Source: Bacilli bacterium | Lineage (GTDB): Bacteria > Bacillota_I > Bacilli_A > RF39 > UBA660 | Assembly (NCBI GenBank): GCA_036653735.1 | Contig: JAVVTI010000001.1 | Coordinates: 8,881-72,880 of the forward strand | DNA length: 64,000 nt | Reading direction: 5' to 3' | Shown here: positions 1 to 64,000 of the stretch, in pieces | Numbering within the stretch: the first letter of the stretch is position 1 | Layout: each line of letters begins with the position of its first letter | Program-made: the position numbers and the translations under genes | The notes under the pieces: model-generated | What the model saw: only the letters and a program-made list of their open reading frames with translations | Told to the model about the DNA's origin: nothing | The model's database searches: none

Positions 1-540
1 TAAAAAATAATATTAAGATAAATATATTTAAACTACAATATATTTCTGTTTGCATAGATATATACGGAAAAATTTTAAGTTAAATTTACCAATCATCTCA
101 ATAAAATTTTATATTTATCTAACCATTTATATTTTAATTTTGGCAAACAAATAAATATAAATTATAGTTAAATTAAAAAAACGTGGAGAATATTTATTTA
201 TTCATAAAATAAAAAGTATTATAAAAATATTCCACCACAAAAAACAATATCGGCAATTACCCTTTTAATCAAATAATTTAATACTTGATTATATTGAAAT
301 TTAGCACGTTAAAGTGTTAAAAGCTATAATTATTTGAATTGTTTTAATTGTTCCAACAATTCAAATTCAATATAAAAATATGAATGTATATGCTTTTGAC
401 ATTTTATTTATCCCAGAATCATAGATGGAGTAAACCAAGCCGTACAAGCCTATCCTAACTATGCCAGCTATACCGTGCGACATTAGTCATGTTAGACATG
501 ACCTATACCTAACGTCGCACAGTCTTTTTGTTGTTACACT

Positions 541-566
541 AAAAAAAAAGATGCAAAAGCGCATCT
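541..566 (-). terminator. Rho-independent terminator after minus-strand gene 566..991
   Basis: Hairpin AGATGC-aaaagc-GCATCT (549-566) followed by a T9 run on the minus strand (A9 at 541-549 on +). Overlaps the stop codon of 566..991. Confidence 0.6.
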
Positions 567-991
567 TAAATTTTTTTTATAAACTGAAAACCATTAGCTT
601 TAGTGCTTTTTTTTGTGCCATCTTTGCGAAAAAACCATGACCCTACGATGTCCCCGACCTCTGTATGGACGGTTGAGGTTGGATGCTTTCTGCTGCCGCC
701 CCAAACTAAAAAAGAACACTCCCAAACTTCCATATCCTTTTTCGTCGCAGGTTGAACACCCTCTTTTTTCTCGCACAGTTCGGCCATCTCGGTAGGATTC
801 ATCGACTCCGCTTTGCACAGATTTACAGAAAAGAAATCAGTGCGGTTGAACCGGGAACTTGTATGATGCCAGGAAGATTTTATCAGCAAAGCATTTTTCA
901 AGCCTTTTGCGGGGATTTTAGAAAGCAACGTGGTATCTATCCCCTCCCTTATTAATTCGTCTAAGATGGCTTGTTTAGTCCATTTTGACAT
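566..991 (-). CDS. Hypothetical protein on a GC-rich island, unlike the flanking AT-rich DNA
   Basis: 141-aa ORF. Local GC is clearly higher than the surrounding sequence. GGAGGGGG RBS upstream and a terminator downstream. No family recognised. Confidence 0.4.
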   Translation of the reverse strand: MSKWTKQAILDELIREGIDTTLLSKIPAKGLKNALLIKSSWHHTSSRFNRTDFFSVNLCKAESMNPTEMAELCEKKEGVQPATKKDMEVWECSFLVWGGSRKHPTSTVHTEVGDIVGSWFFRKDGTKKSTKANGFQFIKKI

Positions 992-1093
992 GGGTTTTCC
1001 CCCTCCTGGTACGCGTTTACAGCATTATTTGACATCGAAAAATTATGATAACCACTCATTTTTTTGACCTCCTTTTTTTATTTTGAAAAGCTA

Positions 1094-1116
1094 AAAAGGG
1101 GAATCGAACCCCTTTT
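1094..1116. terminator. Bidirectional intrinsic terminator hairpin, AAAAGGGG-aatcgaa-CCCCTTTT
   Basis: Perfect 8-bp stem flanked by an A-run and a T-run. Lies directly after the stop of the minus ORF 1131..1313. The minus-strand reading GGGGTTCGATTCCCC mimics a tRNA T-arm, but no D-arm or anticodon arm is present. Confidence 0.45.
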
Positions 1117-1415
1117 AAACACCAGCTTAGCTATTTTTTTTTGATAATAACAGCCATATTAAAACCATCTGCCCCACTCCATTTATGCGACCCTACGATA
1201 TAAGATACCTCATGATTAGGGTGACTTATACGTGCGTCCTGCAATGTATGATATAGGTCGCTTCTCGGGTTTTCTGGGGCAATTTGCCCGTAAATTAAAC
1301 ACTTGTTCTCCACTCAAATTGTTATCTAAAATAATATCAAGGATTAAAGCTGCATTAAATAGACATTCTTTTTCTTCTTCCATTTTAAGCCTCTTTTCTT
1401 TTTTTTTAATTAAAT

Positions 1416-1715
1416 TTAGTCAAAATTAGCTTGCATATGAGCCTCAACTAGAGCGACCACTAATTTTTGTTCAATTTTTCCTAATTTTGATTGAGCTAAA
1501 TTTTCAATCAAAAAATCCACATCAAGAGGGTAATCTTTTGTAACATCTTTTGTATAGATAAACTCACCGTTACCGCCATAGGTAGATAAGTATTCTTTTT
1601 TGCTCTTAGCAGGTGTGATGGTCTTAAATACACTTTTCCCATCGTCGATTACGCTTTTAAATAATTTCATTTTTACGCCTCCTCTTTTTAATAAAAAACT
1701 AGTAAGTTTTCGCAC
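1416..1715 (-). CDS. Hypothetical protein
   Basis: 99-aa ORF. No motif recognised. Confidence 0.3.
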   Translation of the reverse strand: MRKLTSFLLKRGGVKMKLFKSVIDDGKSVFKTITPAKSKKEYLSTYGGNGEFIYTKDVTKDYPLDVDFLIENLAQSKLGKIEQKLVVALVEAHMQANFD

Positions 1716-2679
1716 TTTTTCCTTTTTTGTTCCTTTATTGTCTGTAATTTTTAAGACACAAAGTCCATTAATGTCTTTTAGTTTTTTTTTCTACCGTCTC
1801 ATTCATATTATTATTCTCCTTTCTTATTTTAAAAAAAACTAGAATATCTTTGCGGTAGCCGATTGGCTACCCACTGAATCACTAACTTATCAACTTGACA
1901 CTATCTTACCATATAAATTTTATCTTGCATATAGTAATATTGCACAAAGATTATAATAAAAACTGTACAATATTACTATAATCGGGTTTCTTCCATATAA
2001 AGGGATATAAATATAAATTCATGGATAACCCAATATATAGTTATCAGATAACGGCTTAAATTGCACCTCTCATATGTGATATAAGTCCAAAACAACTTGC
2101 CCTATACATTGTGCCATAAACGACTAAGACAGCTGCAAAGACCCTTTAAACACTTTATAAGGGCATGATATATAATAGTAATCATTCTTATTATCATCAA
2201 TAAATATACAATTAAAATAATTTAATATATAATCAAATAATATATAAAAATAGCTAAAAACAATTAGAATAATATATTTAATAAGCACAGATAGTAATGG
2301 GATATATATTACTTAGTATTTAATACTATGTGATAGAATTTAATAAGAAAAGAAATAGTATTGATAACTACATGGCAAGCTAAGGATTACTATATAGTGG
2401 AGTGTGCTGTTGGGGTTTTGTTACTATTAAAAAAAAGCATCTACATTACCTTTTTTCTTTTTTATCAAATTATGTCATTTTTCAGATTTTTTTTAAGTCT
2501 TACAAAAAGAACAAATGTTCAAAAAAAATATATAAGAAACATCGAACATATGTTCTATATTAAAAAAAACACTAAAATTGTTATTTTAGTGTTTTTTTTA
2601 ACATATAAAAATTTTTTTTGATTAAAATACCTTCCTTTTTTGCTTTTGTGCCAAGGGAGGGGGGTATTTTTCAAAAATA

Positions 2680-2691
2680 GAACACTTGTTC
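2680..2691. promoter_or_regulatory. Candidate LexA (Cheo / SOS) box, GAACACTTGTTC
   Basis: Perfect GAAC-N4-GTTC dyad matching the Firmicute LexA consensus. The same 12-mer (one mismatch) recurs at 1297-1308, and its reverse complement at 13084-13095. Confidence 0.35.
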
Positions 2692-3146
2692 TAGTATCGT
2701 TTAGGCTTGAGCACTCCAATTTTCCCATCGTTTGTTATTTTTACCACATCAAACCCTTATATTATATACGTTTTATATTTTATGATGAATATTTATCCTC
2801 ATTCATTACATCTATTTAATCAAGTTTTTTATTTTTCCTCTTATCATATCTGTAAAACCTATATTATGATGTTTATCCATCATCTTTATATAACAAAACC
2901 TAATCATTCTATGTAAACATGTTACCGTTATACCTAATTGGTATTAAAATGTCTATTTGCCCCTTTTAAATGCGTTGTATGATAATGTAAACTAATAAAA
3001 CCCTACACATTTTTTGTATAAGATTTTATTTTTATTATATATTAATTTTATTTTACTTTTGTGCTTATCTTTTTATCTAAAATATTTATAAATTTTCGAT
3101 ATTTTATTAATTGTAATTGTAATAGACATTTTTTATCTCTTCTTTT

Positions 3147-3485
3147 TCAGTTTGTTTTATTGTGTGGATTTGACCTAATATAATAAATTGCGATAATTTT
3201 AGTCGCTTTATTATCCTCACAATTTATTTCAGCATTTTCATATTTATATTTTATTCTTTTATGTTTAATTGAGTATTCTCCAAATAACATAATATCAGAA
3301 TATATAAAATCATCTTTAATATATTTATCTTTTCCTAATACTTTACCAATTAGAATTTCTTTTCCATTTTTATTAGTTGAAATAATTGGAACATCATAAA
3401 TCATATCGATTAAATTTTGGGGATTTTTTAATTCAATGTTAGAATTTTTTAATGGAATAATTTTCATATCTTTAAATATTTTCAT
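3147..3485 (-). CDS. Hypothetical protein
   Basis: 112-aa ORF at the distal end of the leftward block. Confidence 0.45.
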   Translation of the reverse strand: MKIFKDMKIIPLKNSNIELKNPQNLIDMIYDVPIISTNKNGKEILIGKVLGKDKYIKDDFIYSDIMLFGEYSIKHKRIKYKYENAEINCEDNKATKIIAIYYIRSNPHNKTN

Positions 3486-3566
3486 TTTATTATATCTCCT
3501 TTTAAATATGCCGATTTTTCACCATTTTTTGCTTAAAGTTATATAAAATAAGGGTTAGGGGATTTT

Positions 3567-3620
3567 GAAAGTAAAGATACTCCTTAATATGTACTTATAA
3601 TACAGAGTATCTTTACTTTC
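3567..3620. repeat. Palindromic element, copy A: 16-bp perfect stem, 22-nt conserved loop
   Basis: GAAAGTAAAGATACTC ... GAGTATCTTTACTTTC with loop cttaatatgtacttataataca. Core is about 39/40 identical to 15290-15328, including the loop. Confidence 0.7.
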
Positions 3621-3623
3621 AGA

Positions 3624-4616
3624 TTATTCAATGAATTGTTTGTGAATTAGACACAATATTAAATCTTCAACAAATCTTTCCCTTAAAGCTTGATTCATAC
3701 ATTCCAATTCTTTCGTTGTTAATAATTTATATTGCATATTTGAATTAACGAGTTTTTTGTTTTGTGATAAGATTCTTTTTGCTTCGTGTTTGATACCGTT
3801 TTCTCCATACTCAATATTCCATGCATTAGCATAAATTGGACAATTATATAATTCATCACAATCTTTTAATCTGTCGGACAAAACTTTAAAATAGTCGGTT
3901 CTTATTTCTTTTGATAAATAAATAATATCTTGCAATTTTTTAATGCCGTATTCTTTCATTGTTTTTTTGCGAATATCTAAAAAGATAGAACGTTGATGCT
4001 CATTACAGATATATTCTTTCTGTATATATTTTTTTAAGGTTTCGTTATATTCCATTTTATATAATTTGAATGTGTCGCTATATAAAATTAGGGAACGTTG
4101 CTTTAATGATTTCAATGCGTTGTTCACAATTTCTTTAATTATCTTATCTGTGACATTAAAGAAAATTCCTATGTCACGATATTTATCATTTTCTGAATCT
4201 TCTTTTGTGTAATAAGTAGTCGATTTTGTCGGGATATTATTAATATATTCCCATCTTTTATTATTCTTTGTTTCATAGTAAGTGTTATTGACCATATAGA
4301 AATATTTTGCCATTTCTGAATAAGTCATTGTAACTTTGTGTGTGTTATCTTTTGATAAATGTAAAATTAATAAATCTTCAATATACTCTGTAAATTTTGC
4401 CCTATGTTCTAAAAAAAGTAATTCCTTTTCGTCATATATATTTGTAATTGTTATTTTCCCATAAGACGGAATGATATTCATAAAATTATTTAATATTTTT
4501 AATTGAGCAGTTTTACTACCTTTTTCCAATATAGGTTCTTTTGTGATTTCGCAAAATTCCTCATAAGTTATTGTTTTACCTACATAATCTTGCAAATAGT
4601 TATATGGATTTATCAT
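3624..4616 (-). CDS. Hypothetical protein
   Basis: 330-aa ORF, no family recognised. Tightly packed with the downstream gene. Confidence 0.55.
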   Translation of the reverse strand: MINPYNYLQDYVGKTITYEEFCEITKEPILEKGSKTAQLKILNNFMNIIPSYGKITITNIYDEKELLFLEHRAKFTEYIEDLLILHLSKDNTHKVTMTYSEMAKYFYMVNNTYYETKNNKRWEYINNIPTKSTTYYTKEDSENDKYRDIGIFFNVTDKIIKEIVNNALKSLKQRSLILYSDTFKLYKMEYNETLKKYIQKEYICNEHQRSIFLDIRKKTMKEYGIKKLQDIIYLSKEIRTDYFKVLSDRLKDCDELYNCPIYANAWNIEYGENGIKHEAKRILSQNKKLVNSNMQYKLLTTKELECMNQALRERFVEDLILCLIHKQFIE

Positions 4617-4651
4617 TTTTCTCCTTTTCTATAACATAGTTTTACATTGTT

Positions 4652-5593
4652 TTAAAATAATTTACAACCTTGTTCTTTAAATTTTTCAACTTGTTCTATC
4701 CAATCTTCTTTCGACCAACTAAGTTCTTCCATTAAACATTTTTTACACTTAAATTTATTAATTCCTCTTCCATACATTTTTAAATTCATTGCGACTACAT
4801 CTTTATGATAAACTGACTTTCCACAATAAACACATTTCTTTTTGAAATATTGTTCAGCCAGTTCCTTGTCTTCTAACCCCTTATATTCCATGAATTCTTT
4901 AATCGTTTCAGTGTTTGGAATATCTCTGAGTATTCCTCCGTTCCAATTTGAATGATATTCTGTACAAGTACAATTCATTCTACACCATTTTTCTTCTTGT
5001 TTAAATCCATCTTCTAATATTTTGTGGAATCTATCATATTGTTTAGGATAATAATAACTATCTAAAATCCATGTTGATTTAGTATAGTATGGGCAAGCGA
5101 TATGGCAACCTACCCTTGAATATCCATTTAAATATTTTTTATTAATTGGTATTTTATTATGAATTGTATATAGCCATAATTCTAACTCTGTCCATTTTCG
5201 TATAGGTAGGCAACCTATCCATGATTTATCTTCCCATTGAGGATTTCTGCAAATAGACCCATAATTTGAACGTGTTGAGGATTCTTCATTCCTCATTCCC
5301 ATAATAAAGAGTAAATTATTTATATTTTCAAATCTTTGTAAAGTTCCATTTTCTTTAAAAGTTGAGCAACACCATCGACGAAATCTTAAAGGAGTTCCAT
5401 GTATTTTAATCATATTATAGAAACTTTTATTCTTACCATTATTATCTTTTACTGTTACGATTTCAATATCATTTCTAGCTTTAACTTCTTTATACACATC
5501 TGAACTATCCAGTGTTGTATTATTAAAAATTGGCTTATAATTATTCGTTATTTTTTGCAATAAATATTCTGATAATTTACTATCTTTACCCAT
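4652..5593 (-). CDS. PP-loop ATPase / PAPS-reductase-family domain (DndC/CysH-like). The frame is open about 35 codons upstream with no ATG.
   Basis: PP-loop-like SMGKDS motif right at the annotated start; the upstream in-frame extension reads ...ILTTSMGKDS. Cys-rich C-terminus (CVYCGK ... CKKC). The frame stays open through the (CT)9 repeat into ORF 5646..5975. Confidence 0.55.
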   Translation of the reverse strand: MGKDSKLSEYLLQKITNNYKPIFNNTTLDSSDVYKEVKARNDIEIVTVKDNNGKNKSFYNMIKIHGTPLRFRRWCCSTFKENGTLQRFENINNLLFIMGMRNEESSTRSNYGSICRNPQWEDKSWIGCLPIRKWTELELWLYTIHNKIPINKKYLNGYSRVGCHIACPYYTKSTWILDSYYYPKQYDRFHKILEDGFKQEEKWCRMNCTCTEYHSNWNGGILRDIPNTETIKEFMEYKGLEDKELAEQYFKKKCVYCGKSVYHKDVVAMNLKMYGRGINKFKCKKCLMEELSWSKEDWIEQVEKFKEQGCKLF

Positions 5594-5645
5594 TGATGTT
5601 GTTAAAATACATTGGTAACCTTTTTGAAGAACATAATAATTATAT

Positions 5646-5975
5646 TTAATTTCTAAGACAGAAAGGCTCTCTCTCTCTCTCTCTAATAGATTTCTTTAAT
5701 CTTTGATAGGTTTCTTCCCAAGTTTCCAAATCTTTATTATCAGGTATATCAATTTCTTTATTTTTGTTATGTGTTTTATAATAATAAGAGTGTTCATAAG
5801 TCAAATTATTATATTCTCCAATAACTTTTAATCTACAAATTTTAATTTGTTTTCCATCTTTAGAAAACCCTTTTATAATCATTCTATCTATCCATAGTTT
5901 ATCTTCATCATAATTAGATAAATCTATTCCAAAACTTTTTAACATATTTCTATATGGTTTAAATATCGGTAGCAT
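5646..5975 (-). CDS. N-terminal fragment ORF ending in RERERE, encoded by a (GA)n repeat. Probably the 5' part of the PAPS-reductase-like gene, separated by a frameshift.
   Basis: 109-aa ORF. It stops just past the (CT)9 tract. The downstream ORF's frame is +1 relative to it and lacks its own start. Confidence 0.45.
   Translation of the reverse strand: MLPIFKPYRNMLKSFGIDLSNYDEDKLWIDRMIIKGFSKDGKQIKICRLKVIGEYNNLTYEHSYYYKTHNKNKEIDIPDNKDLETWEETYQRLKKSIREREREPFCLRN
5667..5684. repeat. (CT)9 dinucleotide simple-sequence repeat inside coding sequence
   Basis: ctctctctctctctctct counted directly in the sequence. Adding one CT unit would fuse ORFs 5646..5975 and 4652..5593 in frame. Confidence 0.9.
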
Positions 5976-6015
5976 TTTTCTCCTTTTCTATTCTAATTTC
6001 ATTTTTATACAAATT

Positions 6016-6219
6016 CTAAAAACCGAGTTCGTCTAATGTATTTTTAATTATCTCTATAAATCGTGATTTATATCCCAACTCATTTAGGGTTGCTTCAATT
6101 TCAAAATTATTTTTAATACGTTCATAAATATATTTTGAAAGACCATTTGTATCATAACCATCAATTTTTGTATCCATTGATAACAATTGTAACTTTCCAT
6201 CTTCAATATGATGAGCCAT
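6016..6219 (-). CDS. Hypothetical small protein
   Basis: 67-aa ORF. Upstream, 6220-6471 holds broken in-phase fragments, suggesting a degraded longer gene. Confidence 0.35.
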   Translation of the reverse strand: MAHHIEDGKLQLLSMDTKIDGYDTNGLSKYIYERIKNNFEIEATLNELGYKSRFIEIIKNTLDELGF

Positions 6220-6633
6220 TTATGGAGACAGTACGATAGATTCTTTAACAACTTTAGCATCATGCTCTATGCACGGTGTATAATGTTCTACGTCTGTTTC
6301 TGCTAAAAAATTCCCTTTAAAGACCCAGTATTGAGTAACTTCACGTACTAGGTCTTTTCTGTTCCAAATCCACGCAATGATTTTGTTTTAATAAACTGTA
6401 TTAACCTAGCACCTAATAATCTCGCTAATGGAGATAATAACTTTTCTGCATCTTTTTCTGTATCTACCATAATTTTAATTTACCTTTCTATTTTATCGTT
6501 TAGAGCCATTTAAGCCATTTTAATTCATTAAGCTACAATTTACCGATAGTATCTTTAAAACGGCTGTATAAGGCTCTAAACGTTATGCATTGATGCTCTA
6601 TTATTACTTAATATATTCTTTTTATTTGATAAG

Positions 6634-6918
6634 CTATTTCTTTAAATCTATTTCGTCTATTCTATAATGAAATTTTATTAACCAAATAGGTGATTTATTT
6701 TTGCAAAAATCTTTATTTTCACTTACCTTAAACTTTTCACAAGGTTTATTATCACCCCCCCCATAAATACATTTTTCGCAAATAGCTTTTTCTAATTCTT
6801 TGTTTTTACTTATTATTTCTAGTCTTTCAATTTCTTTTTCTGCTTTTATTCTTTCATAATATGCATATGAAATACGTTCACCATAGGCATTAAATTCTAC
6901 TATCAGATAAATTTTCAT
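6634..6918 (-). CDS. Hypothetical Cys-containing small protein
   Basis: 94-aa ORF. Confidence 0.4.
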   Translation of the reverse strand: MKIYLIVEFNAYGERISYAYYERIKAEKEIERLEIISKNKELEKAICEKCIYGGGDNKPCEKFKVSENKDFCKNKSPIWLIKFHYRIDEIDLKK

Positions 6919-7042
6919 TAAATATTCTCCTTTTGTTTTATTTGTTAATATGATTATATCACTATAAATATCATTTGTCGACTATTATTTTTTTATAAAA
7001 GCAGAATAAGTTATTATAACTTTATTCTGCTTTTAATATAAA

Positions 7043-7567
7043 TTATTTAATGTTTAAATTCAAATTTTCTTGCAATTTAACCCCATTAACTGTTTCTTCA
7101 CTATGCAATTTTAAATAATTTTTAATTTCTGTTTTCATTACATCAGTTTCTTTAATTTTTCTTGTTTTTATAAACTCACTAGGAACTTTTCCAATATCTG
7201 TAACTTCCACTGTAGAAGATTTTCGATAAGATAATTTACATCTGGCATCTTCAAATTTATATTTACCAATTTCTTTCGTGGTACTTTTTAAATAAGTGTC
7301 GAGATAATTTTTTAATCTTGCCGATTTATTTTCATTCACTTTCTGACGTTGTTCTAAAATTAATTTTTCTTGTTTGATTGCGGCTGCATCTGAATTTAAG
7401 TTTTTAATAAAACAAGCAATATTAGAAATTTTCTTATCTAATTCCATTTCAACTTCATCTAGCCGATTTTCTAATTCTTTTCCCTCTAATATTTCTCCGT
7501 CTTCTGTATCAAAGAATCCATCTACTAATGTTTCAAATCTTTCATCAATTTTATATAAGCTTGCCAT
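7043..7567 (-). CDS. Siphovirus Gp157-family protein
   Basis: N-terminal LYKIDERFETL, then IKQEKLILEQR ... RLKNYLDTYL ... KLSYRKSSTVEV. This matches my recollection of the Gp157 family pattern. Confidence 0.55.
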   Translation of the reverse strand: MASLYKIDERFETLVDGFFDTEDGEILEGKELENRLDEVEMELDKKISNIACFIKNLNSDAAAIKQEKLILEQRQKVNENKSARLKNYLDTYLKSTTKEIGKYKFEDARCKLSYRKSSTVEVTDIGKVPSEFIKTRKIKETDVMKTEIKNYLKLHSEETVNGVKLQENLNLNIK

Positions 7568-7570
7568 TTT

Positions 7571-7762
7571 TTATTCTCCTTTTATTTTTTTTAATTCAAT
7601 TTTAGTTAAATTGTTTGTTAAGCTTAATAAACCACAAGGGGATATATCCTCCGTTAAGTCTCTCATTTTATTAGCAAAATCTTTACAATATTCTACGTGT
7701 TCACACTTATAACAACCCATATTATTTTTTTTCTGTGCAATACAAACACAATTCTTTAACAT
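7571..7762 (-). CDS. Small Cys-rich protein, 63 aa, downstream of nrdG
   Basis: CxC ... CxxC ... C pattern. Co-oriented and tightly linked to nrdDG. Confidence 0.35.
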   Translation of the reverse strand: MLKNCVCIAQKKNNMGCYKCEHVEYCKDFANKMRDLTEDISPCGLLSLTNNLTKIELKKIKGE

Positions 7763-7766
7763 TCAT

Positions 7767-8240
7767 TTAGTTCACCCTTTCTGCATATTGATTTTTACTT
7801 GCTAATTTTACCCCTAACAATTTGTTATAAACATTTTTTTCGTTCGGTATATATCTTCCATATTTTATGATTATATTTTTATATGTTCCCAATTCTTTTA
7901 TTTTATCTTCAATTTCTTTTTTATAATAACCTGTATATATGACAATATCATTATCTGTTTTTTGTCTAAATACTTGAATTAAATTATATAAATCATTCCA
8001 TGAATCAAATGGTTCTAACCCACCACAGACAATCGCACTTGTTAAATTATTTTCTAAATATCTATTTACAATTTTATCAGTTGATATTTCAATGTTTGGA
8101 GAGGTTGCCAATTCCCCATTTTGGCAAACCTTTTCTCCACAATCTTTTTCACATTTAAAACTACAATATGGAAAAGCTATAAACATTGATGGTTTTTTGT
8201 AATTACTGAAATCTTCATCAACTAAATTTTTAATTATCAT
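7767..8240 (-). CDS. nrdG: Anaerobic ribonucleotide reductase activating protein (radical SAM)
   Basis: Cys cluster FPYCSFKCEKDCGEKVCQN resembling the NrdG radical-SAM cluster. Size 157 aa. Start overlaps the end of nrdD. Confidence 0.75.
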   Translation of the reverse strand: MIIKNLVDEDFSNYKKPSMFIAFPYCSFKCEKDCGEKVCQNGELATSPNIEISTDKIVNRYLENNLTSAIVCGGLEPFDSWNDLYNLIQVFRQKTDNDIVIYTGYYKKEIEDKIKELGTYKNIIIKYGRYIPNEKNVYNKLLGVKLASKNQYAERVN

Positions 8241-10149
8241 TTTTCATACCGGCATAAGAATACCACTGTCTTGTATTAAATTCTTTTTTCCTATCTTTTG
8301 AATATGAACGTACAGGCTCTAAAAATCCTACAATTCTTTGGTAAGTATCCATTACGTCACCACCACAAGTTGGACAAATATCTGTTCCCACAAATCCATG
8401 GTGGTTTGAACATTCATTAATTTTTGTGTTGAAAGCAAAATAAATAACTCCCGATTCTGCTATTTTATTTAACATTTCCCAAGCAACTTCTTCATTCGGG
8501 AAATTTTGTTCAATATTAATATGAGCAATTGCACCGCCTGAACATTTTTTATCTAAAATTGACGCAGTTCTAAGCTTTTCTTTAATCGTACAATTTTCTG
8601 ATAGTGGAATCCACTGGTTAGAATAAATGAATTTATCATTTTTTTCGTATAGCAAATTATCTTTTTGGCATAATATGACTGCGGCTCGTTCAGCTGGAAC
8701 ACTTTCAATATTTAATGAATATTTATCTGTAAAATTGTCTTTAATATTATTTAAAACATCAAATATATCACTAGCAAAATTCATACCATCTTCTGTATAA
8801 TATACATTTCCAAATTCATCTTTTTCAGTAAAACCAAAAGATTCAACAACTTCATACAATCCTAAAATTCCAATTGTATTATATTGCTTACTAAGTTCAA
8901 CACCTCCGTCACAATAATTTGGCAACAATCCTTTTTCAATATTTCTTGTAATAATTCCTCGAATAATATCTAATGTTTTACAACATAATATAGTTCTCTT
9001 TTTTAATAAAGCTAAATATTTATTTCTATCAAAATTTGTTTCATATCCAATTCTCATTAAATTGATAGTATTGACTTTAATTGAACCAATAGACAAAGCC
9101 GTACCACCGATAGAATTAATAAATCCGTCTAGTTTGTCGAACCCTGATAACAAACGACAACAATTTGATAATACACCAACATTATCACTCATAAAGAAGT
9201 TGCTATCATTCCATTTCATATTATGTTTAGAACACCATCTAGCAAAATCTTCATCTACAAATTTCCCACCTTTATATAATAAACTATACGTTAAAACAGG
9301 AAATGTAAATAAATTGCTACTTCTAATATCCGATACAACTTCCATAAACACTTTTTGGATTTCTATAATTTCGTCAATATAGTCTAATGCAAAAGTGCCA
9401 TCGGGAAATTCAGTTGAACCGAATAATGATTCTAAATATTCTCTGTCAAAAATTGAAACATTTACAAAAGCAGATTGGTCAATTCTAATAAATGGTTGAT
9501 TTAGTCTAAAAATAAACTTTTGAAAACTTTGTTTTAAGTAATAATCATTATTTTTGATTACATCGCCATTTTCACAATCTTTCTTCCAAAAATAAAAACT
9601 CCATAATAATACGTTTGGTAAACCACAAGCACCCGAACTTCGATTACTCATAAATGAAATAAATTCAATTACATCATCAAAGAATGTGGTTAAATGTTTT
9701 GGAGGTTGCTTATTATAATCATCTAAGAAGAATAACCCCTCTTTTGCTAATCGAGTTAAGTCGAACGCATAGCAATATGGTAAATAAGAACTTGTAGGTG
9801 CATCATGTAAATAAAACCCACCATTATATTCTGTTTCTAACCATTCCTTTGAAGTTTTTAACCCATACTTTTTCTTCATTTCATAAAATATTTTATTAAA
9901 CGCAAACAACTTATCTTCTGACTTTCCTTTTTCTGATATCATACTTCTGATATCTTTGTGTTTTGCGTTTGCGTTTGAATCAATCGTTGAATCAGCAACA
10001 TTCTTATCAACAAATCCTTCTATAAAATCTGAAAAATTTAATTGTGATTCATGGAAACCATTTAATATCTCAAAATCTTCCCCATACTTATTGCTAACTG
10101 TTTCAAAAGCTTTTTCAAAATCCTTGTTCATTTTAATTGGTATTAACAT
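8230..10149 (-). CDS. nrdD: Anaerobic (class III) ribonucleoside-triphosphate reductase
   Basis: 639 aa. C-terminal glycyl-radical region QRIVGFL and Zn-ribbon CPTCGGD, as typical of NrdD. Confidence 0.85.
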   Translation of the reverse strand: MLIPIKMNKDFEKAFETVSNKYGEDFEILNGFHESQLNFSDFIEGFVDKNVADSTIDSNANAKHKDIRSMISEKGKSEDKLFAFNKIFYEMKKKYGLKTSKEWLETEYNGGFYLHDAPTSSYLPYCYAFDLTRLAKEGLFFLDDYNKQPPKHLTTFFDDVIEFISFMSNRSSGACGLPNVLLWSFYFWKKDCENGDVIKNNDYYLKQSFQKFIFRLNQPFIRIDQSAFVNVSIFDREYLESLFGSTEFPDGTFALDYIDEIIEIQKVFMEVVSDIRSSNLFTFPVLTYSLLYKGGKFVDEDFARWCSKHNMKWNDSNFFMSDNVGVLSNCCRLLSGFDKLDGFINSIGGTALSIGSIKVNTINLMRIGYETNFDRNKYLALLKKRTILCCKTLDIIRGIITRNIEKGLLPNYCDGGVELSKQYNTIGILGLYEVVESFGFTEKDEFGNVYYTEDGMNFASDIFDVLNNIKDNFTDKYSLNIESVPAERAAVILCQKDNLLYEKNDKFIYSNQWIPLSENCTIKEKLRTASILDKKCSGGAIAHINIEQNFPNEEVAWEMLNKIAESGVIYFAFNTKINECSNHHGFVGTDICPTCGGDVMDTYQRIVGFLEPVRSYSKDRKKEFNTRQWYSYAGMKNDN

Positions 10150-10366
10150 TTTTTTTCCTTTCCATAATGTATTTTACAATTTCTGACCTGTCTAATATTT
10201 TTCCATCAATTTCAGCAAATGGGGCTGACATAATTTTATTCTCTTTTGCAACTTTCAAAATAATTTGTTCGTCTGTAATTAATTCAAAATCAATTGATTC
10301 TTTTTTTAGCATTTTTTCTAAAACAATACAACTTGGACAATGTGTACTATAAAATTTCATTTTCAT
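10133..10366 (-). CDS. Glutaredoxin-like protein (NrdH-like redoxin)
   Basis: MKMKFYSTHCPSC ... contains a CPSC thioredoxin-fold motif. AGGAGGTG RBS 5 nt before this ATG; the ORF-track start at 10429 is probably too long. First gene of the operon with nrdD and nrdG. Confidence 0.65.
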   Translation of the reverse strand: MKMKFYSTHCPSCIVLEKMLKKESIDFELITDEQIILKVAKENKIMSAPFAEIDGKILDRSEIVKYIMERKKNVNTN

Positions 10367-10400
10367 ATTTTCACCTCCTAACATTGTTATATCAAAACTA

Positions 10401-10429
10401 ATTATATCATAGCATTTTAATATTGTCAA
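10401..10429 (-). promoter_or_regulatory. Consensus sigma-A-type promoter, TTGACA-N17-TGaTATAAT, for the grx-nrdD-nrdG operon
   Basis: Minus strand reads TTGACA atattaaaatgctatga TATAAT. -35 at 10429-10424, -10 at 10406-10401, about 35 nt upstream of the RBS. Confidence 0.6.
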
Positions 10430-10564
10430 GATATTTATGTTATTTGTATTAGTCGATTTAAGCTACGTTTTAGTTATAGTGGCACAATTTATTACCTATG
10501 TACTTTAAGTATCTTAAAATGGCTAGAAATGCGTCACACAGTGTTCTAAATGCTATCTTCTAAC

Positions 10565-10747
10565 CTAACAAAACAACTTCTTAACTAAAACACCATATTT
10601 AATCAAAGAAAATAATAATATCAGTAAAATTAGAACAATTGGAATTATAATGGAAAACATTATAAATATAAATTTATTCATAAAATTATTCTTTTTCTTT
10701 TTTAACTTCATTTTTTTATAACCTCTTTTTGCTTCACAAATATGCAT
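10565..10747 (-). CDS. Small hydrophobic (membrane) protein
   Basis: 60 aa with a long hydrophobic stretch, IIIPIVLILLILLFSLI. Confidence 0.3.
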   Translation of the reverse strand: MHICEAKRGYKKMKLKKKKNNFMNKFIFIMFSIIIPIVLILLILLFSLIKYGVLVKKLFC

Positions 10748-10917
10748 TTTAGAAAATGTATTTCATCTTCTAAATCAAAACTTCCAAAACTTGTAAAATA
10801 ATCATTCTGAATTTCATATAAACCATAACATAAATTATCTTCTTTGCATTCATTTATTTCATAGGCTTTATCTACAGTAAATAGTTTGTTATCTGATTCT
10901 GTACAAATATATTTCAT
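10708..10917 (-). CDS. Hypothetical protein
   Basis: 69-aa ORF, co-oriented with the block. Confidence 0.35.
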   Translation of the reverse strand: MKYICTESDNKLFTVDKAYEINECKEDNLCYGLYEIQNDYFTSFGSFDLEDEIHFLKCIFVKQKEVIKK

Positions 10918-10933
10918 TTTTCCCCTTTATATA

Positions 10934-11500
10934 TTAATAAATAATTTCTTCCAAACTTCGTGGTGTATAATCCATATAATCTAACATACACCCAACGTTA
11001 TATAACTGTCCTTGATTATATCTATCTTTTGAATATGATTTTAAATCCTTTATCTGTTCAACAAAATATTGTATTAGCTGAGATTCATATCTTTCATGTA
11101 CATGACCATATAACATATAAGTATTTTTACTAGAACTATGATTATAAAACAAAATAGGATAATGACTCATTATGATTTTGTTCCCATTTTCTTTAATCAT
11201 TTTATAATCTGTTATTTCAATAAACTTCTCTGATAATTTTTTTGACATTTTAACAATATCATGATTTCCTCTAATTAAAACTTTCTTGCCATTCAATTTA
11301 TCCAAAATTTCAATCCATACTTTTTCATCTCGACTTAAACTAAAATCTCCTAAAATATAAACAGTATCTTTGTTATTAACTTTTTTATTCCAATTATTAA
11401 TTATTTTGGCTTCCATTTCTTGGACTGTCTGAAAAGGTCTGTTATCAAAACTTAAGATATTCTCATGGCGGAAATGTAAATCTGAAATAAAATAATTCAT
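10934..11500 (-). CDS. Calcineurin-like metallophosphoesterase
   Basis: Motifs DLHF, GDF, GNHD and GHVHE in canonical order. Confidence 0.7.
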   Translation of the reverse strand: MNYFISDLHFRHENILSFDNRPFQTVQEMEAKIINNWNKKVNNKDTVYILGDFSLSRDEKVWIEILDKLNGKKVLIRGNHDIVKMSKKLSEKFIEITDYKMIKENGNKIIMSHYPILFYNHSSSKNTYMLYGHVHERYESQLIQYFVEQIKDLKSYSKDRYNQGQLYNVGCMLDYMDYTPRSLEEIIY

Positions 11501-11519
11501 ATTCGCTCCTTCTTTTTTA

Positions 11520-12221
11520 TTATTTATAAAATTTGTGACCTACGCTATCTGTGAAAATGTATTCTAAATTATTTTCATGCCATTCACTTTCATTACTATA
11601 AAAATAAGTTGCACCACTAGTAGTATCACCTAGTTTGAATACATATTCCAAAGCAAATTTAGTATCTTCGGATATTTCATCTCTAAAATATTCAAACTGA
11701 TTTTTTTCTGTAATTACAGAAATAGGATTATTTGGAAATGTATTATTATCAAGTCTGTTTAGTATAACAGATGCAATATTACATTTTGCGCTAAAATTAG
11801 TTTGGTATGTTTCGGTTTCTATACATTTTTGCATATATAATATTTCTAAATTTGAATAAGAATTATATAGTTCTTTTGTTTCTATTATGTTGTCATATTT
11901 TTCAGATAAACTATTGTATTTTTTCAAGTATTCTATTTTATCAAAATTTTTTAATGGTTCTATTAAAGTTTTTTCATATTCAATTTGTGAACTTATAATT
12001 TCTGTGTTTGTTTTATTTAACAATTCATTTACAGATAATAATGACATATTTTCGTTTTCTAAATCAATTCTGTTATTTTCTAATACCATAATATTATTTG
12101 ATAATTTATTATTTGTATTATTTATATTATTTAATTCATCTAATAAATTTTGACATTTACAAGAAAAAAGTAATACAATAGAAAATTCTATCAGTATAGT
12201 TATTTCTTTAACTCTTTTCAT
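11520..12221 (-). CDS. Exported SleB-like cell-wall hydrolase: signal / lipobox-like N-terminus, coiled coil, Hydrolase_2 C-domain
   Basis: C-terminal NIASVILNRLDNNTFPNNPISVITEKNQFEY ... GATYFY resembles the SleB / CwlJ hydrolase domain. N-terminal hydrophobic segment ending LLFSCKC. Confidence 0.55.
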   Translation of the reverse strand: MKRVKEITILIEFSIVLLFSCKCQNLLDELNNINNTNNKLSNNIMVLENNRIDLENENMSLLSVNELLNKTNTEIISSQIEYEKTLIEPLKNFDKIEYLKKYNSLSEKYDNIIETKELYNSYSNLEILYMQKCIETETYQTNFSAKCNIASVILNRLDNNTFPNNPISVITEKNQFEYFRDEISEDTKFALEYVFKLGDTTSGATYFYSNESEWHENNLEYIFTDSVGHKFYK

Positions 12222-12269
12222 AAACTCCTCCTTTCTTTCTTCTTTTAATTTTTATTCACCCCCTTTAAA

Positions 12270-12297
12270 ATATTATATCAAATACTTTTAATCTTGT
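12270..12297 (-). promoter_or_regulatory. Consensus promoter, TTGACA-N16-TATAAT, upstream of the SleB-like gene
   Basis: Minus strand reads GTTGACA agattaaagtatttga TATAAT. Confidence 0.5.
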
Positions 12298-12548
12298 CAA
12301 CTTAATTATTTTTTTAGTTTATTATTACTGTAATTTTTTTTTATTTAAAATATAAATATTTTTTTACTTATTTAAAATTTACAATTTATTTTGGGGTAAC
12401 CATTAGAGTAATTACAATCTCCATCATGACTACTCTTTACCCTCTCACGTCCATTCTACCACTCAAAATATGCATCATAGGTAAGAATTAGGCATTCTAA
12501 CCCACTACCCCTACAATTGTTAGCCTAACCGCATATATATCTATAATT

Positions 12549-12767
12549 TTACCTATGCTCTCTAATTAGTTTATCAAGTGTTGGTCTGCTTATATTCAAT
12601 TCATGAGCCATATCAACTTTGCTTATCTCTCTATTCATATATTTATTGTAAAAGACGATACAAAACGTATCACATTGTGTAATTATGTAATTATAATTCT
12701 GCATTATCAAATTCATGATGTATAAATCTGTAAAATATAGATTCCGTTTCCGCTTTGTCATATACAA
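12549..12767 (-). CDS. Small HTH DNA-binding protein (C-terminal HTH); possible phage regulator
   Basis: C-terminal ISKVDMAHELNISRPTLDKLIREHR is helix-turn-helix-like. The N-terminal part looks like a low-complexity read-through. It overlaps ORF 12691..12876 out of frame. Confidence 0.35.
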   Translation of the reverse strand: MYMTKRKRNLYFTDLYIMNLIMQNYNYIITQCDTFCIVFYNKYMNREISKVDMAHELNISRPTLDKLIREHR

Positions 12768-12876
12768 ATACTAATTTTCCTTTGAATCCTATTTCAATTC
12801 TAATTGGCTGATATCCATATGTTAAATATACTTTTACTTGTTTAAAATTTACAATTTTGATTTCATTTTCTTTCAT
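12691..12876 (-). CDS. Hypothetical small protein; may be the N-terminal part of a frameshifted regulator
   Basis: 61-aa ORF overlapping the HTH ORF by 77 nt in another frame. Confidence 0.35.
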   Translation of the reverse strand: MKENEIKIVNFKQVKVYLTYGYQPIRIEIGFKGKLVFVYDKAETESIFYRFIHHEFDNAEL

Positions 12877-13083
12877 GTTTTTTGCTCCTATTCTAGCGTC
12901 TATATTCTAATATACATAAGTTGTAGGCTACCCTCTATAAAGTGTCTGCATCAGCTTGTAAACGTGCCTCACAAGGTTATAAACTTTAATTACAGATGAT
13001 ACAAATAATTATTTCATCTTCTTTCTTTTTAATTTTATCATTTATTGGTTCTTTTTATTTTTTAAATTTCACGTAACTAAAAG

Positions 13084-13095
13084 GAACAAGTGTTC
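13084..13095. promoter_or_regulatory. Candidate LexA (Cheo) box, GAACAAGTGTTC
   Basis: Perfect GAAC-N4-GTTC. Reverse complement of the 12-mer at 2680-2691. Lies in the leader region upstream of the regulator genes. Confidence 0.4.
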
Positions 13096-13300
13096 TTATA
13101 TTAACAAATAAATAATATTATTATTGCTAAAATAATTTTTTTAGTTTTATATTTTCCTTTATATTTTATATTTTTTTATAACAAATTCATAATCTAACCA
13201 CATAATTAACCATACATCTTGACAATTATATATTCTAGGTTTTAATTTTGAAAATTTCATATTTTACCTCCTTTTTACTTCCTTTCTATTATTTAATAAC

Positions 13301-13329
13301 ATTATATCACAACATTTTGATATTGTCAA
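13301..13329 (-). promoter_or_regulatory. Consensus promoter, TTGACA-N17-TGaTATAAT, near-identical to the nrd promoter
   Basis: Minus strand reads TTTGACA atatcaaaatgttgtga TATAAT. Followed by AAGGAGG and a 34-aa ORF starting MKFSKLKPR. Confidence 0.5.
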
Positions 13330-13671
13330 ATTATTAAATTATTATTAGTATTAATTATTAGACGATTATAGCCACTTTAGTGCTACAATGGACAATTTAC
13401 CATAGAACCATTTTAAACCGTCAAATCAGCCTAATAAAGATATCTATCAAAGTATTAATAAGCTTTATCTATGTCATTATAATATTTGTATGTAAATATT
13501 CAACTCGTTTTCTAATTAGACTATATGTATTTACTTATTTCTTATCCTCCTTAATCTGTTTGTTTATTTCATATAGTATAATTTAAACTGGGTTAGTATC
13601 ACGTAATTTTTTTTATATCACCATAATCCATTAAGTTACAAATCATTATATAATTATTTTCTAAAAATTCT

Positions 13672-13947
13672 TTAGTTTCTTTCTTTAATATCATAATTTA
13701 TCTCCTTCTTAGTGAAATTATATTCTTTGCATTCTATCCCATTATCATTTAACCATTTTGAAACCAATTGTCTATGACAAAATTTTGATGGTTTTTCATA
13801 ACACATCAAACAAATATTAATATTTTCTACATGAAGAATCCCAATTAAATCATATAACACATCTTTAACAGAAAGATTATTTAAGATATTTTCATTATAA
13901 TTTTTAATATAAGATTCTATGTCATTATTTTCTTTATATGACATCAA
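13672..13947 (-). CDS. Hypothetical protein, possibly a DUF488-like CHR-motif protein
   Basis: 91 aa with CYEKPSKFCHRQLVSKWL. First gene leftwards from the divergent control region. Confidence 0.4.
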   Translation of the reverse strand: MMSYKENNDIESYIKNYNENILNNLSVKDVLYDLIGILHVENINICLMCYEKPSKFCHRQLVSKWLNDNGIECKEYNFTKKEINYDIKERN

Positions 13948-14339
13948 TATTTTATAAGTCGGTGCTAATTTATACTACAATCCATTAAACCAATTCGGTG
14001 TTTTAACACATATAGATATTGGTATAAAATTTTTAGGTAGTTTATTCGCCATTGCAAAGTAACTTATGTAAATCATATTTGTTCCTCCTTTTATTTTTAT
14101 GCATATTTAATTATAATTATTTTTTATATATTTGACTATATAGTATCATTGTGAATATGATTAATCCCTCCTTGTTAATATTCATTTAATGTGGCTTAGT
14201 GATTAAATAACTTACTCTGATTTTTATTATTTCAATACCACCTTTATATATTATAACATATTATATTATATATGTCAAATTATATTATATAAATAATTAA
14301 TAAGTATATAATCATATATAATAATAATATATGCCAGTC

Positions 14340-14670
14340 GGCAGAATTAGGTTAGTAGGGAATGCTTACGGAATGGCTTACACCATTGCCTACACCATTG
14401 GGGGATTTTTGAGTATTTTTTATTCAAAATAATTAATAATTGATTGATATGTAAAAAGGATACATAATCATTTTCATATAGAGTATATAACTAATAAAAA
14501 ATGATTATGTATCCTTTTTACATTATGTGTATTATAATATAATATTATTAAAATTATATGGTATCATTTTATACAAGCTAATCATGTGTATTCAGAATCC
14601 CTTGACCTTAAAAATGGCGTAAGCCATTCAAATGCGTAAGCATTCTCTACTAACCCTACTAACCATTTTA
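14340..14670. repeat. Large imperfect palindrome (arms about 14350-14388 and 14601-14665) enclosing a perfect 25-bp inverted repeat, 14450-14474 / 14498-14522
   Basis: Inner IR TGTAAAAAGGATACATAATCATTTT matches its reverse complement AAAATGATTATGTATCCTTTTTACA exactly. Outer arms share GGTTAGTAGGG, AATGCTTACG and GAATGGCTTAC blocks. Confidence 0.7.
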
Positions 14671-14729
14671 CAATAATGAAAAATAGATTATATAGTATTT
14701 TTATATTATTATATATTATAATATATTAT

Positions 14730-15168
14730 TAAATAGTTATACTTAATAAATAGTTATATTTAATAATATATTATAACTAACTTATATACTTAATATAATA
14801 TATAATACTTGTAGTTTTAATTAAGTTCAAGTTCGCTGACGTAATAAAATAAATTATATGGGTATATCTCAATCCTGCTACGCAGTCTTTCGATATAAAC
14901 ACCCATATAATTTATTTTATTTTTGTCCTGAAATGTTTTTTCATTTTTATAAATAAGTACACTCAAATGCCACCTTACGGTGTCCTTTTCGTAGACGTAC
15001 TTATTTATAAAAATTAAAAAAATTCCAGTTTATTCCAGTTTATTATTATTATTATAATATATAGTTATATCTTATTATTATTATTATATGTTTATTATAA
15101 TATATTACATAGTTATATGAATTTATTTATTATTATAATAATATATAACTATTTAATATAACTATTTA
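14730..15168. repeat. Iteron-like 12-mer TAAATAGTTATA: two direct copies at 14730-14758, two inverted copies at 15144-15168, extra ATAGTTATA copies at 15061 and 15111. Region also holds 17-21-bp inverted repeats (14842-14920, 14944-15013) and tandem CCAGTTTATT x2
   Basis: Read directly from the sequence. The repeats flank palindromes in a 1.2-kb non-coding region between divergent operons. Confidence 0.6.
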
Positions 15169-15286
15169 AAGTAATTAAGATAAAAAAGATAAAAATAAAA
15201 TTATAATTTATATAATATTAAAATACCCGTTTTTTTAGATAAATTGACTCAAACCTATATAAATCAATGGGTACAGAGTTTTTGAA

Positions 15287-15334
15287 TATAAAGATACTCC
15301 TTAATATGTATTTATAATACAGAGTATCGTTATA
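15287..15334. repeat. Palindromic element, copy B (paralog of 3567-3620)
   Basis: AAAGATACTC cttaatatgtatttataataca GAGTATC. Same stem and a near-identical 22-nt loop. Sits about 85 bp upstream of the rightward consensus promoter. Confidence 0.7.
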
Positions 15335-15414
15335 TTCAGACAATTTAGCTAATTGTGTATGAAATACAAACAATTTAAAAAATAAAAAGAAATATGAATT
15401 ATTGTATTATATTA

Positions 15415-15443
15415 TTGACAAGAAAAATAAATTGTGATATAAT
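15415..15443 (+). promoter_or_regulatory. Consensus promoter, TTGACA-N17-TGaTATAAT, for the rightward operon
   Basis: TTGACA at 15415-15420, 17-nt spacer, TGaTATAAT with TATAAT at 15438-15443. An RBS and ATG follow at 15486. Confidence 0.6.
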
Positions 15444-15485
15444 AATTTTAAGTTTAATAATAGACAAAGAAAAGGAGAATAAAAT

Positions 15486-15845
15486 ATGAGTGAATTATTA
15501 AAAGTGTTAAAAATAGATTTTGAAGAACAAACTGTATCGGCTAGAGAGTTGTATGAAGAAATAAATAATGGGAAAGAACGATTTAGTAAATGGTTTGACA
15601 GACAATTAAAATTTGGATTTGTAGATGGTGAAGATTTTACAAGTGTACTAAAAAGTACGGTTGTAAATAATGGTGCAAATAAACCGTTACAGGATTATAA
15701 TTTATCTATTGATATGGCAAAACAAATTTGCATGGTTCAGAAAACTGATAAGGCAAGAAATATTAGGCAACAGCTTATTGATTTAGAAAAGTCATGGAAT
15801 ACTCCTGAACAAGTAATGGCACGAGCATTAAAAAATGGCAGATAA
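15486..15845 (+). CDS. AntA / AntB-type antirepressor N-terminal domain protein
   Basis: TVSARELYEEI ... RFSKWFDRQLKFGFVDGEDF matches the AntA-domain pattern. The RBS AAGGAGAA precedes it. Confidence 0.55.
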   Translation: MSELLKVLKIDFEEQTVSARELYEEINNGKERFSKWFDRQLKFGFVDGEDFTSVLKSTVVNNGANKPLQDYNLSIDMAKQICMVQKTDKARNIRQQLIDLEKSWNTPEQVMARALKNGR

Positions 15846-16194
15846 AACAATAAATTCATTAAAACTAGAAATTGAAGGACAAAAACCTATGGTTGCTTTT
15901 GTAAATATGGTAGTTAATGCATCTAATGCAATTGATATGGGTGAAATGGCTAAATTATGTGCTAAAGATGGAATTAAAATTGGAAGAAATAGATTATTTG
16001 AAATTTTAAGAGAAAAGGGGGTATTAATGAGTAATAATATTCCGTATCAAAGACAAATTGATAATGGCATATTTAAAGTTGTTGAAACAATAAAAAGCAA
16101 TTTTTATGGTGACCAAGTATTTTGTAAAACATTAGTAACTGGAAAAGGACAAATTAAAATTGTTGAGTTGTTACGTAAAGAATTTGACAAATAA
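15835..16194 (+). CDS. KilA-C (phage antirepressor C-terminal) domain protein
   Basis: IGRNRLFEILREKGVLM ... IPYQRQIDNGIFKVVET ... TLVTGKGQ is KilAC-like. Start overlaps the upstream ORF by 11 nt in the +1 frame, next to an A6 run. Confidence 0.6.
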   Translation: MADKTINSLKLEIEGQKPMVAFVNMVVNASNAIDMGEMAKLCAKDGIKIGRNRLFEILREKGVLMSNNIPYQRQIDNGIFKVVETIKSNFYGDQVFCKTLVTGKGQIKIVELLRKEFDK

Positions 16195-16418
16195 TTTTTT
16201 GTGTGATATAATTAAGTCATACTTAGAAAGGAGGTATATAAGGTGAAAGATGAACTATACAGTTGGAATAAATATGATAGACAATTTAAGTCTATTGGTG
16301 ATAGATTAAATTATGAAAAGTATGACGAAAGAGATTCTGAATATGATTATAATGATTGTGAAGAAACAGAAGAAGATTATTAAAATTTATTCAATATTAT
16401 GTGTAAGGGGGTGAATAA

Positions 16419-19133
16419 TTGGGTAAATATGGACTAGAGATAAAGAATATTAAAGCTGGAACTTTATATGGATATAATAATGGTGTTAGAACGAGATATG
16501 AAAGTAACCGAGCAATGTTTAATAATAGCTTGTTTAATAATTATATTTGTAAAAATGGATTGAGTGTATATAAAGATAAATCAACTAGGGATATTATTTG
16601 TTTAGATTTTGATTTCGGCTCATTCTCTTACGAAGAAGAAAAAGATAGATTAGAAGAAAAATTAAATTATGCTGATGATGAATCTAAACAACGTATTATA
16701 GATTTATTAGAAAAGATTGATATAAACAAAGATAAATATATTAAAAAGTCAAAAGAAGAAATTCGAGATGATTATTACGAAAATGGTGTGACAATAAGAT
16801 ATCAACAAAAAGACAAATTGGAAAATATTGTAAAAGAAGATGATATTGATTATAAAATGTTATATCGTAGTCCTGCTAAGGCAAAATTAGGGCAAGCAAT
16901 TTTTATTAATAAAAAATTATATAATAAGGCTTATAATTGGCTTACTATGGGATTAGGAAATAAAATGCCAAAGGATAATGCAAAAATTGTGGAAATGTCG
17001 GCATATGCACCTTTAACAACTAGTACCATTGTTGATACAATTCATATTCCGATTGAAGATATTGTAATATTAAAAGACCAAGAATCAATATTCAAAACTT
17101 TAGCGAATGTTGTAAAAGCTGAAATTGTAAATGGTAATAAAAAATGTGTTGTGGCGAAAGAAGAAACAAGTGTTGTAAATACAATGTGGGACGGAATGGC
17201 TTTGATTGAAGAATCTTATATTCCAAAAAATATTGAAATGAATGGAATGCTTTTAGTTCGTAATCATTTTTTTAAGTCATGTGGAGTTAAGTCTAAAATA
17301 CAATTATTCTTAAGAGATTGGTGTCGCAATAATAACATTGATTTTGATACATTTGAAATTGAGGATATGTTCGGAATTAAACATAAGGCAAAAGATATTA
17401 AAATGGTTACCACGGATAATTCAATTAAGTGGAAAAAGTTTTCTAATTTAATGGGAAATAATGATTTAGAAGCATATCAGTATTGGTGTAATAAAATTAA
17501 CGAGGACGGAAGTATTTTTGGAATTGTTAAAACAGACCATTCAAGTAAAATGGGGAATAGTCAACAAATGAGTTATCAGATGGTTAATACTTTGCCTTGC
17601 ACATTTGAAGAAGTCGGTGATATTGCCAAACAAAGTATTGATTATGTGGAATTAATTAAATCAGATGATGATGAATTTGAAAAGTTTCTTAGAGATAATA
17701 AAAACGAAATCAACCACTATGAAATGTTAGCAGATTTATATAAGCAAAATAAATTATTTGCAAAATGTGAATGGTTCAGAGTTGAAAAAAAGAAAATAAT
17801 TTTTGCTTACGTGGAAAGGTTAAGAAAAGGGAAAATATTTGTAAGAGGGGATAATTTAACAATTTTTGGGAATCCATATGGTTTGTTATTACATTGTGTC
17901 GGGGAAAATTATGAAAATGATAAAACTTTACAACAAGAAAATGATTGTATACAGTGTTATACTAAACAGTTTAAAGATGGTGAATATTTAAGTGCATTTA
18001 GAAATCCACATAATTCCCCTAATAATATTGCCTATTTACATAATGTTTATTCTGATGAAATGGAAAAATATTTTTCTTTCAGTGATAATATTATAGCTGT
18101 AAATTGTATCCATACGGATATACAAGATAGGGCAAACTCAATGGATTTTGATAGTGATTTTATGTTTGTTACGAACCAAAAAACAACAGTAAAATGTGCA
18201 AAGGAGTGCTATAAAGATTATCCAACTATTGTAAATGCTTTAAAAGAAAGTGGTGTGACTTATCATAATACTAAAAAATCTTATTCAGATATGGATAATA
18301 AATTTTCAAATTCTAGGATAGGAATAGGAGTTTCAAGTAATCAGGCACAATTGGCATTAACTTATTATTGGACTGAATTAAGCAAACAAAACCCAAATAA
18401 AGAAATTTTGAAAGAGTTAAACGATAATTTTGTAATTTTGTCAGTTTTAGCACAAGTGATTATTGATGGGTGTAAAAGAGAATATGAAATTGATGCATTA
18501 AAAGAAATTGAAAGAATACAAAATATGAGATGTATGCAGATTAAAAAAACTACAAAATTAAAATGCGGAAAATCAAAAACGATAAATTATAATTTACCAA
18601 ACTTTATGAAATACACGAAAGAAATTAAATATACAAAAAATGGAAAAGATATCGAGATAGAAAAAATTCAATCTGATAAAAAGAGGATAACCGATAGAAT
18701 AAATCCTAGTTTAATATGTCCTATGAATTATTTAGAAAAACATTTGGATTCAATTAAGCAGATGGATAAAACAGATTGTTTAGAAACGAAAGATTTTTTT
18801 ATTAAAATGAGTGGTGATGGGAATAGGAGACAAATATCAAATATAGTGCGTTTAATAAATGAATATGATAGTGCTACAAAACACCTTATTATTTCCGATA
18901 AAATGATTGAAGGAGAAATAGTCGGGAAAACGGAAGAATTAATTAACGAGGTTTCTAAAATAAAAATAGGGAATATTATTACTATTAATAGATTAATTGA
19001 AACCGCTTTAAATTTAGAATTAAAAAATAATAGTGGCAAAAATAACTCAAAGTATTGCCGAAAATTATTGAACATTTTATACCGAACAAACAAAGAAAAG
19101 TTCTTAATTTGTTTTAAAATAGGCGAAAATTGA
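16419..19133 (+). CDS. Large (904 aa) protein of unknown function with DxD (ICLDFDFGS) and DFDSD motifs
   Basis: Long uninterrupted ORF with an RBS. No family recognised with confidence. Confidence 0.6.
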   Translation: MGKYGLEIKNIKAGTLYGYNNGVRTRYESNRAMFNNSLFNNYICKNGLSVYKDKSTRDIICLDFDFGSFSYEEEKDRLEEKLNYADDESKQRIIDLLEKIDINKDKYIKKSKEEIRDDYYENGVTIRYQQKDKLENIVKEDDIDYKMLYRSPAKAKLGQAIFINKKLYNKAYNWLTMGLGNKMPKDNAKIVEMSAYAPLTTSTIVDTIHIPIEDIVILKDQESIFKTLANVVKAEIVNGNKKCVVAKEETSVVNTMWDGMALIEESYIPKNIEMNGMLLVRNHFFKSCGVKSKIQLFLRDWCRNNNIDFDTFEIEDMFGIKHKAKDIKMVTTDNSIKWKKFSNLMGNNDLEAYQYWCNKINEDGSIFGIVKTDHSSKMGNSQQMSYQMVNTLPCTFEEVGDIAKQSIDYVELIKSDDDEFEKFLRDNKNEINHYEMLADLYKQNKLFAKCEWFRVEKKKIIFAYVERLRKGKIFVRGDNLTIFGNPYGLLLHCVGENYENDKTLQQENDCIQCYTKQFKDGEYLSAFRNPHNSPNNIAYLHNVYSDEMEKYFSFSDNIIAVNCIHTDIQDRANSMDFDSDFMFVTNQKTTVKCAKECYKDYPTIVNALKESGVTYHNTKKSYSDMDNKFSNSRIGIGVSSNQAQLALTYYWTELSKQNPNKEILKELNDNFVILSVLAQVIIDGCKREYEIDALKEIERIQNMRCMQIKKTTKLKCGKSKTINYNLPNFMKYTKEIKYTKNGKDIEIEKIQSDKKRITDRINPSLICPMNYLEKHLDSIKQMDKTDCLETKDFFIKMSGDGNRRQISNIVRLINEYDSATKHLIISDKMIEGEIVGKTEELINEVSKIKIGNIITINRLIETALNLELKNNSGKNNSKYCRKLLNILYRTNKEKFLICFKIGEN

Positions 19134-19364
19134 CCAAAAACTGCACGGTAACTCAACCTCAAAAACCCTGTAACCCTTGCTACTACTAGGTTTGCGAGCA
19201 AAAAGTATCGTCCCTAATAAGGGAGAGAAAGCAAAAATTTTGTTAGTATCACCATTCGCTATTGCCGATGCGATAAATAAATAAGGAATTGCAATCAAGA
19301 TAGCCCGACCATAGGCTTTGTATGTGGTCTATATATAAATAATAAAATGAAAGGAATGATATAA

Positions 19365-19766
19365 TTGGCAAGACCAAGTTATGATAGAAGAAATAGAAAG
19401 CAAACACAAGAGTTGATTGGTGAAAGAGATTTATATCGTGCGATTAAACAACATAAAGAAGTCGCAGACTATAATCTTACCATGGAACAAATTAGAGGTG
19501 TTTTTAGAGCATATGCCGACATTGTACATAGAGGTTTAATTAATAGTATTAGAATTACTTTACCATATATGGGAGAATTTTTCAAAGCAAAGCAAGAAGG
19601 ATTTAAAGGTGGTATGATAAAAATTCCAGATAAAGGAATGGAGTTTAAAAAAGGGTGTACATTTCATGAAGAATATTTTCCACCAACACCAGATTATGGC
19701 ATTATGAGATTTGAAGTAAGAAAATCTTTACAAGAAAAATTTAAAGAGGAAACGGTATTTAAATAA
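19365..19766 (+). CDS. HU / IHF-like DNA-binding domain protein (TTG start)
   Basis: LTMEQIRGVFRAYADIVHRGLINSIRITLPYMGEF resembles the HU-fold helix-arm region. Confidence 0.35.
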   Translation: MARPSYDRRNRKQTQELIGERDLYRAIKQHKEVADYNLTMEQIRGVFRAYADIVHRGLINSIRITLPYMGEFFKAKQEGFKGGMIKIPDKGMEFKKGCTFHEEYFPPTPDYGIMRFEVRKSLQEKFKEETVFK

Positions 19767-20455
19767 TGGGAAAAGCAATGTCTGATAAAGATTTTAATGA
19801 TATTATTGCTATTAAATGTGGAATATCTTCTATTACAGTAAAAAGAGTATGGAATAATATAAAAAAATTAATTGTATCAGAGTTACAAAATAACTCGTAC
19901 ATAAGAATAGAAAATTTTGGAAAATTTGAACTTATTAAAAAAGGAGGGAAAGATGAATGGTTTGAAAATCAGATGGGAATACAAGAACAGCGCTATGTTG
20001 AGCCATTTGATTTTGTAGAGTTTAGTCCAAGTGCAAATTTTATAAACTCTGTAAATAATGGACTTGTTGATTCATGGTCTAAATATAGATTTGAAAATGA
20101 TGAATTAACTACTTATGATAAAATTTTATTAGATATAGAAACAGACCTCACTGTAGATGAAGTATTATTTGATTTATTAAATAAGAAAAAAAAAAGACAA
20201 ATAAAAGAAGCTACTAGGAATAAACTTTATCAACAAGGGCAAAATTTAGGAAAAACAGAATTGACAAAAGGTAAACCGATTAGATGTGTTACGAATGGAG
20301 TTGAATATAAATCTGTTTATAGTGCATCTCAAGCTTTAAATATTAGAGCGATTAAAATGTATCAAAATTTTAATAAAGGTATTTTTTTAATAGATGGGTA
20401 TGAGTTTGAATTTATCAATGAAATAGAGGAGAAAAATAGTAATGACGAATTGTGA
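19766..20455 (+). CDS. HU-like N-terminal domain protein with a C-terminal extension
   Basis: DIIAIKCGISSITVKRVWNNIKKLIVSELQNNSYIRIENFGKFEL is HU-like. Translationally coupled to the previous gene. Confidence 0.35.
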   Translation: MGKAMSDKDFNDIIAIKCGISSITVKRVWNNIKKLIVSELQNNSYIRIENFGKFELIKKGGKDEWFENQMGIQEQRYVEPFDFVEFSPSANFINSVNNGLVDSWSKYRFENDELTTYDKILLDIETDLTVDEVLFDLLNKKKKRQIKEATRNKLYQQGQNLGKTELTKGKPIRCVTNGVEYKSVYSASQALNIRAIKMYQNFNKGIFLIDGYEFEFINEIEEKNSNDEL

Positions 20456-20624
20456 TAAAGAATTTTTAACAATTGACAAAACAGGTGTTCTCGATGAAAA
20501 TGAAAACGGAGAATTAATATTGTATATTGAATTGAAAGATGTTAGAAAAGAATACAATGTTGTGGAACTATTAAAAAGAATGTTAGGTTCAACGGTTCAG
20601 ATTAAATCTGTAAATGAGGGATAA
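20442..20624 (+). CDS. Hypothetical small protein
   Basis: 60-aa ORF overlapping the previous stop. Confidence 0.3.
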   Translation: MTNCDKEFLTIDKTGVLDENENGELILYIELKDVRKEYNVVELLKRMLGSTVQIKSVNEG

Positions 20625-20769
20625 TCCATGACAGATTATAAAAAATTTGAAAATGAAAGTGATGAAGAACTAATTTACCGAATTTGTTCAGAAAAGGATA
20701 TTATCGGTTCATGGCAAGATGTGGGTGATATTTTAAAGAGGTTCAAAGCAGAAATCCTCTAGGTCTTTA

Positions 20770-22390
20770 GCCTATATAAGAAAGAGTTACCAAAACATTA
20801 TTGGACAGAGAATACTTTCTTTACAGATGGATATTTTGTATTAACAATTGGAGAAGTAAGTAGTAAAATGTTGAAAAGTATATAGAAAATCAAGGATAAA
20901 AGAGAAAATTAATAGCTAGGAAGGAAGTGATTGCAGATGCTAATAGCATATAAATACAGATTATATCCAAATAAGTCTCAACAAGAATATTTCTCAAAGT
21001 GTTTCGGTTGTGTGCGTTTCATCTATAATCATATGCTTTCAGATAAGATTGACTATTATAAAGAAACAAAACAAAAACTCAATAACACACCTGCTCAATA
21101 TAAAAAGGATTTTGAGTGGTTAAAAGAAGTAGATTCTCTCGCTCTTGCAAATACACAGATGAATTTACAAACTGCTTATAATAATTTCTTCAAACGTCCA
21201 GATGTGGGATTTCCGAAATTTAAAAGTAAGAAGAATAATCATTTGTCTTACACTACGAATAATCAAGGTGGGAATATCTATGTTTCAGACAGGTACATAA
21301 AACTTCCTAAAATTGGATTAGTTAAAGTTAAGAAACACAGAGATTTCAATGGTATTATCAAGTCTGTAACTGTTTCTAAGAATCCATCTGGTAAATATTT
21401 TGTATCAGTTCTAGTAGACCAAGAAGAAAAAGTGAAACTGCCTACTACTGATTCTAAAATTGGAATTGATTTAGGAATTAAAGAGTTCTGCATAACCTCC
21501 AATGGAGAAATGATTAAGAACCAAAAGTATCTTCGTAAATCTGAAAAGAGATTAAGTAAGTCGCAAAAGGATTTGTCTCGTGCAGTAAAAGGAAGTAATA
21601 ACAGAAATAAAGCAAGAATTAAAATTGCTAAAAAGCACGAAAAGATTGTGAATCAACGCAAAGATTTCTTAAACAAATTGTCTATAAGTATGATTCGTGA
21701 GAACCAAACAATTGCCTTAGAGACATTAAAAGTTAAGAATATGATGAGTAATCATAAACTAGCAAAATCTATAGCAGATGTATCTTGGAGTGAGTTTGTT
21801 CGGCAATTAGAGTACAAATCTAAATGGTATGGGCGAGAAATCGTAAAAATTGATACATGGTATCCAAGTTCACAAATTTGTTCTAACTGTGGGCATAAAG
21901 ATGGGAAAAAAGCATTGTCGATTAGAGAATGGACTTGCTCTAAATGTGGCACACATCACGAAAGAGATATAAACGCTGCAATAAATATATTAAACGAAGG
22001 ACTAAGGCAACTTATAGACTAAGGAGTAAGTAAGAAGTGTTGGAGCAACACGGATAGCCTGTGTAAACTTGTGCAGTTATGCATATTGAGCAGGAAACAA
22101 GCAAGTCTTTAGCTTGGTTGCGGTTCACATTAAATATTTCAGCCCTAATTGGTTAAAGGTTAAACCCAATGGTTATTGAATAGCACTTATCCACAATTAA
22201 AATAAATAGTGCTATAAACCACACGTTTTTACAGTATTGTGTGTTAAAAAATTAAAATTTACTGTTTGATTAAGTCTTTTACTGATGACAAAGGAAGAGT
22301 GAGATATCAATCCTAGTAAAATGATGGGATAGGATATCAAGATTTGTGGAGTTGGCTAAAGGATAAGTACCAATTGTCAAAAATCCTTAT
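20770..22390 (+). mobile_element. TnpB-only (IS1341-like) insertion element; boundaries approximate; structured right-end / omega-RNA region at 22023-22390
   Basis: TnpB ORF. A 370-bp GC-richer non-coding right end. The 9-mer GTCTTTAGC occurs near both flanks (20763, 22089). A 44-aa ORF (20627-20761) ends abruptly at the left flank. Confidence 0.4.
20931..22022 (+). CDS. tnpB: IS200/IS605-family accessory protein TnpB (OrfB, RuvC-like plus Zn finger)
   Basis: N-terminal [15 protein letters not shown] ..., a central RuvC-like region, and C-terminal CSNCGH ... CSKCG Zn finger. 363 aa. No tnpA adjacent. Confidence 0.9.
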
Positions 22391-22392
22391 AA

Positions 22393-22463
22393 TGGGAATT
22401 AGTATAATGGTAGTACACCACCTTTTGACGGTGATAGTAGCGGTTCAAATCCACTATTCCTAG
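22393..22463 (+). tRNA. tRNA-Gln-like, anticodon TTG (71 nt)
   Basis: Manual fold: acceptor TGGGAAT / ATTCCTA; D-arm GTAT-AATGGTA-GTAC; anticodon stem CCACC / GGTGA; loop TTTTGAC; T-arm AGCGG-TTCAAAT-CCACT. A few mismatches remain. Confidence 0.5.
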
Positions 22464-22488
22464 CTAAATAAAAGAAAGGACAAATAAT

Positions 22489-22788
22489 ATGAATCAGGTA
22501 TATCAAAATGGAAATTTTAAAATATATCATTCAAAAAACGGATATATTGTACATAATAGCGAAATGAAAAATTTTGCTCACTCTCATATTAAAAATTTTT
22601 CAGCTTGTAAAATGCTTATTAGTCTATCTTTGATGAAAAAAGTTCCTAATAACTTAAATGAATATTTTTTAATTAGTTTATTAAAAATAAATGATAATAA
22701 AGAATATTCACAAAAAATAAAAGAATTGTTATTGTCAAGAAGTAATAAAAAAAAGAAAAATATTATAGTTCTAAGAAAGGAAGAATAA
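22489..22788 (+). CDS. Hypothetical protein
   Basis: 99-aa ORF with an RBS immediately after the tRNA. Confidence 0.4.
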   Translation: MNQVYQNGNFKIYHSKNGYIVHNSEMKNFAHSHIKNFSACKMLISLSLMKKVPNNLNEYFLISLLKINDNKEYSQKIKELLLSRSNKKKKNIIVLRKEE

Positions 22789-22792
22789 ATTA

Positions 22793-22978
22793 GTGACCTC
22801 AAGTGAAATAAAAAGTTTCATACAAGTTAGAAAAGGTGAATTATGTAGTGACGAAATTTTAAGTATAATAGATATAAAAAAGAATCCTCAAATAAATCAT
22901 ATTATTTATGAAAATAATAAATATACAATGTGGGATTATGAAGGAAATGAATTTAATTTTATGTTTCGTAATTGGTAA
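22793..22978 (+). CDS. Hypothetical small protein
   Basis: 61-aa ORF. Confidence 0.3.
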   Translation: MTSSEIKSFIQVRKGELCSDEILSIIDIKKNPQINHIIYENNKYTMWDYEGNEFNFMFRNW

Positions 22979-23367
22979 AATTTAAAGTAAAAAAGTTTGT
23001 CAGATAATTAGTTTAACTTTTATATTATTTAATAAGGATATAGCCTATAATATATCCTTATTTTTTTTAATATAAAAGTTAAAAAATATCCTTTATACTT
23101 TAGAAAAAGTGATTGTATTTTAAAAAAAATAAACGTTTTTAAAGAATTTATTGTTTTTACTTGTAAATATAGAAAGAAAATTTATTTTCATAAAACATGA
23201 TACATTACAAAAATGCAAACCAAAGTATAAAAATTTATCATATAGTAAGACATTTATAATAAAAAAAAGAGTTGTATGAATTATAAGAGAATTTATTATA
23301 TGAATTATGGTATTAGGATTATTAAAATCTTGGAATTTAGCATGTTATGTAGAAACAAGGATAAGGA

Positions 23368-24312
23368 GTGATATTTATCGAAGAACAAAAAATAACTAAA
23401 GAAGGAGTTAGGATAAAAAAAGAGAGAGTTTCTCATTGTATTGATTGTATGAGAGATTATCCCATAAGTAATTTTTATCCATCAAAAGGTTTTTTTTTAG
23501 GAAATGCAAAAGTAATACCTTATTGTAAAAGTTGTTGTGAACAAATATTGAGAGAAAATTTAAAACGTTGTGGTACTTTAGAATCTGCATTATGGATAAC
23601 TTGTTCTAAATTAGATGTGCCCTTTATAAAACGCGTCTTTGAATCAACTGTTAAATATAAAAATAATTATCAAGAAACAAGTGGAAAAGATGATTCAGAC
23701 TATAATATTTTTGGTTATTACTATATGTTTTTATGGGGAACTAAAAGTATGCAAAAGAAAGGGGAAGAATGGAATGATTTTAAAGCTACTGATGTTGCCA
23801 TGGGAGAAATACAAGTTTTAAAAAAAAGTGAAGATGCTTTAAAATTAGAAATGGAAAAGTTTTCTCTTGATTGGGGTCATCGAGCAGATATTGAAGATTA
23901 TCAATATTTAGAATATGAATTTGATAGATTGACAAAAGATAAACCATTAAAACCACAAGAAGAAACATTATATAGAAAACTTTGTATTATTGAATTAGTA
24001 ATGCGTAAAAAAGAGGAAACAAATGAATCTACCAATGTAGAGCAATCTCAAATGTTAAATTTAATGAAAACTTTAAAAATAGATAATTTTTCAGAAGATA
24101 AGGACTTGTCTTTAGTAGAGAGAATGTTAGAAAATCAAATAGCAATTATTGAAAAAGAAAAACCATGTTTTCATTATAAAGATTTAAAAAAAAATGCTGA
24201 TTTTGTAGGAAGAGGGAGATATTGGGAAGACCACGTTATTAGACCTCTAAGAAATTTATTATGTAATACTAAAGAATATAAAATAAAAAGAGATAACCAA
24301 GAGGAAATATGA
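23368..24312 (+). CDS. Zn-finger protein immediately upstream of terL; putative terminase small subunit by position
   Basis: N-terminal CIDC ... CKSCC Zn ribbon. 314 aa. Translationally coupled to the large terminase. Confidence 0.3.
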   Translation: MIFIEEQKITKEGVRIKKERVSHCIDCMRDYPISNFYPSKGFFLGNAKVIPYCKSCCEQILRENLKRCGTLESALWITCSKLDVPFIKRVFESTVKYKNNYQETSGKDDSDYNIFGYYYMFLWGTKSMQKKGEEWNDFKATDVAMGEIQVLKKSEDALKLEMEKFSLDWGHRADIEDYQYLEYEFDRLTKDKPLKPQEETLYRKLCIIELVMRKKEETNESTNVEQSQMLNLMKTLKIDNFSEDKDLSLVERMLENQIAIIEKEKPCFHYKDLKKNADFVGRGRYWEDHVIRPLRNLLCNTKEYKIKRDNQEEI

Positions 24313-24313
24313 T

Positions 24314-26173
24314 ATGGTTACTTTAAAAGAATTAATTGAAGCTAGACGAAAAAAAGAAAATAAACGTAAAAAACCCTTAACGAAAGAACAACATGAAGAA
24401 CAAATCATTGATTGGTGTGATTTTTATAGGAAAAACTGGGATATTTATGCAGAACAAGATTTAGGAATAACAGCTCTTCACCCATTTCAAAGTATTGTAT
24501 TATATTTAGCTGGAATATCACAAGTGTTTTATTTTATGTGTAGCAGAGGAATGTCAAAATCGTTCCTATCTGCTTTAATTTCTTTTATTATATGTTTATT
24601 ATATCCAAATTCAGAAATAGTAATAACAGCAACAACCATGAAAACAGCAAAAAAAATGGTTAAAAATAAAATGCAAAAAGAATTATGTGGAGATTATTCA
24701 CCTAAATTAAAATATCTATATGAACATGATTTAATACATTTTACGATAGGTGATGAAGATATAAGAGTTGATTTTAAAATGAATAATTCATGGATATTAG
24801 TTTTACCGGAAACAGATAGTTCAAGAGGTGAACGTGTAACTGGTCTTATATTTGAAGAATATCGACAATCAAAACCAAGTATTGTAAATTCAGTGTTTAT
24901 CCCAATGAGAAGAGCGAGAAGAGCCGCATATCTATTTAAAGAAGAATTTAAAGAAGATAAAAGACTAATTGAAAATGCGCGGATTATTTATCTTACATCA
25001 ACAGGTTATAAATTTGAACATTTTTGGGAAACTTGGAAAACAGTAATAGATAAAATGTTTGACAAAAATAGTAAAACAAAATATATTGGATTTGCGGGTG
25101 ACATTGTTACATCAGTGTATCATAATCTAGTCACAGAAGAGGACTTTGAATTAGTAAAGAATGACCAATCCATTTCTGAAATGGAAATAGAAATGGAATA
25201 TTATAATGTTCCACAAGGCGAAATAGAAGGTTCTTATTATTCTATGAAACAGTTTAAAGACAATAGTGTTATAGAAAATGGATTTATTCCCCCTACGTAT
25301 GAAGAATTTGTAGAAAAATATGACAGAGGAAATATTCCGTATTTTAGGGAAAAAAAAGATGATGAAATAAGAATTATTTATGTTGATTTTGCATTTTCAG
25401 ATACTGTAATAAAGAATCAAGATAATGATAATACTGTAATTGGTTGTATGAGTGGATATCCAAACGAAGAAAGAGTAAGAATATTAAGAAATGTGGACTA
25501 TATGGAAACATACAGTGGAGGAGATAAAGAGAAGTCTTTAAAGAGGATTAGAGAATTATTCTATCTTTATTGTGCTGATTATTTTATTTATGATAACTTA
25601 AACGGAGGGCAGGATAGATTTGTTGATTTATCTAAGCCATATTATCATGAAGAACTAGGTATTGAAATGAATGGATTTGGTATAAGTACTGAAACTAATA
25701 TTACAGATGGTTTCTGTGAAGAAAATAAAGTTGCTAATTTATCAAATGGAGTGATAGATTCTAATTCAATACCAGTGTCAATTCCAGTTGTAGGGAGTTC
25801 AGAGCGAAATAATAATTATCATATTGTCATGAAAAATTCATTGAAAAATAATACAATTCGATTTCTTATGGACGAAATAGAATTAAAGAAAAAATTATTA
25901 AATGATAAAGAATTTATGTTTATGGATAGTTATTCAAAATCTAGGAGATTAATTGGACATGTTCAAATAGACTTAATGATTAATGAAGCCATAAAATTAG
26001 AAAAAAAAATAGTTAAGGGTTATATTAAATTAGAAGAACCTAGGACTGGAACAAAAGATAGAATAGTTGCCACTGAATATGGTAATTATTTTTTCTATTT
26101 AAAAGAGTTAGAAATGGTAAAAAAAGAACAAGAAAATACAACGGATTTAGAAGATATACAATTAGTATATTAA
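24314..26173 (+). CDS. terL: Terminase large subunit
   Basis: 619 aa. N-terminal ATPase with a Walker-A-like CSRGMSKSF. C-terminal nuclease-like region (IYVDFAFSDT). Position is before the portal. Confidence 0.7.
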   Translation: MVTLKELIEARRKKENKRKKPLTKEQHEEQIIDWCDFYRKNWDIYAEQDLGITALHPFQSIVLYLAGISQVFYFMCSRGMSKSFLSALISFIICLLYPNSEIVITATTMKTAKKMVKNKMQKELCGDYSPKLKYLYEHDLIHFTIGDEDIRVDFKMNNSWILVLPETDSSRGERVTGLIFEEYRQSKPSIVNSVFIPMRRARRAAYLFKEEFKEDKRLIENARIIYLTSTGYKFEHFWETWKTVIDKMFDKNSKTKYIGFAGDIVTSVYHNLVTEEDFELVKNDQSISEMEIEMEYYNVPQGEIEGSYYSMKQFKDNSVIENGFIPPTYEEFVEKYDRGNIPYFREKKDDEIRIIYVDFAFSDTVIKNQDNDNTVIGCMSGYPNEERVRILRNVDYMETYSGGDKEKSLKRIRELFYLYCADYFIYDNLNGGQDRFVDLSKPYYHEELGIEMNGFGISTETNITDGFCEENKVANLSNGVIDSNSIPVSIPVVGSSERNNNYHIVMKNSLKNNTIRFLMDEIELKKKLLNDKEFMFMDSYSKSRRLIGHVQIDLMINEAIKLEKKIVKGYIKLEEPRTGTKDRIVATEYGNYFFYLKELEMVKKEQENTTDLEDIQLVY

Positions 26174-26196
26174 AAAATGAGAAAGGAGGAAAAATT

Positions 26197-27822
26197 TTGG
26201 AAGAAAAAGAAATAAATAAAATGTCAGAGCAAGAAGTTATTGATGTGGTATCAATGGCAAATAATATATATTCAAATTATACAAATGGTAATTTTTTTGG
26301 CTTATTTACTCCAGATTTATTAAACCAAAATTTGAACTCTTTAAATAATAATCCATCTATTCCAACTAAAATAACTTTGAATAATGCCCTAAAGAATTAT
26401 AAGTATCAAGCAAATGAACTAAAAGCATTTTCTGAATATGCGGAAGTTTATGATTCTTTGTTCGGTAAAATATTAAATTATTATGCAAATTTACTTTCTT
26501 TTGATTTACATATCACTTGCAAAAATGCTTATCTAGGTGAATTAGATTATCAAAGTGAAGAATTTAAAAAAGATAAAAAAATAGTATATAAATTTTTAGA
26601 TAATTTTAATGATAAAGATGAATTTTTAAAAGTAGTAAAGGAATTAATTAGGAGTGAAATTTATTATACATGGTTTAGAGATTCACAAGGAACATTTGAA
26701 AATACTGGTAATATTGAAATTGAATCCATTAAAAAACTATCTTCATACACTCTCCAAATTATGCCACAAGATAGATGTAAAGTAACAGGAATGTGGGAAA
26801 ATGGGTTATTATATGATTTTGATATGACATATTTTTTAATGGCTGGTGTTGATATAAATTCTTATGACCCATGTTTTAAAAAATATTTTGCAAATACTTT
26901 TGGCGATAATGTAACACCAAAATACAATCCGACTTCTAGCTTGAACAATAGAAATGGTACGTATGCTATGTGGACACAAACAAGTCCTGATGATTCTGCA
27001 TGGGCATTTAAGTTTGATATGTCAAATATGAATGCTGCCCCTTTTCTTTCTAGTATGATTAAACAAGTTTTATCAACTGATGAAGTTGCAAAATTACAAA
27101 TTGATTCAAATATGTTATCTGCTAGAGGTATTTTAGCTGGTCAAATTCCAATGTTGGATAAACAAAAAAGCGGACAAACAAAAAATGCTATGGCATGGGA
27201 AACAAAAACTTTGGAAAAATTCATGCGATTAGTAAAAATGGGATTAACAAATAATTTAAACGCTGTTGCAATGCCAACAGAAACAAATGATTTTTATCAA
27301 TTTGAAAACAAGAATCCTGATATGCTTGGCAAACAAATGAAGATTTTTAGTGGAAATGGTGTAAGCGCTAGTAGATTGATTTATAGTGAAGATAAAATGA
27401 GTGAAGCAGAAATTCAAAATGCAATTGTAACAGATTATAATTTAATGAAACGATTATATCCTCAATTTGAAAAGTTTTTAGGATTTTTTATTAATAAAAA
27501 AACTAGAAAATATAAATTTGATTTTCATTATGACGGTTGTACTTATCCATTCATGAGAGAAAAAGCAAATAAAGCCTTGTTTGATTTAGCTGATAGAGGT
27601 ATGGTATTAGATTCTAGTATATATTCAAAATGTGTTGATATGAAACCACAAGAATTTGATAGAGCATTAGAAGAAGGTAAATATAGTAAATGGACTGAAA
27701 ACTTATTATCTCAACTTTTAAGTATTCACACACAAAGTGGAAAAGAAGAAACTGTTGGTGCACCTAAGAAAGAGAGCAGTGATTTAAAAGAGAGTGGTAG
27801 TGTTGCTAGGGAATATGATTAA
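26197..27822 (+). CDS. Putative portal protein
   Basis: 541 aa, immediately after terL. Size and position typical of a portal. Confidence 0.45.
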   Translation: MEEKEINKMSEQEVIDVVSMANNIYSNYTNGNFFGLFTPDLLNQNLNSLNNNPSIPTKITLNNALKNYKYQANELKAFSEYAEVYDSLFGKILNYYANLLSFDLHITCKNAYLGELDYQSEEFKKDKKIVYKFLDNFNDKDEFLKVVKELIRSEIYYTWFRDSQGTFENTGNIEIESIKKLSSYTLQIMPQDRCKVTGMWENGLLYDFDMTYFLMAGVDINSYDPCFKKYFANTFGDNVTPKYNPTSSLNNRNGTYAMWTQTSPDDSAWAFKFDMSNMNAAPFLSSMIKQVLSTDEVAKLQIDSNMLSARGILAGQIPMLDKQKSGQTKNAMAWETKTLEKFMRLVKMGLTNNLNAVAMPTETNDFYQFENKNPDMLGKQMKIFSGNGVSASRLIYSEDKMSEAEIQNAIVTDYNLMKRLYPQFEKFLGFFINKKTRKYKFDFHYDGCTYPFMREKANKALFDLADRGMVLDSSIYSKCVDMKPQEFDRALEEGKYSKWTENLLSQLLSIHTQSGKEETVGAPKKESSDLKESGSVAREYD

Positions 27823-27848
27823 ATTATAGAGAGGGAGTGATTTATTAA

Positions 27849-28370
27849 ATGTTAATTAGTAACGAAACAAGCGAAGCATTAGACATTTTGTATAACCAAT
27901 ACTTCAACTTAAATTCATTATGTGATAATGCTGTTAGTTTTATGTTAAATAAATGGGCAATGGTGCAAGCAAATGATGTTATTCATCATAAATTATGTCA
28001 TTGGTATCCGTTGGGCGCTGATGAAATTTCTGAAATCAAAGATAATTATGATTTGAAGTCAATTCGTTCAGAACTACCAAAACATTCAGAAGAATATACT
28101 GATTTAAGGGAATTATTCGATAGAATTTACATTGAACATGAAAGAACTTATGAAATGATTAAAATGGTAAACAAAATAGCAATAGATAATAATGACTTAA
28201 ATGTACAGTATGCATTAGTTAAAGTGGTAAAGCATTTTAATATTATTATCGGGCAAATAATTACTCTTATGAATAAAGCATATCAAATGCCAACCGATTT
28301 TGATACATTTGATAGGCATATTTCAAGTTGGGGTATTATCGGTTTAGACAATTGCAAGGAGTGTGATTAA
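27849..28370 (+). CDS. Hypothetical head-morphogenesis-region protein
   Basis: 173 aa. Confidence 0.45.
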   Translation: MLISNETSEALDILYNQYFNLNSLCDNAVSFMLNKWAMVQANDVIHHKLCHWYPLGADEISEIKDNYDLKSIRSELPKHSEEYTDLRELFDRIYIEHERTYEMIKMVNKIAIDNNDLNVQYALVKVVKHFNIIIGQIITLMNKAYQMPTDFDTFDRHISSWGIIGLDNCKECD

Positions 28371-28541
28371 ATGGTAATTCGGGCAACTCCTAAAGATACC
28401 TCAAATTATGTAATAGCTGATTCTGAATTAGCTGATATACTACAACGAAATGGATTCCACCCAAAATACATGGATATGGAATATTTGTACTTTGTGAGAA
28501 CAATAGAAATTGAAAAATTCATGATGGGTGGTGAAAAATAA
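28371..28541 (+). CDS. Hypothetical small protein (56 aa, not in the ORF track)
   Basis: ATG overlaps the upstream stop (TAAATGG). Ends at TAA 28539-28541, just before the TTG start of the next gene. Confidence 0.3.
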   Translation: MVIRATPKDTSNYVIADSELADILQRNGFHPKYMDMEYLYFVRTIEIEKFMMGGEK

Positions 28542-30065
28542 TTGAAAGATGTTAAAAAATTTAGTATTGATATAATTAATGATATTCCTGACAACGAAGA
28601 TTTAGAATTTTCCATCGTTCGTATCAATGGTTTGTCTTGTGGTTATAATTCTCATGAGATGGAAATTTCAGAAGAGATTTTAAGAAGAGATGCTCAAAGT
28701 GTTTTAGGAAAGCCAATTGTTGTTAAATTAGAAAAAAACTGGATTGGGAAATTAGATGCTACTGACCATAATAAAGGTGAAATTGTTGTCGGATATGTTC
28801 CAAAAGATGCTGAAATTAGATTTGTAGAAAGTGATAACGGAATATTTTGGCAAGTTGATGGAGTAATATTCAAACTTTATAGCAATGGAATGATTGATGT
28901 ATTTCGTAGAGATGGGAAAAAATATGTGTCGGCTGAATTTACATGTACCTATGAAGATGAAGAAGAATCTATTATAAAATCCTATAATATTTGTGGCATA
29001 ACGATTTTAGGAAGTGGAATAAATCCATCTTGTATTGGTGCTGATGCTGAAATAATTAAATTTTCTGAAAAAAAAGCAGAAGAGTTCTATCATAAAAATA
29101 GCTCTATTATTGAATTGAGAAAGTTTGCCGAAATTTCAAAAGAGGGTAAAACATACAAAGTCAATAAAACAGAATTAAAAACAACTCCATGGAGTGAAAT
29201 TGATAAAACAAAATTAAGAAATACAATTATGAAAGCTAAGAATAAAGCAAAATTAGTAAAAGATGTATATGCATTAGTTGAGGAAGATTGGGAAGATAAA
29301 CCTAGCAAATCTTTAAAATATCCAATAATGCAATTAATTGACGATACTTTTTATTATAACGAAAATGGACTAAGTTCTGCTCTAGGTTATGCTAAGGCTG
29401 AAAATGAAACAGAAGTTATAAGTAAAGTTGAAAAAATATATAAAAGTTTGAACATAAATAGTGAGGAGGAAAGCAATAAAATGGTAGAAAACAAAGATTC
29501 AAAAATCAAAGAAGATAAGAATGAAACTCCAAAAGAAGAGATTGCTGAAAAAGATAAGCTCAAAAACGAAAAATTATCAGACGATGATGATGATGAAACT
29601 GGTGATAATGATGAGGAAGAACCCGAAGATGAAAAGAAAGAAAAATTATCGTCTGATGCAAATGTAGATTCAAGTGCTTATGCCGAAATGTTAGAGATTG
29701 AAGCAAAAAAGAACGAAGTATTAGCAAAACAGCTTGAAGATAAAGACAATGTGATTATGAAATATGAAACAGAATTGTCTAGTTTAAGAAAGTTTAAAGA
29801 CGATACCGAGGAAGAATTAAAAATGGCAGAAGTTACTAGTATGTTGTCAAAGGCAAAAGGTAAAATGGAAGAATCTGAATATGCTAAATGTGAAAAAGAG
29901 GGAAAAGAATGTAAATTTTCTAAGATTGATGCATGGAAGAATATGGTTTTTGCAAAAATTGGACAGACAACTCTAAAATTCAGTTCAAATGAATCAAAAG
30001 AAACTCATATGAGAATGAACTTATTCCAAGATGAATCAAAAGATAATGAAAGTCTTTGGAATTAA
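28542..30065 (+). CDS. Putative prohead protease - scaffold fusion: S78 / HK97-like N-domain, acidic coiled-coil C-domain
   Basis: N-terminal DATDHNKGEIVVGY ... ITILGSGINPS resembles prohead protease motifs. C-terminal 200 aa is strongly acidic and coiled-coil (DDDDDETGDNDEEEPEDE). Confidence 0.4.
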   Translation: MKDVKKFSIDIINDIPDNEDLEFSIVRINGLSCGYNSHEMEISEEILRRDAQSVLGKPIVVKLEKNWIGKLDATDHNKGEIVVGYVPKDAEIRFVESDNGIFWQVDGVIFKLYSNGMIDVFRRDGKKYVSAEFTCTYEDEEESIIKSYNICGITILGSGINPSCIGADAEIIKFSEKKAEEFYHKNSSIIELRKFAEISKEGKTYKVNKTELKTTPWSEIDKTKLRNTIMKAKNKAKLVKDVYALVEEDWEDKPSKSLKYPIMQLIDDTFYYNENGLSSALGYAKAENETEVISKVEKIYKSLNINSEEESNKMVENKDSKIKEDKNETPKEEIAEKDKLKNEKLSDDDDDETGDNDEEEPEDEKKEKLSSDANVDSSAYAEMLEIEAKKNEVLAKQLEDKDNVIMKYETELSSLRKFKDDTEEELKMAEVTSMLSKAKGKMEESEYAKCEKEGKECKFSKIDAWKNMVFAKIGQTTLKFSSNESKETHMRMNLFQDESKDNESLWN

Positions 30066-30099
30066 TAATAATAAAAAATAAAAGGAGATGTAAAAAATT

Positions 30100-30639
30100 A
30101 TGGCAAATACAGTAATGATTACAACAAGATGCGCAAATGAAAATGTAGATTCTTACAATAGAAAGGCAAAATCAGTAACTGATGTAATGAACGGAGCACC
30201 ATTAACACTAACTTTCCCAAAAATCAGAGGAGATGAGGTTTTTACTGCAACCACTGCCGCCGCTGGTGCTAAAAACGTGTACTTAGCTTATTCACCAGAA
30301 GTGAATAAATTAGTAGTTGGACAAGTATGGGGTGGGGAAGACCCAAGAAATTTCACAAATTTGAAAGAAATTCCGTTTGATTGCTTTAAGCCACAAGTAG
30401 GAGATATTATTCAAGTAAGCAAAGAGTTCTTTATTAGTGCTAAAGACCCTGATACCGTAACAAATTCTACAGTTGTTGAGTTAGTTTCGGGAGGATTTGA
30501 AAGCAAAGTATCTGCTACGGCTAGTTATGGTGGTATTAGCTTTAATATTGGAAGAAAAGAACCAATTGTAATTGCAAGTAAAAATGTTCTTACAAATGAA
30601 CAAAATGACGCTTATTTACTTGAATGTACTCAAAACTAA
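30100..30639 (+). CDS. Hypothetical head protein (decoration?)
   Basis: 179 aa between the protease-scaffold and the capsid gene. Confidence 0.35.
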   Translation: MANTVMITTRCANENVDSYNRKAKSVTDVMNGAPLTLTFPKIRGDEVFTATTAAAGAKNVYLAYSPEVNKLVVGQVWGGEDPRNFTNLKEIPFDCFKPQVGDIIQVSKEFFISAKDPDTVTNSTVVELVSGGFESKVSATASYGGISFNIGRKEPIVIASKNVLTNEQNDAYLLECTQN

Positions 30640-30660
30640 TTAGAAAAGGAGAGAATAAAA

Positions 30661-31755
30661 ATGATAAAATTACCTATGAACGTAATTAATTTTTCGGGTG
30701 GGGAGACAAAACCATACGAACAAATGAAAGATTACTTTTTTCACTATATGAGTGAAGTTGCTAATAAAAATTTAGGAACTTATGAAAAGGGAGTATCTCT
30801 TTCTACCAAAGAGGACAATATGAATACTGTTTTATTGTCTGAAATTAACAGAATTTCTGGACAAACTATGCCAGAGGGAGTATCTTTTGAAGCATGGTCT
30901 AAAAATCCAATGATTGTATGGGCATCTTTTCAGACCGTAGGAATGATGATTGACGCAATTTTGCCAGAAACAATTATTCGGTCTATTGGAATTTATACTG
31001 ATTTAAAACCAGTAGATTATGGCGAAACCGCTACATTTGATATTATGCCGAACTCTTTATTTACAGTTTCAAAATCCTCTAATGCACAGAGAACTGCATT
31101 TAGACAGAAACAATTTAAGACTTCTGCAACTCTTACACCAGAAAATCATGCTATGACGGTTATGGTTTCTTTGTATAAAGTATTGAGTAAAAAGGAATCT
31201 TTAGCTGAATTTGTAAGAAAAGCCGTAATCAGTATGGAAACAGAAATGACAAAAGATGCTTATGGTGCTTTGACCACTCTTGTTTCAAACGCATCTTTCC
31301 CTAAAGAACTACAGAAAACTGGATATACACAAGATGCTTTATTGAATCTTTGCGAAATCACAACTTCGTATAATCAAGGTCAAAAAGCAACTATTGTTGG
31401 AACAACAACTGCTGTAAGTAAGGTTCTACCGTCTGCAGCAAATGGCTATAGAATTGTTACTCAATCTGAAAATATGGGCATTCAGCTAATCAAGAATTTC
31501 TTTGATTATGATATCCTTGTATTACCACAGGTTGCAACAGGTATTAATTATGGTCTAGCACTTGATGATACTAAACTTTATACTATTTCTACCTCTACGG
31601 ATAAAATTATTAAGGGCGCATTAGAGGGCAATTCTATTACAAATACTAATGATTTCTATGATAATGCTGATTTAACATCTAACGCAACAATTAACAAGAG
31701 ATGGAAATTTGAAGCAATTAGTAACTCTAAAATGGGTGTCATGAAATTACAGTAA
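30661..31755 (+). CDS. Putative major capsid protein
   Basis: 364 aa, strong RBS, followed by a stable stem-loop. Position after protease-scaffold. Confidence 0.5.
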   Translation: MIKLPMNVINFSGGETKPYEQMKDYFFHYMSEVANKNLGTYEKGVSLSTKEDNMNTVLLSEINRISGQTMPEGVSFEAWSKNPMIVWASFQTVGMMIDAILPETIIRSIGIYTDLKPVDYGETATFDIMPNSLFTVSKSSNAQRTAFRQKQFKTSATLTPENHAMTVMVSLYKVLSKKESLAEFVRKAVISMETEMTKDAYGALTTLVSNASFPKELQKTGYTQDALLNLCEITTSYNQGQKATIVGTTTAVSKVLPSAANGYRIVTQSENMGIQLIKNFFDYDILVLPQVATGINYGLALDDTKLYTISTSTDKIIKGALEGNSITNTNDFYDNADLTSNATINKRWKFEAISNSKMGVMKLQ

Positions 31756-31765
31756 GTTACTTTTT

Positions 31766-31792
31766 CAGGGGAATCTAAAAAGGTTTCCCCTG
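31766..31792 (+). terminator. Stem-loop, CAGGGGAA - 11 nt - TTCCCCTG, after the capsid gene (no clear U-tract)
   Basis: 8-bp GC-rich stem read directly. Could be a terminator or RNA-stability element. Confidence 0.4.
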
Positions 31793-31825
31793 ATTACATA
31801 AATTGAAAGGAATCTAAAATAAAAA

Positions 31826-32464
31826 ATGGAAGAAACAGTAAAAACAGTAAAAACAAAGAAAACCGTACCAAAAGAAAAAGAAGTTGCAAAAACAGATGAC
31901 CTCAATAGTGATAAGATTAAAAAATTGGAAAAGCAACTTGCCGATTTGATGACACAACTCTCTCAACCAAATGTTGAACCATCAAAAATTGAAAAGCATA
32001 ATTCAGACGATGAAATTACTATTATTAGTCAGTGTTTAGGAGAGTTGAATTTAATTTTTGGTGATATTAAATCTCCTAATAACGACCACATTACATTGGA
32101 AAATTTTGGTGATATGGAGGTTATTTCTTTCGCTGAATTAAAAGATATTGTAAAATATAATAAGTCTTTTGTAGAAAAAGGATATTTTTATATTGTAGAT
32201 GAATTGGCAGTAAAACAGTTAAGGCTTGAAAGATATTATAATAGATTGTTGAGTGTAGAAGATATGTCAAATTTATTTAACAATGACGCAAAATCAACTA
32301 TTGAACTTTATAAATTAGCAAATGATGGACAAAAAGAAATTATTATTGACCTTATTTCAAATAGGATTTTAAACAAAGAAAAACTAGACGCAAATGTATT
32401 GGTTGAATTAGGGAAATTAAGTGGAAAAGACTTAATGAAAATGATTGAAGATTATTCAGAATAA
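31826..32464 (+). CDS. Hypothetical structural protein
   Basis: 212 aa with a Lys-rich N-terminus. Confidence 0.4.
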   Translation: MEETVKTVKTKKTVPKEKEVAKTDDLNSDKIKKLEKQLADLMTQLSQPNVEPSKIEKHNSDDEITIISQCLGELNLIFGDIKSPNNDHITLENFGDMEVISFAELKDIVKYNKSFVEKGYFYIVDELAVKQLRLERYYNRLLSVEDMSNLFNNDAKSTIELYKLANDGQKEIIIDLISNRILNKEKLDANVLVELGKLSGKDLMKMIEDYSE

Positions 32465-32530
32465 TACTTAAAGGGTTTAGTTCAAAATTCTCGTGTCTTT
32501 AGTTATACGAGGTTAATAGGAGGGGAAATA

Positions 32531-33004
32531 GTGGGAACTGATTTTGAAGAAATATATAATCTTGCTTTAATTACAATTCGTGATTATAAGATTGATAAGT
32601 GGGCGACTACGGATTATAACATATTTTTAAATCATATGCAAGGAATTTTAATTCGTTCAATCCCAAGATTTACAGGATGTTTGAAAAGTTTGAACTATAA
32701 ATTAGATGTTGTGGTAGTTATAGAGGGCATTCCCACTATTAAATCTTTTTTTGACAATGAACTAACAAATTTAGAAAAATCAATTTTGGCTGATTCAATG
32801 GTCAATACGTGGTTTTTTGCTGATATCAATGATATTACAGAAATAAATTTAAGTTTACAAGGCAGGGATAAAAAAACTCATAGTGAAAGTTCAAATTTAA
32901 AAGAAAAATCAGAATATTATGATAGATTGAATGAAAGACTTTCACAGAGTATCAATGATTACCAATTAGAGGGGGATAATTTTGATGTTATCTTTGGCAT
33001 CTAA
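32531..33004 (+). CDS. Hypothetical structural protein (head-tail connector region)
   Basis: 157 aa. Confidence 0.4.
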   Translation: MGTDFEEIYNLALITIRDYKIDKWATTDYNIFLNHMQGILIRSIPRFTGCLKSLNYKLDVVVVIEGIPTIKSFFDNELTNLEKSILADSMVNTWFFADINDITEINLSLQGRDKKTHSESSNLKEKSEYYDRLNERLSQSINDYQLEGDNFDVIFGI

Positions 33005-33021
33005 TTATTTTTGGTGAATAT

Positions 33022-34269
33022 ATGAATTGGTATAAAAATTACTTAGGACATTTTGCTCAAACTCCTGATGAAAAATATCGTGATGGAACACAAGCTTTTA
33101 TTGATTCTACTTGGGAAGATACTACGCTGATAAAAAATATAGAGGAAGAAACTTTTATAGGTTCTAATATGTATGTATCATTGCAAGTTCTTAAAAACAG
33201 TATTAGTGAATTTTTTGTAAATACTACAAAAGATGCAAAAGATTTTAGGAGAATTATGTTTAAAGAAGTTTATCATAAAAGTGGTAGAGGAATAAAATAT
33301 AGATTTGATAATAATTATTGGTTAGTTTATGAAGAAACCACTGAGGAAGAGCCTTATCCTGAAATCAGTGTGAGGAGATGTAACAATATTGCAAAATGGA
33401 TTGATAAAAAAAATGGGAATATTATTGAAGAACCTTGTATTTTAGATTATACTTTATCAAGTCCCAATGTTCAAGTCACAAAAGATGTAAGTGTAGCTAA
33501 TTCTAAAGTCACATTGATATTACAGGGAAATGAAAATACACATAAGTTAAGGAAAAATCAGAGATTTATTTTTAATGGTGTACCGTATTCTTTTAAATCA
33601 TACAATAATTATATGCAAAATGATTATGTAACAAAAAATGTTCCTTTATTATTTTTAGATTGTTATTTAGACACAGAACAACCTAGTGATGATTTAATAG
33701 ACAATATTGCAAATCGGTTTGATTACAAATATTCTATTTTAATCAATCAAGGAAATATTGAACAAATAACCGGATTTAAAGGAAAACTAACAAGCACTGT
33801 ATTATTTAATGGAGAAATTGTTAAGGAGATAGGTATTAAATGGTCTACAAGTGATTCTAAGACAGTTAGTATAGATAGTCAGGGGAATTATCACCTATTA
33901 GGTTTAAGTGGTTCTATAGCTGTATTAAGAGCCTATATAGACGGCAATGAAAATGTATTCAGTGAAATAACAGTAAACATAATTGAAACGGTAATTGCCG
34001 ATAAAATTTTAATTATCACTCCTAAAATTACAGAATTATTACAGTATGAAACGATTACAATTAATGGTGATATATATAGTAATGGAATAAAAGAACCCGA
34101 TATTGTTACTTGTACCGCAAATTGGGAAAATAATAATTACACTCTAACTCTTATTGATAAAAATGAATGGGATTTAACTAATAACAATATGACAAAATTG
34201 CCACTAGAACTAACTTTTACCAATGGTGTATTGATTGAAAAAATGACAATTAAATTAAAATCAGCATAA
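33022..34269 (+). CDS. Structural protein with a bacterial Ig-like (Big_2-like) domain
   Basis: SIDSQGNYHLLGLSGSIAVLRAYIDGNENVFSEITVNIIE is Ig-like. Confidence 0.4.
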   Translation: MNWYKNYLGHFAQTPDEKYRDGTQAFIDSTWEDTTLIKNIEEETFIGSNMYVSLQVLKNSISEFFVNTTKDAKDFRRIMFKEVYHKSGRGIKYRFDNNYWLVYEETTEEEPYPEISVRRCNNIAKWIDKKNGNIIEEPCILDYTLSSPNVQVTKDVSVANSKVTLILQGNENTHKLRKNQRFIFNGVPYSFKSYNNYMQNDYVTKNVPLLFLDCYLDTEQPSDDLIDNIANRFDYKYSILINQGNIEQITGFKGKLTSTVLFNGEIVKEIGIKWSTSDSKTVSIDSQGNYHLLGLSGSIAVLRAYIDGNENVFSEITVNIIETVIADKILIITPKITELLQYETITINGDIYSNGIKEPDIVTCTANWENNNYTLTLIDKNEWDLTNNNMTKLPLELTFTNGVLIEKMTIKLKSA

Positions 34270-34278
34270 GGAGATTAT

Positions 34279-34860
34279 ATGGGAAGAATGATAGCAAATG
34301 ATTTTACAAATACACCATATGTTCCTTATAATATTTTTATTTATTTATTAGAAAACAATGAAAACATATGGAAAATATTAAAATATAATACAGTAGACTG
34401 TTTGTCTAAGCCTAATTTAACAAAACGAGAAAAATCAAAATTGTTATGGAGAGGAGAAGCACAAGAAACAGATTATAAAGTATTTTTAAAACCTTTAGTT
34501 GGTGATGAAATGATTGCAGATACAACACAAATGAGAATAAATAAAGTAGAAATGAATCCTACTAATTTATATTTATCAATTAATACTTACGAGTTTATGT
34601 TTTTAATTGGCAAAAGTATTGCGATGATAGAATATAATGATATCCCTTGTCCTCGTATTGATGTATTAGAAACAGAAATATTAAAAACATTAAACGGTGT
34701 TTATGAAATTGGAACAGCTGGTACATTTCAATTTAATAATGAAATGTCAAGGAATTGTCGAGCAAGATTAAATATTAATAATGGCAAGAATTACTTTGGC
34801 GGAGTTTTATATTTAAGTGGTAAATGGGGAAATTTGAATTGGAGAGAAGAATGTGGATAA
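34279..34860 (+). CDS. Hypothetical structural protein
   Basis: 193 aa. Confidence 0.4.
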   Translation: MGRMIANDFTNTPYVPYNIFIYLLENNENIWKILKYNTVDCLSKPNLTKREKSKLLWRGEAQETDYKVFLKPLVGDEMIADTTQMRINKVEMNPTNLYLSINTYEFMFLIGKSIAMIEYNDIPCPRIDVLETEILKTLNGVYEIGTAGTFQFNNEMSRNCRARLNINNGKNYFGGVLYLSGKWGNLNWREECG

Positions 34861-35632
34861 AAAAGAAATAAAATTATATGAGTTATCATATTTTCAGAAT
34901 GGATATGATGTTCCATACTCTTTAACAAAAGGAGGAAATATTTTAATTAAACCAATTTTAGTTAAAGACTATCCTGTATATGAATTTTCCCATACCGTTC
35001 TAAACATAAAAAAAAATGATACTGATAATATTGAAATAATTCAAATGTCTTATTTAGAATTTTTAATAAATGAAATCTTAAATGGAAAAGAAGATTATTC
35101 AATTCAACTTTCAACTATATTTGATTTGTGTTTAGACGAAAAAAAAATAAAAATAGGAATGGACAAAGGAAAAAAATGTTTAATAATCTGTGATGAAAAA
35201 GATAATATAAAAATGGTTATTCATAAAAAAGAATTTGATGATATTAGAAAAATTATTCTATACCAAAATGATATAAAATATGATGATAGAGAAATATCTT
35301 CTGAAATAATTAAAATAACAAATGAATATTATTCAATTAAATATAAAAATACAGAAATACCATCATTAGAAAAAAGAAAAGCCTTTGTTTCTAGCAAAAC
35401 AGGCATATCTCTTAAAGAAATAAATGATATGAATTATCGGTTCTTTGATTTAGTGTATGATTCTAGTGTTAACAGTGAATTGTATTTTGCTCAAAAAATA
35501 ATTCAAGCTAGTCCAAAATATGACATTGGAAAAGATGTTAGTTACCCTTTATATACAAAAGAAAGGGATAAATATGAAGTAGCCTTCATAGATGAAAGTA
35601 CTTATAAAGGTAAAGTAAGTACTATAAATTAA
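34853..35632 (+). CDS. Hypothetical structural protein
   Basis: 259 aa, overlaps the previous stop. Confidence 0.4.
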   Translation: MDKKEIKLYELSYFQNGYDVPYSLTKGGNILIKPILVKDYPVYEFSHTVLNIKKNDTDNIEIIQMSYLEFLINEILNGKEDYSIQLSTIFDLCLDEKKIKIGMDKGKKCLIICDEKDNIKMVIHKKEFDDIRKIILYQNDIKYDDREISSEIIKITNEYYSIKYKNTEIPSLEKRKAFVSSKTGISLKEINDMNYRFFDLVYDSSVNSELYFAQKIIQASPKYDIGKDVSYPLYTKERDKYEVAFIDESTYKGKVSTIN

Positions 35633-35707
35633 CATATAAAAGTGTAAAAATTTAAGCAGAAACAGAACAAAAATAACCGTAAATAACAAAAAATGGAGGA
35701 ATAAAAT

Positions 35708-36769
35708 ATGTCAAAAAGAGTTCTAGCAGGTGTTGCCCCAGTAGAGTTTTACGACCCTTCTGATATGTCTTATATAGCGTCAAGTAATACGCTTACAGAT
35801 GAAGGATTACAAACAGCTTCGGAGGAAGATAGAATAGCAGGTGGGCCAGCTAATCAATTAATTTCAAAATATTATTTTAATTCTAGTTTGAAATTAAAAA
35901 TAATTGACCCTTTGTTTTCATTAGAATATTTAGCTATGAAACTAGGTCAACAAATCACAATGGGTTCTGATATTGAATATGGTGAAACGATTATAACAAC
36001 TGTAGCAAATCAAATCACTGTAACAAATATACCAGTGGCTTTTCCTTCGACAAACTTAGTAGTAGGCGCTTATAAAAAAGTGTCTGATAAATCAGATTCT
36101 TATGTGACAGTTGCTTTCAATGGTAAGGTAGCACAGGTTTCAAATCTTCCAGTTGGTTCAGAAATTTGTGTTAAATATTTTAGAACAGAGGAGAGTGCAA
36201 GAAGTTTTAAAATTTCTTCAAATATTATACCAAGTATTGTATATGCTGTTATAAAAATTCCACAATTTAATGCGGGGACAGAAGAAAGTTCTTTTACATC
36301 AAGTTCACAAGTTGGAACTTTGCAAACAATCATTCCACAGTTCATGTTTGACCCAAATATGGAATTAGCTGTAACATCTAGTGGACATGCAACAACAGAT
36401 TTATCTGGTGAAGCTCTAGTTAATTATTCTAGTGACTGTGATGGTGGTGGCTATTATGCAATTCTTTCAGAAACAACTGTTGGTGGAAAGGAATTTGAAT
36501 CAGTAAAATCAATTATTATTGAAGATAGTGATATCCAACTAACCGTAAATGACACACAAAAAATGTCTGTATTCGCTTTTTATGGTGGTCTGACAAAAGC
36601 AAAATATATTGATAATTCAAAATTAACGTTTGTATCTAAAACAGCGTCAACAGCTACGATAAGTGCACAAGGTGTTATAACAGCAATAGCGAAGGGGTCT
36701 AGTATTATTGAAGTATCTGTAACAGATAAACCTGCTTTAATTGCAAAATGTGAAGTAGTAGTATCTTAA
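35708..36769 (+). CDS. Putative major tail protein with a C-terminal Big_2 Ig-like domain
   Basis: C-terminal ISAQGVITAIAKGSSIIEVSVTDKPALIAKCEVVV is Big_2-like. A strong intrinsic terminator follows, suggesting high expression. Confidence 0.45.
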   Translation: MSKRVLAGVAPVEFYDPSDMSYIASSNTLTDEGLQTASEEDRIAGGPANQLISKYYFNSSLKLKIIDPLFSLEYLAMKLGQQITMGSDIEYGETIITTVANQITVTNIPVAFPSTNLVVGAYKKVSDKSDSYVTVAFNGKVAQVSNLPVGSEICVKYFRTEESARSFKISSNIIPSIVYAVIKIPQFNAGTEESSFTSSSQVGTLQTIIPQFMFDPNMELAVTSSGHATTDLSGEALVNYSSDCDGGGYYAILSETTVGGKEFESVKSIIIEDSDIQLTVNDTQKMSVFAFYGGLTKAKYIDNSKLTFVSKTASTATISAQGVITAIAKGSSIIEVSVTDKPALIAKCEVVVS

Positions 36770-36782
36770 TATAGCGTTTTAA

Positions 36783-36812
36783 AAAATGGGAGTTTAATTC
36801 TCCCATTTTTTT
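36783..36812 (+). terminator. Rho-independent terminator, AAAATGGGAG-tttaatt-CTCCCATTTTTTT
   Basis: 10-bp stem plus a T-run. Confidence 0.7.
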
Positions 36813-36825
36813 ACATACTAAAATT

Positions 36826-37230
36826 ATGAGAAAGGTGTCTATGGGAAATTGTAAATTTTCATATACTAAAAAAGAGGTAATTACGAAAAGAGAATATTTA
36901 TATTGCTCAAAAAATGACAAAATTTGTCCTTATGTAAGATTTTGTAATGATTTGAACAAAATTGTAAATGTTAATAATTATAAAATTTGTAAAGACTTTA
37001 ATATAATGGATATTCCATTAGGTAAAAATAAAGTAAGGTTTATAAAAAATGAAAAATTGATTGTAGAATTATATGACAAAACAGGAAATGTATTATCGTG
37101 TGTTGAAGTTGATAATCCATTTAATAAATTTATCAAATATGTTGAATTAATTGAGTTGAACGGTATATATTATGTAAAAGGATATGAACCAAAAGTTTCT
37201 ATTAAAAAAAAGAGAGGAGTAATTGAATAA
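36826..37230 (+). CDS. Hypothetical protein
   Basis: 134 aa, Cys-containing N-terminus. Confidence 0.4.
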   Translation: MRKVSMGNCKFSYTKKEVITKREYLYCSKNDKICPYVRFCNDLNKIVNVNNYKICKDFNIMDIPLGKNKVRFIKNEKLIVELYDKTGNVLSCVEVDNPFNKFIKYVELIELNGIYYVKGYEPKVSIKKKRGVIE

Positions 37231-46677: not shown

Positions 46678-49600
46678 ATGAACGATGGTATTAAAGATTT
46701 AATAGAAGGCATAAAATTTTATGTTGATAACAGAATTGATAATGCCCCTAAAGATATTACTATAACAGGTCAGATAGTATCAATACACCAAATTCAAGGA
46801 ATACATGGACTTGAATACACTTATGACGTTAGAGTAAATAATGTCTTATATAAGGGAATAAGGGCAGTAGGAGGAACTTGTTTAGGTAATCAAAGCGTCA
46901 GAGTTGTAATTCCCGAAAGTCAGTATTCAAATATGTTTATTCTTGCTACTTCAAAACAAGGAGGAACAGCAGGAGTAACCAGTGTAAATGGGGAAACTGG
47001 TGATGTTATTTTAGATATTCCTAACAAGACAAGTCAGTTAACAAATGATAGTGGATTCATAACATCTATTCCACTTGAATATGTAACTGATACTGAAATG
47101 ATAGATTATGCTCAACCAAAAGGGAACTATGCAAGCAACAATGTTGTGACAACTACTGAAAATGGATTAATGTCTTTTCAAGATAAAAATAAATTAAACG
47201 GAGTAGAAGATGGCGCAAATAAAACAATTGTAGATGATGTTTTATCTTCAATTAGTTTGAATCCAGTACAGAATAAAGTTATTGATTCTGTTTTAAAAAA
47301 TATAATTTCAAATTTATTTTCTCATACAAATGACAAAAATAATCCTCATAATGTTACAAAGGTTCAAGTCGGATTAGAAAATGTTGATAATACATCAGAT
47401 ATAAACAAACCGATATCTAATCTAGTACAAGATGTTTTGAATACAAAATTATCACTTAGTGGCGGAGTTATGAATGGCAATATTAGTATGAACTCTAATT
47501 ATATCAATGACGTTGCGCCTGCTATAAATGCTAATCAAGCGGTTACTTTTAAACAATTGAATGACGCTATTAGTGGAATAGGAACGGTATTTGATTTAAA
47601 AGGTTCAAAACTTACAGTTTCTGATTTACCTAGTACTGGAAGTAAAATAGGAGATGTTTGGTATGTAGAATCAGAAAGTGTTGGATATATATGGTTGCAA
47701 GATAGTAAAGGTATATTAAAATGGGAAAAGTTTGGGCAAGAAATAGATTTAAGTGGATATTTAACCAAAACCGATTTATTACAAACTGTTGGACAAATAA
47801 CTGATAATACAATGTCGCAAAAAGCAATTACCGACCAGTTATCTTTAAAAACTAATAAAACAGATTTAGTTACAACCACTACAAATGGTTTAATGATAAG
47901 TCAAGATAAAGTTAAGTTAAATGGTATTCAAAATGGAGCACAAGTTAATAGTGTATTAGGTGTAAAAGGAAGTAGCGAATCTATTTATAGAATTGGTAAT
48001 ATAAGTTTATCTAAAAGTGATATTGGTCTTGGAAATGTGGATAATACTTCTGATATAAATAAACCAATTTCTAATTTAGTTCAAACTGAATTAAATAAAA
48101 AAGCAAATAGTGCAACTTTAGCAAAAGTAGCAACGAGTGGGAGTTATAATGATTTAGTAAATAAACCTACAATTCCAAATAAAACAAGTCAATTGACAAA
48201 TGATAATAATTTTGTGTCAGATGCTAATTATGTCCATACAGATAATAATTTTACAAGTGGATATTTGAATAAACTAAATGGTATTCAAAATGGTGCAGAG
48301 GTCAATGTAAATTCTGATTGGAACGCTACGAGCGGTGATGCTTTTATCTTAAATAAACCTACTTCATTGCCAGCAAGCGGAGGAAATGCAGATACATTAG
48401 ATGGACTAAATTCTACTGCTTTTGCGAGGAAAAGGTCGATAAGCTTAGATGAATTAAATAATCCAAATTTAAACAGTGGTATTTACAACATCCAAGATGT
48501 TAGTTTGGCACCGGTAGGATTACCGAATTCCTTTGCTCATGTGTTTGTCGGTGGCGAGTATACCGGTGGAGGGTTTGGCTCACAGATAGCTGTCCCTTAT
48601 TACGGTGGACAAATGCTAGGGGTATGGTATCGGACTGCTGCTGGTGCAAACTATCCTGTGTTTCGACGCATTGACGATTATAATAATATTATAAACAAAC
48701 CTACATCTATGCCAGCATCGGATGTTCCAGGCTGGGCAAAGCAACCAAATAAGCCATCTTATAGTGCTAGTGAGATTGGACTTGGGAATGTCGCAAATGA
48801 AAGGCAATATAGCGCAAATAACCCGCAGGTCAATATCAGTGGGACTGCTAATTCAGCAAATAGATTAAATATAATAGACGGCAATGAAGTGGTTTTTGGA
48901 AATGGTTTTGTCGGTGGCGAAATGCAGGTAAATTATAAAGGAAGTTCTGCCCCCATTACACGGTATGTATTCTATAATGGTGCATCAAATCACGGTCTAG
49001 CGAAGATAAGAGCAGCAGAATTTGTGGGAAATCTAGACGGAACTGCTATAGCTGCTACAAATGTAAATGGTGGATATGTTTATTCAAATTCAATAGGAAA
49101 TGATTATTCCCTATTACAGGTTGGTGGTGGAACTTTCGTGACAGGTCAAAGCAATTTTACTGGCTATTTGAAAATCACATTACCTGTTTCGTGGACAAAT
49201 ACGCTGATTAAAATGGAAATCAATATCTACGACTATCAAGTACAAGGCGCTTCTACTTATTACGTAGGAGGATATAATTACAATAATAACGCTAGATGGT
49301 ACTCTACTTTTGCGTACTCAATAGGCGGTTATAGCAGTGGAAGGACGGTACGGTTTGGTCACGATGGTTCAAAGTGTTGCATTTATATAGGTGAAGCAAA
49401 TACAGTATGGAATTATCCTCAAATTTCTATCAATAATGTCTTAACAGGACACAGTGGGGCAAATTATCAAACGTGGAATAAAAACTGGCAGATAGGATTT
49501 ACGACAAGTTTGGGGACAATTACAAGTACGGAAAGTGGGGAATTACTTGTACCTAAATCTATTAAATCTATTGGTGATGAAGATGGAAATAATATTAAAA

Positions 49601-49713
49601 AATCTTACGGCTCTTATTTAACAGTAAATGGTCAAACAGTTTCTTTAATGTCAAAAAGTGGTCAAAAATTGTCTAGTATAACTGTTCAAACTGGAGTTAT
49701 AACATGGCAATAA
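46678..49713 (+). CDS. Tail fibre / receptor-binding protein with internal repeats
   Basis: 1011 aa. Repeated modules: TSQLTNDSGF / TSQLTNDNNF, GLENVDNTSDINKPISNLVQ twice, LNG(V/I)(E/Q)(D/N)GA three times, and VTSVNGETGDVIL. Confidence 0.6.
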   Translation: MNDGIKDLIEGIKFYVDNRIDNAPKDITITGQIVSIHQIQGIHGLEYTYDVRVNNVLYKGIRAVGGTCLGNQSVRVVIPESQYSNMFILATSKQGGTAGVTSVNGETGDVILDIPNKTSQLTNDSGFITSIPLEYVTDTEMIDYAQPKGNYASNNVVTTTENGLMSFQDKNKLNGVEDGANKTIVDDVLSSISLNPVQNKVIDSVLKNIISNLFSHTNDKNNPHNVTKVQVGLENVDNTSDINKPISNLVQDVLNTKLSLSGGVMNGNISMNSNYINDVAPAINANQAVTFKQLNDAISGIGTVFDLKGSKLTVSDLPSTGSKIGDVWYVESESVGYIWLQDSKGILKWEKFGQEIDLSGYLTKTDLLQTVGQITDNTMSQKAITDQLSLKTNKTDLVTTTTNGLMISQDKVKLNGIQNGAQVNSVLGVKGSSESIYRIGNISLSKSDIGLGNVDNTSDINKPISNLVQTELNKKANSATLAKVATSGSYNDLVNKPTIPNKTSQLTNDNNFVSDANYVHTDNNFTSGYLNKLNGIQNGAEVNVNSDWNATSGDAFILNKPTSLPASGGNADTLDGLNSTAFARKRSISLDELNNPNLNSGIYNIQDVSLAPVGLPNSFAHVFVGGEYTGGGFGSQIAVPYYGGQMLGVWYRTAAGANYPVFRRIDDYNNIINKPTSMPASDVPGWAKQPNKPSYSASEIGLGNVANERQYSANNPQVNISGTANSANRLNIIDGNEVVFGNGFVGGEMQVNYKGSSAPITRYVFYNGASNHGLAKIRAAEFVGNLDGTAIAATNVNGGYVYSNSIGNDYSLLQVGGGTFVTGQSNFTGYLKITLPVSWTNTLIKMEINIYDYQVQGASTYYVGGYNYNNNARWYSTFAYSIGGYSSGRTVRFGHDGSKCCIYIGEANTVWNYPQISINNVLTGHSGANYQTWNKNWQIGFTTSLGTITSTESGELLVPKSIKSIGDEDGNNIKKSYGSYLTVNGQTVSLMSKSGQKLSSITVQTGVITWQ

Positions 49714-49746
49714 AAAAATAAAATATTCTTAAGAAAGGAGGATTTT

Positions 49747-51876
49747 ATGTCTTTACGAACACCGATAATACTAGATATCCCTGCTTTTGATGCGAATAAT
49801 CCAATGGTTATTAAATTCAATGTTTTTGGAGGTGACCAAGTTGTAGCGAATGAATTGACTATTTTTAAAAGTGATGGTGGAGCACCAATTTATCAAAATA
49901 AAATTACATCTTATAGATTTGAACAAACTATTCCTGCTAATTTATTAACGAATGGATTTAGTTATCGTTGTTTTTTTACAACATTTAATGTAGCAGGAGA
50001 ACAATCTCGTAGTAATTATGTTCTTTTTTATTGTTATAGTACACCTACAATTGTTTTCACGAACATTCCTTATAGTGGAGTGATTGATAATACCTTTTAT
50101 GAATTTAATGCACAATATTTACAACAACAAGGAGAACCGATTAAATCTGTTTATTTTTATTTATATGATGAATCGCATAATCTAATAGAAACAAGTAAGG
50201 TATTAAGTTCTTTATTCAATTATACTTTTAACAACTTTATAAATGGAAATACTTATTACATTCAAGCTAAAGGAATTACGATTTATAACACAGAATTTTT
50301 TAGTAATTTAGAAAAATTTCATATAGAATATCAATATAATGGCATTTTTGCAGAGGTGAAATTAAAAAACAATTGTACAAAAGGATATGTTGAAGTAAGG
50401 AATGAATTAATTACAATTGATGGAATTTCAAATCCATCACCTCCTATTTATTTAGATAATAATATCAAGATTGATTTAAGTTCAGACGCCTCATATGTAG
50501 AATGGAAACAAGGTTTTTCTTTTAGTGAAAAAGGATTTATTATTTCAGAATGGCTTAAACCTGCTTTATGGGGCAATATTTTATATCTATATTCAGAAAG
50601 AAGAAATGACAGAATAGAAATTGCCTTAAGAAGAGGTATTCCACAAGGAGAAATAATTCCTAAAGATTACTATGAAATGATTGGTTATCATAATGATATA
50701 GAATATTTTTATCAAAGGTCAAATTATATTGAAGTAATAAATAATAATACAGATATTATAGAATGGTCAAAAAAAAATATAGGTGCTTTTGATTTAATCT
50801 TAAAAACGATAACAGGAGTTGGAACAAAAATTATATGGAATGGAGAATCTAATGCTCAATATAACATTAGAACTTCTTTATCGTGGGTAGGAGAAAGTCT
50901 TACGTCTGTAAACAATGTTATAGAGTGGAATGGAAATTCTAACGTTGAATTTAACAAAATAACTGATATATTTTGGATAGATGAAATAAAAGCACCAACA
51001 ATCACAAGAAAAACATATTACACAGATGATACATATTTTGCAGAATTTACAGATGTTGTATTAGAAAATAGCGTTGTAGAACATTTTAATATTACTAAAG
51101 ATATTAATAAAATATACAGTGAAGAAAAACCAATATGGGATTTTTCTACTATTATTGATTGTGACTTTAATGGAAATATAAATGGGGGAAATTTAATTGT
51201 TTTATTAAATCAATTGGACAATTTAAGAATTAAACGTAGGCGATATGGAACTTTTAATTGGACAATTATTGGAAATATACCAATAAATACTGTACAAGAC
51301 TTAATTACTGCTCGGTTTGAAGATAGCTATGCTCCTAGTGGTATTGAATTTGAATATGCGATAGCGCCTACCATGAAAGGATTAGAATCCTCTTTGTATA
51401 AGGCTCAAATTAAAACATTTTTTGATGGAATATTTTTATCAGATATTACAGGAAATATATTAAAATTATATAGTGGAACAATGTATCCTAATTATGGTAC
51501 AAATAGAGCCATTAGTTCTTTAAAAGCGATTGGTTCAAAATATCCTGTAATTATAGAAAATTCTGCTATAAATTATCAAACAATGGGAGTGGTTGGGAAT
51601 ATATTAGGAATTGATTTTGAACAAACAAGAAAAATAGACCGAAATAAAATAGTGGAGCAGAGAGAACATTATTCAGATATTCTAAATAATGGCAAAGCTA
51701 AAATTTTAAAAGATTGGAATGGGAATATTCTTCTTTGTAGAGTAACAACAGCACCTACTTTTTCTTATAATGGGAATTATGGAATGGCTGTTCCATCAAT
51801 AAATTTTGAAGTAACAGAACAAGGAAAGTATGATAATCAAGAGGATTTATATGAAACAGGTTTAGTAAAAAGGTAA
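49747..51876 (+). CDS. Tail / baseplate protein
   Basis: 709 aa, between the fibre and the next tail protein. Confidence 0.45.
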   Translation: MSLRTPIILDIPAFDANNPMVIKFNVFGGDQVVANELTIFKSDGGAPIYQNKITSYRFEQTIPANLLTNGFSYRCFFTTFNVAGEQSRSNYVLFYCYSTPTIVFTNIPYSGVIDNTFYEFNAQYLQQQGEPIKSVYFYLYDESHNLIETSKVLSSLFNYTFNNFINGNTYYIQAKGITIYNTEFFSNLEKFHIEYQYNGIFAEVKLKNNCTKGYVEVRNELITIDGISNPSPPIYLDNNIKIDLSSDASYVEWKQGFSFSEKGFIISEWLKPALWGNILYLYSERRNDRIEIALRRGIPQGEIIPKDYYEMIGYHNDIEYFYQRSNYIEVINNNTDIIEWSKKNIGAFDLILKTITGVGTKIIWNGESNAQYNIRTSLSWVGESLTSVNNVIEWNGNSNVEFNKITDIFWIDEIKAPTITRKTYYTDDTYFAEFTDVVLENSVVEHFNITKDINKIYSEEKPIWDFSTIIDCDFNGNINGGNLIVLLNQLDNLRIKRRRYGTFNWTIIGNIPINTVQDLITARFEDSYAPSGIEFEYAIAPTMKGLESSLYKAQIKTFFDGIFLSDITGNILKLYSGTMYPNYGTNRAISSLKAIGSKYPVIIENSAINYQTMGVVGNILGIDFEQTRKIDRNKIVEQREHYSDILNNGKAKILKDWNGNILLCRVTTAPTFSYNGNYGMAVPSINFEVTEQGKYDNQEDLYETGLVKR

Positions 51877-51888
51877 AGGAGATATATA

Positions 51889-53349
51889 ATGCCGACGCAA
51901 TTAGAATATAATGTTACCAAACAGAAGTTTAGGGAAATATATGCTAAAATATATCTTTTAGGTACTTCTGAACAAATAGTTGATGAACTAAGTGGGGTAG
52001 TTATAGGTGAACCTAGTTTTTCGGTTGATGCGGATAGTGACATAAGAAGAACTTTAAACATTTCCTTATATCCAAAAGATAGTAGTTTTGATGTAAAAAA
52101 AGGTAATAAAATATGGTTAGATAAAGCCATTGATGTTAGATTAGGGATTAAAGATATACAAACAGGAGAAATTGCATGGACTAGAATGGGTATATATATG
52201 GTCAATAATCCTACAAGAATATATAGTTCAACAGATAATACTATTACTTTAGATTGTGTTGACTTAATGGCAAATCTAAACGGTATAAGGAATGGACAAT
52301 TAGAATATAGTCCGTATGTTATTAAACAAGGCGAAAATATAGCAAGTGTCATTGAAAATGTTTATAGAAACTATGGGTTTTTTCTTTTTGCAAAATCTGA
52401 TATATCTGAATGTATGGTATATTCTGACACAGAAGGTAAAAATATAATCTTAAATACACCTAATGAAATAAGAGTGGGAGGAAACAGTACCGCTTATGAT
52501 ATTTTAAAAGAATTAAGGGATATAATGCCTAATTATCAAATGTATTTTGATATAGATGGTACATTCCGATATAATTTAATTCCAAATGGCACTGATGAAA
52601 CTGCTATGATTGATGATGATATTTGGGAAAAATGCCTTATTGATTATAACGTCTTTAATGATTTTTCGGAAGTGGCTAATTCAGTAATAGTCTATGGAGG
52701 AGTTTGTAATGATTTTATTTATATAGAAAAATATAGTATAGTTGGTGATGTTTGTAATTTAATTTTACCATTTCCAGTAGAACAATTGTTAACAGGACAA
52801 AGATTATTATTAAACCTTTCCTTTCCTACCGGACAAGAAACAGTAATTAAAACTATAAGTATTGGTACAAGAGCATATCCTTTAAGAGATATTTATAAAA
52901 ACAATTATGCTTTTTTTAAAAATGGGGAAGGATATATTATAGAATACAATTTCGATTTTTTCTTGTTTATGGGAAAAATTATTCCTATGGCAGTATTACA
53001 TGAAACAAATCCAGATAGTCCATTTTATGTTGATGATTATAATACCCCAATAATTAGAAAGGTTTTTCAAGGTGGCGAATATAATAATATTCATATAGAT
53101 GCGTTAGCAATGGAAAGAGCAAAATTTGAATTATATACGCATTGTAGATTACAAGATACGGTTACTTTGACTTGTATACCTATATATTGGTTAGATGTAA
53201 ATTGGGTAATAGAATTAACTCTTCCTAACAAACAAGGTATAACGGAAACAAATAAATATATTATAAAAAAAATAAATACTAGCGGTGGAATAAACGGAAC
53301 CCAAACAATTACACTTATGAGATATTATCCATTTTACCCGCCAATTTAA
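51889..53349 (+). CDS. Tail / baseplate protein
   Basis: 486 aa. Confidence 0.45.
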   Translation: MPTQLEYNVTKQKFREIYAKIYLLGTSEQIVDELSGVVIGEPSFSVDADSDIRRTLNISLYPKDSSFDVKKGNKIWLDKAIDVRLGIKDIQTGEIAWTRMGIYMVNNPTRIYSSTDNTITLDCVDLMANLNGIRNGQLEYSPYVIKQGENIASVIENVYRNYGFFLFAKSDISECMVYSDTEGKNIILNTPNEIRVGGNSTAYDILKELRDIMPNYQMYFDIDGTFRYNLIPNGTDETAMIDDDIWEKCLIDYNVFNDFSEVANSVIVYGGVCNDFIYIEKYSIVGDVCNLILPFPVEQLLTGQRLLLNLSFPTGQETVIKTISIGTRAYPLRDIYKNNYAFFKNGEGYIIEYNFDFFLFMGKIIPMAVLHETNPDSPFYVDDYNTPIIRKVFQGGEYNNIHIDALAMERAKFELYTHCRLQDTVTLTCIPIYWLDVNWVIELTLPNKQGITETNKYIIKKINTSGGINGTQTITLMRYYPFYPPI

Positions 53350-53372
53350 CATATAAGAAGGAGAAAATAAAA

Positions 53373-53849
53373 ATGGCAACAGTATTATTTAAAAGAAAAA
53401 CAGCTGCGGAAGTAGCTTCTTTACCAGTTGAAGATGGTAGTGTTATTTTTAATACAACAGATAAAAGTATCTTGATGGATAACGGAACTCAAAGAGAAAG
53501 ATATGCAGGAGGTAATCTTAGTACCACAGATATCGTAAATACATTAGCAGAAGCAATTACAGTAACTTCACCAACTGTTCCAGTCGGGTGCGGAGTTATC
53601 AAGTCGTTAAATACAGATTTAACGAACAAACCGAATATTATTTATGAAACCGTCAGAGCCACTTTAACAGGTGATTACTGTTTTGTAAGAAAAGAAGGAT
53701 ATGCATTATTAGCAGCATATGTAATTAGAAATGACTCTGGTTTTTTTGTAAAAGGTATTCAAAAACAATCAGCTGATTGGTTATATACTATTTTAATAGA
53801 AAATGGAAAAGGTGGGGATATTGCCTTATATCTCATATGGACTAAATAA
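53373..53849 (+). CDS. Small tail-tip / host-specificity protein. Residues 1-77 are constant, SLNTDLTNK is the crossover motif, and cassette 1 forms the C-terminus.
   Basis: 158 aa. The internal LNTDLTNK is encoded by the 27-bp site that is repeated, inverted, at the N-termini of two downstream minus-strand ORFs. Confidence 0.45.
   Translation: MATVLFKRKTAAEVASLPVEDGSVIFNTTDKSILMDNGTQRERYAGGNLSTTDIVNTLAEAITVTSPTVPVGCGVIKSLNTDLTNKPNIIYETVRATLTGDYCFVRKEGYALLAAYVIRNDSGFFVKGIQKQSADWLYTILIENGKGGDIALYLIWTK
53605..53631 (+). repeat. Putative inversion crossover site, copy 1 (27 bp, contains dyad TTAAAT-acag-ATTTAA)
   Basis: CGTTAAATACAGATTTAACGAACAAAC. Its exact reverse complement lies at 54145-54171. 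A 19-bp core recurs at 54489-54507. Confidence 0.8.
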
Positions 53850-53875
53850 TTTATTAAATTTTAATATAAGAGCAT

Positions 53876-54184
53876 TTATTGGTCTAAAAGACATGTGAAC
53901 CTAACTTGAAATCCACTATATGAAGCTGGACTATCTTTCGCAACTAATAATTGCTTATCATTAACGTTAATCTGAATAAATTTTGAAAGAGTTCTCATAT
54001 CACTCCATACATCTTTATTTAATTGTATTTGAGCCGACAATAAATATGGAATTTTCCCTGATAATATTGTAGGTAAATTAAATATTTGTAGAGTAGAGGT
54101 ATTGTCTAAGATACCATTGAATTTTATGATATCATTCCTATTCAGTTTGTTCGTTAAATCTGTATTTAACGTTTTAACAGACAA
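53876..54184 (-). CDS. Alternative C-terminal cassette 2 (inverted orientation; TTG start in its current context)
   Basis: Starts M-SVK-TLNTDLTNK, then a unique 90-aa tail. The shared site is at its 5' end. Confidence 0.45.
   Translation of the reverse strand: MSVKTLNTDLTNKLNRNDIIKFNGILDNTSTLQIFNLPTILSGKIPYLLSAQIQLNKDVWSDMRTLSKFIQINVNDKQLLVAKDSPASYSGFQVRFTCLLDQ
54145..54171 (-). repeat. Putative inversion crossover site, copy 2 (perfect inverted copy of 53605-53631)
   Basis: 27/27 identity in inverted orientation. Confidence 0.8.
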
Positions 54185-54195
54185 TCTATATAATA

Positions 54196-54519
54196 TTATT
54201 TAAGTTGCCAACTTGTTATCACTGTTCCATCTGTTTTTTGCGCCATTGTATAAAATTGTCCATTTACAAGTGTTAAGATTTTAATAATATGACCATGGAT
54301 ATATCGGATTGTTTCTAAATATCCTACATAGTTAGAAATGGGTAGTCCGATTTCAGTTCCTTTTATATTATATATCCCAAAGGTATAACAGCCATATATC
54401 ACATTACTATCTGCATCACCAAGTAAGCGTAAGGCAGAACCATTTTCATTATGTACAGAATTAAGAACGTTTATTTTTGAAGTATTGCTCGTTAAATCTG
54501 TATTTAATGAACTAAACAA
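54196..54519 (-). CDS. Alternative C-terminal cassette 3 (inverted orientation)
   Basis: Starts MFS-SLNTDLTSN, then a unique tail. Shared 19-23-bp site at its 5' end. Confidence 0.45.
   Translation of the reverse strand: MFSSLNTDLTSNTSKINVLNSVHNENGSALRLLGDADSNVIYGCYTFGIYNIKGTEIGLPISNYVGYLETIRYIHGHIIKILTLVNGQFYTMAQKTDGTVITSWQLK
54485..54507 (-). repeat. Putative inversion crossover site, copy 3 (19-bp identical core, 22/23 with the flank)
   Basis: TTGCTCGTTAAATCTGTATTTAA on the + strand. Core TCGTTAAATCTGTATTTAA is identical to copy 2. Confidence 0.75.
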
Positions 54520-54560
54520 ACATTCTTATAAACGAACAAATTTAAAAAGGAGAAATAAAT

Positions 54561-54824
54561 ATGAATTTAGAAATTTTAGCTAGTTATATTATTCCAATGG
54601 TAACCGCAGATTGTTTAATCATAGGTTATCTTATTAAAAAGTCATTAGATTTTATACCAAACAAATATATACCGCTTATTTTAGCTATATTTGGAGCAAT
54701 TATAAACTGTATACTAAATAGTTCAATAGATGTTAATTTAGTGGCTTGTGGCGCATTTAGTGGTCTTGCAAGCACAGGATTACATCAAGCTTTTACTAAA
54801 ATCATAGAAAGAGAAGAGGTTTAA
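54561..54824 (+). CDS. Holin
   Basis: 87 aa with two hydrophobic segments and a charged C-terminus (KIIEREEV). Immediately upstream of the endolysin. Confidence 0.55.
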   Translation: MNLEILASYIIPMVTADCLIIGYLIKKSLDFIPNKYIPLILAIFGAIINCILNSSIDVNLVACGAFSGLASTGLHQAFTKIIEREEV

Positions 54825-54828
54825 TATT

Positions 54829-55722
54829 ATGGGAAGAAATATATCAGAATTACACCCTGTTTTACAAACAAGATTAGAACAATTAAAAGAAATATGCAAT
54901 CAGCAAGGTTTAAATATAGGAATAGGAGAATGTTTCCGCACAGTGGCGGAACAGGACGCACTATATGCACAAGGACGTACAACGCAAGGGAAGAAAGTAA
55001 CTAACGCAAAAGGAAGTACCTATAGTTCACAACACCAGTGGGGAATCGCTTTTGACTTTTTTGAAAACGTTAAAGGACATGAATTTGAAAATATTTCATT
55101 TTTCAACCAAGTAGGAAATATCGCAAAGGATATTGGATTAGGTTGGGGGGGTGATTGGAAAAATCCAGTAGATAAACCGCACTTGTATCTTTCTGATTGG
55201 GGAAATACCACAAGTCAATTAAAAACACAGTACGGAACAATAGACACATTTAGGAATACTTGGAATAATAATCCAACAAAAGAAGAAATATCACAAGACC
55301 AAAATATTGGAATAAGTATAAATGAAACAATAAAAAATGGGCAAATTCATTCTAACAATTTTGCTAATTGTAATATCAAAGCAGATGGGATTTATGGAAA
55401 TCAGACTAAAAAAGCAGGTATTAAAGTATTACAACAAGGTCTTAATTTAGACTATAATTCTAATATTGCAGTAGACGGTATTTTTGGAAATGGAACACGT
55501 AATTCTTTAGGTAATCATAGTGTCAGATATGGTGAAAAGCAGTACATGGTTACCACACTTGAGATTTTGCTTATGCTGAAAGGATATAATCCTAACGGCG
55601 TAGAGTGCCCTGGTGTGTTCGGTAGAGGGTTAGAATCAACCGTGAGAAGATATCAATCAGCCCATGGACTTTCAGCAGATGGAATTGCAGGCGTAAATAC
55701 TTTCAAATCTTTAATTGAATAA
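54829..55722 (+). CDS. Endolysin: peptidase M15 (VanY / L-Ala-D-Glu peptidase-like) plus two PG_binding_1 repeats
   Basis: SQHQWGIAFDF and VDKPHLY are M15 Zn-binding motifs. C-terminal DGIYGNQTKKAGIKVLQQ and ADGIAGVNTFKSL are PG-binding repeats. Confidence 0.8.
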   Translation: MGRNISELHPVLQTRLEQLKEICNQQGLNIGIGECFRTVAEQDALYAQGRTTQGKKVTNAKGSTYSSQHQWGIAFDFFENVKGHEFENISFFNQVGNIAKDIGLGWGGDWKNPVDKPHLYLSDWGNTTSQLKTQYGTIDTFRNTWNNNPTKEEISQDQNIGISINETIKNGQIHSNNFANCNIKADGIYGNQTKKAGIKVLQQGLNLDYNSNIAVDGIFGNGTRNSLGNHSVRYGEKQYMVTTLEILLMLKGYNPNGVECPGVFGRGLESTVRRYQSAHGLSADGIAGVNTFKSLIE

Positions 55723-55729
55723 AAAAAAG

Positions 55730-55764
55730 GATATAGTCTATATTTCGACTATATCCTTTTTTTC
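55730..55764. terminator. Bidirectional rho-independent terminator between convergent genes
   Basis: GGATATAGTC-tatatttc-GACTATATCC, 10-bp perfect stem, A8 upstream and a T-run downstream. Confidence 0.75.
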
Positions 55765-55772
55765 GTTTTTTT

Positions 55773-56321
55773 TTAATATATAAATTGATTTAATAAGTTA
55801 GATAGCCATCTGAAATTTATTACTCTCAAACCATTCCAATCTTTATTCCATTCACATATATTATAGGGGTTATTTTCAAATAATATTTTTATACTAGCAT
55901 TTGATTCTTTTAAATTTTTAGATGCATCGTCTATAAATAAATTATTTTTCATATCAATACAACTTTTTGATTTATTTAATGGCAATCCGATAAACTTAAT
56001 ATCACCTAAGCCATTATCTTCTAGCCATTCACCTTTTTGGACTAAATTCAATTCACCTCCTTTAGTGATAACGGTGATATCATCTATATTTTCTAATATA
56101 AATTCTTTTGCTCCATCTTTAAACTTTACCACTTCAAAGAATTGAGGACTATTAAATATTTCTTCAATGCTTTCATTCGTTTCATCTTTAAATATATTAG
56201 AAAAATTCCATGATGTAATATCTTCTTTCTTTGCATTCATACCATATTTTTTATTCAATATCTTCACAACTGTTTCAATAGAACCAATCATTACTTCGTC
56301 CATGTCTAAGTAAATTTTCAT
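55773..56321 (-). CDS. HAD-family 5'(3')-deoxyribonucleotidase-like protein
   Basis: N-terminal MKIYLDMDEVM (DxD HAD motif I). 182 aa. Typical of the NT5C family. Confidence 0.55.
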   Translation of the reverse strand: MKIYLDMDEVMIGSIETVVKILNKKYGMNAKKEDITSWNFSNIFKDETNESIEEIFNSPQFFEVVKFKDGAKEFILENIDDITVITKGGELNLVQKGEWLEDNGLGDIKFIGLPLNKSKSCIDMKNNLFIDDASKNLKESNASIKILFENNPYNICEWNKDWNGLRVINFRWLSNLLNQFIY

Positions 56322-56373
56322 TTTATATCTCCTTTGGTTTAACTGTATTTGTGTTTATCAATTTTAGCTTTGG

Positions 56374-56928
56374 TTAGGTTATCTTTAACTTATCAATTTT
56401 AATTTTGGTGAGATTATCTTTAGAAAAAGCTATTTCATCATCAATTGCTCTTCTATCAAATTCTGTTTTATCATAATCTCCTCTAACCTTACATCTTTCT
56501 AATCTTATCTCTAATGGAGCATTTAATAATATTGTATATACATTCTCTTTACCATAATAGTCTTGTAAGTCTTTACAACCATCTATGTCCATTATAACAA
56601 CGCTACTATGTCTTTCTAAGTCAATGCCATTGGAATACTTATTTAATCCATAATACCATGTGCTAGGAACATCATTTATCAATGTATTATAGGTTCGATA
56701 TTCTAACATTCTGTTATATTTAATCATTAACTTAAATTCTTCATCAGATACAAAATAATATTCTCTACCGTCCACTTCTCCTTTTCTCATAGGTCTTGTT
56801 GTGCAAGAAATAACTGGATAAATATTATGATACATTTCATCATTGCTCTCTAATATACATTGCATTAAAGTATCTTTGCCACTACACGATTTTCCTATAA
56901 TACAGATGATTCTATTTCCATTTCCCAT
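56374..56928 (-). CDS. Guanylate kinase-like nucleoside monophosphate kinase
   Basis: P-loop GKSCSGKDT. TTRPMRKGEVDGREYYFVSDEEF matches the guanylate kinase signature TTRxxRxGExxGxxYxFV. Confidence 0.7.
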   Translation of the reverse strand: MGNGNRIICIIGKSCSGKDTLMQCILESNDEMYHNIYPVISCTTRPMRKGEVDGREYYFVSDEEFKLMIKYNRMLEYRTYNTLINDVPSTWYYGLNKYSNGIDLERHSSVVIMDIDGCKDLQDYYGKENVYTILLNAPLEIRLERCKVRGDYDKTEFDRRAIDDEIAFSKDNLTKIKIDKLKIT

Positions 56929-57089
56929 TGTGTTTTATTCTCCTTTTCTATCATTTCATATTCAATATTTCTTTTATGGTATAATCTTTTCAATTTTAGA
57001 TTATTTTCAAATTCTTCATTTTCTAGTTCTAGTTCTTCTTCCATATATCTTCCTTTCTCTAATATAAGAACATTATATTACTATCAAGT

Positions 57090-59324
57090 TTAGTTGTCAA
57101 TACAATTTGGTATTAATTTTTGCAATAGACCTAGCAACCATGTTTTACGTAGCTTATTTTCATTTATCTTCAAAGCGTCTATAAAAGTTCCAATATCTCC
57201 AATATCTGTATGTGCTATCCTACATCTTGTATCAGCTACATATAATAGTTCTTTTGATAACATTCTAATATGTTGGTTAGATACAATGGATATACAATAA
57301 TCTACACTTGAACCTTGTGATGAATGAGTTGAGATAGCATATCCTAGTAATAGTCGATTCATTTTTAATTTATTAAAGTATAATAATTCTTCATCAAATT
57401 TTATGATTAAACCATCTTTTAAAACTTCCATAATTGTTCCAACTTGCCCATTTAACACGATTGAGGTTTCAACATCATCTTCTGATAAATAATCTTCTTC
57501 TTGCATTTTTTTATATCCATCATAAGTGGCGATAGAGTAATCATTCTTTTTATTAACAACTAAATCATTTACTCTGAACACAATTCCAATATTATTAATT
57601 TTTCGACTATGACAAACATCACCTTTTTTTGGTGGATTTATTTCTCCTTGTATCGCATTATTTAACGCATATGTACCACTATCCCCAACATTGAATGGTG
57701 ATAATATTAAAATATCATCACGATTTATTCCCTTATTTAACAGTCTTTTATATTCTGCTAAGGTTGTGTCAAAAACTTCATCTGTATTTATGAATTTGTA
57801 GTTATTTTGAATGGAATAATTATTCTCATTTTTGACTACCATTGAATTATCATCAAAGAAGTTAATACCTTTTCTAATATTGGTTGCGACAAATAAAGAA
57901 CCGTCACTTGTATATCTAAATATTTCGTCTAAAATGGTTTTTGGAACTCTATCAGATTCAATTAAATCAGTAAATATCTTACTCAATCCTATTGCAGATA
58001 ATTGTGCATGGTCACCAACTAATACGATTCTTACGTTTTTATTTATGATTGAATTTAATAACATTATAAATACATCTAAAGAACACATACTAGATTCATC
58101 AAGGATAACACAATCTGTGTCAATATCTCCGTTATAGCAACGTTTATGGACTGTACTAGCATCTCTATTCGTTGCTTGGCTTAATACTCTACTTGCCTTG
58201 CCTGTGGTTGACAATAAGGTATACGATAGTCCATTATCTTCCATTAAATTAACCAACCCTTTTACACTTGCACTTTTGCCACTTCCACTATAACCACATA
58301 ATATGCTAAAATTATACTTACAAAAATTTTCCAATGCGTTAAGTTGTAAATCTGTCATTTCAAAATCACCTAAGTTACCATACTTTTTATAGTCGATATC
58401 TAATACATTAGAGTTTTTTAACCTTTCTTCTATAAAATCAGCAATTCTGTATTCAGCGTTATAAGTTGACATTTTAGCTAAATCTTTTGATTCTTTGTCA
58501 AAATAAATTAGTTCGCTATTTTCTGCAACGTCTTTTACTTGTTTTAATAATTCGTCCATTCCATATTCATGTGCATAATAATATAAATCAGAACCATTCA
58601 TTCTTGATGAACCATCAATTTCATTTCGTCCTAGTATATCTAATTCCATAGATTCTATCCGTTGGAAACTATCTTTTAAGTCAGGTCTTATTCCTAATAA
58701 CATTTTATCAACTTTATCAAAAGAACGATTTAATACTTGTGCTAAAATATAATATGGACGGTCTTTAAAATTCTTTTCAATTCCATTATCATCAATAAAA
58801 TTTGTATAGAGTGTTTTACAATCAGTGACATTAATCTCATATTCTTTATATTGTTTAATTAAATAAAAATATTTATACTTTTCAAGTAAAATTCTTGCAT
58901 AACATTTGGCTCTAAATTCACCGACATTATATATTTTACTAAGGTCGATTTCTTCTAAACGATTATCTAATACCATTCTAACAAAATTAGGACAACCATC
59001 ATTCACATATTTTGCTTGAGTAGTGGTGGTTACAGATTGGAGAATACCTAATTCATCTTCTTCTTTAATATCCTCCAAACATTCAAGTGTAGGGCAATCT
59101 ATAATTTTATAAGACGTACCATACTTTGAAGTTTCTAGTTCTTCTACTACCAACTCGTATTCTTGTCCAATTGTAACCCAGCTTAATTCACCTTTACAAC
59201 TGAAATTAAAATATTGATTTACTTTTAATTCTCTATAAGTTCCGATAGGCACAAAAGTAATGATATAAAAATCGTTGTTGTGATACATCTCCCTCATTGC
59301 TTTAGCTTTAATCTTTAATGGCAT
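57090..59324 (-). CDS. RecD-like SF1 DNA helicase
   Basis: Walker A GYSGSGKS; DESSM; LVGDHAQL; STHSSQGSSVD helicase motifs. Confidence 0.75.
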   Translation of the reverse strand: MPLKIKAKAMREMYHNNDFYIITFVPIGTYRELKVNQYFNFSCKGELSWVTIGQEYELVVEELETSKYGTSYKIIDCPTLECLEDIKEEDELGILQSVTTTTQAKYVNDGCPNFVRMVLDNRLEEIDLSKIYNVGEFRAKCYARILLEKYKYFYLIKQYKEYEINVTDCKTLYTNFIDDNGIEKNFKDRPYYILAQVLNRSFDKVDKMLLGIRPDLKDSFQRIESMELDILGRNEIDGSSRMNGSDLYYYAHEYGMDELLKQVKDVAENSELIYFDKESKDLAKMSTYNAEYRIADFIEERLKNSNVLDIDYKKYGNLGDFEMTDLQLNALENFCKYNFSILCGYSGSGKSASVKGLVNLMEDNGLSYTLLSTTGKASRVLSQATNRDASTVHKRCYNGDIDTDCVILDESSMCSLDVFIMLLNSIINKNVRIVLVGDHAQLSAIGLSKIFTDLIESDRVPKTILDEIFRYTSDGSLFVATNIRKGINFFDDNSMVVKNENNYSIQNNYKFINTDEVFDTTLAEYKRLLNKGINRDDILILSPFNVGDSGTYALNNAIQGEINPPKKGDVCHSRKINNIGIVFRVNDLVVNKKNDYSIATYDGYKKMQEEDYLSEDDVETSIVLNGQVGTIMEVLKDGLIIKFDEELLYFNKLKMNRLLLGYAISTHSSQGSSVDYCISIVSNQHIRMLSKELLYVADTRCRIAHTDIGDIGTFIDALKINENKLRKTWLLGLLQKLIPNCIDN

Positions 59325-59429
59325 TTAATTTCCTCCTTATTCCAGTTTTGTACAAAACAAAACCACTCTTTTAATCTGATAAATAGATTATATCATGTAA
59401 GAGTGGTTCAGTCAATGATTATTTTATTT

Positions 59430-60143
59430 TTATTTTGTCCATTGTTCAGCCATGGCTTTGGCAATGCCAGGGAACGTTTTACTTCTAATCAACGCTCTTT
59501 CTTGTGGTGTTTTAGCATTTACTAGAGCGTCAAAGAACCATAACGGTTGACGTTTAATTTTACCAGTTTTCTTATCTGTCCATTCTTTAAATTCTCCTTT
59601 CCCAACTATATCTGTAGGAATTAAATTAGGTAAACCTTTTAACCAAAGACACGTTGACTTTTCAAATTCATCTCCAAATTCCCAAGGGTGAATTATTTGA
59701 CTAGATTTAATTGGGAATGAATATTTTTCTTGTAAATCTGGAAAATGCTTTGCTATATAATTCCCACTAATAATTCCAATTGGATTCTCAATTGCTATTT
59801 TATCACAATCAGCATTAATAAAGTTCATAAAAAATTCGATACCTTCTCTTTGCCTACCATCTTTCCGTTTCTTTTCAAAATGAGCCGCCCCACTTACTGC
59901 TAAATGAGTACATGGTGGAAATGCAATAATCATATCCCATTTCCCATTAATTTTATGTGAAGTTCCGTCAACTGTATTAAAACTACAATTTCCGTTTAGT
60001 AATGGTAGTACATTTTGTTTAATGTGCCATTCTTGCCCCCCCCCACTCTCATTGATTAAATCACATGAATAAGCTTTATGCCCTAGTTTTCTTAATTCTT
60101 TTGTTACCGCTTGACTTTCTTCACACGCAACTAATATTCTCAT
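59430..60143 (-). CDS. Divergent DNA (cytosine-5)-methyltransferase-like protein lacking canonical motif I. Likely true start MRILVACEESQ at 60143.
   Basis: FPPCTHLAVSG (PC catalytic-Cys motif IV-like) and IENPIGI (ENV-like motif VI). No FxGxGG SAM motif. Translationally coupled to the upstream Dcm gene. Confidence 0.4.
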   Translation of the reverse strand: MRILVACEESQAVTKELRKLGHKAYSCDLINESGGGQEWHIKQNVLPLLNGNCSFNTVDGTSHKINGKWDMIIAFPPCTHLAVSGAAHFEKKRKDGRQREGIEFFMNFINADCDKIAIENPIGIISGNYIAKHFPDLQEKYSFPIKSSQIIHPWEFGDEFEKSTCLWLKGLPNLIPTDIVGKGEFKEWTDKKTGKIKRQPLWFFDALVNAKTPQERALIRSKTFPGIAKAMAEQWTK

Positions 60144-61048
60144 TTTTTTATATCTCCTTTTATATTTTTTAAAATATGTGATATTATATCTACAGTCCAA
60201 CCGTTCCCAATTGCAGAATATCGCCTAGAATCTGACACATTATCAGTATAATTATCTGGCAATGTTTGTAATCTTTCATATTCTATTGGCATAAGTTTTC
60301 TAATTTTATTGTTTTGGAATATTTTTTTTACAAGATTCCCTCCATTCCCATCACACAATAAAGTATTACATTTATGATTTAATCCGTAGACTTCTTTTGT
60401 CTGTCTGTGTCCACTTAAATGGATTGTTGCTTTTACTTTTACGTCACCATCATGTATCGTTATTGGATATTTTGTATACCAATATTTTTTAGGCACATTT
60501 TCTTCTGGTTCAACAATATCTTTGAGTAAAATCCCTTGGTCAATGGGTTGTATTACATTTGGAATATTAGTCCAATATAATCGTTTTCTTTCTGCTGCAC
60601 AAACCAAAGACGAATTAATCATAATTGGCTCAACCCCAACTATTTCAGTTATTAAATTTTTCCATTTATTTTCCATGCTTGCCACATTTTCTAATAAAAA
60701 ATATTTTGGTTTCACATATTTTAATATTCTTATATAGTCATAGAATAAACCACTTTTTTCTCCGTTTAGACCGATTACTTCACCTCTATCATATTTATAA
60801 TTACTTAAATCTTGACAAGGACTTCCGCCTATAATAATATCTATTGGCATGATTTTATTTAAAGTTTCTTCTGTAATATTTCTTATATCTCCGAGTTGGA
60901 TTATATTAGGATAATTCTTTTTGCTAATTTTTATTGAATATTCATCAATTTCGCTTGCATAATAATTATCAATTTCATCTCTCTTTCTCTCTCTCTCTAA
61001 TGCAACCATTCCACAACTTATTCCATCAAACAAACTTAATACATTCAT
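60140..61048 (-). CDS. dcm: DNA (cytosine-5)-methyltransferase
   Basis: Motif I LSLFDGISCG; IV GGSPCQDLS; VI LLENV; X GNGWTVDII. Confidence 0.85.
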   Translation of the reverse strand: MNVLSLFDGISCGMVALERERKRDEIDNYYASEIDEYSIKISKKNYPNIIQLGDIRNITEETLNKIMPIDIIIGGSPCQDLSNYKYDRGEVIGLNGEKSGLFYDYIRILKYVKPKYFLLENVASMENKWKNLITEIVGVEPIMINSSLVCAAERKRLYWTNIPNVIQPIDQGILLKDIVEPEENVPKKYWYTKYPITIHDGDVKVKATIHLSGHRQTKEVYGLNHKCNTLLCDGNGGNLVKKIFQNNKIRKLMPIEYERLQTLPDNYTDNVSDSRRYSAIGNGWTVDIISHILKNIKGDIKK

Positions 61049-61160
61049 TTTATATCTCCTTTTCAGCCTATTCTAGCCACTTTATCTCTATACCCTTACA
61101 ACTTTACCTAACCACGTTTATAATGGCTAGATAAGGCTGTTATGAGGTGTAGCGAGTGTG

Positions 61161-64000
61161 TTAATCTATTATAGAATACAATTTTAATATAGTTTCATAT
61201 TCTCCTGTATTTATCCAGTTTTCTTCTATCTTTTTTCTTTTTTCTTTAAACTCAAAAGCACAGTCCAATATATCTCCTTGTTTACATGGATAATCAGCAT
61301 ACCATTTCTTCGATACTTTATATGTATGGACATATCCAGTCCTAATTTCATATAAGGTTAAGAATGTATTTCCCCATTGATTCTTTTCTAATGATGCTAC
61401 TCCAAAATAATTGCAATCAGAATCTATGATATTAGTATAGCCCAATAGAATTAATTCATATTTAATTTTATCAATAGTTGTTGTCGGTTCAATTTTAGCA
61501 ACATCATACAACCTATTAATTAATTTGATATTGTCAATTTTTGTAAATGTTTTTTCTGTTTCATTATCAGAACATTTTCTGACAATATAATTCTCCATTT
61601 GAGATAATTTTTCTTTTTTTAATTGTTTTGATTTATAATACTTATTGTATAATTCTGTTAAGCATAATATATTATTTATCTCGCCAAATTCAGAAAAGTA
61701 ATTTAATCTTATTAAAATTCCGATACTTGTTGCATTCAATTCTGTATTTGATATTGTATCAATTAATTCTAATAATGATTCAAATTTTTTATCTTTTAAA
61801 TCATATAAAATATTAGGGGCGATTTTTTGGATATCTTTAATACTACTCATGTTTGGATATATAATTTTATTAGTTTCATTTACATTTACTTTTCTATTAT
61901 CATCTCGGAATTTATATTGCCCTATCTCATATCCATAGAACTCATTTGCTTCTTTTATTAATGAATCAATTTTGAGTTTATTATTTTTTAATTGGTAATG
62001 ATTAATAGCTACTTCATAAAATTTTGAAGTATAATGAGATTTGAACCATGCTAGATAAGCAGAATCACCTGCCATTGATAAAGCATGAGGGGCATTAAAT
62101 GAATACCTTGCAGACGATTCTATCACGTTCCATACCTTACTAAAATTATCTAAATTACCAATTTTTTCTAACCACCCTTTATTTAATTGCTCTTGTAATT
62201 TTTCTTTCTTTTCACCTTTTAATTTTTTCTTTGAAATTGATTTAATTACATCATATGTAGACCCCATTAACATACCTAAAAATCCTAATACTTTCATTAT
62301 TCCCTCTTGATATAATAAGAAGTGTTGGGAATCTTCTAATAATAAATCAATTGAAATTTCTCCTGTAGTATAAGTTTCTCTGTTCAAAAATACAGATAAT
62401 AATGTTGAAAAGCCCGGTCTTATTCCAGCTATAAAAGCAGATAATTCAGCTAAATTTTTAGGTTTATATTTTTTTACTTTATTAGTAGTTGATTCTTTTT
62501 CACATTGATTAATACAACAAGTGATTCCCTTTTCATAGACTCTCCATGTTAAAGAATCATTATTCACCATTTCTCTTAATTCATCAAAGGTTGGAACTTT
62601 TTTACCAATACTAGAAAAGCATTCTTCGATTAAGGAAACTGAATCTACAATTAAAAAATCATTCTTTACCATTTTAAAATCATCTAAATAAGAACCCTCA
62701 ATGCAAGCACATAATGTTCTTTTTTTAGTAGTTTCAGAAACGGCACTAATTAAACCCACTTTTCTTCTTATATCCCCTTCCATTAATAAATGACCACAAG
62801 TATGGCATTTTAAATTAATAATAATGCTTTGATATTCGATACTTTCTTTATATAATTGAATATATTCTGATGGAATAAAATCCTCTATAACAATGAATTC
62901 TTTATCTTCTTCATCAGCATACATTTTTTTATCATTATATGAATCAATACACTTTGAAATTTCATTAGAAATATCTACACTAATTCCTTTTGCTCCCGAG
63001 TATAATTGCCATGCCGATTTTTCTTTTAATTTCTCTATAGCCATAAGGGGATAACAACTTTCTTCCCCTATTACAATTCTTGATGCTTTCAAGAATGGTT
63101 CTTGCTTTGCTATATTAAAATCACAATCAGGCATTTGCCCAGACTGTATTCTTTCTTTAGTTAAAAATCTTTCGGGATAAATTGGTATTTCTGAATTAAA
63201 TCTGTCAATTGTCGTAAACCCTAATAATTTATTAATGTAGAAGGATGACATACTCCCTCTCGATGTTGTTGTCAAAATCCCACCTTGATTTTCGATTGCT
63301 TCCTTTAATATCTTTCTATTAGTCAAAAAGTAATCTACTACTCCACTATCAACGATTTGAGTTACTTCATATATAATTCCATTCTTTCTTTCTTCATTCC
63401 GAATTGGTTCTTTTCTATATTCTTCATTTAATATATCTTTAAATATTTTTACTCGTTCATCATAGGTAGTTTTCGGATAAGCAATTGGAATTTTAAATTC
63501 TTTATCAAATACAATATTATTGCATTCTGTCACAAATATATTAGTATTCATCATTGAAGTCAAAATTTCTTTATCGGATAGAACACCTTGTTTTTTGAAT
63601 CTATTATAAATTTCTTTACTGTTCGGATAATCTAAATACCACCCATTTTCATCTGCATATTCAATTTTTTTATACTTCAATATTTGGTTTCTTTTTATAT
63701 CATCTAATTCATAACTTATATAATGGCTATCTAATCCACATATAATTTGAATATCATTCTCTTTAGATAATTGTAGAATATGTTTGTTTAATTCTTTTTG
63801 TTTATCTGTATTATGGTTCTGTACCTCAAAGAAAAAATGATTCCCAAAATAACTTGCTATTTTTAGCCATATATCATCTGCATCTTCATATTTCCAACCA
63901 GCTATACAAGCAGATGTAATTATTATTTCTTTTGGGTTCAAGGTAAATAACAACTCTAAATCAATTCTTGGTTTATAATAATATCCATCAATATTAGCCA
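61161..64000 (-). CDS. dnaE: DNA polymerase III alpha subunit (DnaE-type), N-terminally truncated by the window edge
   Basis: FNAPHALSMAGDSAYLAWFKSHY resembles the DnaE signature FNKSHSAAYAL..AYLKAHYP. PHP-like N-region. The frame stays open upstream of 63953 to the window end. Confidence 0.8.
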   Translation of the reverse strand, partial: ANIDGYYYKPRIDLELLFTLNPKEIIITSACIAGWKYEDADDIWLKIASYFGNHFFFEVQNHNTDKQKELNKHILQLSKENDIQIICGLDSHYISYELDDIKRNQILKYKKIEYADENGWYLDYPNSKEIYNRFKKQGVLSDKEILTSMMNTNIFVTECNNIVFDKEFKIPIAYPKTTYDERVKIFKDILNEEYRKEPIRNEERKNGIIYEVTQIVDSGVVDYFLTNRKILKEAIENQGGILTTTSRGSMSSFYINKLLGFTTIDRFNSEIPIYPERFLTKERIQSGQMPDCDFNIAKQEPFLKASRIVIGEESCYPLMAIEKLKEKSAWQLYSGAKGISVDISNEISKCIDSYNDKKMYADEEDKEFIVIEDFIPSEYIQLYKESIEYQSIIINLKCHTCGHLLMEGDIRRKVGLISAVSETTKKRTLCACIEGSYLDDFKMVKNDFLIVDSVSLIEECFSSIGKKVPTFDELREMVNNDSLTWRVYEKGITCCINQCEKESTTNKVKKYKPKNLAELSAFIAGIRPGFSTLLSVFLNRETYTTGEISIDLLLEDSQHFLLYQEGIMKVLGFLGMLMGSTYDVIKSISKKKLKGEKKEKLQEQLNKGWLEKIGNLDNFSKVWNVIESSARYSFNAPHALSMAGDSAYLAWFKSHYTSKFYEVAINHYQLKNNKLKIDSLIKEANEFYGYEIGQYKFRDDNRKVNVNETNKIIYPNMSSIKDIQKIAPNILYDLKDKKFESLLELIDTISNTELNATSIGILIRLNYFSEFGEINNILCLTELYNKYYKSKQLKKEKLSQMENYIVRKCSDNETEKTFTKIDNIKLINRLYDVAKIEPTTTIDKIKYELILLGYTNIIDSDCNYFGVASLEKNQWGNTFLTLYEIRTGYVHTYKVSKKWYADYPCKQGDILDCAFEFKEKRKKIEENWINTGEYETILKLYSIID

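Follow-up and report, generated by a model that had tools for sequence, protein, structure and literature searches.

A covarying hairpin family, most likely leaky terminators or RNA-end protectors, at early-operon ends in a group of uncultivated Bacilli phages

Early mRNAs of phage T7 contain RNase III processing sites (R sites), and replication origins of the SPP1 type come as an oriL/oriR pair. Early RNAs of the B. subtilis phage SP82 are RNase III targets (Panganiban and Whiteley, 1983, as cited in PMC4838370). T4-type phages have numerous PeSLs (promoter-early stem-loops), composites of a sigma-70 promoter with a stem-loop that flank single ORFans (Arbiol et al., 2010; PMC2839356). The element described here is a pair of near-identical hairpins of ~54 bp each, copy A and copy B, in a phage window, i.e., the whole 64-kb stretch of DNA that was analyzed. 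They belong to a hairpin family of uncultivated Bacilli phages that appears, from sequence comparisons, to have been passed down together with the gene for a 330-aa winged-helix protein and that most likely closes an early operon, either as a leaky terminator or by protecting the RNA end.

Two palindromic copies had been reported in an earlier note on this DNA, and both were located where it placed them. Their cores (3573–3611 and 15290–15328) share 38 of 39 bases. A search of the 64 kb with the 39-nt core AAAGATACTCCTTAATATGTAYTTATAATACAGAGTATC gave exactly two hits, both on the same strand, and the copies are thus in direct orientation; shuffles give a chance expectation of 0. The 22-nt "loop" searched alone with ≤3 mismatches likewise has only two occurrences in the window, so the search for further copies suggested in that note returned just A and B.

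Copy A (3566..3621, assigned to neither strand) has a perfect outer stem of 17 bp, in which 3566–3582 pairs with 3605–3621; inside it are a 2x2 internal loop, a shorter helix of 5 bp (one mismatch) and an apical loop of 6 nt. Copy B (15283..15338, likewise without strand) has the same architecture with a stem of 16–17 bp containing one C.T/A.G mismatch at stem position 9; relative to A, it has two compensatory pairs and one apical-loop difference. The long stem first described as 16 bp in A is present but one pair longer, and the 22-nt loop with one differing base proves partly paired: the difference is single, as had been said, and lies in the apical hexaloop, where it is the sole core difference between the copies. 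Inner and outer parts together form 25-nt arms, 88% complementary, around the 6-nt loop. Folding energies on the two strands are -26/-25 kcal/mol for copy A and -20/-19.5 kcal/mol for copy B, with z-scores of -5.5 to -8.3 for both copies.

Read as minus-strand (gene-sense) RNA, the inner hairpin is GAUACUC...GAGUAUC (-9.1 kcal/mol) followed by UUUACUUUC, and the A-rich arm upstream is its mirror on the opposite strand. The full 16–17-bp stem is followed by AAAAUCC on the minus strand and by AGAUUAUUC on the plus strand, neither of which is a U-run, and a consensus terminator scan flagged neither copy A nor copy B. The clear terminators of this phage consist of an A-run, a stem and a T-run, have related stems (AAAGGATA...) and stem energies of -8.7 to -14.8, as compared to -9.1 for the inner hairpin of A. 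The initial view that the element is "not just a terminator" is thus correct insofar as the window hairpin, having no T-run after its full stem, is not a textbook terminator; several hairpins of relatives are, however, terminator-like.

Copy A begins 3 nt past the stop codon of the 330-aa gene (3624..4616, minus strand), i.e., at the 3' end of that gene, as originally noticed, and in related phages, too, genes of this family have the hairpin at their 3' end or close to it. The protein is predicted to have tandem winged-helix domains; its fold matches are of the generic winged-helix kind and assign it to no particular family. The last strong early promoter upstream of copy A lies at 6953..6981 on the minus strand (TCGACA-17-TGATATAAT) and is preceded by a canonical terminator at 6996–7035; the transcription unit begun there ends at copy A. 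No minus-strand consensus early promoter was found left of 6953 in the promoter scan, which puts copy A at the end of the early block. No dedicated promoter is apparent for gene 3147–3485, which directly follows A, and read-through past copy A is therefore required.

Copy B is situated ~1 kb upstream of the first leftward consensus early promoter (14250..14278, minus strand), on the same strand, and borders a gene-free, A+T-rich divergent region (14279..15282, no strand). The rightward consensus early promoter (15415..15443, plus strand) starts ~78 bp to the right; B had been correctly placed upstream of it, but the distance from its end to the -35 hexamer is ~78 rather than ~85 bp. The scan found no promoter transcribing copy B on the minus strand. 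The two copies, which had been described as bracketing the leftward early block, do lie at its borders, but leftward genes run on past copy A, so that A ends the strong-early-promoter block and not the leftward arm. A TnpB gene at 20.9 kb is the only transposon-type gene found.

The similarity between the copies extends well beyond the hairpins. The likeness in ~20 bp of upstream flank mentioned in the earlier note is real but was under-called, as the homology comprises ~165–190 nt (~3500–3663 vs. ~15215–15380, in ungapped and gapped alignments), including 112 ungapped nt at 79% identity. The right flanks match at 30 of 43 positions (background mean 13.5; P about 5e-6), and the flanks overall are 70.5% identical (55/78); at this flank identity, ≤1 difference in 39 has P = 2e-5. 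The full repeat unit A (3500..3663, minus strand) takes in ~40 nt from the 3' end of the 330-aa gene, then the hairpin, then a spacer of ~65 nt that reaches the ribosome-binding site of gene 3147–3485 downstream. Unit B (15215..15380, minus strand) contains a decayed remnant of the gene 3' end (15339–15380, about 70% identical to A, with no intact gene), the hairpin and a diverged spacer without ribosome-binding site. Copy B is thus a relic of segmental duplication, since both its flanks, including the gene remnant, are homologous to those of A.

Homologous hairpins are present in five more phage lineages, after the 330-aa winged-helix gene family or at the end of its operon. In L092-95, L096-97, L102, L104, and L111, the hairpin begins 0–9 nt past the stop codon of the 330-aa homologue. 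In L098 and L091, additional genes separate the homologue from the hairpin, which is found in the intergenic gap after the last of them; the hairpin therefore tracks the transcript end or gene boundary and not the 330-aa gene itself. Hairpin ends are terminator-like in L104 (...GUGUAGUUUUUUUAUUUU) and L091 (...AUUUGUUUUUGA), and UUUUGAA follows the stem in L092 and L096, where a non-coding stretch of 1.1–1.3 kb, comparable to that beside copy B, comes after the hairpin. In L111, the hairpin is located at a convergent junction with a separate strong terminator ~110 nt downstream. In L098 and L102, the next gene starts 20–40 nt past the hairpin and a U-run is absent, so it cannot be an efficient terminator there. 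The spacer between the arms is 22, 23, or 25 nt among homologues. Family members share the pattern TCTGAATAT – variable stem – C – partly paired, A/T-rich interior – AAG – G – complement of the variable stem – ATATTCA. TCTGAATAT and CTCTRTAT...TTAAGG are kept across phages whose protein is just 46–58% identical, which hints, at the sequence level, at some sequence-specific recognition, for which a plain terminator would have no use. The hairpins of relatives are thus only in part the generic terminators with unrelated loops that would have spoken against a conserved element: they are homologous and occupy the same position, several are terminator-like, and their interiors are related yet non-identical.

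The hairpin structure is under selection; it is not a chance palindrome, and its stems covary. Among window copy A, window copy B and the copy of strain L101, double compensatory changes occur in 4 of 21 pairs, and 96.8% of cells are paired, vs. 30–51% with a shifted partner. Across the seven family members, compensatory changes are seen in 10 of 16 stem pairs and 92.9% of cells are paired, which was reached by 0 of 500 shuffles; a separate count gave 90 of 96 paired cells, equalled by 2 of 720 arm permutations. Wobble pairs are not biased to one strand (five G.U on the sense strand vs. four C.A), and the pairing thus favors neither strand, nor RNA over DNA.

Strain L101 is 93% identical to the window, and the left block is highly mosaic between strains. 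The L101 hairpin differs from window copy A at 12–13 of 54–55 positions, two "loop" positions included, with pairing largely kept; the rate (13/55 vs. 6.4% outside, P = 3e-5) is four times the local one, and the "loop" positions without variation form the inner helix. The argument that loop conservation indicates a sequence-specific function does not survive this comparison. Hairpin distances are 6/54 between window A and window B, 8/54 between L101 A and window B, and 12/54 between window A and L101 A, while the corresponding distances in the downstream flank are 29/70, 29/70, and 4/70. Outer stem and preceding AATTGTCT in L101 match B, and its flanks match A. Because the L101 A hairpin has changed fast and has a B-like outer stem, the A/B identity probably reflects exchange between copies and not strict sequence constraint. 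Gene conversion or ectopic recombination between A and B, and not a need for every base, may keep the copies near-identical.

The favored reading, held with roughly even confidence, is an RNA stem-loop at the operon end, acting as a weak bidirectional terminator or 3'-end protector. The stem-loop would mark the 3' end of an early transcription unit, and copy A would close the unit from promoter 6981, the last one with a consensus early promoter. The inner hairpin followed by UUUACUUUC, and the A-rich arm mirroring it on the other strand, suggest intrinsic termination or attenuation that is bidirectional but weak or leaky, and the full 16+5-bp helix may protect the 3' end of the upstream mRNA. 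Counting against termination, terminator loops are usually far smaller than the 22-nt interior, and with no U-run past the full stem, the outer 9 bp would have to serve as the U-tract. Copy B would be the leftover of a segmental duplication or rearrangement that placed the gene 3' end, hairpin and spacer at the border of the divergent control region; there, it may shield the rightward early promoter from transcription coming out of the non-coding region, or alternatively lack a function of its own.

The same structure could act as DNA, the palindrome (cruciform, single-strand hairpin or duplex) being the binding site of the adjacent multi-winged-helix protein, either as an origin/initiator pair with two origins in the manner of SPP1 oriL/oriR, where the A+T-rich non-coding region beside copy B would unwind, or as an autoregulatory or roadblock site. 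The hairpin adjoins the 330-aa gene in five lineages, the non-coding stretches past it in L092, L096, and window copy B (1–1.3 kb) are A+T-rich and repeat-rich, base and interior motifs are conserved across distant phages, and wobble pairs are without strand bias; this reading is nevertheless unlikely, given the genes that intervene in L098 and L091, the variable arm spacer, ill-suited to a rigid dimer on B-DNA, the compensatory changes between A and B within one genome, and the generic fold matches. A pair of OL/OR-like operators for a phage repressor, as proposed in the earlier note, is extremely improbable. The genome does have a pair of near-identical palindromes, of which one lies near the divergent promoter region, and the left block encodes HTH and winged-helix proteins, but neither copy overlaps a promoter (B is ~78 bp upstream of the -35 at 15415 and ~1 kb from promoter 14278, and A is intercistronic), each copy is a single site in direct orientation, stems covary even between A and B, arm spacing varies (22/23/25 nt), the sequence changes fast between near-identical strains, and neither an integrase nor a CI-like module, or CI-like repressor gene beside either copy, was found.

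Quite improbable is also processing by host RNase III, which would cut the ~21–24-bp coaxial duplex with its internal loop, splitting a polycistronic early mRNA and leaving a protective 3' hairpin in the style of T7 and SP82 early sites, with no terminator role. In its general shape, a helix of 16 + 5 bp (with ≤3 more flanking pairs) interrupted by an internal loop, the element suits such an enzyme; it lies between cistrons, and in the window, L098, and L102, transcription must read through it; SP82 provides a precedent (PMC4838370). However, several family members have U-runs at operon ends, where processing is unneeded, copy B is outside every predicted transcript, and the likeness to the T7 and SP82 sites is architectural only. 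A small antisense RNA, which had been among the first candidates, is very unlikely. It would be a mostly-hairpin RNA of ~75 nt, similar to lambda OOP, made from a weak plus-strand promoter in the shared left flank, with the TATATAAA box at 3540–3547 and 15256–15263 as -10 and the hairpin also as terminator. A and B have this box without any difference, ~20 nt ahead of the hairpin, L101 has TTGCCA-17-TATAGA with a better -35 hexamer, and the plus-strand stem reaches 19 bp through a U.G pair. The promoter-like hexamers are, however, weak (3–4/6 in the window) and went unreported in the scan, unlike the perfect-consensus promoters of this phage, L098, L102, L104, and L111 have not kept the box downstream of the hairpin, and an Rfam search of the element gave no match. 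Recombination sites delimiting a mobile or exchangeable 11.7-kb module, either att-like, as also once considered, or PeSL-like linkers for homologous shuffling, are a very doubtful proposition. Direct repeats flank the strong-early-promoter block, the chimeric L101 hairpin indicates sequence movement between A and B types, the left block is mosaic, and stem-loop cassettes of T4-type phages lead to shuffling and mini-circles (PMC2839356). On the other hand, protein scans turned up neither an integrase nor a recombinase, TnpB being the only transposon-type gene, the window has no third core copy, the central 6 nt are not identical in A and B, two copies without adjoining promoter are unlike PeSLs, no contig ends at the hairpins, and none of the relatives compared lacks or gains 3567–15334 as a unit.

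As an operon-end stem-loop, the element resembles the bidirectional Rho-independent terminators of Firmicutes phages in its A-rich arm, G+C-containing stem and U-rich arm, palindromic on both strands, and in its position directly past a stop codon at the end of a transcription unit; the window stems are related to the phage's own clear terminators, and some family members have true U-runs. It differs from them in that their loops have 3–8 nt, vs. a 22–25-nt interior with its own helix, in the window copies having no U-run past the full stem, in read-through being required in at least three lineages, and in copy B standing where no transcript is predicted. Lambda nutL/nutR boxB sites are also two near-identical hairpins with one loop base differing, each tied to one early-transcription arm, but they lie downstream of PL and PR in opposite orientations, whereas the copies here are direct repeats with B upstream of the rightward promoter, no boxA-like partner and a far longer stem. 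As in RNase III hairpins (T7 R sites, SP82), a family conserved within the genome occurs between early genes, with a helix of about two turns broken by an internal loop, and the element would leave a 3'-terminal protective hairpin; the sequences are unrelated, and here there are two copies, one outside any predicted mRNA. With PeSL cassettes (PMC2839356), the element shares conserved stem-loop terminators repeated directly around non-essential early genes in a mosaic region, and evidence of sequence exchange between copies, but it has only two copies, no adjoining promoter and a span of 11.7 kb, in an unrelated Gram-positive siphovirus-like phage.

The palindromic element occurs in two near-identical copies, copy A at 3566-3621 and copy B at 15283-15338, and both sequences are exactly as the earlier note gave them. 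The 39-nt core, AAAGATACTCCTTAATATGTA(C/T)TTATAATACAGAGTATC, is found twice in the 64 kb, both times on one strand and at a distance of 11,717 nt, and has no match in shuffled sequence. When the 22-nt interior between the GATACTC and GAGTATC arms was searched alone in the window, with up to three mismatches, again only these two places were found. The repeat itself is longer than had been described: a repeat finder returns 112 nt at 79% identity (3552-3663 vs 15269-15380), and by gapped alignment it reaches from about 3500 to 3663. Between the right flanks of the two copies, 30 of 43 positions agree, where random window pairs agree at 13.5 on average (P about 5e-6), and this similarity indicates that the flanks are truly homologous. 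Flank identity is only about 70%, a rate at which a single difference in 39 core bases has P = 2e-5. Hairpin folding on the two strands gives -26/-25 kcal/mol for A and -20/-19.5 kcal/mol for B, with z between -5.5 and -8.3. The 22 nt taken earlier for a loop are not free, as the palindrome runs inward to form 25-nt arms, 88% complementary, around six bases, and the sole core difference between A and B lies within this six-base apical loop. In the helix, 16 bp and 5 bp are separated by a 2x2 internal loop, and up to 3 flanking pairs are added on the plus strand.

The window is an A+T-rich phage genome (about 27% G+C). It matches, at 99.9% identity, a 72.9-kb contig from a MAG with the label Malacoplasma sp. 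as well as contigs that carry the label Bacilli bacterium. Genetic code 4, prompted by the Malacoplasma label, was ruled out, TGA serving as a stop codon and TGG encoding Trp; the phage uses the standard code (code 11). A MAG record labelled Malacoplasma sp. (L081, GCA_036647175.1) has gene calls with in-frame TGA codons at 15786-16352 and 20390-20761. This record was evidently annotated with code 4 though the phage uses code 11, and its contig is probably phage sequence that was sorted into a Mollicutes-like MAG.

From a gene-free region at 14.28-15.41 kb, genes are transcribed outward in both directions. Perfect TTGACA-N14-TGaTATAAT promoters are present leftward, on the minus strand, at 14278, 13329, 12300, 10429, and 6981, and rightward, on the plus strand, at 15415, 16184, and 19357. 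The leftward genes encode a cell-wall hydrolase, a phosphoesterase, NrdD, NrdG, a Gam-like protein, a PAPS reductase, and a 330-aa protein of unknown family (3624-4616, minus strand). Copy A starts 3 nt past the stop codon of the 330-aa gene and is the last element after promoter 6981, with no further consensus early promoter downstream. Since the leftward genes run on past A and none of them has such a promoter, A closes the early-promoter block and not the leftward arm. Directly left of copy A and the next gene (3147-3485) is a second gene-poor, A+T-rich stretch of 1.4 kb (1670-3147), which includes a strong bidirectional terminator at 2560-2601; a comparable non-coding stretch is found directly 3' of the hairpin in a relative (L096), followed by a gene with the same start sequence.

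Copy B borders the gene-free region on the right, with about 78 bp between it and the -35 hexamer of rightward promoter 15415. To its right the sequence aligns in frame, but in decayed form, with the last ~14 codons of the 330-aa gene, and to its left it aligns with the spacer downstream of A, without a ribosome-binding site. Copy B is thus what remains of a duplication that brought along the end of the gene, the hairpin and the spacer. A promoter scan found no minus-strand promoter able to transcribe it. The gene-free region (14279-15282) has three further very long hairpins, at 14449-14523 (26-bp perfect stem, 23-nt loop), 14716-14776 (20-bp all-A/T stem, 21-nt loop) and 14936-15021 (25-nt arms, 36-nt G+C-richer loop), and inverted GGTTAGTAGGG-type motifs around 14340-14440 and 14600-14660; it may hold an origin of replication or non-coding RNAs.

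Several other features were recorded in the window. The ribosome-binding site and first codons of antA (15466-15527) are repeated at 39531-39592 (73% over 62 nt), where a Bro-N gene of the structural region begins (39551-40252). The rightward early/middle region includes a TnpB gene (IS605 OrfB / Cas12f-like TNB) at 20931-22022, directly followed by ~130 nt of G+C-richer sequence that could be an omega-RNA or the right end of a TnpB element, and a tRNA is present at 22393-22463. Between tail/lysis genes, a 33-nt inverted repeat (97% complementary) surrounds ~500 bp (53605-54171), and this segment could be invertible or inserted.

The A site of a sister strain is found on a 1.5-kb contig (L101) that matches window 3449-4929 at 92.9% identity. 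Between the L101 hairpin and window A, 13 of 55 columns differ, compared with 6.4% outside the hairpin (P = 3e-5), and 14 of the 16 outer pairs are still paired, including G-C to C-G and A-U to C-G switches. Two changes fall inside the supposed loop, each at an unpaired position. This comparison is decisive against the argument of the earlier note that loop conservation speaks for a sequence-specific function. The outer stem of the L101 hairpin and the preceding AATTGTCT are of the window copy B type, and its flanks are of the copy A type. Hairpin distances are 6/54 for A-B, 8/54 for L101-B, and 12/54 for A-L101; those of the downstream flank are 29/70, 29/70, and 4/70, respectively. These distances are most simply explained by a transfer of sequence from one site to the other, through gene conversion or through ectopic recombination at a recombination-prone palindrome, and the element would then show concerted evolution of its two copies. 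With such exchange, A and B in the window would owe their near-identity to it and not to constraint on each single base. Near the end of the 330-aa gene, L101 has a 10-nt insertion (L101 1240-1280 vs window 3640-3660) leading to an earlier stop (320 aa vs 330 aa), from which the last ten codons seem dispensable.

A second strain variant (L110) has a B site identical to that of the window, but it says nothing on conservation, because the whole surrounding 1.43-kb stretch is without differences. Compared with window 6463-18186, this variant shows strong strain mosaicism, 14401-15829 being 100% identical and the neighbouring early genes 85-94%; its nrdD allele is replaced (591 aa vs 639 aa, no DNA match), and an extra gene of 156 aa is present.

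No close relatives were found in INPHARED, IMG/VR, JGI metagenomes or GTDB genomes. INPHARED megablast with 3400-3800 as the query gave no match, and exact or degenerate core patterns had 0 matches in IMG/VR, JGI metagenomes and GTDB genomes. The one GATACTC-N22-GAGTATC in a relative's locus (L011) is about the chance expectation. Relatives sought through NrdD comprised 80 IMG/VR loci that share only the nrd cassette and have no homologue of the element, and those sought through a 904-aa protein (L085-87, 53-58% identical) were too distant for DNA comparison. For the 330-aa protein, a large protein collection contains 18 homologues, all from uncultivated phage contigs. This protein belongs to no Pfam or PHROG family and has predicted tandem winged-helix domains (pLDDT 80).

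DNA was compared around ten of the 18 homologues and one IMG/VR locus. A long hairpin begins 0-9 nt past the stop codon of the homologue in L092-95, L096-97, L102, L104, and L111. A covariance model built from copies A and B and L101 detected an additional member in L098 (49 bits, E = 5e-8), 3' of a methyltransferase gene inserted after the homologue, and a second, seven-member model detected one in L091 at the operon end, 3.5 kb past the homologue (E = 0.001). The family pattern is TCTGAATAT, a variable stem, C, an A/T-rich interior of 22-25 nt, AAG, G, the complementary variable stem, and ATATTCA. In the seven-member family, 10 of the 16 stem pairs have double compensatory changes. Paired cells amount to 92.9%, vs 37-55% with the partner slid, a value reached by 0 of 500 shuffles; in a separate count 90 of 96 cells are paired, which 2 of 720 arm permutations reach. 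Position and covariation together show that this family of elements is real and structured and that it accompanies the operon end. Gathering-score and E-value searches of Rfam 15 returned only chance-level miRNA-type hairpins (at most 23 bits vs gathering scores of at least 53).

The favoured reading takes the element as an RNA stem-loop at a transcript end and as a new family within a well-known class of signals. In each lineage it is located where a transcript ends or at a gene boundary, and inserted genes lie upstream of it. The end of a transcription unit is its location for copy A, L092, L096, L111, and L091, but not for copy B, L098, and L102. The stem-loop contains G+C and is stable (full A -25 to -26, B about -20 kcal/mol), and the inner GAUACUC...GAGUAUC hairpin of A, at -9.1 kcal/mol, is within the range of the clear terminators of this phage (-8.7 to -14.8). 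These have an A-run, stem and T-run as in the element (2560-2601, 6996-7035, 23031-23062, 36781-36811, 41753-41788, and 55722-55763), and several have stems related to that of the element (AAAGGATA...). The inner hairpin is followed 3' on either strand by UUUACUUUC (6 U of 9), whereas the full stem is followed by AAAAUCC and AGAUUAUUC on the two strands, with no U-run, and a consensus terminator scan of the window listed neither copy. Among the relatives, U-runs are clear in L104 and L091, UUUU follows the stem in L092 and L096, and L111 has a convergent junction. Against termination count the unusually large interior, the read-through required for the next gene in the window, L098 and L102, and a separate strong terminator ~110 nt further on in L111. 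The element is therefore at best a leaky terminator or attenuator, and its main role may be 3'-end protection or RNase III processing. The latter may occur judging from the modelled fold, the 16 bp, 2x2 loop and 5 bp corresponding to the shape of an RNase III substrate (about two turns of duplex RNA with an internal loop). The wobble counts favour neither strand as the acting one, with 5 G.U pairs on the sense strand vs 4 C.A pairs. Copy B may insulate the rightward promoter from plus-strand transcription leaving the non-coding region, or alternatively may be a passive copy maintained by conversion.

Among other readings, an operator pair of the OL/OR type had been proposed for a phage repressor. 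Copy A is intercistronic with no promoter nearby, and copy B is ~78 bp from the -35 at 15415 and ~1 kb from 14278; the strain that is 93% identical has 12-13 changes in 54-55 positions, the A/B differences are compensatory, and the arms are spaced by 22, 23 or 25 nt. The operator idea fails on position, covariation between copies in one genome, variable arm spacing and fast change between strains. Att-like sites delimiting a module were likewise proposed. Homologous exchange between A and B does seem to happen, going by the sequence comparisons, but no integrase or recombinase turned up when ~50 proteins encoded in the window and in the adjoining 6 kb on its left, with small and structural ORFs only partly included, were scanned against Pfam and PHROG, and the only transposon-type gene among the scanned proteins is TnpB (20931-22022). 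As for the block between the copies, the only relative spanning part of it (L110) has a mosaic form, and no relative without the 11.7-kb block was found among the very few in databases. The shared TATATAAA box might give rise to a small plus-strand RNA, for which promoter support is weak. Finally, the hairpins may not be a transcript-end signal but, extruded as a cruciform or in single-strand hairpin form, the cognate site of the winged-helix protein encoded next to them, which has three domains. The two sites, one at the gene and the other beside an A+T-rich non-coding region, would then co-evolve as a pair, e.g., as a dual replication origin or a fork/transcription roadblock, a type undescribed for Bacilli phages; this is considered unlikely.

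The observation that opened this analysis is real, and most of the interpretation attached to it is unsupported. Near-identity of two repeats in one genome is no evidence of sequence-specific function. If the stem-loop indeed marks a transcript end, the case is an ordinary one, in which a conserved operon-end stem-loop was duplicated and its copies were kept alike by exchange; only the cognate-site reading, if true, would open something new. The element can be used as an early/middle boundary marker in annotating this uncultivated phage group, and the seven-member family with its covariance model could provide the seed for a motif family, RNA or DNA, of gut Bacilli phages.

Several known systems were compared. 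The end hairpins of IS200/IS605 elements were rejected, as the core is confined to A and B and absent from the flanks of the TnpB gene at 20.9 kb. A DGR template/variable repeat or a retron was rejected because no reverse transcriptase is among the scanned proteins, the A/B differences are not restricted to adenines, and the coding sequence common to A and B is only 40 nt. The ends of public contigs do not coincide with the hairpins, which speaks against terminal-repeat or packaging boundaries. The apparent exchange between A and B recalls the PeSL cassettes of T4-type phages (PMC2839356). Unlike PeSLs, the element is without an adjoining promoter, none of the consensus type being inside the repeat unit and the nearest being 78 bp away for B and more than 3 kb for A, and it has two copies only. 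Recombination between A and B may have occurred, with indirect evidence in the chimeric L101 hairpin and the discordant hairpin and flank distances.

Follow-up and report, generated by a model that had tools for sequence, protein, structure and literature searches.

Organization of the Locus

The sequence analyzed here, referred to as the window, is a 64-kb stretch of a tailed phage with a GC content of 28%. The features of the locus are listed in Table 1. The central feature is a dinucleotide repeat, which reads CTCTCTCTCTCTCTCTCT, or (CT)9, on the plus strand and (AG)9 on the minus (coding) strand. No other dinucleotide run in the window reaches seven units, and the runner-up is (TC)6. Runs of (AG)7 or longer occurred 0.00 times in 100 dinucleotide-preserving shuffles.

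Table 1. Features of the split gene and the adjacent ORF, with positions in the window.
Feature	Position	Strand	Remarks
(AG)9 simple-sequence repeat, (CT)9 on plus	5667..5684	-	Frameshifting tract; shuffle expectation 0.00
ORF A, 109 aa	5646..5975	-	N-terminal part of the split gene; aligns to the N-termini of full-length homologs
Shine-Dalgarno-like AAGGAG	5980..5985	-	4 nt upstream of the ORF A ATG; read from sequence
PP-loop/PAPS-reductase open frame and Cys-rich C-terminal region	4652..5695	-	PF01507, BrxP, structure model
Adjacent 330-aa ORF	3624..4616	-	Homolog neighbors the same gene in the P0043/P0128 lineage

ORF A ends in ...SIREREREPFCLRN*, and its stop lies 21 nucleotides past the tract when the stop codon is included, as the original prediction had it. 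The ORF contains the ancestral residues 1–102, followed by seven out-of-frame residues (PFCLRN) and a TAA. Residues 1–102 comprise the N-terminal beta-rich domain and the beginning of a long helix, and W28 and K45 are invariant in the homolog alignment. The split gene has no ribosome-binding site other than the AAGGAG sequence.

The PP-loop frame is open from position 5695 through the tract, 34 codons upstream of its first ATG, GTG, or TTG, close to the 35 or so first estimated. That first start codon is the ATG at 5593, which encodes the M within the S-M-G-K-D-S motif, so the frame has no start of its own, also as predicted. Both halves remain open over their whole length (109 and 347 codons) in this 28% GC genome and contain no further lesions.

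With ten units, the tract reads AGA GAG AGA GAG AGA GAG AGC (R-E-R-E-R-E-S). It uses GAG three times (11.9% of Glu codons) and AGC once (5.4% of Ser codons). The perfect AG run requires these rare codons and has a probability of about 2e-5 given the peptide. Gain of one AG unit or loss of two produces a single ORF of 441 or 439 aa, respectively. The proposal that one added unit restores the ORF therefore stands, with the expected length of about 460 aa revised to 441. Tract lengths of 10, 7, and 13 keep the frame, and lengths of 8, 9, 11, and 12 break it.

A homolog of the adjacent 330-aa ORF (26% identity, E = 1e-8) lies beside the gene in the P0043/P0128 lineage, and the ORF may therefore encode a partner protein. 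The NCBI annotation lists the split gene as two proteins, with starts called at ATT and TTA. Such start calls in annotation pipelines mask the frameshift, and switches of this kind are thus overlooked in databases.

Homology and Predicted Structure

ORF A and the PP-loop ORF are parts of one gene, which encodes a PAPS-reductase-like PP-loop enzyme of about 441 aa. The comparison with homologs that had been suggested as a check returned 737 hits. Most of the best 120 of these are single proteins of 415–448 aa covering 100% of the fused query, and homologs consistently split into two proteins with independent starts were not found. The (AG)10 product gives a gap-free alignment with the full-length homologs, in which ERERES/ExES is conserved at the tract site. 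The phrog_424 profile alignment crosses the tract, and the Pfam PAPS_reduct match begins six residues before the ATG at 5593. This PF01507 match scores 73.9 bits against a cutoff of 22.5 (E = 2e-20) and aligns residues 123–292 of the fused protein with profile positions 2–170 of 175.

An AlphaFold2 model of the (AG)10 product as one chain has a pLDDT of 92.1 and a pTM of 0.85. The predicted layout is an N-terminal beta-rich domain, a long helix, a PP-loop domain (CC...CxxxC), and a Cys-rich C-terminal region. The tract is placed within the predicted helix of residues 94–118 (pLDDT 98), which leads into strand beta1 and the PP-loop. The PP-loop motif variant S-M-G-K-D-S is preceded by a predicted strand at 122–126, and S128, G130, K131, D132, and S133 are invariant across 46 family members. 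The model has a CysH-like alpha/beta fold, with 1sur, 6vpu, 2goy, and 7lhr as the top Foldseek PDB matches (E of about 1e-9 and target-normalized TM of 0.64–0.69). The HMM score above the gathering cutoff, the PP-loop motif, and the fold together place the protein in the PAPS-reductase/PP-loop ATP pyrophosphatase superfamily. Sequence, profiles, homologs, and model agree with the original prediction that the repeat splits a gene of this family.

Relationship to CysH, BrxP, and DndC

The enzyme is BrxP/DndC-like and is not a true CysH. The models for assimilatory PAPS/APS reductase (CysH) scored 34.9 bits against a cutoff of 165.1 (TIGR00434), 34 against 154 (NF002537), and 32.1 against 235.3 (TIGR02055). 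The catalytic C-terminal ECG[LI]H motif of CysH is absent from the fused sequence. In its place, the family carries approximately 130 extra Cys-rich residues and ends in an invariant G-C-x-L-F (C438, L440, F441). Matches of the fused protein to NCBIfam profiles were all sub-threshold, and no functional equivalog was among them.

BrxP is the PAPS-reductase-domain protein of BREX type 4, and DndC is the PP-loop/[4Fe-4S] protein of DNA phosphorothioation. The phage enzyme shares with both a PAPS-reductase-type PP-loop domain and the CC...CxxxC cysteine pattern, while its N-terminal domain and Cys-rich C-terminal region are particular to the phage family. The PADLOC BrxP model matches with E = 2.6e-28, limited to profile positions 115–346 of 779 and confined to the PAPS domain. 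Assignment to BrxP of BREX type 4 was rejected on this partial match and on the gene neighbors in the window, which comprise genes for phage replication and nucleotide metabolism (NrdD, NrdG, Gp157) and unknowns rather than BREX genes. Assignment to DndC was likewise rejected, as no DndC model is among the NCBIfam matches at E ≤ 0.1 and a search of the window that covered the cysteine desulfurase turned up no dnd gene context. The profile search first proposed for the fused protein thus recovered PAPS_reduct but not DndC.

No cysteine desulfurase gene was found in the window. A desulfurase (Aminotran_5, E = 1e-55; DndA/IscS-like) lies directly downstream of the gene in two relatives only (L181 and L084). 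DndC-like DNA modification, as first suggested, is a putative function: the enzyme may modify phage nucleic acid, perhaps with sulfur.

Tract Length in Sister Lineages

In four sister phage lineages, contigs differ in the length of the tract, which sits at the same codons. The sets of lengths are (AG)7/8/9, (AG)8/9 in two lineages, and (AG)6/7. The (AG)7/8/9 lineage comes from ERZ26858459, ERZ26858507, and ERZ26859170. The flanks are nearly identical in three of the four, with zero to three mismatches per 2.2 kb. Mismatches in the two flanks are 0/1200 and 1/1000 between L169, (AG)7, and L173, (AG)9; 2/1200 and 1/1000 between L170, (AG)8, and L172, (AG)9; and 0/1200 and 1/1000 between L162, (AG)6, and L174–176, (AG)7. 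The fourth lineage, L180 with (AG)8 and L181 with (AG)9, has more divergent flanks. In every sister pair, only the in-frame tract length gives a protein of 426–444 aa, and the OFF alleles are out by −2 or −4 nucleotides. Each length recurs in separate assemblies, including a contig at 261x coverage.

ON and OFF alleles are interspersed in the protein tree, where at least two independent switches are robust and the Fitch count is seven. The OFF cluster has 45 members, nearly all OFF and one ON, compared with 261 members in the largest ON cluster. Every OFF allele found is a contraction, and no re-expansion was directly observed. Judged from these alleles, the tract changes length and turns the gene ON and OFF in all four sister lineages.

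Tract Length in the Lineage of the Window

All seven assemblies (eight loci) of the window's own lineage carry (AG)9, the OFF state, although these samples come from one project and the lineage is barely sampled. The assemblies derive from the NCBI and Logan pipelines and represent two strains. The source samples are SRR25820357-367, and the MAGs include GCA_036647175.1 and a Bacilli MAG carrying MEG1994817.1. The second strain is 1.4% divergent, with 19 SNPs, and also has (AG)9. Between the two strains there are 11 nonsynonymous and 8 synonymous differences, which is compatible with relaxed constraint. Phase variation, one of the options originally given, is supported by the length polymorphism of the four sister lineages and not by the window's own lineage, where every consensus sequence has (AG)9.

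The predicted products for (AG)5–13 other than 9 were absent from a collection of 15 billion proteins by exact look-up, and a gapped DNA pattern for the other tract lengths had no match in the JGI metagenomes or IMG/VR. A nucleotide search with 3 kb around the locus had no match among 50,697 GenBank phages. A scan of IMG/VR with the single protein also gave no match; an alignment-based scan was required there. The two methyltransferase genes of the window contain G9 and (AG)6A(AG)3 runs, both fixed in three sibling contigs.

Other Switches in the Gene Family

Two further kinds of switch occur in the family. Poly-G tracts are present at about codon 40 in 11 family loci, and 8 of the 11 are frameshifted exactly there. 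Invertible 5’ segments are present in three family lineages, with both orientations found in nature. The segment is bracketed by perfect inverted repeats of 13–16 nucleotides, and in the inverted OFF state the N-terminal piece is a separate ORF. In-silico inversion of these loci restored ORFs of 411–425 aa, and 5 of 10 restored proteins were found exactly in the protein collection. At the DNA level, L182–184 and L031 have the same arms, with a 254-bp inner segment that is reverse-complemented. Flanking inverted repeats and both orientations of the same allele identify these loci as intragenic invertons. No recombinase was found within 4 kb of the L022 inverton. The flanks of ORF A in the window contain only weak AT-rich inverted-repeat pairs, none of which bracket a segment.

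The family has thus acquired (AG)n, poly-G, and inversion switches, a convergence that argues for phase variation. Three switch types in one family are strong, if indirect, evidence that expression of the enzyme carries a context-dependent cost.

Proposed Mechanism and Alternatives

The locus is one gene, and its frame is probably set by a hypermutable (AG)n contingency locus, seen here in the OFF state. Slipped-strand mispairing during replication of the phage DNA would add or drop AG units. An (AG)10 tract, or one of 7 or 13 units, would give the full enzyme (ON), and the (AG)9 allele of the window would stop translation after the 109-aa N-terminal fragment. The PP-loop part has no usable start under (AG)9, so the gene would be OFF. 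Switching may still be active in the window's own lineage. Mixtures of ON and OFF phages could hedge between defenses that modification blocks and defenses that target it.

A recently fixed pseudogene is the alternative that fits best, though we regard it as unlikely. Here, a single slippage deletion would have killed a gene that is now decaying, and the tract would be mutable but biologically irrelevant as a switch. The (AG)9 allele common to seven assemblies and to two strains 1.4% apart is in keeping with this, as are the lack of an ON allele on record for the lineage and a ratio of nonsynonymous to synonymous differences not clearly different from the neutral expectation. Against it, the two halves are intact, one slippage step would repair the frame, and the lineage is known from few samples. 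OFF and ON alleles also coexist on identical backgrounds in the sister lineages, which suggests that OFF is usually transient.

A genuinely split gene, with a functional N-terminal domain protein and a functional PP-loop protein, is very improbable. The two proteins of the NCBI annotation and the separate N-terminal ORF that related loci show when inverted (OFF) would agree with it. However, the PP-loop frame has no ATG, GTG, or TTG before the M of SMGKDS, and the annotated starts are ATT and TTA. A product from the ATG at 5593 would lose strand beta1 and helix 94–118, the split falls inside this single predicted helix, and a consistently split arrangement was found in no homolog lineage.

Programmed recoding is slightly less credible still. 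A +1 ribosomal frameshift (e.g., at CUU-AGA-A) or transcriptional slippage would yield the full-length protein from (AG)9, and a Ty1-like CUU AGA A heptamer does lie in frame 0, two codons ahead of the TAA. The +1 shift at CUU-AGA-A was nevertheless rejected. The great majority of homologs are in frame, and a frameshift arrangement is thus not conserved. Sister OFF alleles, at −2 or −4 nucleotides, do not share a single configuration. Among Arg codons, AGA is the most frequent (64%), so a hungry-codon pause is not expected. A shift at CUU-AGA would also put EPFCL in place of the nearly invariant segment at S104 (ESLSVL).

The sequencing or assembly indel allowed for in the original prediction, with a real (AG)10 genome and an intact gene, is the least likely alternative: dinucleotide repeats can stutter in PCR-based libraries, but (AG)9 recurs in seven assemblies from different pipelines (NCBI MAGs, Logan) and is shared by a second strain that differs by 19 SNPs, the (AG)10 product is not on record, and the sister-lineage lengths are each reproduced in separate assemblies, one contig at 261x.

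Comparison with Known Phase-Variable Systems

The outer-membrane protein genes oipA and sabA of Helicobacter pylori vary in phase through CT/AG dinucleotide repeats, and the targets of SSR control are often DNA-modification genes, as in the phase-variable methyltransferases (“phasevarions”) (review PMC11868660). The contingency locus proposed here is like these in that slippage by dinucleotide units in the 5’ part of an ORF would shift the frame. It differs in that the gene is viral rather than cellular and in that the tract lies about 100 codons in, at a domain boundary.

Reports of phage contingency loci are recent and limited to homopolymers in cultured phages. Phages T2 and T4 have homopolymer SSR contingency loci, notably in the DNA glucosyltransferase gene agt, and ON/OFF mixtures of T2 hedge between defenses that need the modification and defenses blocked by it (Gomez, Barrick & Waters, bioRxiv 10.1101/2025.10.21.683753). 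Hypermutable poly-G tracts are described in Campylobacter phage genes (Sorensen et al. 2021, Cell Rep 35:109214, as related in PMC12823448). As in these loci, an SSR lies within a phage coding sequence, where replication slippage would cause reversible frameshifts. Unlike in these loci, AG units make up a dinucleotide repeat that at the same time encodes a conserved ERERES helix, and the gene codes for a PAPS-reductase-like PP-loop enzyme. The support here is comparative rather than experimental, drawn from metagenome alleles, and the same family also has poly-G and inversion switches. To the known loci the present case adds a switch built on a dinucleotide repeat, whose natural ON and OFF alleles can be seen in public metagenomes, and one phage gene family with three mechanistically different switches.

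Intragenic invertons cause premature stops in genes such as thiC (Chanin et al., bioRxiv 10.1101/2023.03.11.532203). In L022, L050, and L054, short inverted repeats likewise flank a segment partly inside the ORF, and in one of the two orientations the protein ends early at a domain boundary, comparable to thiC. These three differ in being phage or prophage genes and in that the segment carries the ribosome-binding site, start codon, and N-terminal domain. PAPS reductase genes are not mentioned in that inverton paper (bioRxiv 10.1101/2023.03.11.532203), and a literature search for phage PAPS-reductase genes with phase variation or inversion found no report.

Gut and other phages commonly carry genes labeled “PAPS reductase/CysH,” which are mostly classed as auxiliary genes of sulfur metabolism. 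The routine label of CysH auxiliary metabolic gene is open to doubt because a need for bet-hedging would be expected of DNA modification but not of housekeeping-type sulfate assimilation. We tentatively suggest, with doubt somewhat outweighing confidence, that these phage genes form a widespread phase-variable class of nucleic-acid modification (BrxP/DndC-like and possibly sulfur-dependent) rather than sulfur-metabolism auxiliaries. If so, ON/OFF switching would have evolved convergently in at least three ways in one family, by (AG)n, poly-G, and site-specific inversion of the 5’ segment, and phage populations could use it to hedge between host defenses blocked by the modification and those targeting it.

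Repeat Tract and Reading Frames

The window, part of a tailed-phage genome, is AT-rich (27.9% GC), and PHROG models recognise in it a large terminase, a portal protein, and a tape-measure protein. It also codes for NrdD/NrdG, a Pol III alpha-type polymerase, and one tRNA-Gln. The perfect (CT)9 tract is the only dinucleotide run of seven or more units in the 64-kb window, and an (AG)≥7 run had 0.00 occurrences in 100 dinucleotide-preserving shuffles. Coordinates of all features are collected in the table.

The tract splits a PAPS-reductase-like PP-loop gene just as the original prediction described. ORF A, the N-terminal half, stops 21 nt past the tract. The PP-loop frame has no stop between 5695 and 4652, a stretch that includes the tract, and its first ATG, GTG, or TTG is the ATG at 5593, whose Met lies within the PP-loop motif S-M-G-K-D-S. 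Adding one AG unit gives a single ORF of 441 aa, and removing two gives one of 439 aa, somewhat shorter than the approximately 460 aa first proposed.

ORF A and the PP-loop frame are one gene split at the tract. Pfam PAPS_reduct matches residues 123-292 of the fused 441-aa (AG)10 product with 73.9 bits (cutoff 22.5), beginning six residues upstream of the ATG of the supposed downstream ORF. The phrog_424 alignment covers residues 49-324 and crosses the tract. Among 5.8 billion protein clusters searched, 737 relatives were found; most of the best 120 listed are 415-448 aa in length with 100% coverage of the fused query, which bears out the single fused ORF that had been postulated. When 46 family sequences are aligned, the (AG)10 product shows no gap at the junction, and the position of the tract is occupied by a recurrent ERERES / xKExES motif in which S104 is nearly invariant. 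The AlphaFold2 model built on this alignment (pLDDT 92.1, pTM 0.85) places the tract-encoded residues midway along helix 94-118 (pLDDT 98), which runs straight into strand beta1 (122-126) and then the PP-loop. According to the model, a product initiated at ATG 5593 would lack both helix and strand.

The tract is not a mere by-product of the peptide, because GAG and AGC are rare in this phage (11.9% of Glu codons and 5.4% of Ser codons, respectively) and the probability of a perfect run given R-E-R-E-R-E-S is approximately 2e-5. In the homologous protein P0035, from an intact (ON) relative, the corresponding residues are TEREKKS, so that its tract is interrupted.

Features of the window and of related loci (L, DNA loci or contigs carrying gene-family members)
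Feature	Sequence	Position	Strand	Details
Perfect (CT)9	Window	5667-5684	plus	(AG)9 on coding minus strand
ORF A	Window	5975..5646	minus	109 aa; tract read as ...S-I-R-E-R-E-R-E-P-F-C-L-R-N-stop
Non-canonical-start annotations	Window	5593-5650 and 5690		GenBank MEG1994817.1, MEG1353667.1
330-aa ORF	Window	3624-4616	minus	Adjoins PAPS-reductase-like gene
Homologue of 330-aa ORF	L169	201-1199
G9 (plus-strand C9)	Window	60036-60044	minus (gene)	Gene ~59430-60143; 237-aa DNA methyltransferase, phrog_757, E = 2.6e-56
(AG)6A(AG)3	Window	60978-60998	minus (gene)	Gene 60140-61048; C5-cytosine methylase, PF00145, E = 1e-38
Poly-G, frameshifted	L018, L067, L075	~4116
Poly-G, frameshifted	L069, L070, L072	~3906
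Poly-G, frameshifted	L071	~3941
Poly-G, frameshifted	L074	~4027
Poly-G, in frame	L049, L062, L063
Inverted segment	L022	3741-4024
Inverted segment	L050	3731-4001
Inverted segment	L054	3636-3971
Other inverted loci	L031, L035, L044, L047, L048, L051-053, L056, L057, L066
ON-orientation copies	L182-L184	3975-4258
Tandem duplication	L081	5140-5185		Hominimerdicola aceti; 22 bp, frame shifted near residue 380
Insertion	L084	2865-4001		Eubacteriales MAG; ~1.1 kb, between residues 275 and 277
Cysteine desulfurase	L181	1670-2722		Aminotran_5/class-V aminotransferase, PF00266, E = 1e-55
Cysteine desulfurase	L084	4484-5509		As for L181

Tract-Length Alleles

Several short homologues proved, when their DNA was examined, to be frameshifted (OFF) alleles at the same tract. 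The lineage of proteins P0043 and P0128 has two haplotypes. In haplotype A, (AG)7 leaves L171 and the 110-kb, 261x-coverage contig L169 OFF, and L173 is ON with (AG)9; flank mismatches are 0/1200 and 1/1000. Haplotype B pairs L170, (AG)8 OFF, with L172, (AG)9 ON (2/1200 and 1/1000). In the P0024/P0072 lineage, L162 is (AG)6 OFF and L174-176 are (AG)7 ON (0/1200 and 1/1000). The P0151/P0050 lineage, nearest to the window, contains L180, (AG)8 OFF, and L181, (AG)9 ON, whose flanks are more divergent than those of the other pairs. Both the tract arithmetic and the natural occurrence of ON and OFF alleles are established.

In the P0027 group, L161 is (AG)8 OFF and the intact proteins need (AG)9. 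In a tree built from this group (16 ON proteins, 13 OFF), the two states are interspersed and the Fitch minimum is 7 changes. Two or more changes are robust, since ON/OFF pairs 1 residue apart stand at least 13 residues from everything else. An OFF cluster of 45 members is nearly all OFF, with one ON; the largest ON cluster has 261.

The window's MAG, another MAG (binned as Malacoplasma sp.), and the Logan assemblies of SRR25820357/362/363/365/367 yielded seven further loci of the window phage; these sources apparently all belong to one project. All seven carry (AG)9. Five equal the window sequence across the 1,324-nt gene, and L168 retains (AG)9 despite 19 differing sites (8 synonymous, 11 nonsynonymous). 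A sequencing or assembly indel, one of the options raised originally, is therefore very unlikely. GenBank splits the locus in two, with PP-loop starts at ATT (protein P0001, 332 aa) and TTA (P0121, 344 aa); these "starts" mask the frameshift. The second MAG was apparently annotated under code 4 as Malacoplasma.

OFF is the fixed consensus in the window lineage. None of the predicted (AG)5-13 products other than that of 9 was found in the public protein collection, and JGI metagenomes and IMG/VR gave no match to a gapped DNA pattern for the window-lineage tract. These results accord equally with a contingency locus biased to OFF and with a recently fixed pseudogene. Both halves of the gene are still open over their whole length, and a single slippage step would restore it. 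We consider a pseudogene unlikely. The window locus probably represents an OFF allele, with the switch still operating. All other explanations together are more doubtful than the pseudogene.

Other Switches and Possible Switches in the Gene Family

The tblastn comparison of family members covered 84 related loci, drawn from IMG/VR and GTDB genomes. The gene is intact in 60 and disrupted in 24, and the disruptions are strongly patterned. Eleven loci have a run of G6-G11 at codon ~40 (nucleotide ~116), at the nearly invariant G41. Eight of these are frameshifted exactly at the tract, each one base off the in-frame length. The poly-G tracts may represent a third kind of switch, or homopolymer sequencing error may account for the frameshifts.

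In 14 loci from three lineages, a segment carrying the RBS, the start codon, and the first 66-105 codons is encoded on the other strand, between perfect inverted repeats of 13-16 nt that have the core AATAAAAYCA in common. In-silico inversion gives ORFs of 411-425 aa in all 14, and five of 10 restored proteins are present letter-for-letter in the public collection. The clusters that contain these five (1,215 and 189 members) mix full-length and truncated calls. L182-184 (ON) and L031 (OFF) share their repeat arms, and the 254 bp between the arms match in reverse complement, with 11 mismatches versus 168 when compared in the same orientation. Identical alleles were found in both orientations in public data. 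Given the exact restored proteins and the L182-184/L031 DNA, the inverted segments are real invertible switches. The arms lie at about residues 65, 88, and 103 according to lineage, and these different positions suggest that the invertons arose independently. No recombinase was found within 4 kb of the L022 inverton.

All loci without simple-sequence or inverted repeats are intact except L081 and L084, copies in bacterial genomes that are presumably prophages.

Protein Identity and Neighbours

The modelled central domain has a predicted CysH fold, with 1sur and 2goy as top Foldseek matches (E ~1e-9, TM ~0.68). CysH/APS reductase itself was rejected; every equivalog cutoff is missed by more than 100 bits and the ECG[LI]H catalytic motif is absent. 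The conserved R-x-C-C (C203, C204) and G-C-x-x-x-C-P (C291, C295) resemble the CC...CxxC pattern that ligates [4Fe-4S] in APS reductases and DndC. The C-terminal region has two CxxC pairs and an invariant terminal G-C-x-L-F. Among defence-system models the best match is to BrxP, from BREX type 4 (E = 2.6e-28, PAPS domain only).

A cysteine desulfurase gene lies immediately 3' of the family gene in L181 and L084, a placement that recalls DndA beside DndC; the window lacks a desulfurase. From the failed CysH cutoffs, the BrxP match, and these neighbours, we infer an enzyme that is probably nucleic-acid-modifying, possibly sulfur-transferring, rather than one of sulfate assimilation. The 330-aa ORF has no Pfam or PHROG match. 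A homologue in another lineage, at L169 (26% identity, E = 1e-8), adjoins the gene on the opposite side, and the ORF product may be a partner protein.

Proposed Mechanism and Precedents

Phase variation at simple-sequence repeats is classical in bacteria. In this phage, slipped-strand mispairing at (AG)n during replication would alter the unit number. An in-frame tract would give the enzyme, and other lengths only an N-terminal fragment of ~106-109 aa. Mixtures of ON and OFF phages might be a hedge, some defences being blocked by the modification and others recognising it. Like the chemistry of the enzyme, this selective rationale is inferred; it follows the example of T2 agt, where A-run slippage gives hedging between TgvAB and McrBC (bioRxiv 10.1101/2025.10.21.683753).

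The same 2025 preprint reports homopolymer contingency loci for T-even phages, and poly-G contingency loci are reported for Campylobacter phages (Sorensen 2021, as cited in PMC12823448). Intragenic invertons are known from bacteria, in a report that does not mention PAPS-reductase genes (10.1101/2023.03.11.532203). Our literature search found neither a published dinucleotide switch for a phage PAPS-reductase-like gene nor a phage gene family published as having converged on three types of switch.

Other Repeats in the Window

Two further repeats are in frame and fixed across three sibling contigs. The G9 tract, the only G/C run of nine or more in the window, codes for S-G-G-G, and (AG)6A(AG)3 forms codons 17-23 (LERERKR) of its gene. 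All three notable non-A/T simple repeats of the window thus fall within DNA-modification genes. This post hoc observation fits an epigenetic toolkit built on contingency tracts.

Separately, positions 14240-15200 hold dense AT-rich tandem and interspersed repeats with periods of 5-48. This cluster sits in the gap between leftward and rightward gene blocks and could be an origin or regulatory region.

What the first reader, a model, noticed from the sequence alone, without database searches (positions are those of the whole stretch)
14100..15240. 1.2-kb non-coding region with nested palindromes and iterons: candidate replication origin / packaging or regulatory hub
Two divergently transcribed gene blocks are separated by a region containing the following. 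(i) A roughly 330-bp imperfect palindrome at 14340-14670 whose centre is a perfect 25-bp IR (14450-14474 / 14498-14522). (ii) Further IRs of 17-21 bp, 14842-14862 / 14900-14920 and 14944-14960 / 14997-15013, the latter enclosing a CACC-ttac-GGTG hairpin. (iii) A 12-mer TAAATAGTTATA in two direct copies (14730, 14747) and two inverted copies (15144, 15157), with extra ATAGTTATA copies at 15061 and 15111. (iv) Tandem CCAGTTTATT x2. Iterons plus AT-rich DNA and large palindromes suggest an origin of replication, a cos / pac-like site or a multi-operator control region. A possible plus-strand promoter (TTGACT-N18-TATGAT, 14131-14160) points into the palindrome, so a structured ncRNA is also possible.
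Basis: seen in the sequence. Interest (0 to 1): 0.6.

Follow-up and report, generated by a model that had tools for sequence, protein, structure and literature searches.

The report
Palindrome-rich packaging/control gap of SPβ-like phage
This 1.4-kb gene-free stretch sits between two outward-facing promoters of an uncultured SPβ-like phage, is packed with real palindromes and short repeats, and occupies the spot where phage SPβ starts packaging its DNA, so it is most likely this phage's packaging-start and control region, though a replication origin is not excluded.

Summary
The gap 14077-15485 has no gene. It holds four perfect hairpin-type inverted repeats (26, 21, 20 and 18 bp arms; 0.01 expected), 43-nt inverted arms around a ~225-nt AT-rich block, and eight TAGTTATA cores (0.57 expected).

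The phage is SPβ-like: YonO-like RNA polymerase, HU-like protein, YonJ, YonG, terminase, portal and YonD homologues follow in SPβ order. In SPβ the equivalent gap holds the mapped packaging start (pac): a 251-nt inverted-repeat-rich block between a G-rich and a C-rich tract, followed by clustered short repeats and the polymerase-operon promoter. The window shows the same order, polarity and scale.

Four contig ends from three sibling assemblies fall within 51 nt on the G-rich arm.

My best reading is a pac-plus-promoter hub (about 0.45). An origin of replication is the main rival (about 0.25): there are AT-rich tracts and a skew minimum, but no DnaA boxes and no initiator gene nearby.

No sequence homology to any known pac site, no close relatives and no reads are available, so function stays inferred. 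MITE, invertible switch, known RNA families and hidden genes were tested and rejected.

The parts
14077..14249 (-). 5' leader of the leftward (early, minus-strand) operon, ending in an AGGAGG ribosome-binding site before the ATG at 14076
   Evidence: Sequence; ORF list; genes called on sibling contigs
14132..14161 (+). It lies inside the leftward leader and points at the palindrome
   Evidence: consensus match only
14250..14278 (-). P_left: perfect sigma-70/sigma-A-type promoter (TTGACA-N17-TATAAT with TG extension) firing leftward into the early block
   Evidence: 12/12, one of only two in the region; sequence
14279..14335 (.). Extremely AT-rich tract (about 4% GC), easily melted DNA
   Evidence: GC per 50 nt
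14336..14410 (.). G-rich left arm (28% G, 17% C). The IR core 14350-14387 carries GGTTAGTAG, GAATGCTTACG and GAATGGCTTAC units. Four contig termini from three sibling assemblies fall here (14336, 14363, 14367, 14386). Proposed cut/recognition side of the pac block
   Evidence: arm; contig termini
14411..14589 (.). AT-rich central block (83% A+T) between the arms, counterpart of the 251-nt SPβ pac block
14449..14523 (.). Perfect 26-bp inverted repeat with 23-nt loop. The loop holds one TAGTTATA core (14486, minus orientation)
   Evidence: (z -7.9)
14590..14665 (.). C-rich right arm (12% G, 28% C). IR core 14613-14655 plus a second CTACTAACC unit (14656-14664). Contains AATGGC-GTAA-GCCATT and AATGC-GTAA-GCATT mini-palindromes
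14714..14779 (.). Repeat cluster 1: TATTATAATATA, then TAAATAGTTATA x2 direct (14730, 14747) and one inverted TAGTTATA (14772), framed by a perfect 20-bp IR (14716-14735 / 14757-14776)
14843..14921 (.). Hairpin E: perfect 21-bp AT-rich IR, with a 37-nt GC-richer loop carrying a CTGC-TAC-GCAG mini-hairpin
   Evidence: z -8.7 / -8.6
14936..15021 (.). Hairpin F: 25-nt IR (one mismatch), with a 36-nt loop carrying the CACC-TTAC-GGTG mini-hairpin (14971-14982). Same architecture as E
   Evidence: z -6.4 / -7.4
15025..15044 (+). CCAGTTTATT x2 tandem (two copies only; not enriched elsewhere)
15050..15168 (.). Repeat cluster 2 in 6-12% GC DNA: TATTATAATATA+TAGTTATA (15050-15069), TATTATAATATATTACATAGTTATA (15093-15117), and two inverted TAAATAGTTATA (15144, 15157)
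15227..15392 (+). Duplicated element, paralogue of window 3511-3675. It has a 17-nt IR (15283-15299 / 15322-15338, 22-nt spacer) whose arms differ from the other copy by compensatory changes. Candidate repeated operator upstream of P_right
   Evidence: (E 1.5e-23)
15415..15443 (+). P_right: perfect sigma-70/sigma-A-type promoter (TTGACA-N17-TATAAT with TG extension) for the AntA-KilAC-RNAP operon
   Evidence: RBS and ATG at 15486
16419..19133 (+). YonO-like single-subunit two-barrel RNA polymerase (context gene that anchors the synteny with SPβ)
   Evidence: source name 'RNA dependent RNA polymerase'; profile vs YonO E 2.7e-4, 420 columns, D576/D578/D580 aligned with DNDGD
23368..24312 (+). 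YonG homologue immediately upstream of the large terminase. Inferred candidate pac-recognition (small-terminase-like) protein
   Evidence: E 1e-14 vs SPβ YonG; YonG_N mark. The small-terminase role is inference only
24314..26173 (+). Large terminase (YonF position), the enzyme expected to cut at pac
   Evidence: Position after the YonG homologue and before the portal; 54-57% identity to proteins in IMG/VR viral contigs that carry no annotation; SPβ yonF annotation. No direct family hit here, so the terminase identity is inferred from position

Best explanation
The region is the cis-acting hub at the early/late boundary of an SPβ-like phage. It is the counterpart of the SPβ yonR-yonP gap.

Shown: two consensus host-type promoters fire outward from its edges. 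Between them lies DNA that is not transcribed into protein but is built from recognition and structure elements.

Inferred: the palindromic element 14336-14665 (G-rich arm, AT-rich block with a 26-bp perfect hairpin, C-rich arm) is the packaging-initiation (pac) block. The phage terminase, guided by a recognition subunit (possibly the YonG homologue), assembles on repeated sites here. These sites would be the arm units and/or the TAGTTATA/TAAATAGTTATA clusters to the right. The phage's HU-like protein and the intrinsically bendable AT tracts may help.

Inferred: the terminase makes the first cut at or near the G-rich arm. It then threads concatemeric DNA rightward, through the block toward the RNA-polymerase operon and the structural genes, until the head is full.

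Inferred: the duplicated symmetric element just upstream of P_right would be a regulator site.
For: 1. Synteny. The window's order is gap > AntA > KilAC > YonO-like RNAP > HU-like > YonJ_N > YonG homologue > terminase > portal > YonD_N. This is collinear with SPβ yonP-yonO-yonN-yonJ-yonG-yonF-yonE-yonD. SPβ's pac/opening point lies in the 953-bp divergent gap just upstream of yonP.

2. Architecture. The SPβ pac fragment maps to L034 9532-9782. It is a 251-nt IR-rich block exactly between a G-rich tract (22% G, 8% C) and a C-rich tract (8% G, 27% C) when oriented with the RNAP operon to the right. In PMBT24 the PhageTerm pac lies at the edge of a C-free G-rich tract, followed by a 306-nt block and a G-free C-rich tract. 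The window has G-rich arm (28/17), a 179-nt block, then C-rich arm (12/28), in the same orientation relative to the RNAP operon.

3. Short repeats. SPβ has a short repeat in both orientations (ATCGTAA x5; 0.12 expected) between the block and the yonP promoter. The window has TAGTTATA x8 (0.57 expected) between the block and P_right.

4. Contig ends. Four contig ends from three independent sibling assemblies fall at 14336-14386 on the G-rich arm. One left-side contig crosses the 4%-GC tract without breaking.

5. Both mapped relatives are pac/headful phages, and in SPβ the same gap also holds a promoter and a repressor site.

6. The palindromes are perfect Watson-Crick and strand-symmetric, as expected of DNA-level sites.
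Against: - There are no reads, so no terminus was measured.
- Contig ends are indirect evidence. Two other contigs of this phage also end at one shared point (3687) for unrelated reasons. Left-side and right-side ends overlap by up to 51 nt, which a single blunt cut does not explain.
- There is no sequence similarity to SPβ or PMBT24 pac DNA beyond AT-only words.
- The G/C asymmetry of the window's arms is modest and short (75 nt, against 180-370 nt). Because the arms are inverted repeats, matching polarity is only a 1-in-2 event.
- Relatives at ~60% RNAP identity have differently built gaps without such palindromes. In PMBT24 the pac lies 9.6 kb from the RNAP gene, so the position is not strictly conserved.
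- The PMBT24 packaging direction relative to the tracts is ambiguous.
- SPβ's replication origin is unknown, so the SPβ gap could also hold an origin.
Confidence: 0.45

Rival explanations
1. Origin of replication. A phage initiator binds the TAAATAGTTATA/TAGTTATA repeats. The 4-12% GC tracts melt. The palindromes extrude or serve as priming or loading sites. Replication then proceeds bidirectionally, co-oriented with the two gene blocks. This could coexist with pac.
For: - Repeats flanked by extreme AT tracts.
- The cumulative GC-skew minimum is at ~14-15 kb, and the skew maximum near 55-56 kb lies roughly opposite.
- The location between divergent early and late promoters resembles the lactococcal phage c2 origin (my own knowledge, not tested here).
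- SPβ's origin is unmapped, so nothing places it elsewhere.
Against: - The skew switch coincides exactly with the switch in gene orientation, so it is not independent evidence.
- No DnaA box lies in or near the region.
- No initiator-like gene lies within ±5 kb. Polymerase and helicase genes lie >40 kb away.
- The repeats are 12-mers at 13- and 17-nt spacing in mixed orientation, unlike classic phased 17-22-bp iterons.
Confidence: 0.25
2. Purely regulatory and/or RNA-level element. The hairpins are processing sites, terminators or small RNAs transcribed from weak internal promoters (for example from 14132-14161 rightward). The short repeats are operators for a phage regulator that controls P_left and P_right.
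For: - A promoter-like site points into the palindrome.
- GC-richer islands stand out in AT-rich DNA.
- C-GTAA-G (GNRA-type) mini-hairpins occur only here.
- A duplicated symmetric element with compensatory changes lies upstream of P_right.
- SPβ's gap carries an MrpR operator.
Against: - No Rfam family matches, even at E<=5, apart from two chance miRNA hits.
- No terminator-like site was found.
- The stems are perfect, without G-U pairs, and fold equally well on both strands.
- The repeat clusters lie 250-450 nt from either strong promoter, too far for simple operators.
- There are no relatives with which to test covariation.
Confidence: 0.15
3. Invertible DNA switch or mobile element. The 43-nt arms would be recombination sites of an inverton, or the terminal inverted repeats of a MITE inserted in the gap. 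The contig breaks would reflect mixed orientations or presence/absence variants.
For: Inverted arms flank ~225 nt. Contig ends cluster at one arm in three assemblies.
Against: - At least three read-through assemblies (the window's source, the NCBI contig and SRR25820361) show the same orientation, and no assembly shows an inverted one.
- The break positions do not match the crossover-predicted branch points.
- The arms are only 84% identical and contain an indel.
- No recombinase gene lies within ±5 kb.
- The arm core is absent from the rest of the window, from IMG/VR and from 185,579 genomes. The single hit in 241 million metagenome records is a chance match in a high-GC bacterium.
- There is no target-site duplication.
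Confidence: 0.05

Closest known systems
pac / genome-opening region of Bacillus phage SPβ and relatives (phi3T, Goe11-14), in the yonR-yonP intergenic gap (Fink & Zahler 1982; Kohm et al., bioRxiv 10.1101/2021.11.22.469490)
   Same: - Divergent gene-free gap directly upstream of the operon that carries the YonO-type RNA polymerase, in a collinear late-gene block.
- IR-rich block of ~180-250 nt between a G-rich and a C-rich flank, in the same orientation relative to the RNAP operon.
- A short repeat in both orientations between the block and the operon promoter.
- Promoter(s), and in SPβ a repressor site, in the same gap.
   Different: - No sequence similarity.
- The window's flanks are short (75 nt) true inverted repeats, not long (180-370 nt) compositionally skewed tracts.
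- Much stronger and more numerous perfect palindromes (fold z -11 against -2).
- Gap of 1.4 kb against 0.95 kb.
- Physical ends have not been measured here.
pac region of Enterocloster phage PMBT24 (PhageTerm-mapped; PMC11035940)
   Same: The phage carries the same RNAP family. Its pac lies in a long gene-poor tract, at the boundary between a C-free G-rich tract and a ~300-nt balanced block followed by a G-free C-rich tract. TATAATATA-type words are enriched.
   Different: The pac is 9.6 kb from the RNAP gene and is not at the divergent junction. The tracts are far more extreme (45% G with 3% C; 36% C with 1% G). Palindromy is weak. Packaging direction relative to the tracts is uncertain.
SPP1 and P1 pac sites (from my own knowledge of the literature; not tested here)
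   Same: They share the concept of two clusters of short repeats bound by the terminase recognition subunit, flanking or adjoining the cleavage zone, with bent or AT-rich DNA and host or phage HU/IHF-type help. Packaging is headful.
   Different: The SPP1 and P1 pac sites lie within or next to the terminase small-subunit gene and span ~160-270 bp. Here the site would be ~9 kb from the terminase genes, inside a 1.1-kb non-coding hub. The SPβ review reports no sequence similarity between SPβ and SPP1 pac.
Non-coding origin of lactococcal phage c2 between divergent early and late promoters (from my own knowledge; not tested here)
   Same: Gene-free, AT-rich, repeat- and hairpin-rich DNA between divergent promoters, with a promoter reading into structured non-coding DNA.
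   Different: No homology. There is no evidence here for an origin transcript or for replication initiation.

Membership tests
SPβ-type pac / genome-opening region | Lies in the divergent gene-free gap immediately upstream of the yonP-yonO (RNAP) operon of a collinear SPβ-like late block | tested here: met
   Gene order and homology: YonG E 1e-14; YonO profile E 2.7e-4 with the catalytic Asp triad aligned; HU-like; YonJ_N, YonG_N and YonD_N marks; SPβ map
SPβ-type pac / genome-opening region | Physical start of packaged DNA maps there (read-start peak, coverage step or restriction mapping of virion DNA) | tested here: inconclusive
   No reads are available. Indirect evidence only: four contig termini from three sibling assemblies within 14336-14386. 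Coincident contig ends also occur at 3687
SPβ-type pac / genome-opening region | IR-rich ~250-nt block bounded by a G-rich and a C-rich tract (a feature I derived here from the two mapped cases; it is not an established definition) | tested here: met
   28/17% G/C arm, 179-nt block, 12/28% arm, in the same orientation as SPβ. But the arms are short and the asymmetry is modest
SPβ-type pac / genome-opening region | Sequence similarity to the conserved SPβ/phi3T/Goe pac fragment | tested here: not met
   No blastn hit to the SPβ gap at E<=0.01, and only AT-only words against PMBT24. No phage-database DNA match
Iteron-type replication origin | Several phased direct repeats (iterons) next to an AT-rich unwinding element | tested here: inconclusive
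   12-mer x4 exact plus 4 core copies, at 13/17-nt spacing in mixed orientation. AT tracts of 4-12% GC are present
Iteron-type replication origin | Cognate initiator gene adjacent, or host DnaA boxes | tested here: not met
   No initiator-like family in the ten flanking proteins. DnaA boxes: 0 in the region, 9 in the window against 12.5 expected. Polymerase and helicase lie at 57-64 kb
Iteron-type replication origin | Replication initiates there (marker frequency, 2D gels, autonomous replication) | not testable with these tools
   The GC-skew minimum at ~14-15 kb is confounded by gene orientation
MITE / IS-derived element | Multiple dispersed copies and a target-site duplication | tested here: not met
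   The arm core is unique in the window, absent from IMG/VR and from GTDB genomes, with one chance hit in metagenomes. No TSD
Invertible promoter switch (inverton) | Both orientations present in sequence data, and a nearby recombinase | tested here: not met
   All read-through assemblies that could be examined (at least three) show one orientation. No recombinase within ±5 kb. The rest of the genome outside the window was not seen
Known structured RNA family (Rfam 15) | Covariance-model match at or near the gathering score | tested here: not met
   only two sub-threshold miRNA-model hits (E 0.4 and 1.2)

The most novel reading that the evidence does not exclude
Phages that encode a YonO-type RNA polymerase (SPβ, PMBT24 and many uncultured gut relatives) may share a previously undescribed packaging-site architecture. 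It would consist of an inverted-repeat-rich block of ~200-300 nt, with the cut at its edge, bracketed by mirror-image strand-asymmetric flanks (G-rich toward the block on each strand). The window's phage would carry a compact, fully palindromic version in which the flanks have become true inverted repeats. If so, terminase recognition in this large, poorly understood phage group would rest on symmetric, possibly structure-forming (cruciform or G-rich) DNA and not on a simple sequence motif.
Probability: 0.15. Interest if true: 0.6.

Novelty: new variant of a known kind. Interest (0 to 1): 0.42.

Why it matters
SPβ-like phages with YonO-type polymerases are abundant in gut Firmicutes. Their packaging signal and replication origin are essentially uncharacterised: the SPβ pac is only mapped, and its origin is unknown.

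A compact, sharply delimited palindromic candidate gives a concrete target for packaging or transduction assays and for terminus mapping.

The comparison made here also suggests a shared layout of the two experimentally mapped pac sites: a G-rich flank, an IR-rich block and a C-rich flank. This could help locate pac sites, and so predict genome ends and transduction potential, in uncultured relatives.

If the region instead proves to be the origin, it would be the first origin assigned in this phage group.

Tried and rejected
1. Sequence conservation. There is no DNA match in 50,697 phage records. The closest RNAP relatives are only 58-62% identical. Their gene-poor gaps share no sequence and lack such palindromes. 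The sibling contigs are 99.9-100% identical and uninformative. Covariation tests were therefore impossible.

2. MITE or dispersed repeat: rejected.

3. Inverton: no alternative orientation and no recombinase nearby.

4. Known RNA families: none. No intrinsic terminators.

5. Hidden genes. There is no ORF with an RBS. The 33-aa hydrophobic ORF 14331-14432 lacks a Shine-Dalgarno sequence and its 'copy' in the right arm is out of frame. Code 4 adds nothing, and TGA is used as a stop codon.

6. AT-dropout as the cause of the contig breaks. This is rejected for SRR25820362, because the left contig crosses the 4%-GC tract. The arms share no exact 31-mer, so a k-mer repeat is not the cause either.

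7. Shared motif words between the window's arms and the G-rich tracts of relatives: nothing beyond what composition explains.

8. The paired 12-mer in other viruses. The seven IMG/VR hits are minisatellites in AT-rich giant-virus-like contigs, or unrelated contexts (downstream of a CI-like repressor; between structural genes) with no common neighbouring protein. I treated these as coincidence.

9. RNAP gene near the record start in Enterocloster and Thomasclavelia phages as evidence for termini. This is not reliable: CB457P1 starts at or inside the RNAP gene, and only PMBT24's start is documented as pac.

10. The 92.9-kb contig carrying this RNAP could not be retrieved. The genome's full length and its lysogeny genes therefore remain unseen.
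Full report
WHAT IS THERE

The window is a phage-like genome segment (about 27% GC). A minus-strand block (1-14076) encodes anaerobic ribonucleotide reductase NrdD/NrdG, a phosphoesterase, a cell-wall hydrolase and a DUF488 protein. A plus-strand block starts at 15486. Between them, 14077-15485 carries no gene. No ORF there has a ribosome-binding site. Neither NCBI's nor the collection's gene caller placed a gene there on identical sibling contigs. Reading TGA as sense (code 4) adds nothing, and TGA ends several large ORFs.

- The central perfect inverted repeat (IR) is 26 bp (14449-14474 / 14498-14523).
- The '330-bp palindrome' is a pair of imperfect arms. The core is 14350-14387 against 14613-14655, 84% identical over 43 nt with a 5-nt indel (E=9e-11). 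The arms enclose a ~225-nt AT-rich block.
- Two further long hairpins are present: E (14843-14921) and F (14936-15021).
- There is an extra perfect 20-bp IR (14716-14776).
- There are eight TAGTTATA cores, four of them as the exact 12-mer TAAATAGTTATA.

IS IT MORE THAN CHANCE?

Yes. I compared the region with 1000 dinucleotide-preserving shuffles of itself, which controls for its extreme AT content:

| Feature | Observed | Shuffle mean |
|---|---|---|
| Perfect IRs with arms >=16 nt | 4 | 0.01 (never more than 1) |
| TAGTTATA | 8 | 0.57 |
| TAAATAGTTATA | 4 | 0.018 |
| TATTATAATATA | 5 | 0.14 |

Ten of the 22 local IRs of the 64-kb window lie within 0.8 kb here. The big palindrome folds with z about -11 to -12, and hairpins E and F and the central hairpin with z -6 to -9, on either strand. 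Composition alternates between tracts of 4-16% GC and islands of 28-44% GC.

The scan finds only two perfect 12/12 sigma-70-type promoters with a TG extension, and they face outward. P_left runs 14278->14250 into the early block. P_right runs 15415->15443 into the AntA operon. The 1.1-kb core therefore lies outside both operons.

The right end of the gap (15227-15392) is a paralogue of 3511-3675 (E 1.5e-23). Its 17-nt symmetric arms differ between the two copies by compensatory changes. This suggests a repeated regulator site.

WHAT PHAGE IS THIS?

The 904-aa protein downstream belongs to a large family that one source names 'RNA dependent RNA polymerase'. A profile of the family aligns with SPβ YonO over 420 collinear columns (E 2.7e-4), with D576/D578/D580 placed on YonO's DNDGD motif.

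The gene order after the gap is AntA, KilAC, RNAP, HU-like protein, YonJ_N, an inserted TnpB and tRNA-Gln, a YonG homologue (E 1e-14), terminase, portal and YonD_N. This is collinear with SPβ's yonO-yonN-yonJ-yonG-yonF-yonE-yonD block.

The host label of the source MAG is 'Bacilli bacterium'. The nearest relatives anywhere are only about 60% identical in the RNAP.

THE KEY COMPARISON

In SPβ, a 953-bp divergent gene-free gap separates yonP-yonO from yonR. Restriction mapping and read analysis place the genome-opening point and packaging start (pac) in that gap.

The authors' supplement gives the ~250-bp pac fragment, predicts multiple inverted repeats in it, and states that packaging starts at its position 251 and runs toward yonP. 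I mapped the fragment to L034 9532-9782.

It lies exactly between a C-poor, G-rich tract and a G-poor, C-rich tract. Oriented with the RNAP operon to the right, SPβ reads:
- G-rich flank (22% G, 8% C)
- cut
- 251-nt balanced IR-rich block
- C-rich flank (8% G, 27% C), which contains a short repeat in both orientations (ATCGTAA x5; 0.12 expected)
- yonP promoter, which also carries an MrpR operator
- yonP-yonO

PMBT24 is a distant relative with the same RNAP family and a PhageTerm-mapped pac. It shows a more extreme version: a 374-nt tract with 45% G and 3% C, then pac, then a 306-nt balanced block, then a 296-nt tract with 1% G and 36% C. SPβ's other long gap, which holds the YonO promoter, lacks this asymmetry.

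The window, in the same orientation, reads:
- G-rich arm (28% G, 17% C)
- 179-nt AT-rich block with the 26-bp hairpin
- C-rich arm (12% G, 28% C)
- TAGTTATA clusters and hairpins E and F
- duplicated symmetric element
- P_right
- AntA ... RNAP

Order, polarity and scale agree with SPβ. Sequence does not.

INDIRECT PHYSICAL EVIDENCE

Independent k=31 assemblies of the same phage from sibling samples break on the G-rich arm:
- SRR25820362: the left contig ends at 14363 and the right contig begins at 14367.
- SRR25820366: the right contig begins at 14336.
- SRR25820372: the left contig ends at 14386.

The left contig of SRR25820362 crosses the 4%-GC tract, so AT dropout is not the cause. The arms share no exact 31-mer, and no sequence variant lies nearby. 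Given break densities of one per 2-14 kb, I estimate three coincident breaks within 51 nt to have a probability of roughly 5e-4. This is my own rough calculation.

A local discontinuity or coverage dip at the arm, such as a packaging cut, would explain the pattern. Caveats apply. Two other contigs share an end at 3687. Left-side and right-side ends overlap by up to 51 nt. Palindrome-related library artefacts cannot be excluded.

MOST LIKELY MECHANISM

Shown: divergent consensus promoters bracket a non-coding, repeat- and palindrome-dense core, at the SPβ pac position.

Inferred: the palindromic element is the pac block. The terminase, with a recognition partner (the YonG homologue is the positional candidate) and DNA-bending help from the HU-like protein and the AT tracts, binds the repeated sites. 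It cuts at or near the G-rich arm and packages rightward by the headful mechanism. I put this at about 0.45.

RIVALS

- Origin of replication (about 0.25). AT tracts, repeats and the cumulative skew minimum fit. But the skew switch coincides with the switch in gene orientation. There are no DnaA boxes and no initiator gene nearby, and the replication genes lie more than 40 kb away. SPβ's origin is unknown, so a combined pac and ori hub is possible.
- A purely regulatory or RNA reading (about 0.15). It lacks Rfam or terminator support, and the stems look like DNA-level palindromes.
- Inverton or MITE (about 0.05). The tests failed: one orientation only, no recombinase, no other copies in IMG/VR, 185,579 genomes or 241 million metagenome records apart from one chance hit, and no target-site duplication.

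COMPARISON WITH WHAT IS KNOWN

The region works most like the SPβ-type pac/promoter gap. Membership is supported by position and layout. It is not supported by sequence, and the defining property, measured DNA ends, could not be tested.

It differs from SPβ and PMBT24 in three ways. Its flanks are short true inverted repeats in place of long skewed tracts. Its palindromy is far stronger. Its AT content is higher. I therefore file it as a new variant of a known kind. It is moderately interesting in itself, and somewhat more so for the shared tract-block-tract layout of mapped pac sites that the comparison exposed.

Noticed in passing
L034 9161-9960 (SPβ NC_001884 ~64160-64959); PMBT24 OQ326496.2 ~99590-99962 and 1-602; also L022 5917-7870, L025 3400-4300, L001 800-2300, L002 300-1450: The two experimentally mapped pac sites (SPβ, PMBT24) lie at the edge of a ~250-310-nt balanced, IR-rich block. 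The block is bracketed by mirror-image strand-asymmetric tracts, extreme in PMBT24 (262 nt with <=3 C, up to 49% G, then 296 nt with <=3 G). Unmapped relatives show the same G-rich-then-C-rich order in their long gene-poor gaps. SPβ's YonO-promoter gap does not. I found no description of this in the papers read.
   Followed up: partly
window 15227-15392 and 3511-3675: A 133-165-nt duplicated intergenic element (78% identity, E 1.5e-23) with a 48-nt near-identical core. Its 17-nt inverted arms (22-nt spacer) differ between the copies at two positions per arm in a compensatory way. It may be a repeated operator (compare SPBRE/MrpR in SPβ) or a conserved hairpin.
   Followed up: partly
L001 1219-2579 vs L002 394-1795: Two IMG/VR relatives share their gene-poor, G-poor tract at 92% identity over 1.4 kb, while the genes between the tract and the RNAP gene are unrelated. 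The non-coding tract behaves as a conserved module.
   Followed up: partly
L034 9239-9463 (SPβ yonP-yonR gap): ATCGTAA occurs five times (three direct, two inverted) within 225 nt, against five times in the other 39 kb (0.12 expected). It lies between the pac block and the yonP promoter. Its function is unknown to me.
   Followed up: partly
window 14613-14644, 14971-14982, 14372-14387: Mini-palindromes with a constant GTAA/TTAC centre but different GC-containing stems (AATGGC-GTAA-GCCATT, AATGC-GTAA-GCATT, CACC-TTAC-GGTG, and the imperfect AATGG-CTTACA-CCATT) occur only in this region. The four other TTAC/GTAA hairpins in the window have AT-rich stems with no or only one G-C pair.
   Followed up: partly
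window 3687: Contigs from two different samples (L009 from SRR25820366 and L010 from SRR25820368) both end at exactly this coordinate, 24 nt to the right of the 3.5-kb copy of the duplicated element. The cause was not determined. It shows that coincident contig ends are not unique to the palindrome arm.
   Followed up: no
window 20931-22464: A TnpB (IS605 OrfB / Cas12f-like) gene and a tRNA-Gln (anticodon TTG) are inserted between the YonJ_N-like and YonG-like genes of the otherwise SPβ-collinear late block.
   Followed up: no
window 16419-19133: The YonO-like RNA polymerase family is very large in metagenomes (1821 proteins at E<=1e-20 among the candidates scored) and carries no Pfam domain. 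Its metal-binding motif here is DFDSD, against DNDGD in YonO.
   Followed up: partly
window 11777: The window differs from the NCBI MAG contig JAVXKW010000004.1 and from several sibling contigs by a single T/C difference. The window therefore comes from a near-identical but not identical record. A 92.9-kb contig with the same RNAP exists but could not be retrieved.
   Followed up: no

Follow-up and report, generated by a model that had tools for sequence, protein, structure and literature searches.

The polymerase gene and its surroundings

The window, i.e. the whole stretch of 64,000 nucleotides that was analysed, is part of a 92.9-kb contig and carries, at 16419..19133 of the forward strand, an open reading frame (ORF) encoding a 904-aa protein. 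It has a TTG start, with a GGGGGTG ribosome-binding site read in the sequence directly 5' of it. The ORF listing bears out the original prediction of a gene here, as does the identical protein (P0001, 100% identity) called on public contigs. The description of this gene as the head of a rightward operon is roughly right: three ORFs precede it, and the RNAP unit has a promoter of its own. Following a strand switch near 15.4 kb, these are two Ant-like ORFs (15486-16194) and an acidic 46-aa ORF (16243..16383, +), the latter being a gene call on an identical public contig (L089, 9825-9965, offset 6418). This 46-aa ORF, for which no homology was detected, adjoins the 904-aa gene upstream, the slot occupied by yonP in SPbeta. 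A consensus scan placed a sigma-A/sigma-70-type promoter, with TTGACA and TG-TATAAT at a distance of 17 nt and 12/12 matches, at 16184..16212 (+), 5' of both the 46-aa ORF and the 904-aa gene. Judging by its consensus sequence, it is likely to be the promoter from which the host RNA polymerase (RNAP) expresses the phage protein.

On the same strand, two adjacent genes for putative DNA-binding proteins of 133 aa and 229 aa (19365..20455, +) stand in the position of SPbeta yonN. The 229-aa protein (19766-20455) has an HU/IHF-family N-terminal domain (PF00216, 31.3 bits), and both proteins are weakly similar to YonN and to the HU-like pair of phage PMBT24. In 74 of the 80 related loci the RNAP gene has an HU-like ORF 3' of it on the same strand; none of the loci has one on the 5' side. 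The co-directional late cluster (23368..55722, +) comprises yonG-like, yonF-like large terminase, portal, yonD-like, virion, tape measure, tail fibre and endolysin genes. The order RNAP, HU-like, YonJ_N, YonG-like, TerL, portal and YonD-like is that of SPbeta, where an HU-like gene likewise comes directly after yonO, ahead of late genes of the yonJ, yonG, terminase, portal and yonD types. One candidate for a YonK equivalent, orf60, was rejected as not significant (E 0.04), and repeat finding within the window gave nothing useful as a repeated late-promoter motif. The DnaE and helicase that the phage had been said to encode are both present on the reverse strand, as a DnaE-like polymerase (61161-63953, -) and a RecD-like helicase (57090-59324, -). 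Exact look-ups of these two proteins, aimed at a primase outside the window, returned no record.

Homology, fold and active-site residues

Searched alone, the 904-aa protein has no match in Pfam, NCBIfam or PDB by sequence; in Pfam nothing appears at E<=10, leaving it below the gathering threshold of PF05183. YonO too falls short of that threshold, while TR-TP1 gp3 (69 bits) and P0500 (37.6 bits) lie above it. The subfamily is listed in PHROGs as of 'unknown function', and the sole match of its profile against the PDB, an isopropylmalate isomerase, was judged spurious. Direct BLAST against YonO gives an E of only 0.04, with identity of about 17-20%, but a transitive BLAST chain links the two at 4e-18 and 6e-24, and hhalign aligns them (96.3%, E 2e-9) with the aspartate triad in register. 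The Pfam and PDB check proposed at the outset found nothing with the single sequence, whereas profile-profile comparison and the predicted fold reached the YonO/two-barrel family. The profile homology spans about 480-580 residues (aa 160-735 of the window protein against 156-660 of YonO). Neither the first ~143 nor the last ~170 residues align with YonO, and the first 143 do not align with the other subfamilies either.

The suggestion that this is a YonO-like RNAP, in which DFDSD plays the part of the NADFDGD-like catalytic motif, is supported by the BLAST chain, profile-profile alignment, fold and synteny, together with eight catalytic residues. The motif itself (18144..18158, +; D576, D578 and D580, the metal-binding triad) falls on D535/D537/D539 of YonO and on the DxDGD motif in QDE-1 and RDR2 when the sequences are aligned. 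As strings alone, such motifs are within chance, because DxDxD arises in 25% of shuffles of the protein and DxD occurs 7 times against 4.4 expected. It is the conservation of D576, D578 and D580, invariant across 120 homologues of ~60% identity, that exceeds chance. In the window subfamily the triad loop is DxDSD, with Ser (98%) or Ala (2%) in place of the near-universal Gly.

In QDE-1, the universally invariant residues of two-barrel polymerases are D709, R738, K743, R962, P964, D1007, D1009 and D1011 (PMC2919709). All eight are present in the 904-aa protein, as D258, R281, K286, R528, P530, D576, D578 and D580, and are invariant in an alignment of 72 sequences from three subfamilies. The beta-like barrel (DPBB-B) residues D258, which is followed by G259, R281 and K286 (17190..17276, +) correspond to YonO D249, R266 and K271, and are equated with QDE-1 D709, R738 and K743 by order, spacing and alignment to YonO. 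The beta-prime-like barrel (DPBB-A) has R528-N-P530, then H531 (18000..18008, +); R528 and P530 correspond to R492/P494 in YonO, R962/P964 in QDE-1 and R446/P448 in Rpb1, and a profile search aligns the residues of this barrel to RDR2 and QDE-1. The R-x4-K and R-x-P spacings match the QDE-1 active-site set.

The predicted structure, with a pLDDT of 86, can be superposed on QDE-1, RDR2, P74-26 gp62, P23-45 gp96 and crAss gp66, the best solved matches being the RNA-dependent enzymes QDE-1 and RDR2, and its two DPBB domains are predicted to form one active site. In the model a long helix of 36 residues, aa 619-654 (18273..18380, +), directly follows the catalytic barrel and contains the invariant I636, G637, S640 and N641. 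The next helix, aa 661-683, ends at the invariant D683, with K686 just past its end. The IGxxSN and IDxxKT motifs of this region align to RDR2, and the region around helix 619-654 is probably a bridge-helix-like element.

Comparison with known enzymes shows where the window protein stands within the family. YonO, likewise a single chain of ~100 kDa, shares all eight active-site residues and their order. It differs in its triad (DNDGD against DFDSD), in its unrelated N- and C-terminal regions, in its host (Bacillus, rather than a low-GC gut 'Bacilli' MAG) and in a C-terminal CxxC...CxxC, which the YonO clade keeps without exception and the window subfamily lacks. DxDGD and CxxC...CxxC are clade traits and do not define the family. 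The closest annotated relative is the PF05183-positive TR-TP1 gp3/PMBT24 family from Thomasclavelia and Enterocloster phages (BLAST 4e-18; hhalign 98.2%; identity ~22-23%), which has the canonical DFDGD and reaches the Pfam threshold, unlike the window protein. In PMBT24 the gene occupies the same position at the head of a rightward cluster, in the order RNAP, two HU-like genes, yonG-like, TerL and portal, and the replication genes of these phages are similar (pol III alpha, ExoV-like helicase, anaerobic RNR and Gam). QDE-1 and RDR2 (PDB 2J7N, 7Y7P and 7W82) share ~10-12% identity with the window protein and have an unrelated genomic context. They are eukaryotic enzymes acting on RNA in silencing, QDE-1 also acting on ssDNA. 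No sequence-level homology was detected to P23-45 gp64/P74-26 gp62 (non-virion), P23-45 gp96 (a virion RNAP fused to the tape measure) or crAss-like phi14:2 gp66. The RNAPs of these unrelated phages are virion-packaged, early or middle enzymes, whereas that of the window shows no fusion to a virion protein. The T7-like single-subunit RNAPs have an unrelated right-hand, Pol I-like fold, and no similarity to the window protein was found. The analogy with them is functional only: the host transcribes the RNAP gene, and the units for the phage enzyme come next.

A structured element downstream of the polymerase gene

A conserved structured non-coding element lies 3' of the polymerase gene at 19209..19298 (+). 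It consists of a 5' box GTCCCTAATAAGGGAG, three helices supported by covariation, TAAATAAGG and a palindrome ATTGCAAT (19288-19295), which varies in sequence but stays symmetric. With the window sequence left out of its construction, a covariance model matches the window element with 55.6 bits (E 1.3e-9); of 84 related loci, 79 have one match each, on the same strand. Helix 1 is poorly kept in the window copy. Folded as a single sequence, the window element is unremarkable (z = -1.6); the support for its structure comes only from comparison between sequences. The 5' box is unique within the 64 kb. The element matches no Rfam family: with 4227 covariance models only chance-level matches were obtained at E<=10 in window positions 19100-19420 and in positions 12779-13300 of related locus L011, and a gathering-threshold scan of the window found only a tRNA. 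The covariance model has no match in the 25-kb stretch of SPbeta holding yonO, and in the TR-TP1/PMBT24 family the element was not found.

Immediately after the element, at 19302..19329 (+), the sequence can be read as a GC hairpin resembling the variable-sequence hairpins of relatives. With AGCC (19302-05) pairing to GGCT (19314-17) and GACCA (19308-12) to TGGTC (19325-29), an H-type pseudoknot is also possible. Under strict criteria, a candidate intrinsic terminator separates the RNAP stop codon from the element in only 7 of 28 distinct loci. A short peptide encoded by the element was rejected, as neither the reading frame nor the stops are conserved between relatives (L011 against L009). 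A sigma-A promoter in the box (TTGCGA-17-TAATAA) is possible but a poor fit, because the 5' arm of helix 1, which covaries, would then lie ahead of the RNA start.

A tentative proposal, which we think has some chance of being correct but is not the likelier outcome, is that the element (19209-19298, with the hairpin to 19329) is a cognate control region of the polymerase. It might act as a single late promoter with a 5' leader, in which case the box junction TAATAA-GGGAG would abut the start of helix 1, or alternatively as a processive-antitermination RNA of the put type, standing where the 36-kb late cluster begins. The HU-like protein, with its gene consistently downstream, might be an architectural cofactor, and the palindrome would then be either a site of RNA self-dimerisation or a symmetric site to which protein binds. 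Where YonO starts transcription was a question not settled in the 2017 paper (PMC5467207), and a literature search found no later answer to the start-site or promoter question. The linked covarying element and the near-universal HU-like gene offer testable candidates for start-site finding; if the proposal is true, a promoter or leader would for the first time be defined in sequence for an RNAP of the YonO type.

Template, target genes and alternative roles

To our knowledge, no bacterial or phage member of the YonO type other than YonO has been characterised biochemically. YonO is the single-chain DNA-dependent RNAP of SPbeta, strongly prefers DNA templates, and has as its dependent genes 37 late genes (Forrest et al. 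2017; PMC5467207). Homology, the retention of every catalytic residue, the fold of the model and a shared gene order place the window protein in the same two-barrel family. The type of template, the target genes and the start of transcription are inferred. We consider it likely that the gene, probably transcribed by the host, encodes a YonO-family RNAP, which most likely uses DNA and transcribes the late genes downstream. The host RNAP would transcribe the polymerase gene from the promoter at 16184-16212, after which the polymerase would transcribe the co-directional packaging, virion and lysis genes, as YonO does in SPbeta. The late cluster is presumed to be its template because of the analogy with YonO (PMC5467207). 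In the active site, D576/D578/D580 and D258 would hold the two Mg2+ ions, and R281, K286 and R528 would make contacts to the NTP being added and to the 3' end of the RNA, with P530 positioning R528.

The late-gene assignment is by analogy only. One alternative is a different job for the same two-barrel enzyme, namely the priming of phage DNA replication, or transcription of no more than a short downstream unit, for instance the structured element, tRNAs or ROOL RNA, instead of the whole late cluster. RNA genes are often found directly downstream in relatives: ROOL RNA follows the RNAP gene in 11 of 80 loci, although none was detected in the window, and a tRNA follows the element directly in loci L006, L010 and L072. 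No primase is seen within the 64 kb, but the window covers only part of the contig, and PMBT24 encodes a separate DNA primase and DnaB-like helicase (PMC11035940). Given also that a position ahead of packaging and structural genes is conserved in SPbeta, PMBT24 and the window, and that the genes dependent on YonO are late genes, such a role seems unlikely. Still less probable is an RNA-dependent RNA polymerase, for which phage or host RNA, and not DNA, would be the template to be copied or amplified. The top solved structural matches are cellular enzymes of this kind, relatives of the window protein match PF05183, and several in GenBank are named 'RNA dependent RNA polymerase'; these names, however, derive from automated PF05183 or QDE-1 matches without experiments behind them. 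The template preference of YonO and the SPbeta-like synteny of a gene that opens the late cluster of a dsDNA phage argue against this reading.

An archaeo-eukaryotic primase (AEP)-polymerase or nucleotidyltransferase, with the DFD of aa 63-65 as its catalytic site, can be regarded as effectively refuted by conservation, chance frequency and fold. It was suggested by ICLDFDFGS (aa 60-68; 16596..16622, +), a motif within the N-terminal part (aa 1 to ~143) that is specific to the subfamily, and the presence of a DxD string is all that speaks for it. Of the same 120 close homologues, 82% retain D63 and 54% retain D65, DxD occurs at chance frequency, and the motif lies outside the part that aligns to YonO or TR-TP1 gp3. 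In the related phage PMBT24 the DNA primase is a separate protein. No AEP match was found by sequence in Pfam, PHROGs or the PDB, no AEP or PrimPol fold is among the fold matches listed, and the QDE-1-like fold accounts for the whole chain.

The YonO-family RNAP encoded in the window is an enzyme of a known kind, from a divergent, large and abundant gut-phage branch that has no name in the standard annotation libraries and no Pfam or NCBIfam match. The branch counts 1211 clusters at 50% identity and is present on at least 275 viral contigs; its members are often mislabelled 'RNA-dependent RNA polymerase'; assignment to the YonO family corrects the template that this name implies. With Ser in place of Gly in their metal loop, these proteins offer a natural variant for structure-function work on YonO-type enzymes, which are minimal single-chain relatives of the cellular RNA polymerases.

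Relationship of the window protein to YonO

The open reading frame at 16419..19133 on the forward strand starts with TTG behind a GGGGGTG ribosome-binding site and encodes 904 amino acids, exactly as originally described; public records of a 'Bacilli bacterium' MAG and of other assemblies contain an identical protein. Searched as a single sequence, the protein has no match in Pfam, NCBIfam or the PDB, and PHROG 8308 ('unknown function') is its only match in these family searches. Of 8000 candidates scored in a 90%-identity cluster database, 1821 proteins are relatives at E <= 0.001; at the 50% identity level, 1211 clusters match with E <= 1e-3, and 605 of these reach E <= 1e-30. One family member is named 'RNA dependent RNA polymerase [Caudoviricetes]', and in isolated phages the relatives are genes labelled 'RNA-dependent RNA polymerase', carried by Thomasclavelia phages TR-TP1/2 and by Enterocloster phage PMBT24.

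By BLAST, TR-TP1 gp3 matches the window protein across aa 78-592 (E 4e-18), its DFDGD lying opposite DFDSD, and YonO, the single-chain RNA polymerase (RNAP) of Bacillus subtilis prophage SPbeta, matches gp3 (E 6e-24) with DNDGD opposite DFDGD. The direct match between YonO and the window protein is weak (E 0.04), but the register is unchanged, and a transitive chain from the window protein through gp3 to YonO is clear from these alignments. Profile-profile comparison confirms that the window subfamily is related to both the gp3 family (98.2%, E 3e-14, 517 columns) and the YonO family (96.3%, E 2e-9, 482 columns). PF05183 is matched above threshold by all listed gp3-family members and by P0500, a relative 32% identical to the window protein, while YonO itself falls below the threshold; hence the Pfam miss of the window protein reflects divergence, not non-membership.

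Active site and predicted fold

The original prediction drew on two motifs, ICLDFDFGS (aa 60-68) and DFDSD (aa 576-580), to propose either a primase-polymerase or a YonO-like RNAP. As a DxDxD string turns up in 25% of shuffled versions of the window protein, and the DxD count is 7 against 4.4 expected, the motif strings alone carry little weight. D576, D578 and D580 never vary among 120 close homologues, while in the N-terminal 'DFD' D63 is kept in 82% and D65 in 54%. The invariant columns of a 72-sequence alignment spanning the window, gp3 and YonO subfamilies include D258, G259, R281, K286, R528, P530, H531, D576, D578 and D580, the YonO counterparts of the catalytic residues being D249, R266, K271, R492, P494, D535, D537 and D539. 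The mapped invariant residues of the window subfamily are the eight universal two-barrel residues, which are D709, R738, K743, R962, P964, D1007, D1009 and D1011 in QDE-1, and D837, K979 and K987 of Rpb2 together with R446, P448 and the three DFDGD-motif aspartates of Rpb1 (Ruprich-Robert and Thuriaux, PMC2919709); the R-x4-K and R-x-P spacings also agree. Experiment has shown the YonO aspartate triad to be needed for catalysis (PMC5467207). Against the PDB, the joint profile retrieves maize RDR2 (E 3e-9), with RxPH, DxDGD, IGxxSN and IDxxKT all in register, and QDE-1 more weakly. The fourth position of DxDGD, a near-universal Gly elsewhere, is Ser in 98% and Ala in 2% of the window subfamily.

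An AlphaFold2 model built on the 72-sequence alignment has a mean pLDDT of 86 and a pTM of 0.84. The structure prediction and fold search that had been proposed as a check gave a QDE-1/RDR2-type fold: the best 20 Foldseek matches in the PDB are all QDE-1 or RDR2 (E down to 3e-13, about 880 alignment columns), followed by weak Rpb1-type matches, and the top BFVD match is a phage protein named 'RNA dependent RNA polymerase' (E 3e-47, TM 0.76). From the model and alignments, a subfamily-specific N-terminal region (aa 1 to about 143) precedes a beta-like barrel (about 200-292), a helical connector (about 300-470), a beta-prime-like barrel (473-606) and two long helices (619-683) that in the model probably form a bridge-helix-like element; the C-terminal domain (about 690-904) does not align with YonO and is without its CxxC...CxxC. 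The YonO-like proposal is backed by homology, catalytic residues, predicted fold and synteny. The primase-polymerase alternative is rejected, given the poor conservation of D63 and D65, the chance-level DxD count and the absence of any AEP or PrimPol fold among the matches listed for the model. PMBT24, with a very similar replication gene set, has a separate primase (PMC11035940).

Gene order around the polymerase gene

The placement of the RNAP gene at the head of a rightward operon holds only in part. A split Ant-like antirepressor, with separate AntA and KilAC frames (15486-16194), and a 46-aa frame (16243-16383) precede it, so it is not the first gene, but it does have its own perfect promoter, TTGACA-17-TGnTATAAT, at 16184-16212 (+). 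This is one of three perfect (12/12) sigma-70-type promoters with TG extension, the others being at 14250-14278 (-) and 15415-15443 (+), within the divergent control region that surrounds the strand switch. A perfect 26-nt inverted repeat (14449-14474 / 14498-14523, 23-nt spacer), which could be an operator, origin or terminator, also lies in the AT-rich intergenic DNA between the divergent arms. A 112-nt direct repeat of 79% identity links the left arm (3552-3663) with the sequence just before the rightward cluster (15269-15380), and a second Ant-like gene, inside the structural cluster (39551-40252), shares its 5' end sequence with the split one (repeat D4). The DnaE-like polymerase and RecD-like helicase reported originally were both recovered, on the flanking minus-strand arm.

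Downstream of the RNAP gene are two DNA-binding-protein genes (19365-20455), the second with PF00216 (HU family), then a 60-aa frame and, within 20628-22140, a 44-aa YonJ_N fragment (E 8e-5 to SPbeta YonJ) that ends 170 nt ahead of an IS605-type (IS200/IS605) TnpB gene (20931-22022). The remainder of the yonJ-like exonuclease gene is missing from 20628-22140, which suggests disruption by insertion of the TnpB element. A tRNA-Gln (anticodon TTG, 22393-22464) separates this element from the packaging genes; two small frames, a YonG-like gene, the large terminase (E 4e-50 to YonF), portal and YonD-like genes follow, and then virion genes, tape measure, fibres and endolysin (54829-55722). Between the tail genes and the endolysin, two convergent small frames contain a 33-nt inverted repeat (53605-53637 / 54139-54171, 97% complementary, arms 501 nt apart) that could reflect duplication of a gene in inverted orientation, or a segment able to invert.

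The same order is found in SPbeta (yonO-yonN-...-yonJ-...-yonG-yonF-yonE-yonD) and in PMBT24 (RNAP, two HU-like genes, hypothetical, TerL, portal), and the HU-like genes of SPbeta (yonN), PMBT24 and TR-TP1 are arranged as in the window. Among 80 IMG/VR loci with RNAPs 54-61% identical, 74 resemble the window in having an HU-like frame on the same strand, 0.3-9.7 kb downstream, and none has one upstream, although many loci are interrelated and the count overstates independence. The RNAP-HU linkage is family-wide, and suggests that the two proteins are functional partners.

A conserved element 3' of the polymerase gene

When k-mers of the intergenic DNA that follows the RNAP gene were surveyed in 37 dereplicated loci, motifs common to 25-28 loci emerged (at most 6 in shuffles), and all the top motifs except the tRNA-like GGTTCAAATCC belong to one element about 60-230 nt past the RNAP stop. 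RNAalifold predicts two hairpins, in which 8 of 10 pairs show compensatory changes. A three-helix structure is 96.1% paired over 13 diverse sequences, against 80.8% in shuffles and 28-57% in slid controls, with double-sided changes in 10/14 pairs, a level reached by 0/500 shuffles. A covariance model built with the window sequence left out has exactly one match per locus, on the RNAP strand just after the gene, in 79/84 loci. Nothing else in 1.88 Mb matches the model, and the SPbeta, PMBT24 and TR-TP1 loci lack a match. Across 34 distinct rows of the model-fitted alignment, which carries a bias towards the structure in the model, 13 of 14 pairs covary. The element matches no family in Rfam 15, and its + strand G-U pairs speak for a structure formed by RNA, or by the + strand.

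In the window, the match is to 19209-19298 (+; 55.6 bits, E 1.3e-9), outside the RNAP gene, with a hairpin extending to 19329, within 19134-19365; helix 1 is poorly preserved in this copy and its single-sequence fold is unremarkable (z = -1.6). From 5' to 3' the element consists of a conserved box GTCCGTWATATGGAG (GTCCCTAATAAGGGAG in the window, unique in the 64 kb); helix 2 enclosed by helix 1; helix 3 with a conserved YATTGCCRAT loop; TAAATAAGG; a perfect palindrome; and a GC hairpin with possible pseudoknot pairing. The palindrome varies by phage with its symmetry kept (ATTGCAAT in the window; CTTGCAAG, ATCCGGAT, ATTCATGAAT, TTCGCGAA, AGATATATCT, AATTCGAATT and CAGAAATTTCTG in relatives), the longest averaging 8.4 nt against 4.6 +/- 0.4 in shuffles.

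The element is followed by the HU-like frame in the window and elsewhere by a tRNA or ROOL RNA (RF03087). The latter occurs in 11/80 related viral loci, 249-517 nt downstream of the RNAP gene and just after the element where that is present (L011, 13294-13894, 291 bits; also L019, L020, L021, L050, L060-L063, L065 and L070), and none was detected within the window. Other RNAs near the RNAP gene in relatives are a Pistol ribozyme (L054, 4808-4881, -) and RAGATH-18 RNAs (L006 and L010, 16909-16981, +). In SPbeta, an Rfam DUF3800-VIII motif (L003, 9409-9474, -, 47.5 bits) lies between yonN and yonK, in the 1.7-kb gap reported as the start of the YonO-dependent late transcript with an 'unannotated non-coding RNA'.

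The 37 late genes of SPbeta form a single operon transcribed by YonO, an RNAP that depends strictly on DNA; the YonO paper (PMC5467207) left the promoter undefined. The best-supported model for the window has two steps, in which host RNAP would express the RNAP gene from its consensus promoter and the phage enzyme would then transcribe the co-directional late cluster; its template type, regulon and start site we infer. The element is a candidate for the cognate single late promoter and leader, for a put-like antitermination RNA, or for a 3'-UTR or terminator belonging to the RNAP message; in only 7/28 distinct loci was a terminator found upstream of it.

The window protein departs from the family only in the Gly of the triad and the C-terminal Zn-ribbon-like cysteines, both clade-specific, and in the Pfam threshold, which YonO also misses; it agrees in sequence, active site, fold and context, and is predicted on this basis to work like YonO. 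Hence it is a member of the known YonO-type RNAPs, in a large divergent branch. Its relatives are probably misnamed as 'RNA-dependent'; the paper on the PMBT24 genome makes no mention of YonO, and its gene list includes no phage RNA polymerase by name (PMC11035940). Less expected are the linkage to an HU-like gene and the RNA-like element next to the RNAP gene, which form the basis for reading this region as a possible cognate control region.

Follow-up and report, generated by a model that had tools for sequence, protein, structure and literature searches.

A probably immobilised deletion derivative of an IS200/IS605-family element with an intact tnpB gene and a predicted omega RNA in a phage genome

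According to the mechanism established for TnpB and its omega RNA, the guide corresponds to the 16-20 nt that lie past the right end of the element, and the TAM is the same sequence as the TnpA target (PMC10055086). The described systems closest to the one reported here are ISDra2, IS608 and ISGst of G. stearothermophilus (PMC10055086). They share with our element a TnpB of the NF038281 type with a Y1 tnpA gene upstream (present in the sister copies of our element), subterminal hairpins at both ends, which are a family feature, insertion without duplication on the 3′ side of a pentamer rich in A and T (TTTAA in our element and TTTAT in ISGst2; PMC10055086), and an omega RNA that extends over the 3′ end of tnpB and finishes at the right-end boundary. 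In contrast to them, the copy studied here has been left with a small part of tnpA and one half of the left-end hairpin, and appears to be neither autonomous nor mobilisable. Its architecture matches that of IS605-group elements, and decay is the sole departure.

IS605 derivatives that have two intact ends and carry tnpB and an omega RNA but no working transposase gene are also known (PMC10055086), and one of them, the IMG/VR locus L001, belongs to our comparison set. In L001, however, a complete left-end hairpin stands directly upstream of tnpB, so that this copy is in principle movable in trans, whereas the copy described below is presumably not. Proteins of the same TnpB family are annotated as "transposase" in cultured phages, for example in Clostridium phage c-st (63% identity) and in S. 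thermophilus phages (57%), and altogether 429 GenBank phage records match TnpB genes. Two further systems deserve mention as phage-borne parallels. TldR (10.1101/2023.11.30.569447) is likewise an immobile TnpB homologue encoded by phages together with a guide RNA, but it has lost its nuclease and its guide matches a host promoter, whereas here the catalytic triad is intact, the protein has its full length and the predicted guide is local flanking DNA. We therefore rejected identity with TldR. The free-standing homing endonuclease SegB of phage T4 (cited in PMC13565253) is encoded beside a phage tRNA region, and our locus resembles it in having a nuclease gene near a phage tRNA gene. A SegB-like bias of inheritance is conjectural in our case, and recognition would be guided by RNA instead of protein. 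Identity with an IStron was rejected as well, since an Rfam search of positions 20000-23500 revealed no intron family at E values up to 1.

We analysed a stretch of 64,000 nucleotides from a Bacilli bacterium assembly (GCA_036653735.1, JAVVTI010000001.1:8881-72880), referred to as the window; all positions are counted from its first letter. The genes adjacent to the element are of phage type and include those of the terminase large subunit and the portal protein. Sequence identical to the window is present in the NCBI contig JAVXKW010000004.1 and in Logan contigs (runs SRR25820353-372), and all of these represent the same phage. Look-ups with TnpB and with the neighbouring 60-aa and 99-aa proteins likewise returned 100%-identical copies of this phage only, and the GenBank phage set held no near-identical DNA for this region. 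In IMG/VR we found no relatives of the two flanking proteins, one HU-like and the other YonG-like, and the relatives of the terminase large subunit (TerL) found there are distant (54-57%).

We conclude, with a probability of about 85%, that the window contains an IS200/IS605-family insertion sequence which is a single, immobilised deletion derivative residing in a phage genome. The element is a defective member of a family that occurs frequently in Firmicutes of the gut and in their large phages. Its features are collected in Table 1.

Table 1. Features of the insertion sequence and of the adjoining phage DNA (positions in the window).
Feature	Position	Strand	Remarks
yonJ-like N-terminal stump	20628-20736	+	codons 1-36 of a ~400-aa metallophosphoesterase/exonuclease gene
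Target / TAM TTTAA	20732-20736	+	directly 5′ of the left end
IS200/IS605-family IS	20737-22128	+	1,392 bp; left boundary +/-2 nt
Truncated left end	20737-20774	+	spacer, 5′ arm 20754-20763, loop TCTTTAG 20764-20770, CCTA of the 3′ arm
tnpA 3′ remnant (Y1 / IS200-type transposase)	20775-20899	+	~41 codons, frameshifted near the end
tnpB	20937-22022	+	intact, 361 aa from ATG; 363 aa if translated from TTG at 20931
Omega RNA scaffold (predicted)	21930-22128	+	covers the final ~93 nt of tnpB plus the 106 non-coding bp of the right end
Omega RNA helices	21930-35/22122-27, 22037-42/22046-51, 22058-62/22090-94, 22070-75/22080-85, 22097-22100/22118-22121	+	loop of the last helix TCTTTAG
Predicted guide segment	22129-22148	+	ATTAAATATTTCAGCCCTAA, read through from the right end; native phage DNA
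Phage spacer between IS and tRNA	22129-22392	+	264 bp; 85% identical to L095:1586-1843, which has no IS
tRNA-Gln, anticodon UUG	22393-22464	+	ARAGORN; Rfam RF00005, 53.4 bits vs gathering score 29

The ends of the element were set by comparison with related copies. A scan of IMG/VR with the TnpB protein yielded 80 loci, many of them at 80-85% protein identity. The nearest copies that we found share 82-85% of the protein and ~77-80% of the DNA sequence and come from Lachnospiraceae genomes and large gut phages; the bacterial copies closest to the window TnpB (82-85% protein identity) belong to Lachnospiraceae and other Firmicutes, and not to the Mycoplasmoidaceae, to which the source MAG is assigned. 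In BLASTN searches and a multiple alignment of ~30 related copies, conservation halts at position 22128 (...GGTTCAC) and the flanks differ. Beyond GTTCAC the flanking sequences are unrelated and different in each of more than 30 copies, which marks the family as mobile. All exact matches to the window copy, on the other hand, lie at the same phage locus.

On the opposite side, TTTAA precedes AGCAGAAATCC by 8 nt in related copies that represent no fewer than 8 independent insertion contexts. Full-length sisters have the order TTTAA, 8 nt, AGCAGAAATCC, hairpin and a gene for a 138-aa Y1 transposase, and their left end aligns with positions 20745-20774 of the window. The spacer between TTTAA and the hairpin comprises 10 nt in the window as compared with 8 nt in the other copies, and for this reason the left boundary is uncertain by ~2 nt. 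The flanks of the window element contain no target-site duplication.

The first-pass annotation had noticed a sequence repeated near both flanks, and this observation is correct: GTCTTTAGC occurs twice in the window, at 20763-20771 and 22105-22113. We considered it as a target duplication and rejected this possibility, because it constitutes the loop and the closing bases common to the left-end and right-end hairpins. In the sisters, the left-end hairpin is a perfect one of 10-11 bp, ATCCACTAGG-TCTTTAG-CCTAGTGGAT, and intact relatives also carry AGCAGAAATCCACTAGG-TCTTTAG-CCTAGTGGAT. Folding of the left-end DNA gives -12.6 kcal/mol (z -5.8) for the full-length sister L055 and -11.2 kcal/mol (z -4.9) for L001, as opposed to -4.0 kcal/mol (z -0.55) for the corresponding stretch of the window, where the 3′ arm ends after 4 nt. 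The right-end hairpin is present in the window (z -3.1), and the left-end stretch is unique within it.

The half-hairpin is followed by what is left of tnpA. The translated remnant, YKKELPKHYWTENTFFTDGYFVLTIGEVSS, matches positions 86-115 of the 121 in the Y1_Tnp profile with an E value of 5.7e-4, which is under the gathering score, whereas the 138-aa TnpA of L055 matches Y1_Tnp at 6.6e-33 and also NCBIfam transpos_IS200. A nucleotide alignment with the tnpA 3′ ends of L002, L014, L017, L028, L031 and L033 revealed a 1-nt gap in the window just 5′ of the tnpA stop codon. The window element has no intact tnpA, as only the ~41 C-terminal codons of this gene persist, and relative to L055 the window copy is ~326 bp shorter. 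It had been proposed that this is primarily a TnpB-only element; the tnpA remnant and the half-hairpin identify it instead as a deletion derivative. The element formerly had the full layout, with left-end hairpin, tnpA, tnpB and the omega RNA with the right-end hairpin; a later internal deletion of ~0.33 kb removed the 3′ arm of the left-end hairpin together with the first ~97 codons of tnpA, and spared tnpB as well as the right end with its omega RNA scaffold. Since the left-end hairpin is incomplete, a Y1 TnpA should be unable to excise this copy, even in trans. Judging by the known biology of the family, the copy is presumably no longer excisable by TnpA.

The window TnpB matches three Pfam families above their cut-offs (PF12323, PF01385 and PF07282, i.e. 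HTH_OrfB_IS605, OrfB_IS605 and the Cas12f1-like TNB domain), reaches 506.5 bits against a cut-off of 425 with NCBIfam IS200_TnpB (NF038281), and is matched by the ISDra2 TnpB structures 8exa and 8h1j with an E value of 5e-91. This agrees with the first-pass annotation, which had recognised a phage-borne IS200/IS605-family element with TnpB and without a working TnpA. A residue-level alignment, made to the designed TnpB-family nuclease 9yyg and not to ISDra2 itself, locates the RuvC triad at D178 (GIDLGI), E262 (ALETLK) and D344 (HERDIN), and both CxxC pairs of the zinc finger are present (C315/C318 and C334/C337). With its catalytic D/E/D residues and zinc finger preserved, TnpB looks functional. 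Compared with copies that are 83-85% identical, tnpB has a dN/dS of ~0.05-0.08, a value that averages the long divergence from these copies and says little about the time since tnpA was lost.

The part of the right end that is non-coding and owned by the IS amounts to 106 bp (22023-22128). An alignment of 29 distinct copies, spanning the right end and the ~95 nt of tnpB that precede it, produced a consensus structure in which 32 pairs make up 7 helices. Pairing is retained in 98.3% of the cells of this alignment, with compensatory changes in 16 pairs. None of 500 shuffled controls reached any of the five measures, and when the pairing partners were slid, pairing fell to 27-42% with at most 7 compensatory pairs. 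All helices are intact in the window copy, and the long-range pairing of 21930-35 with 22122-27, which adjoins the guide junction, is invariant. Covariation bears out the earlier suggestion of an omega RNA encoded by the right end. This structure is visible by comparison only: the single-sequence fold of the region is uninformative (z -0.54), and at 20000-23500 Rfam returned no omega RNA, ROOL or other family for the scaffold. With its 16 covarying pairs, the omega RNA looks functional.

The position of the right-end boundary, read in the light of how TnpB is known to work (PMC10055086), predicts ATTAAATATTTCAGCC(CTAA) as the guide. Within the window, no second target of this guide with up to 3 mismatches occurs beyond chance, and the JGI metagenomes contain no exact 24-mer of either the guide or the empty site.

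The IS-free relative that is crucial for the following comparisons, L095, was found by searching for homologues of the HU-like protein encoded upstream of the element (80% protein identity) and originates from the same run series, SRR258203xx; it is the only IS-free relative that we found. The two sequences run collinear on either side of the element, with 85-90% nucleotide identity, and L095 has no tnpB. Where the window has positions 20678-22135, 102 nt stand in L095. The first-pass annotation had advised comparing the locus with relatives that lack the insertion, and L095 indeed displays an empty site, with TTTAA followed 5 nt further on by renewed homology; the ends as such were set by the ~30 copies. 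The L095 sequence at this site reads TTTAA+CAACAATTGCAACCCTGA; of its first 20 positions, ~8 do not agree with the guide, and hence a perfect natural target was not seen. Loss of the element from L095, as opposed to its gain in the lineage of the window, is conceivable, because IS605 excision is seamless.

The 264-bp spacer and the tRNA-Gln gene to the right of the element are native to the phage, because both are present in L095 (with 93% identity for the tRNA) and because distant relatives keep tRNA-Gln in a syntenic position. In two of them, L082 and L083, tRNA-Gln(UUG) heads a tRNA cluster. The tRNA itself, which had been predicted from the sequence, is real according to both ARAGORN and Rfam, and it is the sole Rfam match in the whole window. 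In the codon usage of the phage, CAA (415) prevails over CAG (70). The spacer folds no better than its shuffled versions (z -1.37), Rfam searches at E values up to 10 gave chance-level matches only, and IMG/VR holds no exact counterpart of a conserved 34-nt core. A promoter-like sequence, TTGAAT-16-TAAAAT, is located in the spacer at 22176-22203; such sites are not enriched over shuffled sequences.

These data contradict a model in which a TnpB-only element would end at ~22390 against the tRNA, would have inserted in or against the tRNA locus, and would take its guide from the tRNA gene. It is true that both genes exist, with 370 bp between tnpB and the tRNA. However, conservation among the copies ends at 22128, so the right-end region is 106 bp long rather than the 370 bp (22023-22390) first assigned to it; the tRNA does not abut the element but begins 264 bp away; and the sequence from 22129 through the tRNA recurs in L095, which has no IS, at 85-93% identity, which argues against any special relation of the insertion to the tRNA locus. 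Because the right end lies at 22128 and the tRNA 264 bp further, the tRNA is not the source of the guide: the flank that would supply it (22129 to ~22148) is spacer DNA at least 245 bp upstream of the tRNA. We give this model next to no credence. The spacer and tRNA are ancestral phage DNA, upstream of which the IS merely landed. The description of the whole region as structured and GC-richer needs to be narrowed accordingly: covariation justifies the former term for the IS part but the fold of the spacer does not, and the enrichment in GC is modest, with a fraction of 0.38 at 21900-22199 that declines to 0.30 by 22100-22399.

To the left of the element, the distant relatives L082, L083, L097 and L098 show the gene order 904-aa protein, HU-like protein, small ORF, yonJ-like gene, non-coding RNA/tRNAs, yonG-like gene and TerL. 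The yonJ-like product is tagged as PF27386 YonJ_N, and that of L082 matches PHROG 284, "exonuclease". The gene is intact in L078, L082, L097 and L098, with the same synteny in the last three. In a tblastn search with the 402-aa protein of L078, residues 4-39 align with positions 20628-20735 of the window at 75% identity, and none of the other ~360 codons has a counterpart in the window. This explains the 44-aa ORF that had been noted at the left boundary. The ORF exists (20628-20762), but it crosses the boundary and extends over 26 nt of the left end of the IS, where it meets the stop codon TAG (20760-20762). Its homology to yonJ halts at TTTAA, and the final residues and the stop come from the IS left end. 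A 94-aa variant of this ORF (L162) proved to be a gene-calling artefact, as the DNA is identical.

The question had also been raised whether the insertion disrupted a gene. The IS does sit at the break of the yonJ-like gene, but it need not be the cause of the break, since in the IS-free L095 the gene is also a stump, which arose through a different internal deletion and retains ~17 N-terminal codons and an apparent C-terminal end, ...GKNYTIVLN*. Because of this stump in L095, the yonJ-like gene is decaying in this lineage irrespective of the IS. Additionally, the 10-nt sequence GATATTTTAA, which lies at yonJ codons 34-37 in the window, is also located just 3′ of the stop codon of the yonJ remnant in L095. 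This would fit a deletion between direct repeats in which the IS had no part.

If tnpB and the right end were transcribed together, the product would be an omega RNA with the 3′ guide ATTAAATATTTCAGCC..., and TnpB loaded with it would cut TTTAA+ATTAAATATTTCAGCC, the sequence of the allele without IS in a sibling phage. An IS-bearing genome would then serve as the template for repair, so that the element would be copied in, resulting in homing or retention. Both the cutting and the copying-in are extrapolated from what is known about the biology of the family. The opposite possibility is that the copy is wholly dead, that the reading frame of tnpB survives only because decay set in recently, and that neither the element nor the phage benefits from it. 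Such a reading fits the destruction of tnpA and of the left-end hairpin, the presence of the exact TnpB protein in this one phage only (by exact-protein look-ups), the lack of a matching target in the window and in the JGI metagenomes, and the decay of the neighbouring yonJ, which suggests that the region tolerates loss. Nevertheless, we regard it as possible but unlikely: the 361-codon ORF has no lesion and all its catalytic and zinc-binding residues are in place, every helix of the omega RNA is intact, and the adjacent 125-bp tnpA remnant is already frameshifted while tnpB is not.

It can also be imagined that the phage has domesticated TnpB and keeps the immobilised nuclease as a weapon guided by RNA or a marker-exclusion device, directed at relatives that infect the same cell and comparable to homing endonucleases of the free-standing type, or as a TldR-like regulator, a concept set out in PMC13565253. 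The combination of an immobilised element with an intact nuclease and RNA would suit this idea, and so would the occurrence of an IS-free relative in samples of the same run series (SRR258203xx) and the fact that the first ~20 nt of the L095 target are 60% identical, as against 85% for the rest of the spacer. But the last comparison involves a single sequence, and the additional divergence borders on a stretch that has been rearranged, as the yonJ deletions differ between the phages. Moreover, TldR regulators are without RuvC catalysis, whereas D/E/D is intact here, the guide is plain adjacent flank like that of any IS605 element, and nothing distinguishes domestication from ordinary selfish homing. 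Taken as a whole, domestication seems very improbable to us. The more specific proposal that the phage retains TnpB as an RNA-guided homing or marker-exclusion nuclease, which cuts IS-free siblings at TTTAA+ATTAAATATTTCAGCC and thereby favours the inheritance of itself and of the tRNA-Gln region, is quite improbable too; if it were true, the system would be an RNA-guided analogue of T4 SegB, and the divergence of the L095 target would represent escape. Our preferred reading remains that of a single immobilised deletion derivative whose TnpB and omega RNA look functional.

These results correct the annotation of the locus by giving the element its true ends, by assigning the spacer and the tRNA to phage DNA, and by explaining both GTCTTTAGC and the 44-aa ORF. 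For the family, the TTTAA target and the omega RNA architecture are now defined by comparison. Finally, a copy that can no longer transpose but has kept an intact RNA-guided nuclease offers a natural case in which to ask whether TnpB alone can maintain an element and spread it between co-infecting phages.

In a more distant syntenic relative of the window phage, L082, a full-length ROOL RNA fills the interval from the yonJ-like gene to the tRNA-Gln gene. This site is the syntenic equivalent of the 264-bp spacer that separates the IS from the tRNA in the window. With Rfam, ROOL was found neither in the window nor in L095, its closest IS-free relative. Another syntenic relative, L097, carries a non-coding gap that has no match in Rfam and a perfect TTGACA-17-TATAAT promoter at its start. 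The gap may thus encode a large RNA of a kind not yet described.

Large RNAs and other features of the relatives, the window and other IS copies
Feature	Location	Strand	Details
ROOL RNA, full-length	L082:6894-7509 (IMGVR_UViG_3300032038_000162)		RF03087, 287 bits
1.2-kb non-coding gap	L097:5842-7071		yonJ to tRNA-Met
6A RNA motif	L098:8066-8117		RF02925, 70 bits; after the L098 tRNAs
Apparently split terminase large-subunit region	L098:11134-14179; L097:8155-9443		
Promoter-like TTGAAT-16-TAAAAT	window 22176-22203		within the spacer; kept in L095
Extra 65-aa HTH-type ORF	L055:3648-3845	minus	between tnpA and tnpB
Distant IS copies	L071:3820; L075:3510		TnpB ~50% identical

The promoter-like site in the spacer may serve as the promoter of tRNA-Gln; in this AT-rich region, such sites show no enrichment over shuffled sequences. 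Downstream, the terminase large subunit of L097 and of a further relative, L098, is apparently in two pieces (179 aa and 446 aa) flanking a LAGLIDADG endonuclease gene, which suggests an intron or a free-standing homing endonuclease inside terL. In the window, terL (24314-26173) is in one piece.

Contigs from the Logan assemblies break at two places in this locus. In run SRR25820363, one contig (L088) ends at 20741 and another (L091) starts at 20740, 4 nt inside the left end of the IS. This could be a sign of an IS-free allele or an assembly artefact. In other Logan contigs, the last base is 22302 or the first is 22283; both positions lie within a 45-nt stretch identical in the window phage and the L095-type phage, and these breaks are probably the result of graph branching between co-occurring phages.

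The window is also identical to JAVXKW010000004.1 of NCBI assembly GCA_036647175.1, a MAG labelled Malacoplasma sp. In the Malacoplasma group, TGA is normally read as Trp. Among the 41 large ORFs of the window, TGA serves as the stop codon in four and occurs in frame in none. The nearest IS copies are found in Clostridia. The Malacoplasma host assignment or the binning may be wrong.

Some sister IS copies, such as L055 with its full-length tnpA, have an additional HTH-type ORF encoded on the strand opposite to tnpA and tnpB; the window copy lacks this ORF, which may encode an accessory regulator of the element. The distant copies L071 and L075 retain TTTAA, the 8-nt spacer, AGCAGAAATCC and ...GGGATGAATG, and their hairpin stem differs in sequence with compensating changes. 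Thus, the left-end architecture and the TTTAA target are conserved over a wide clade.
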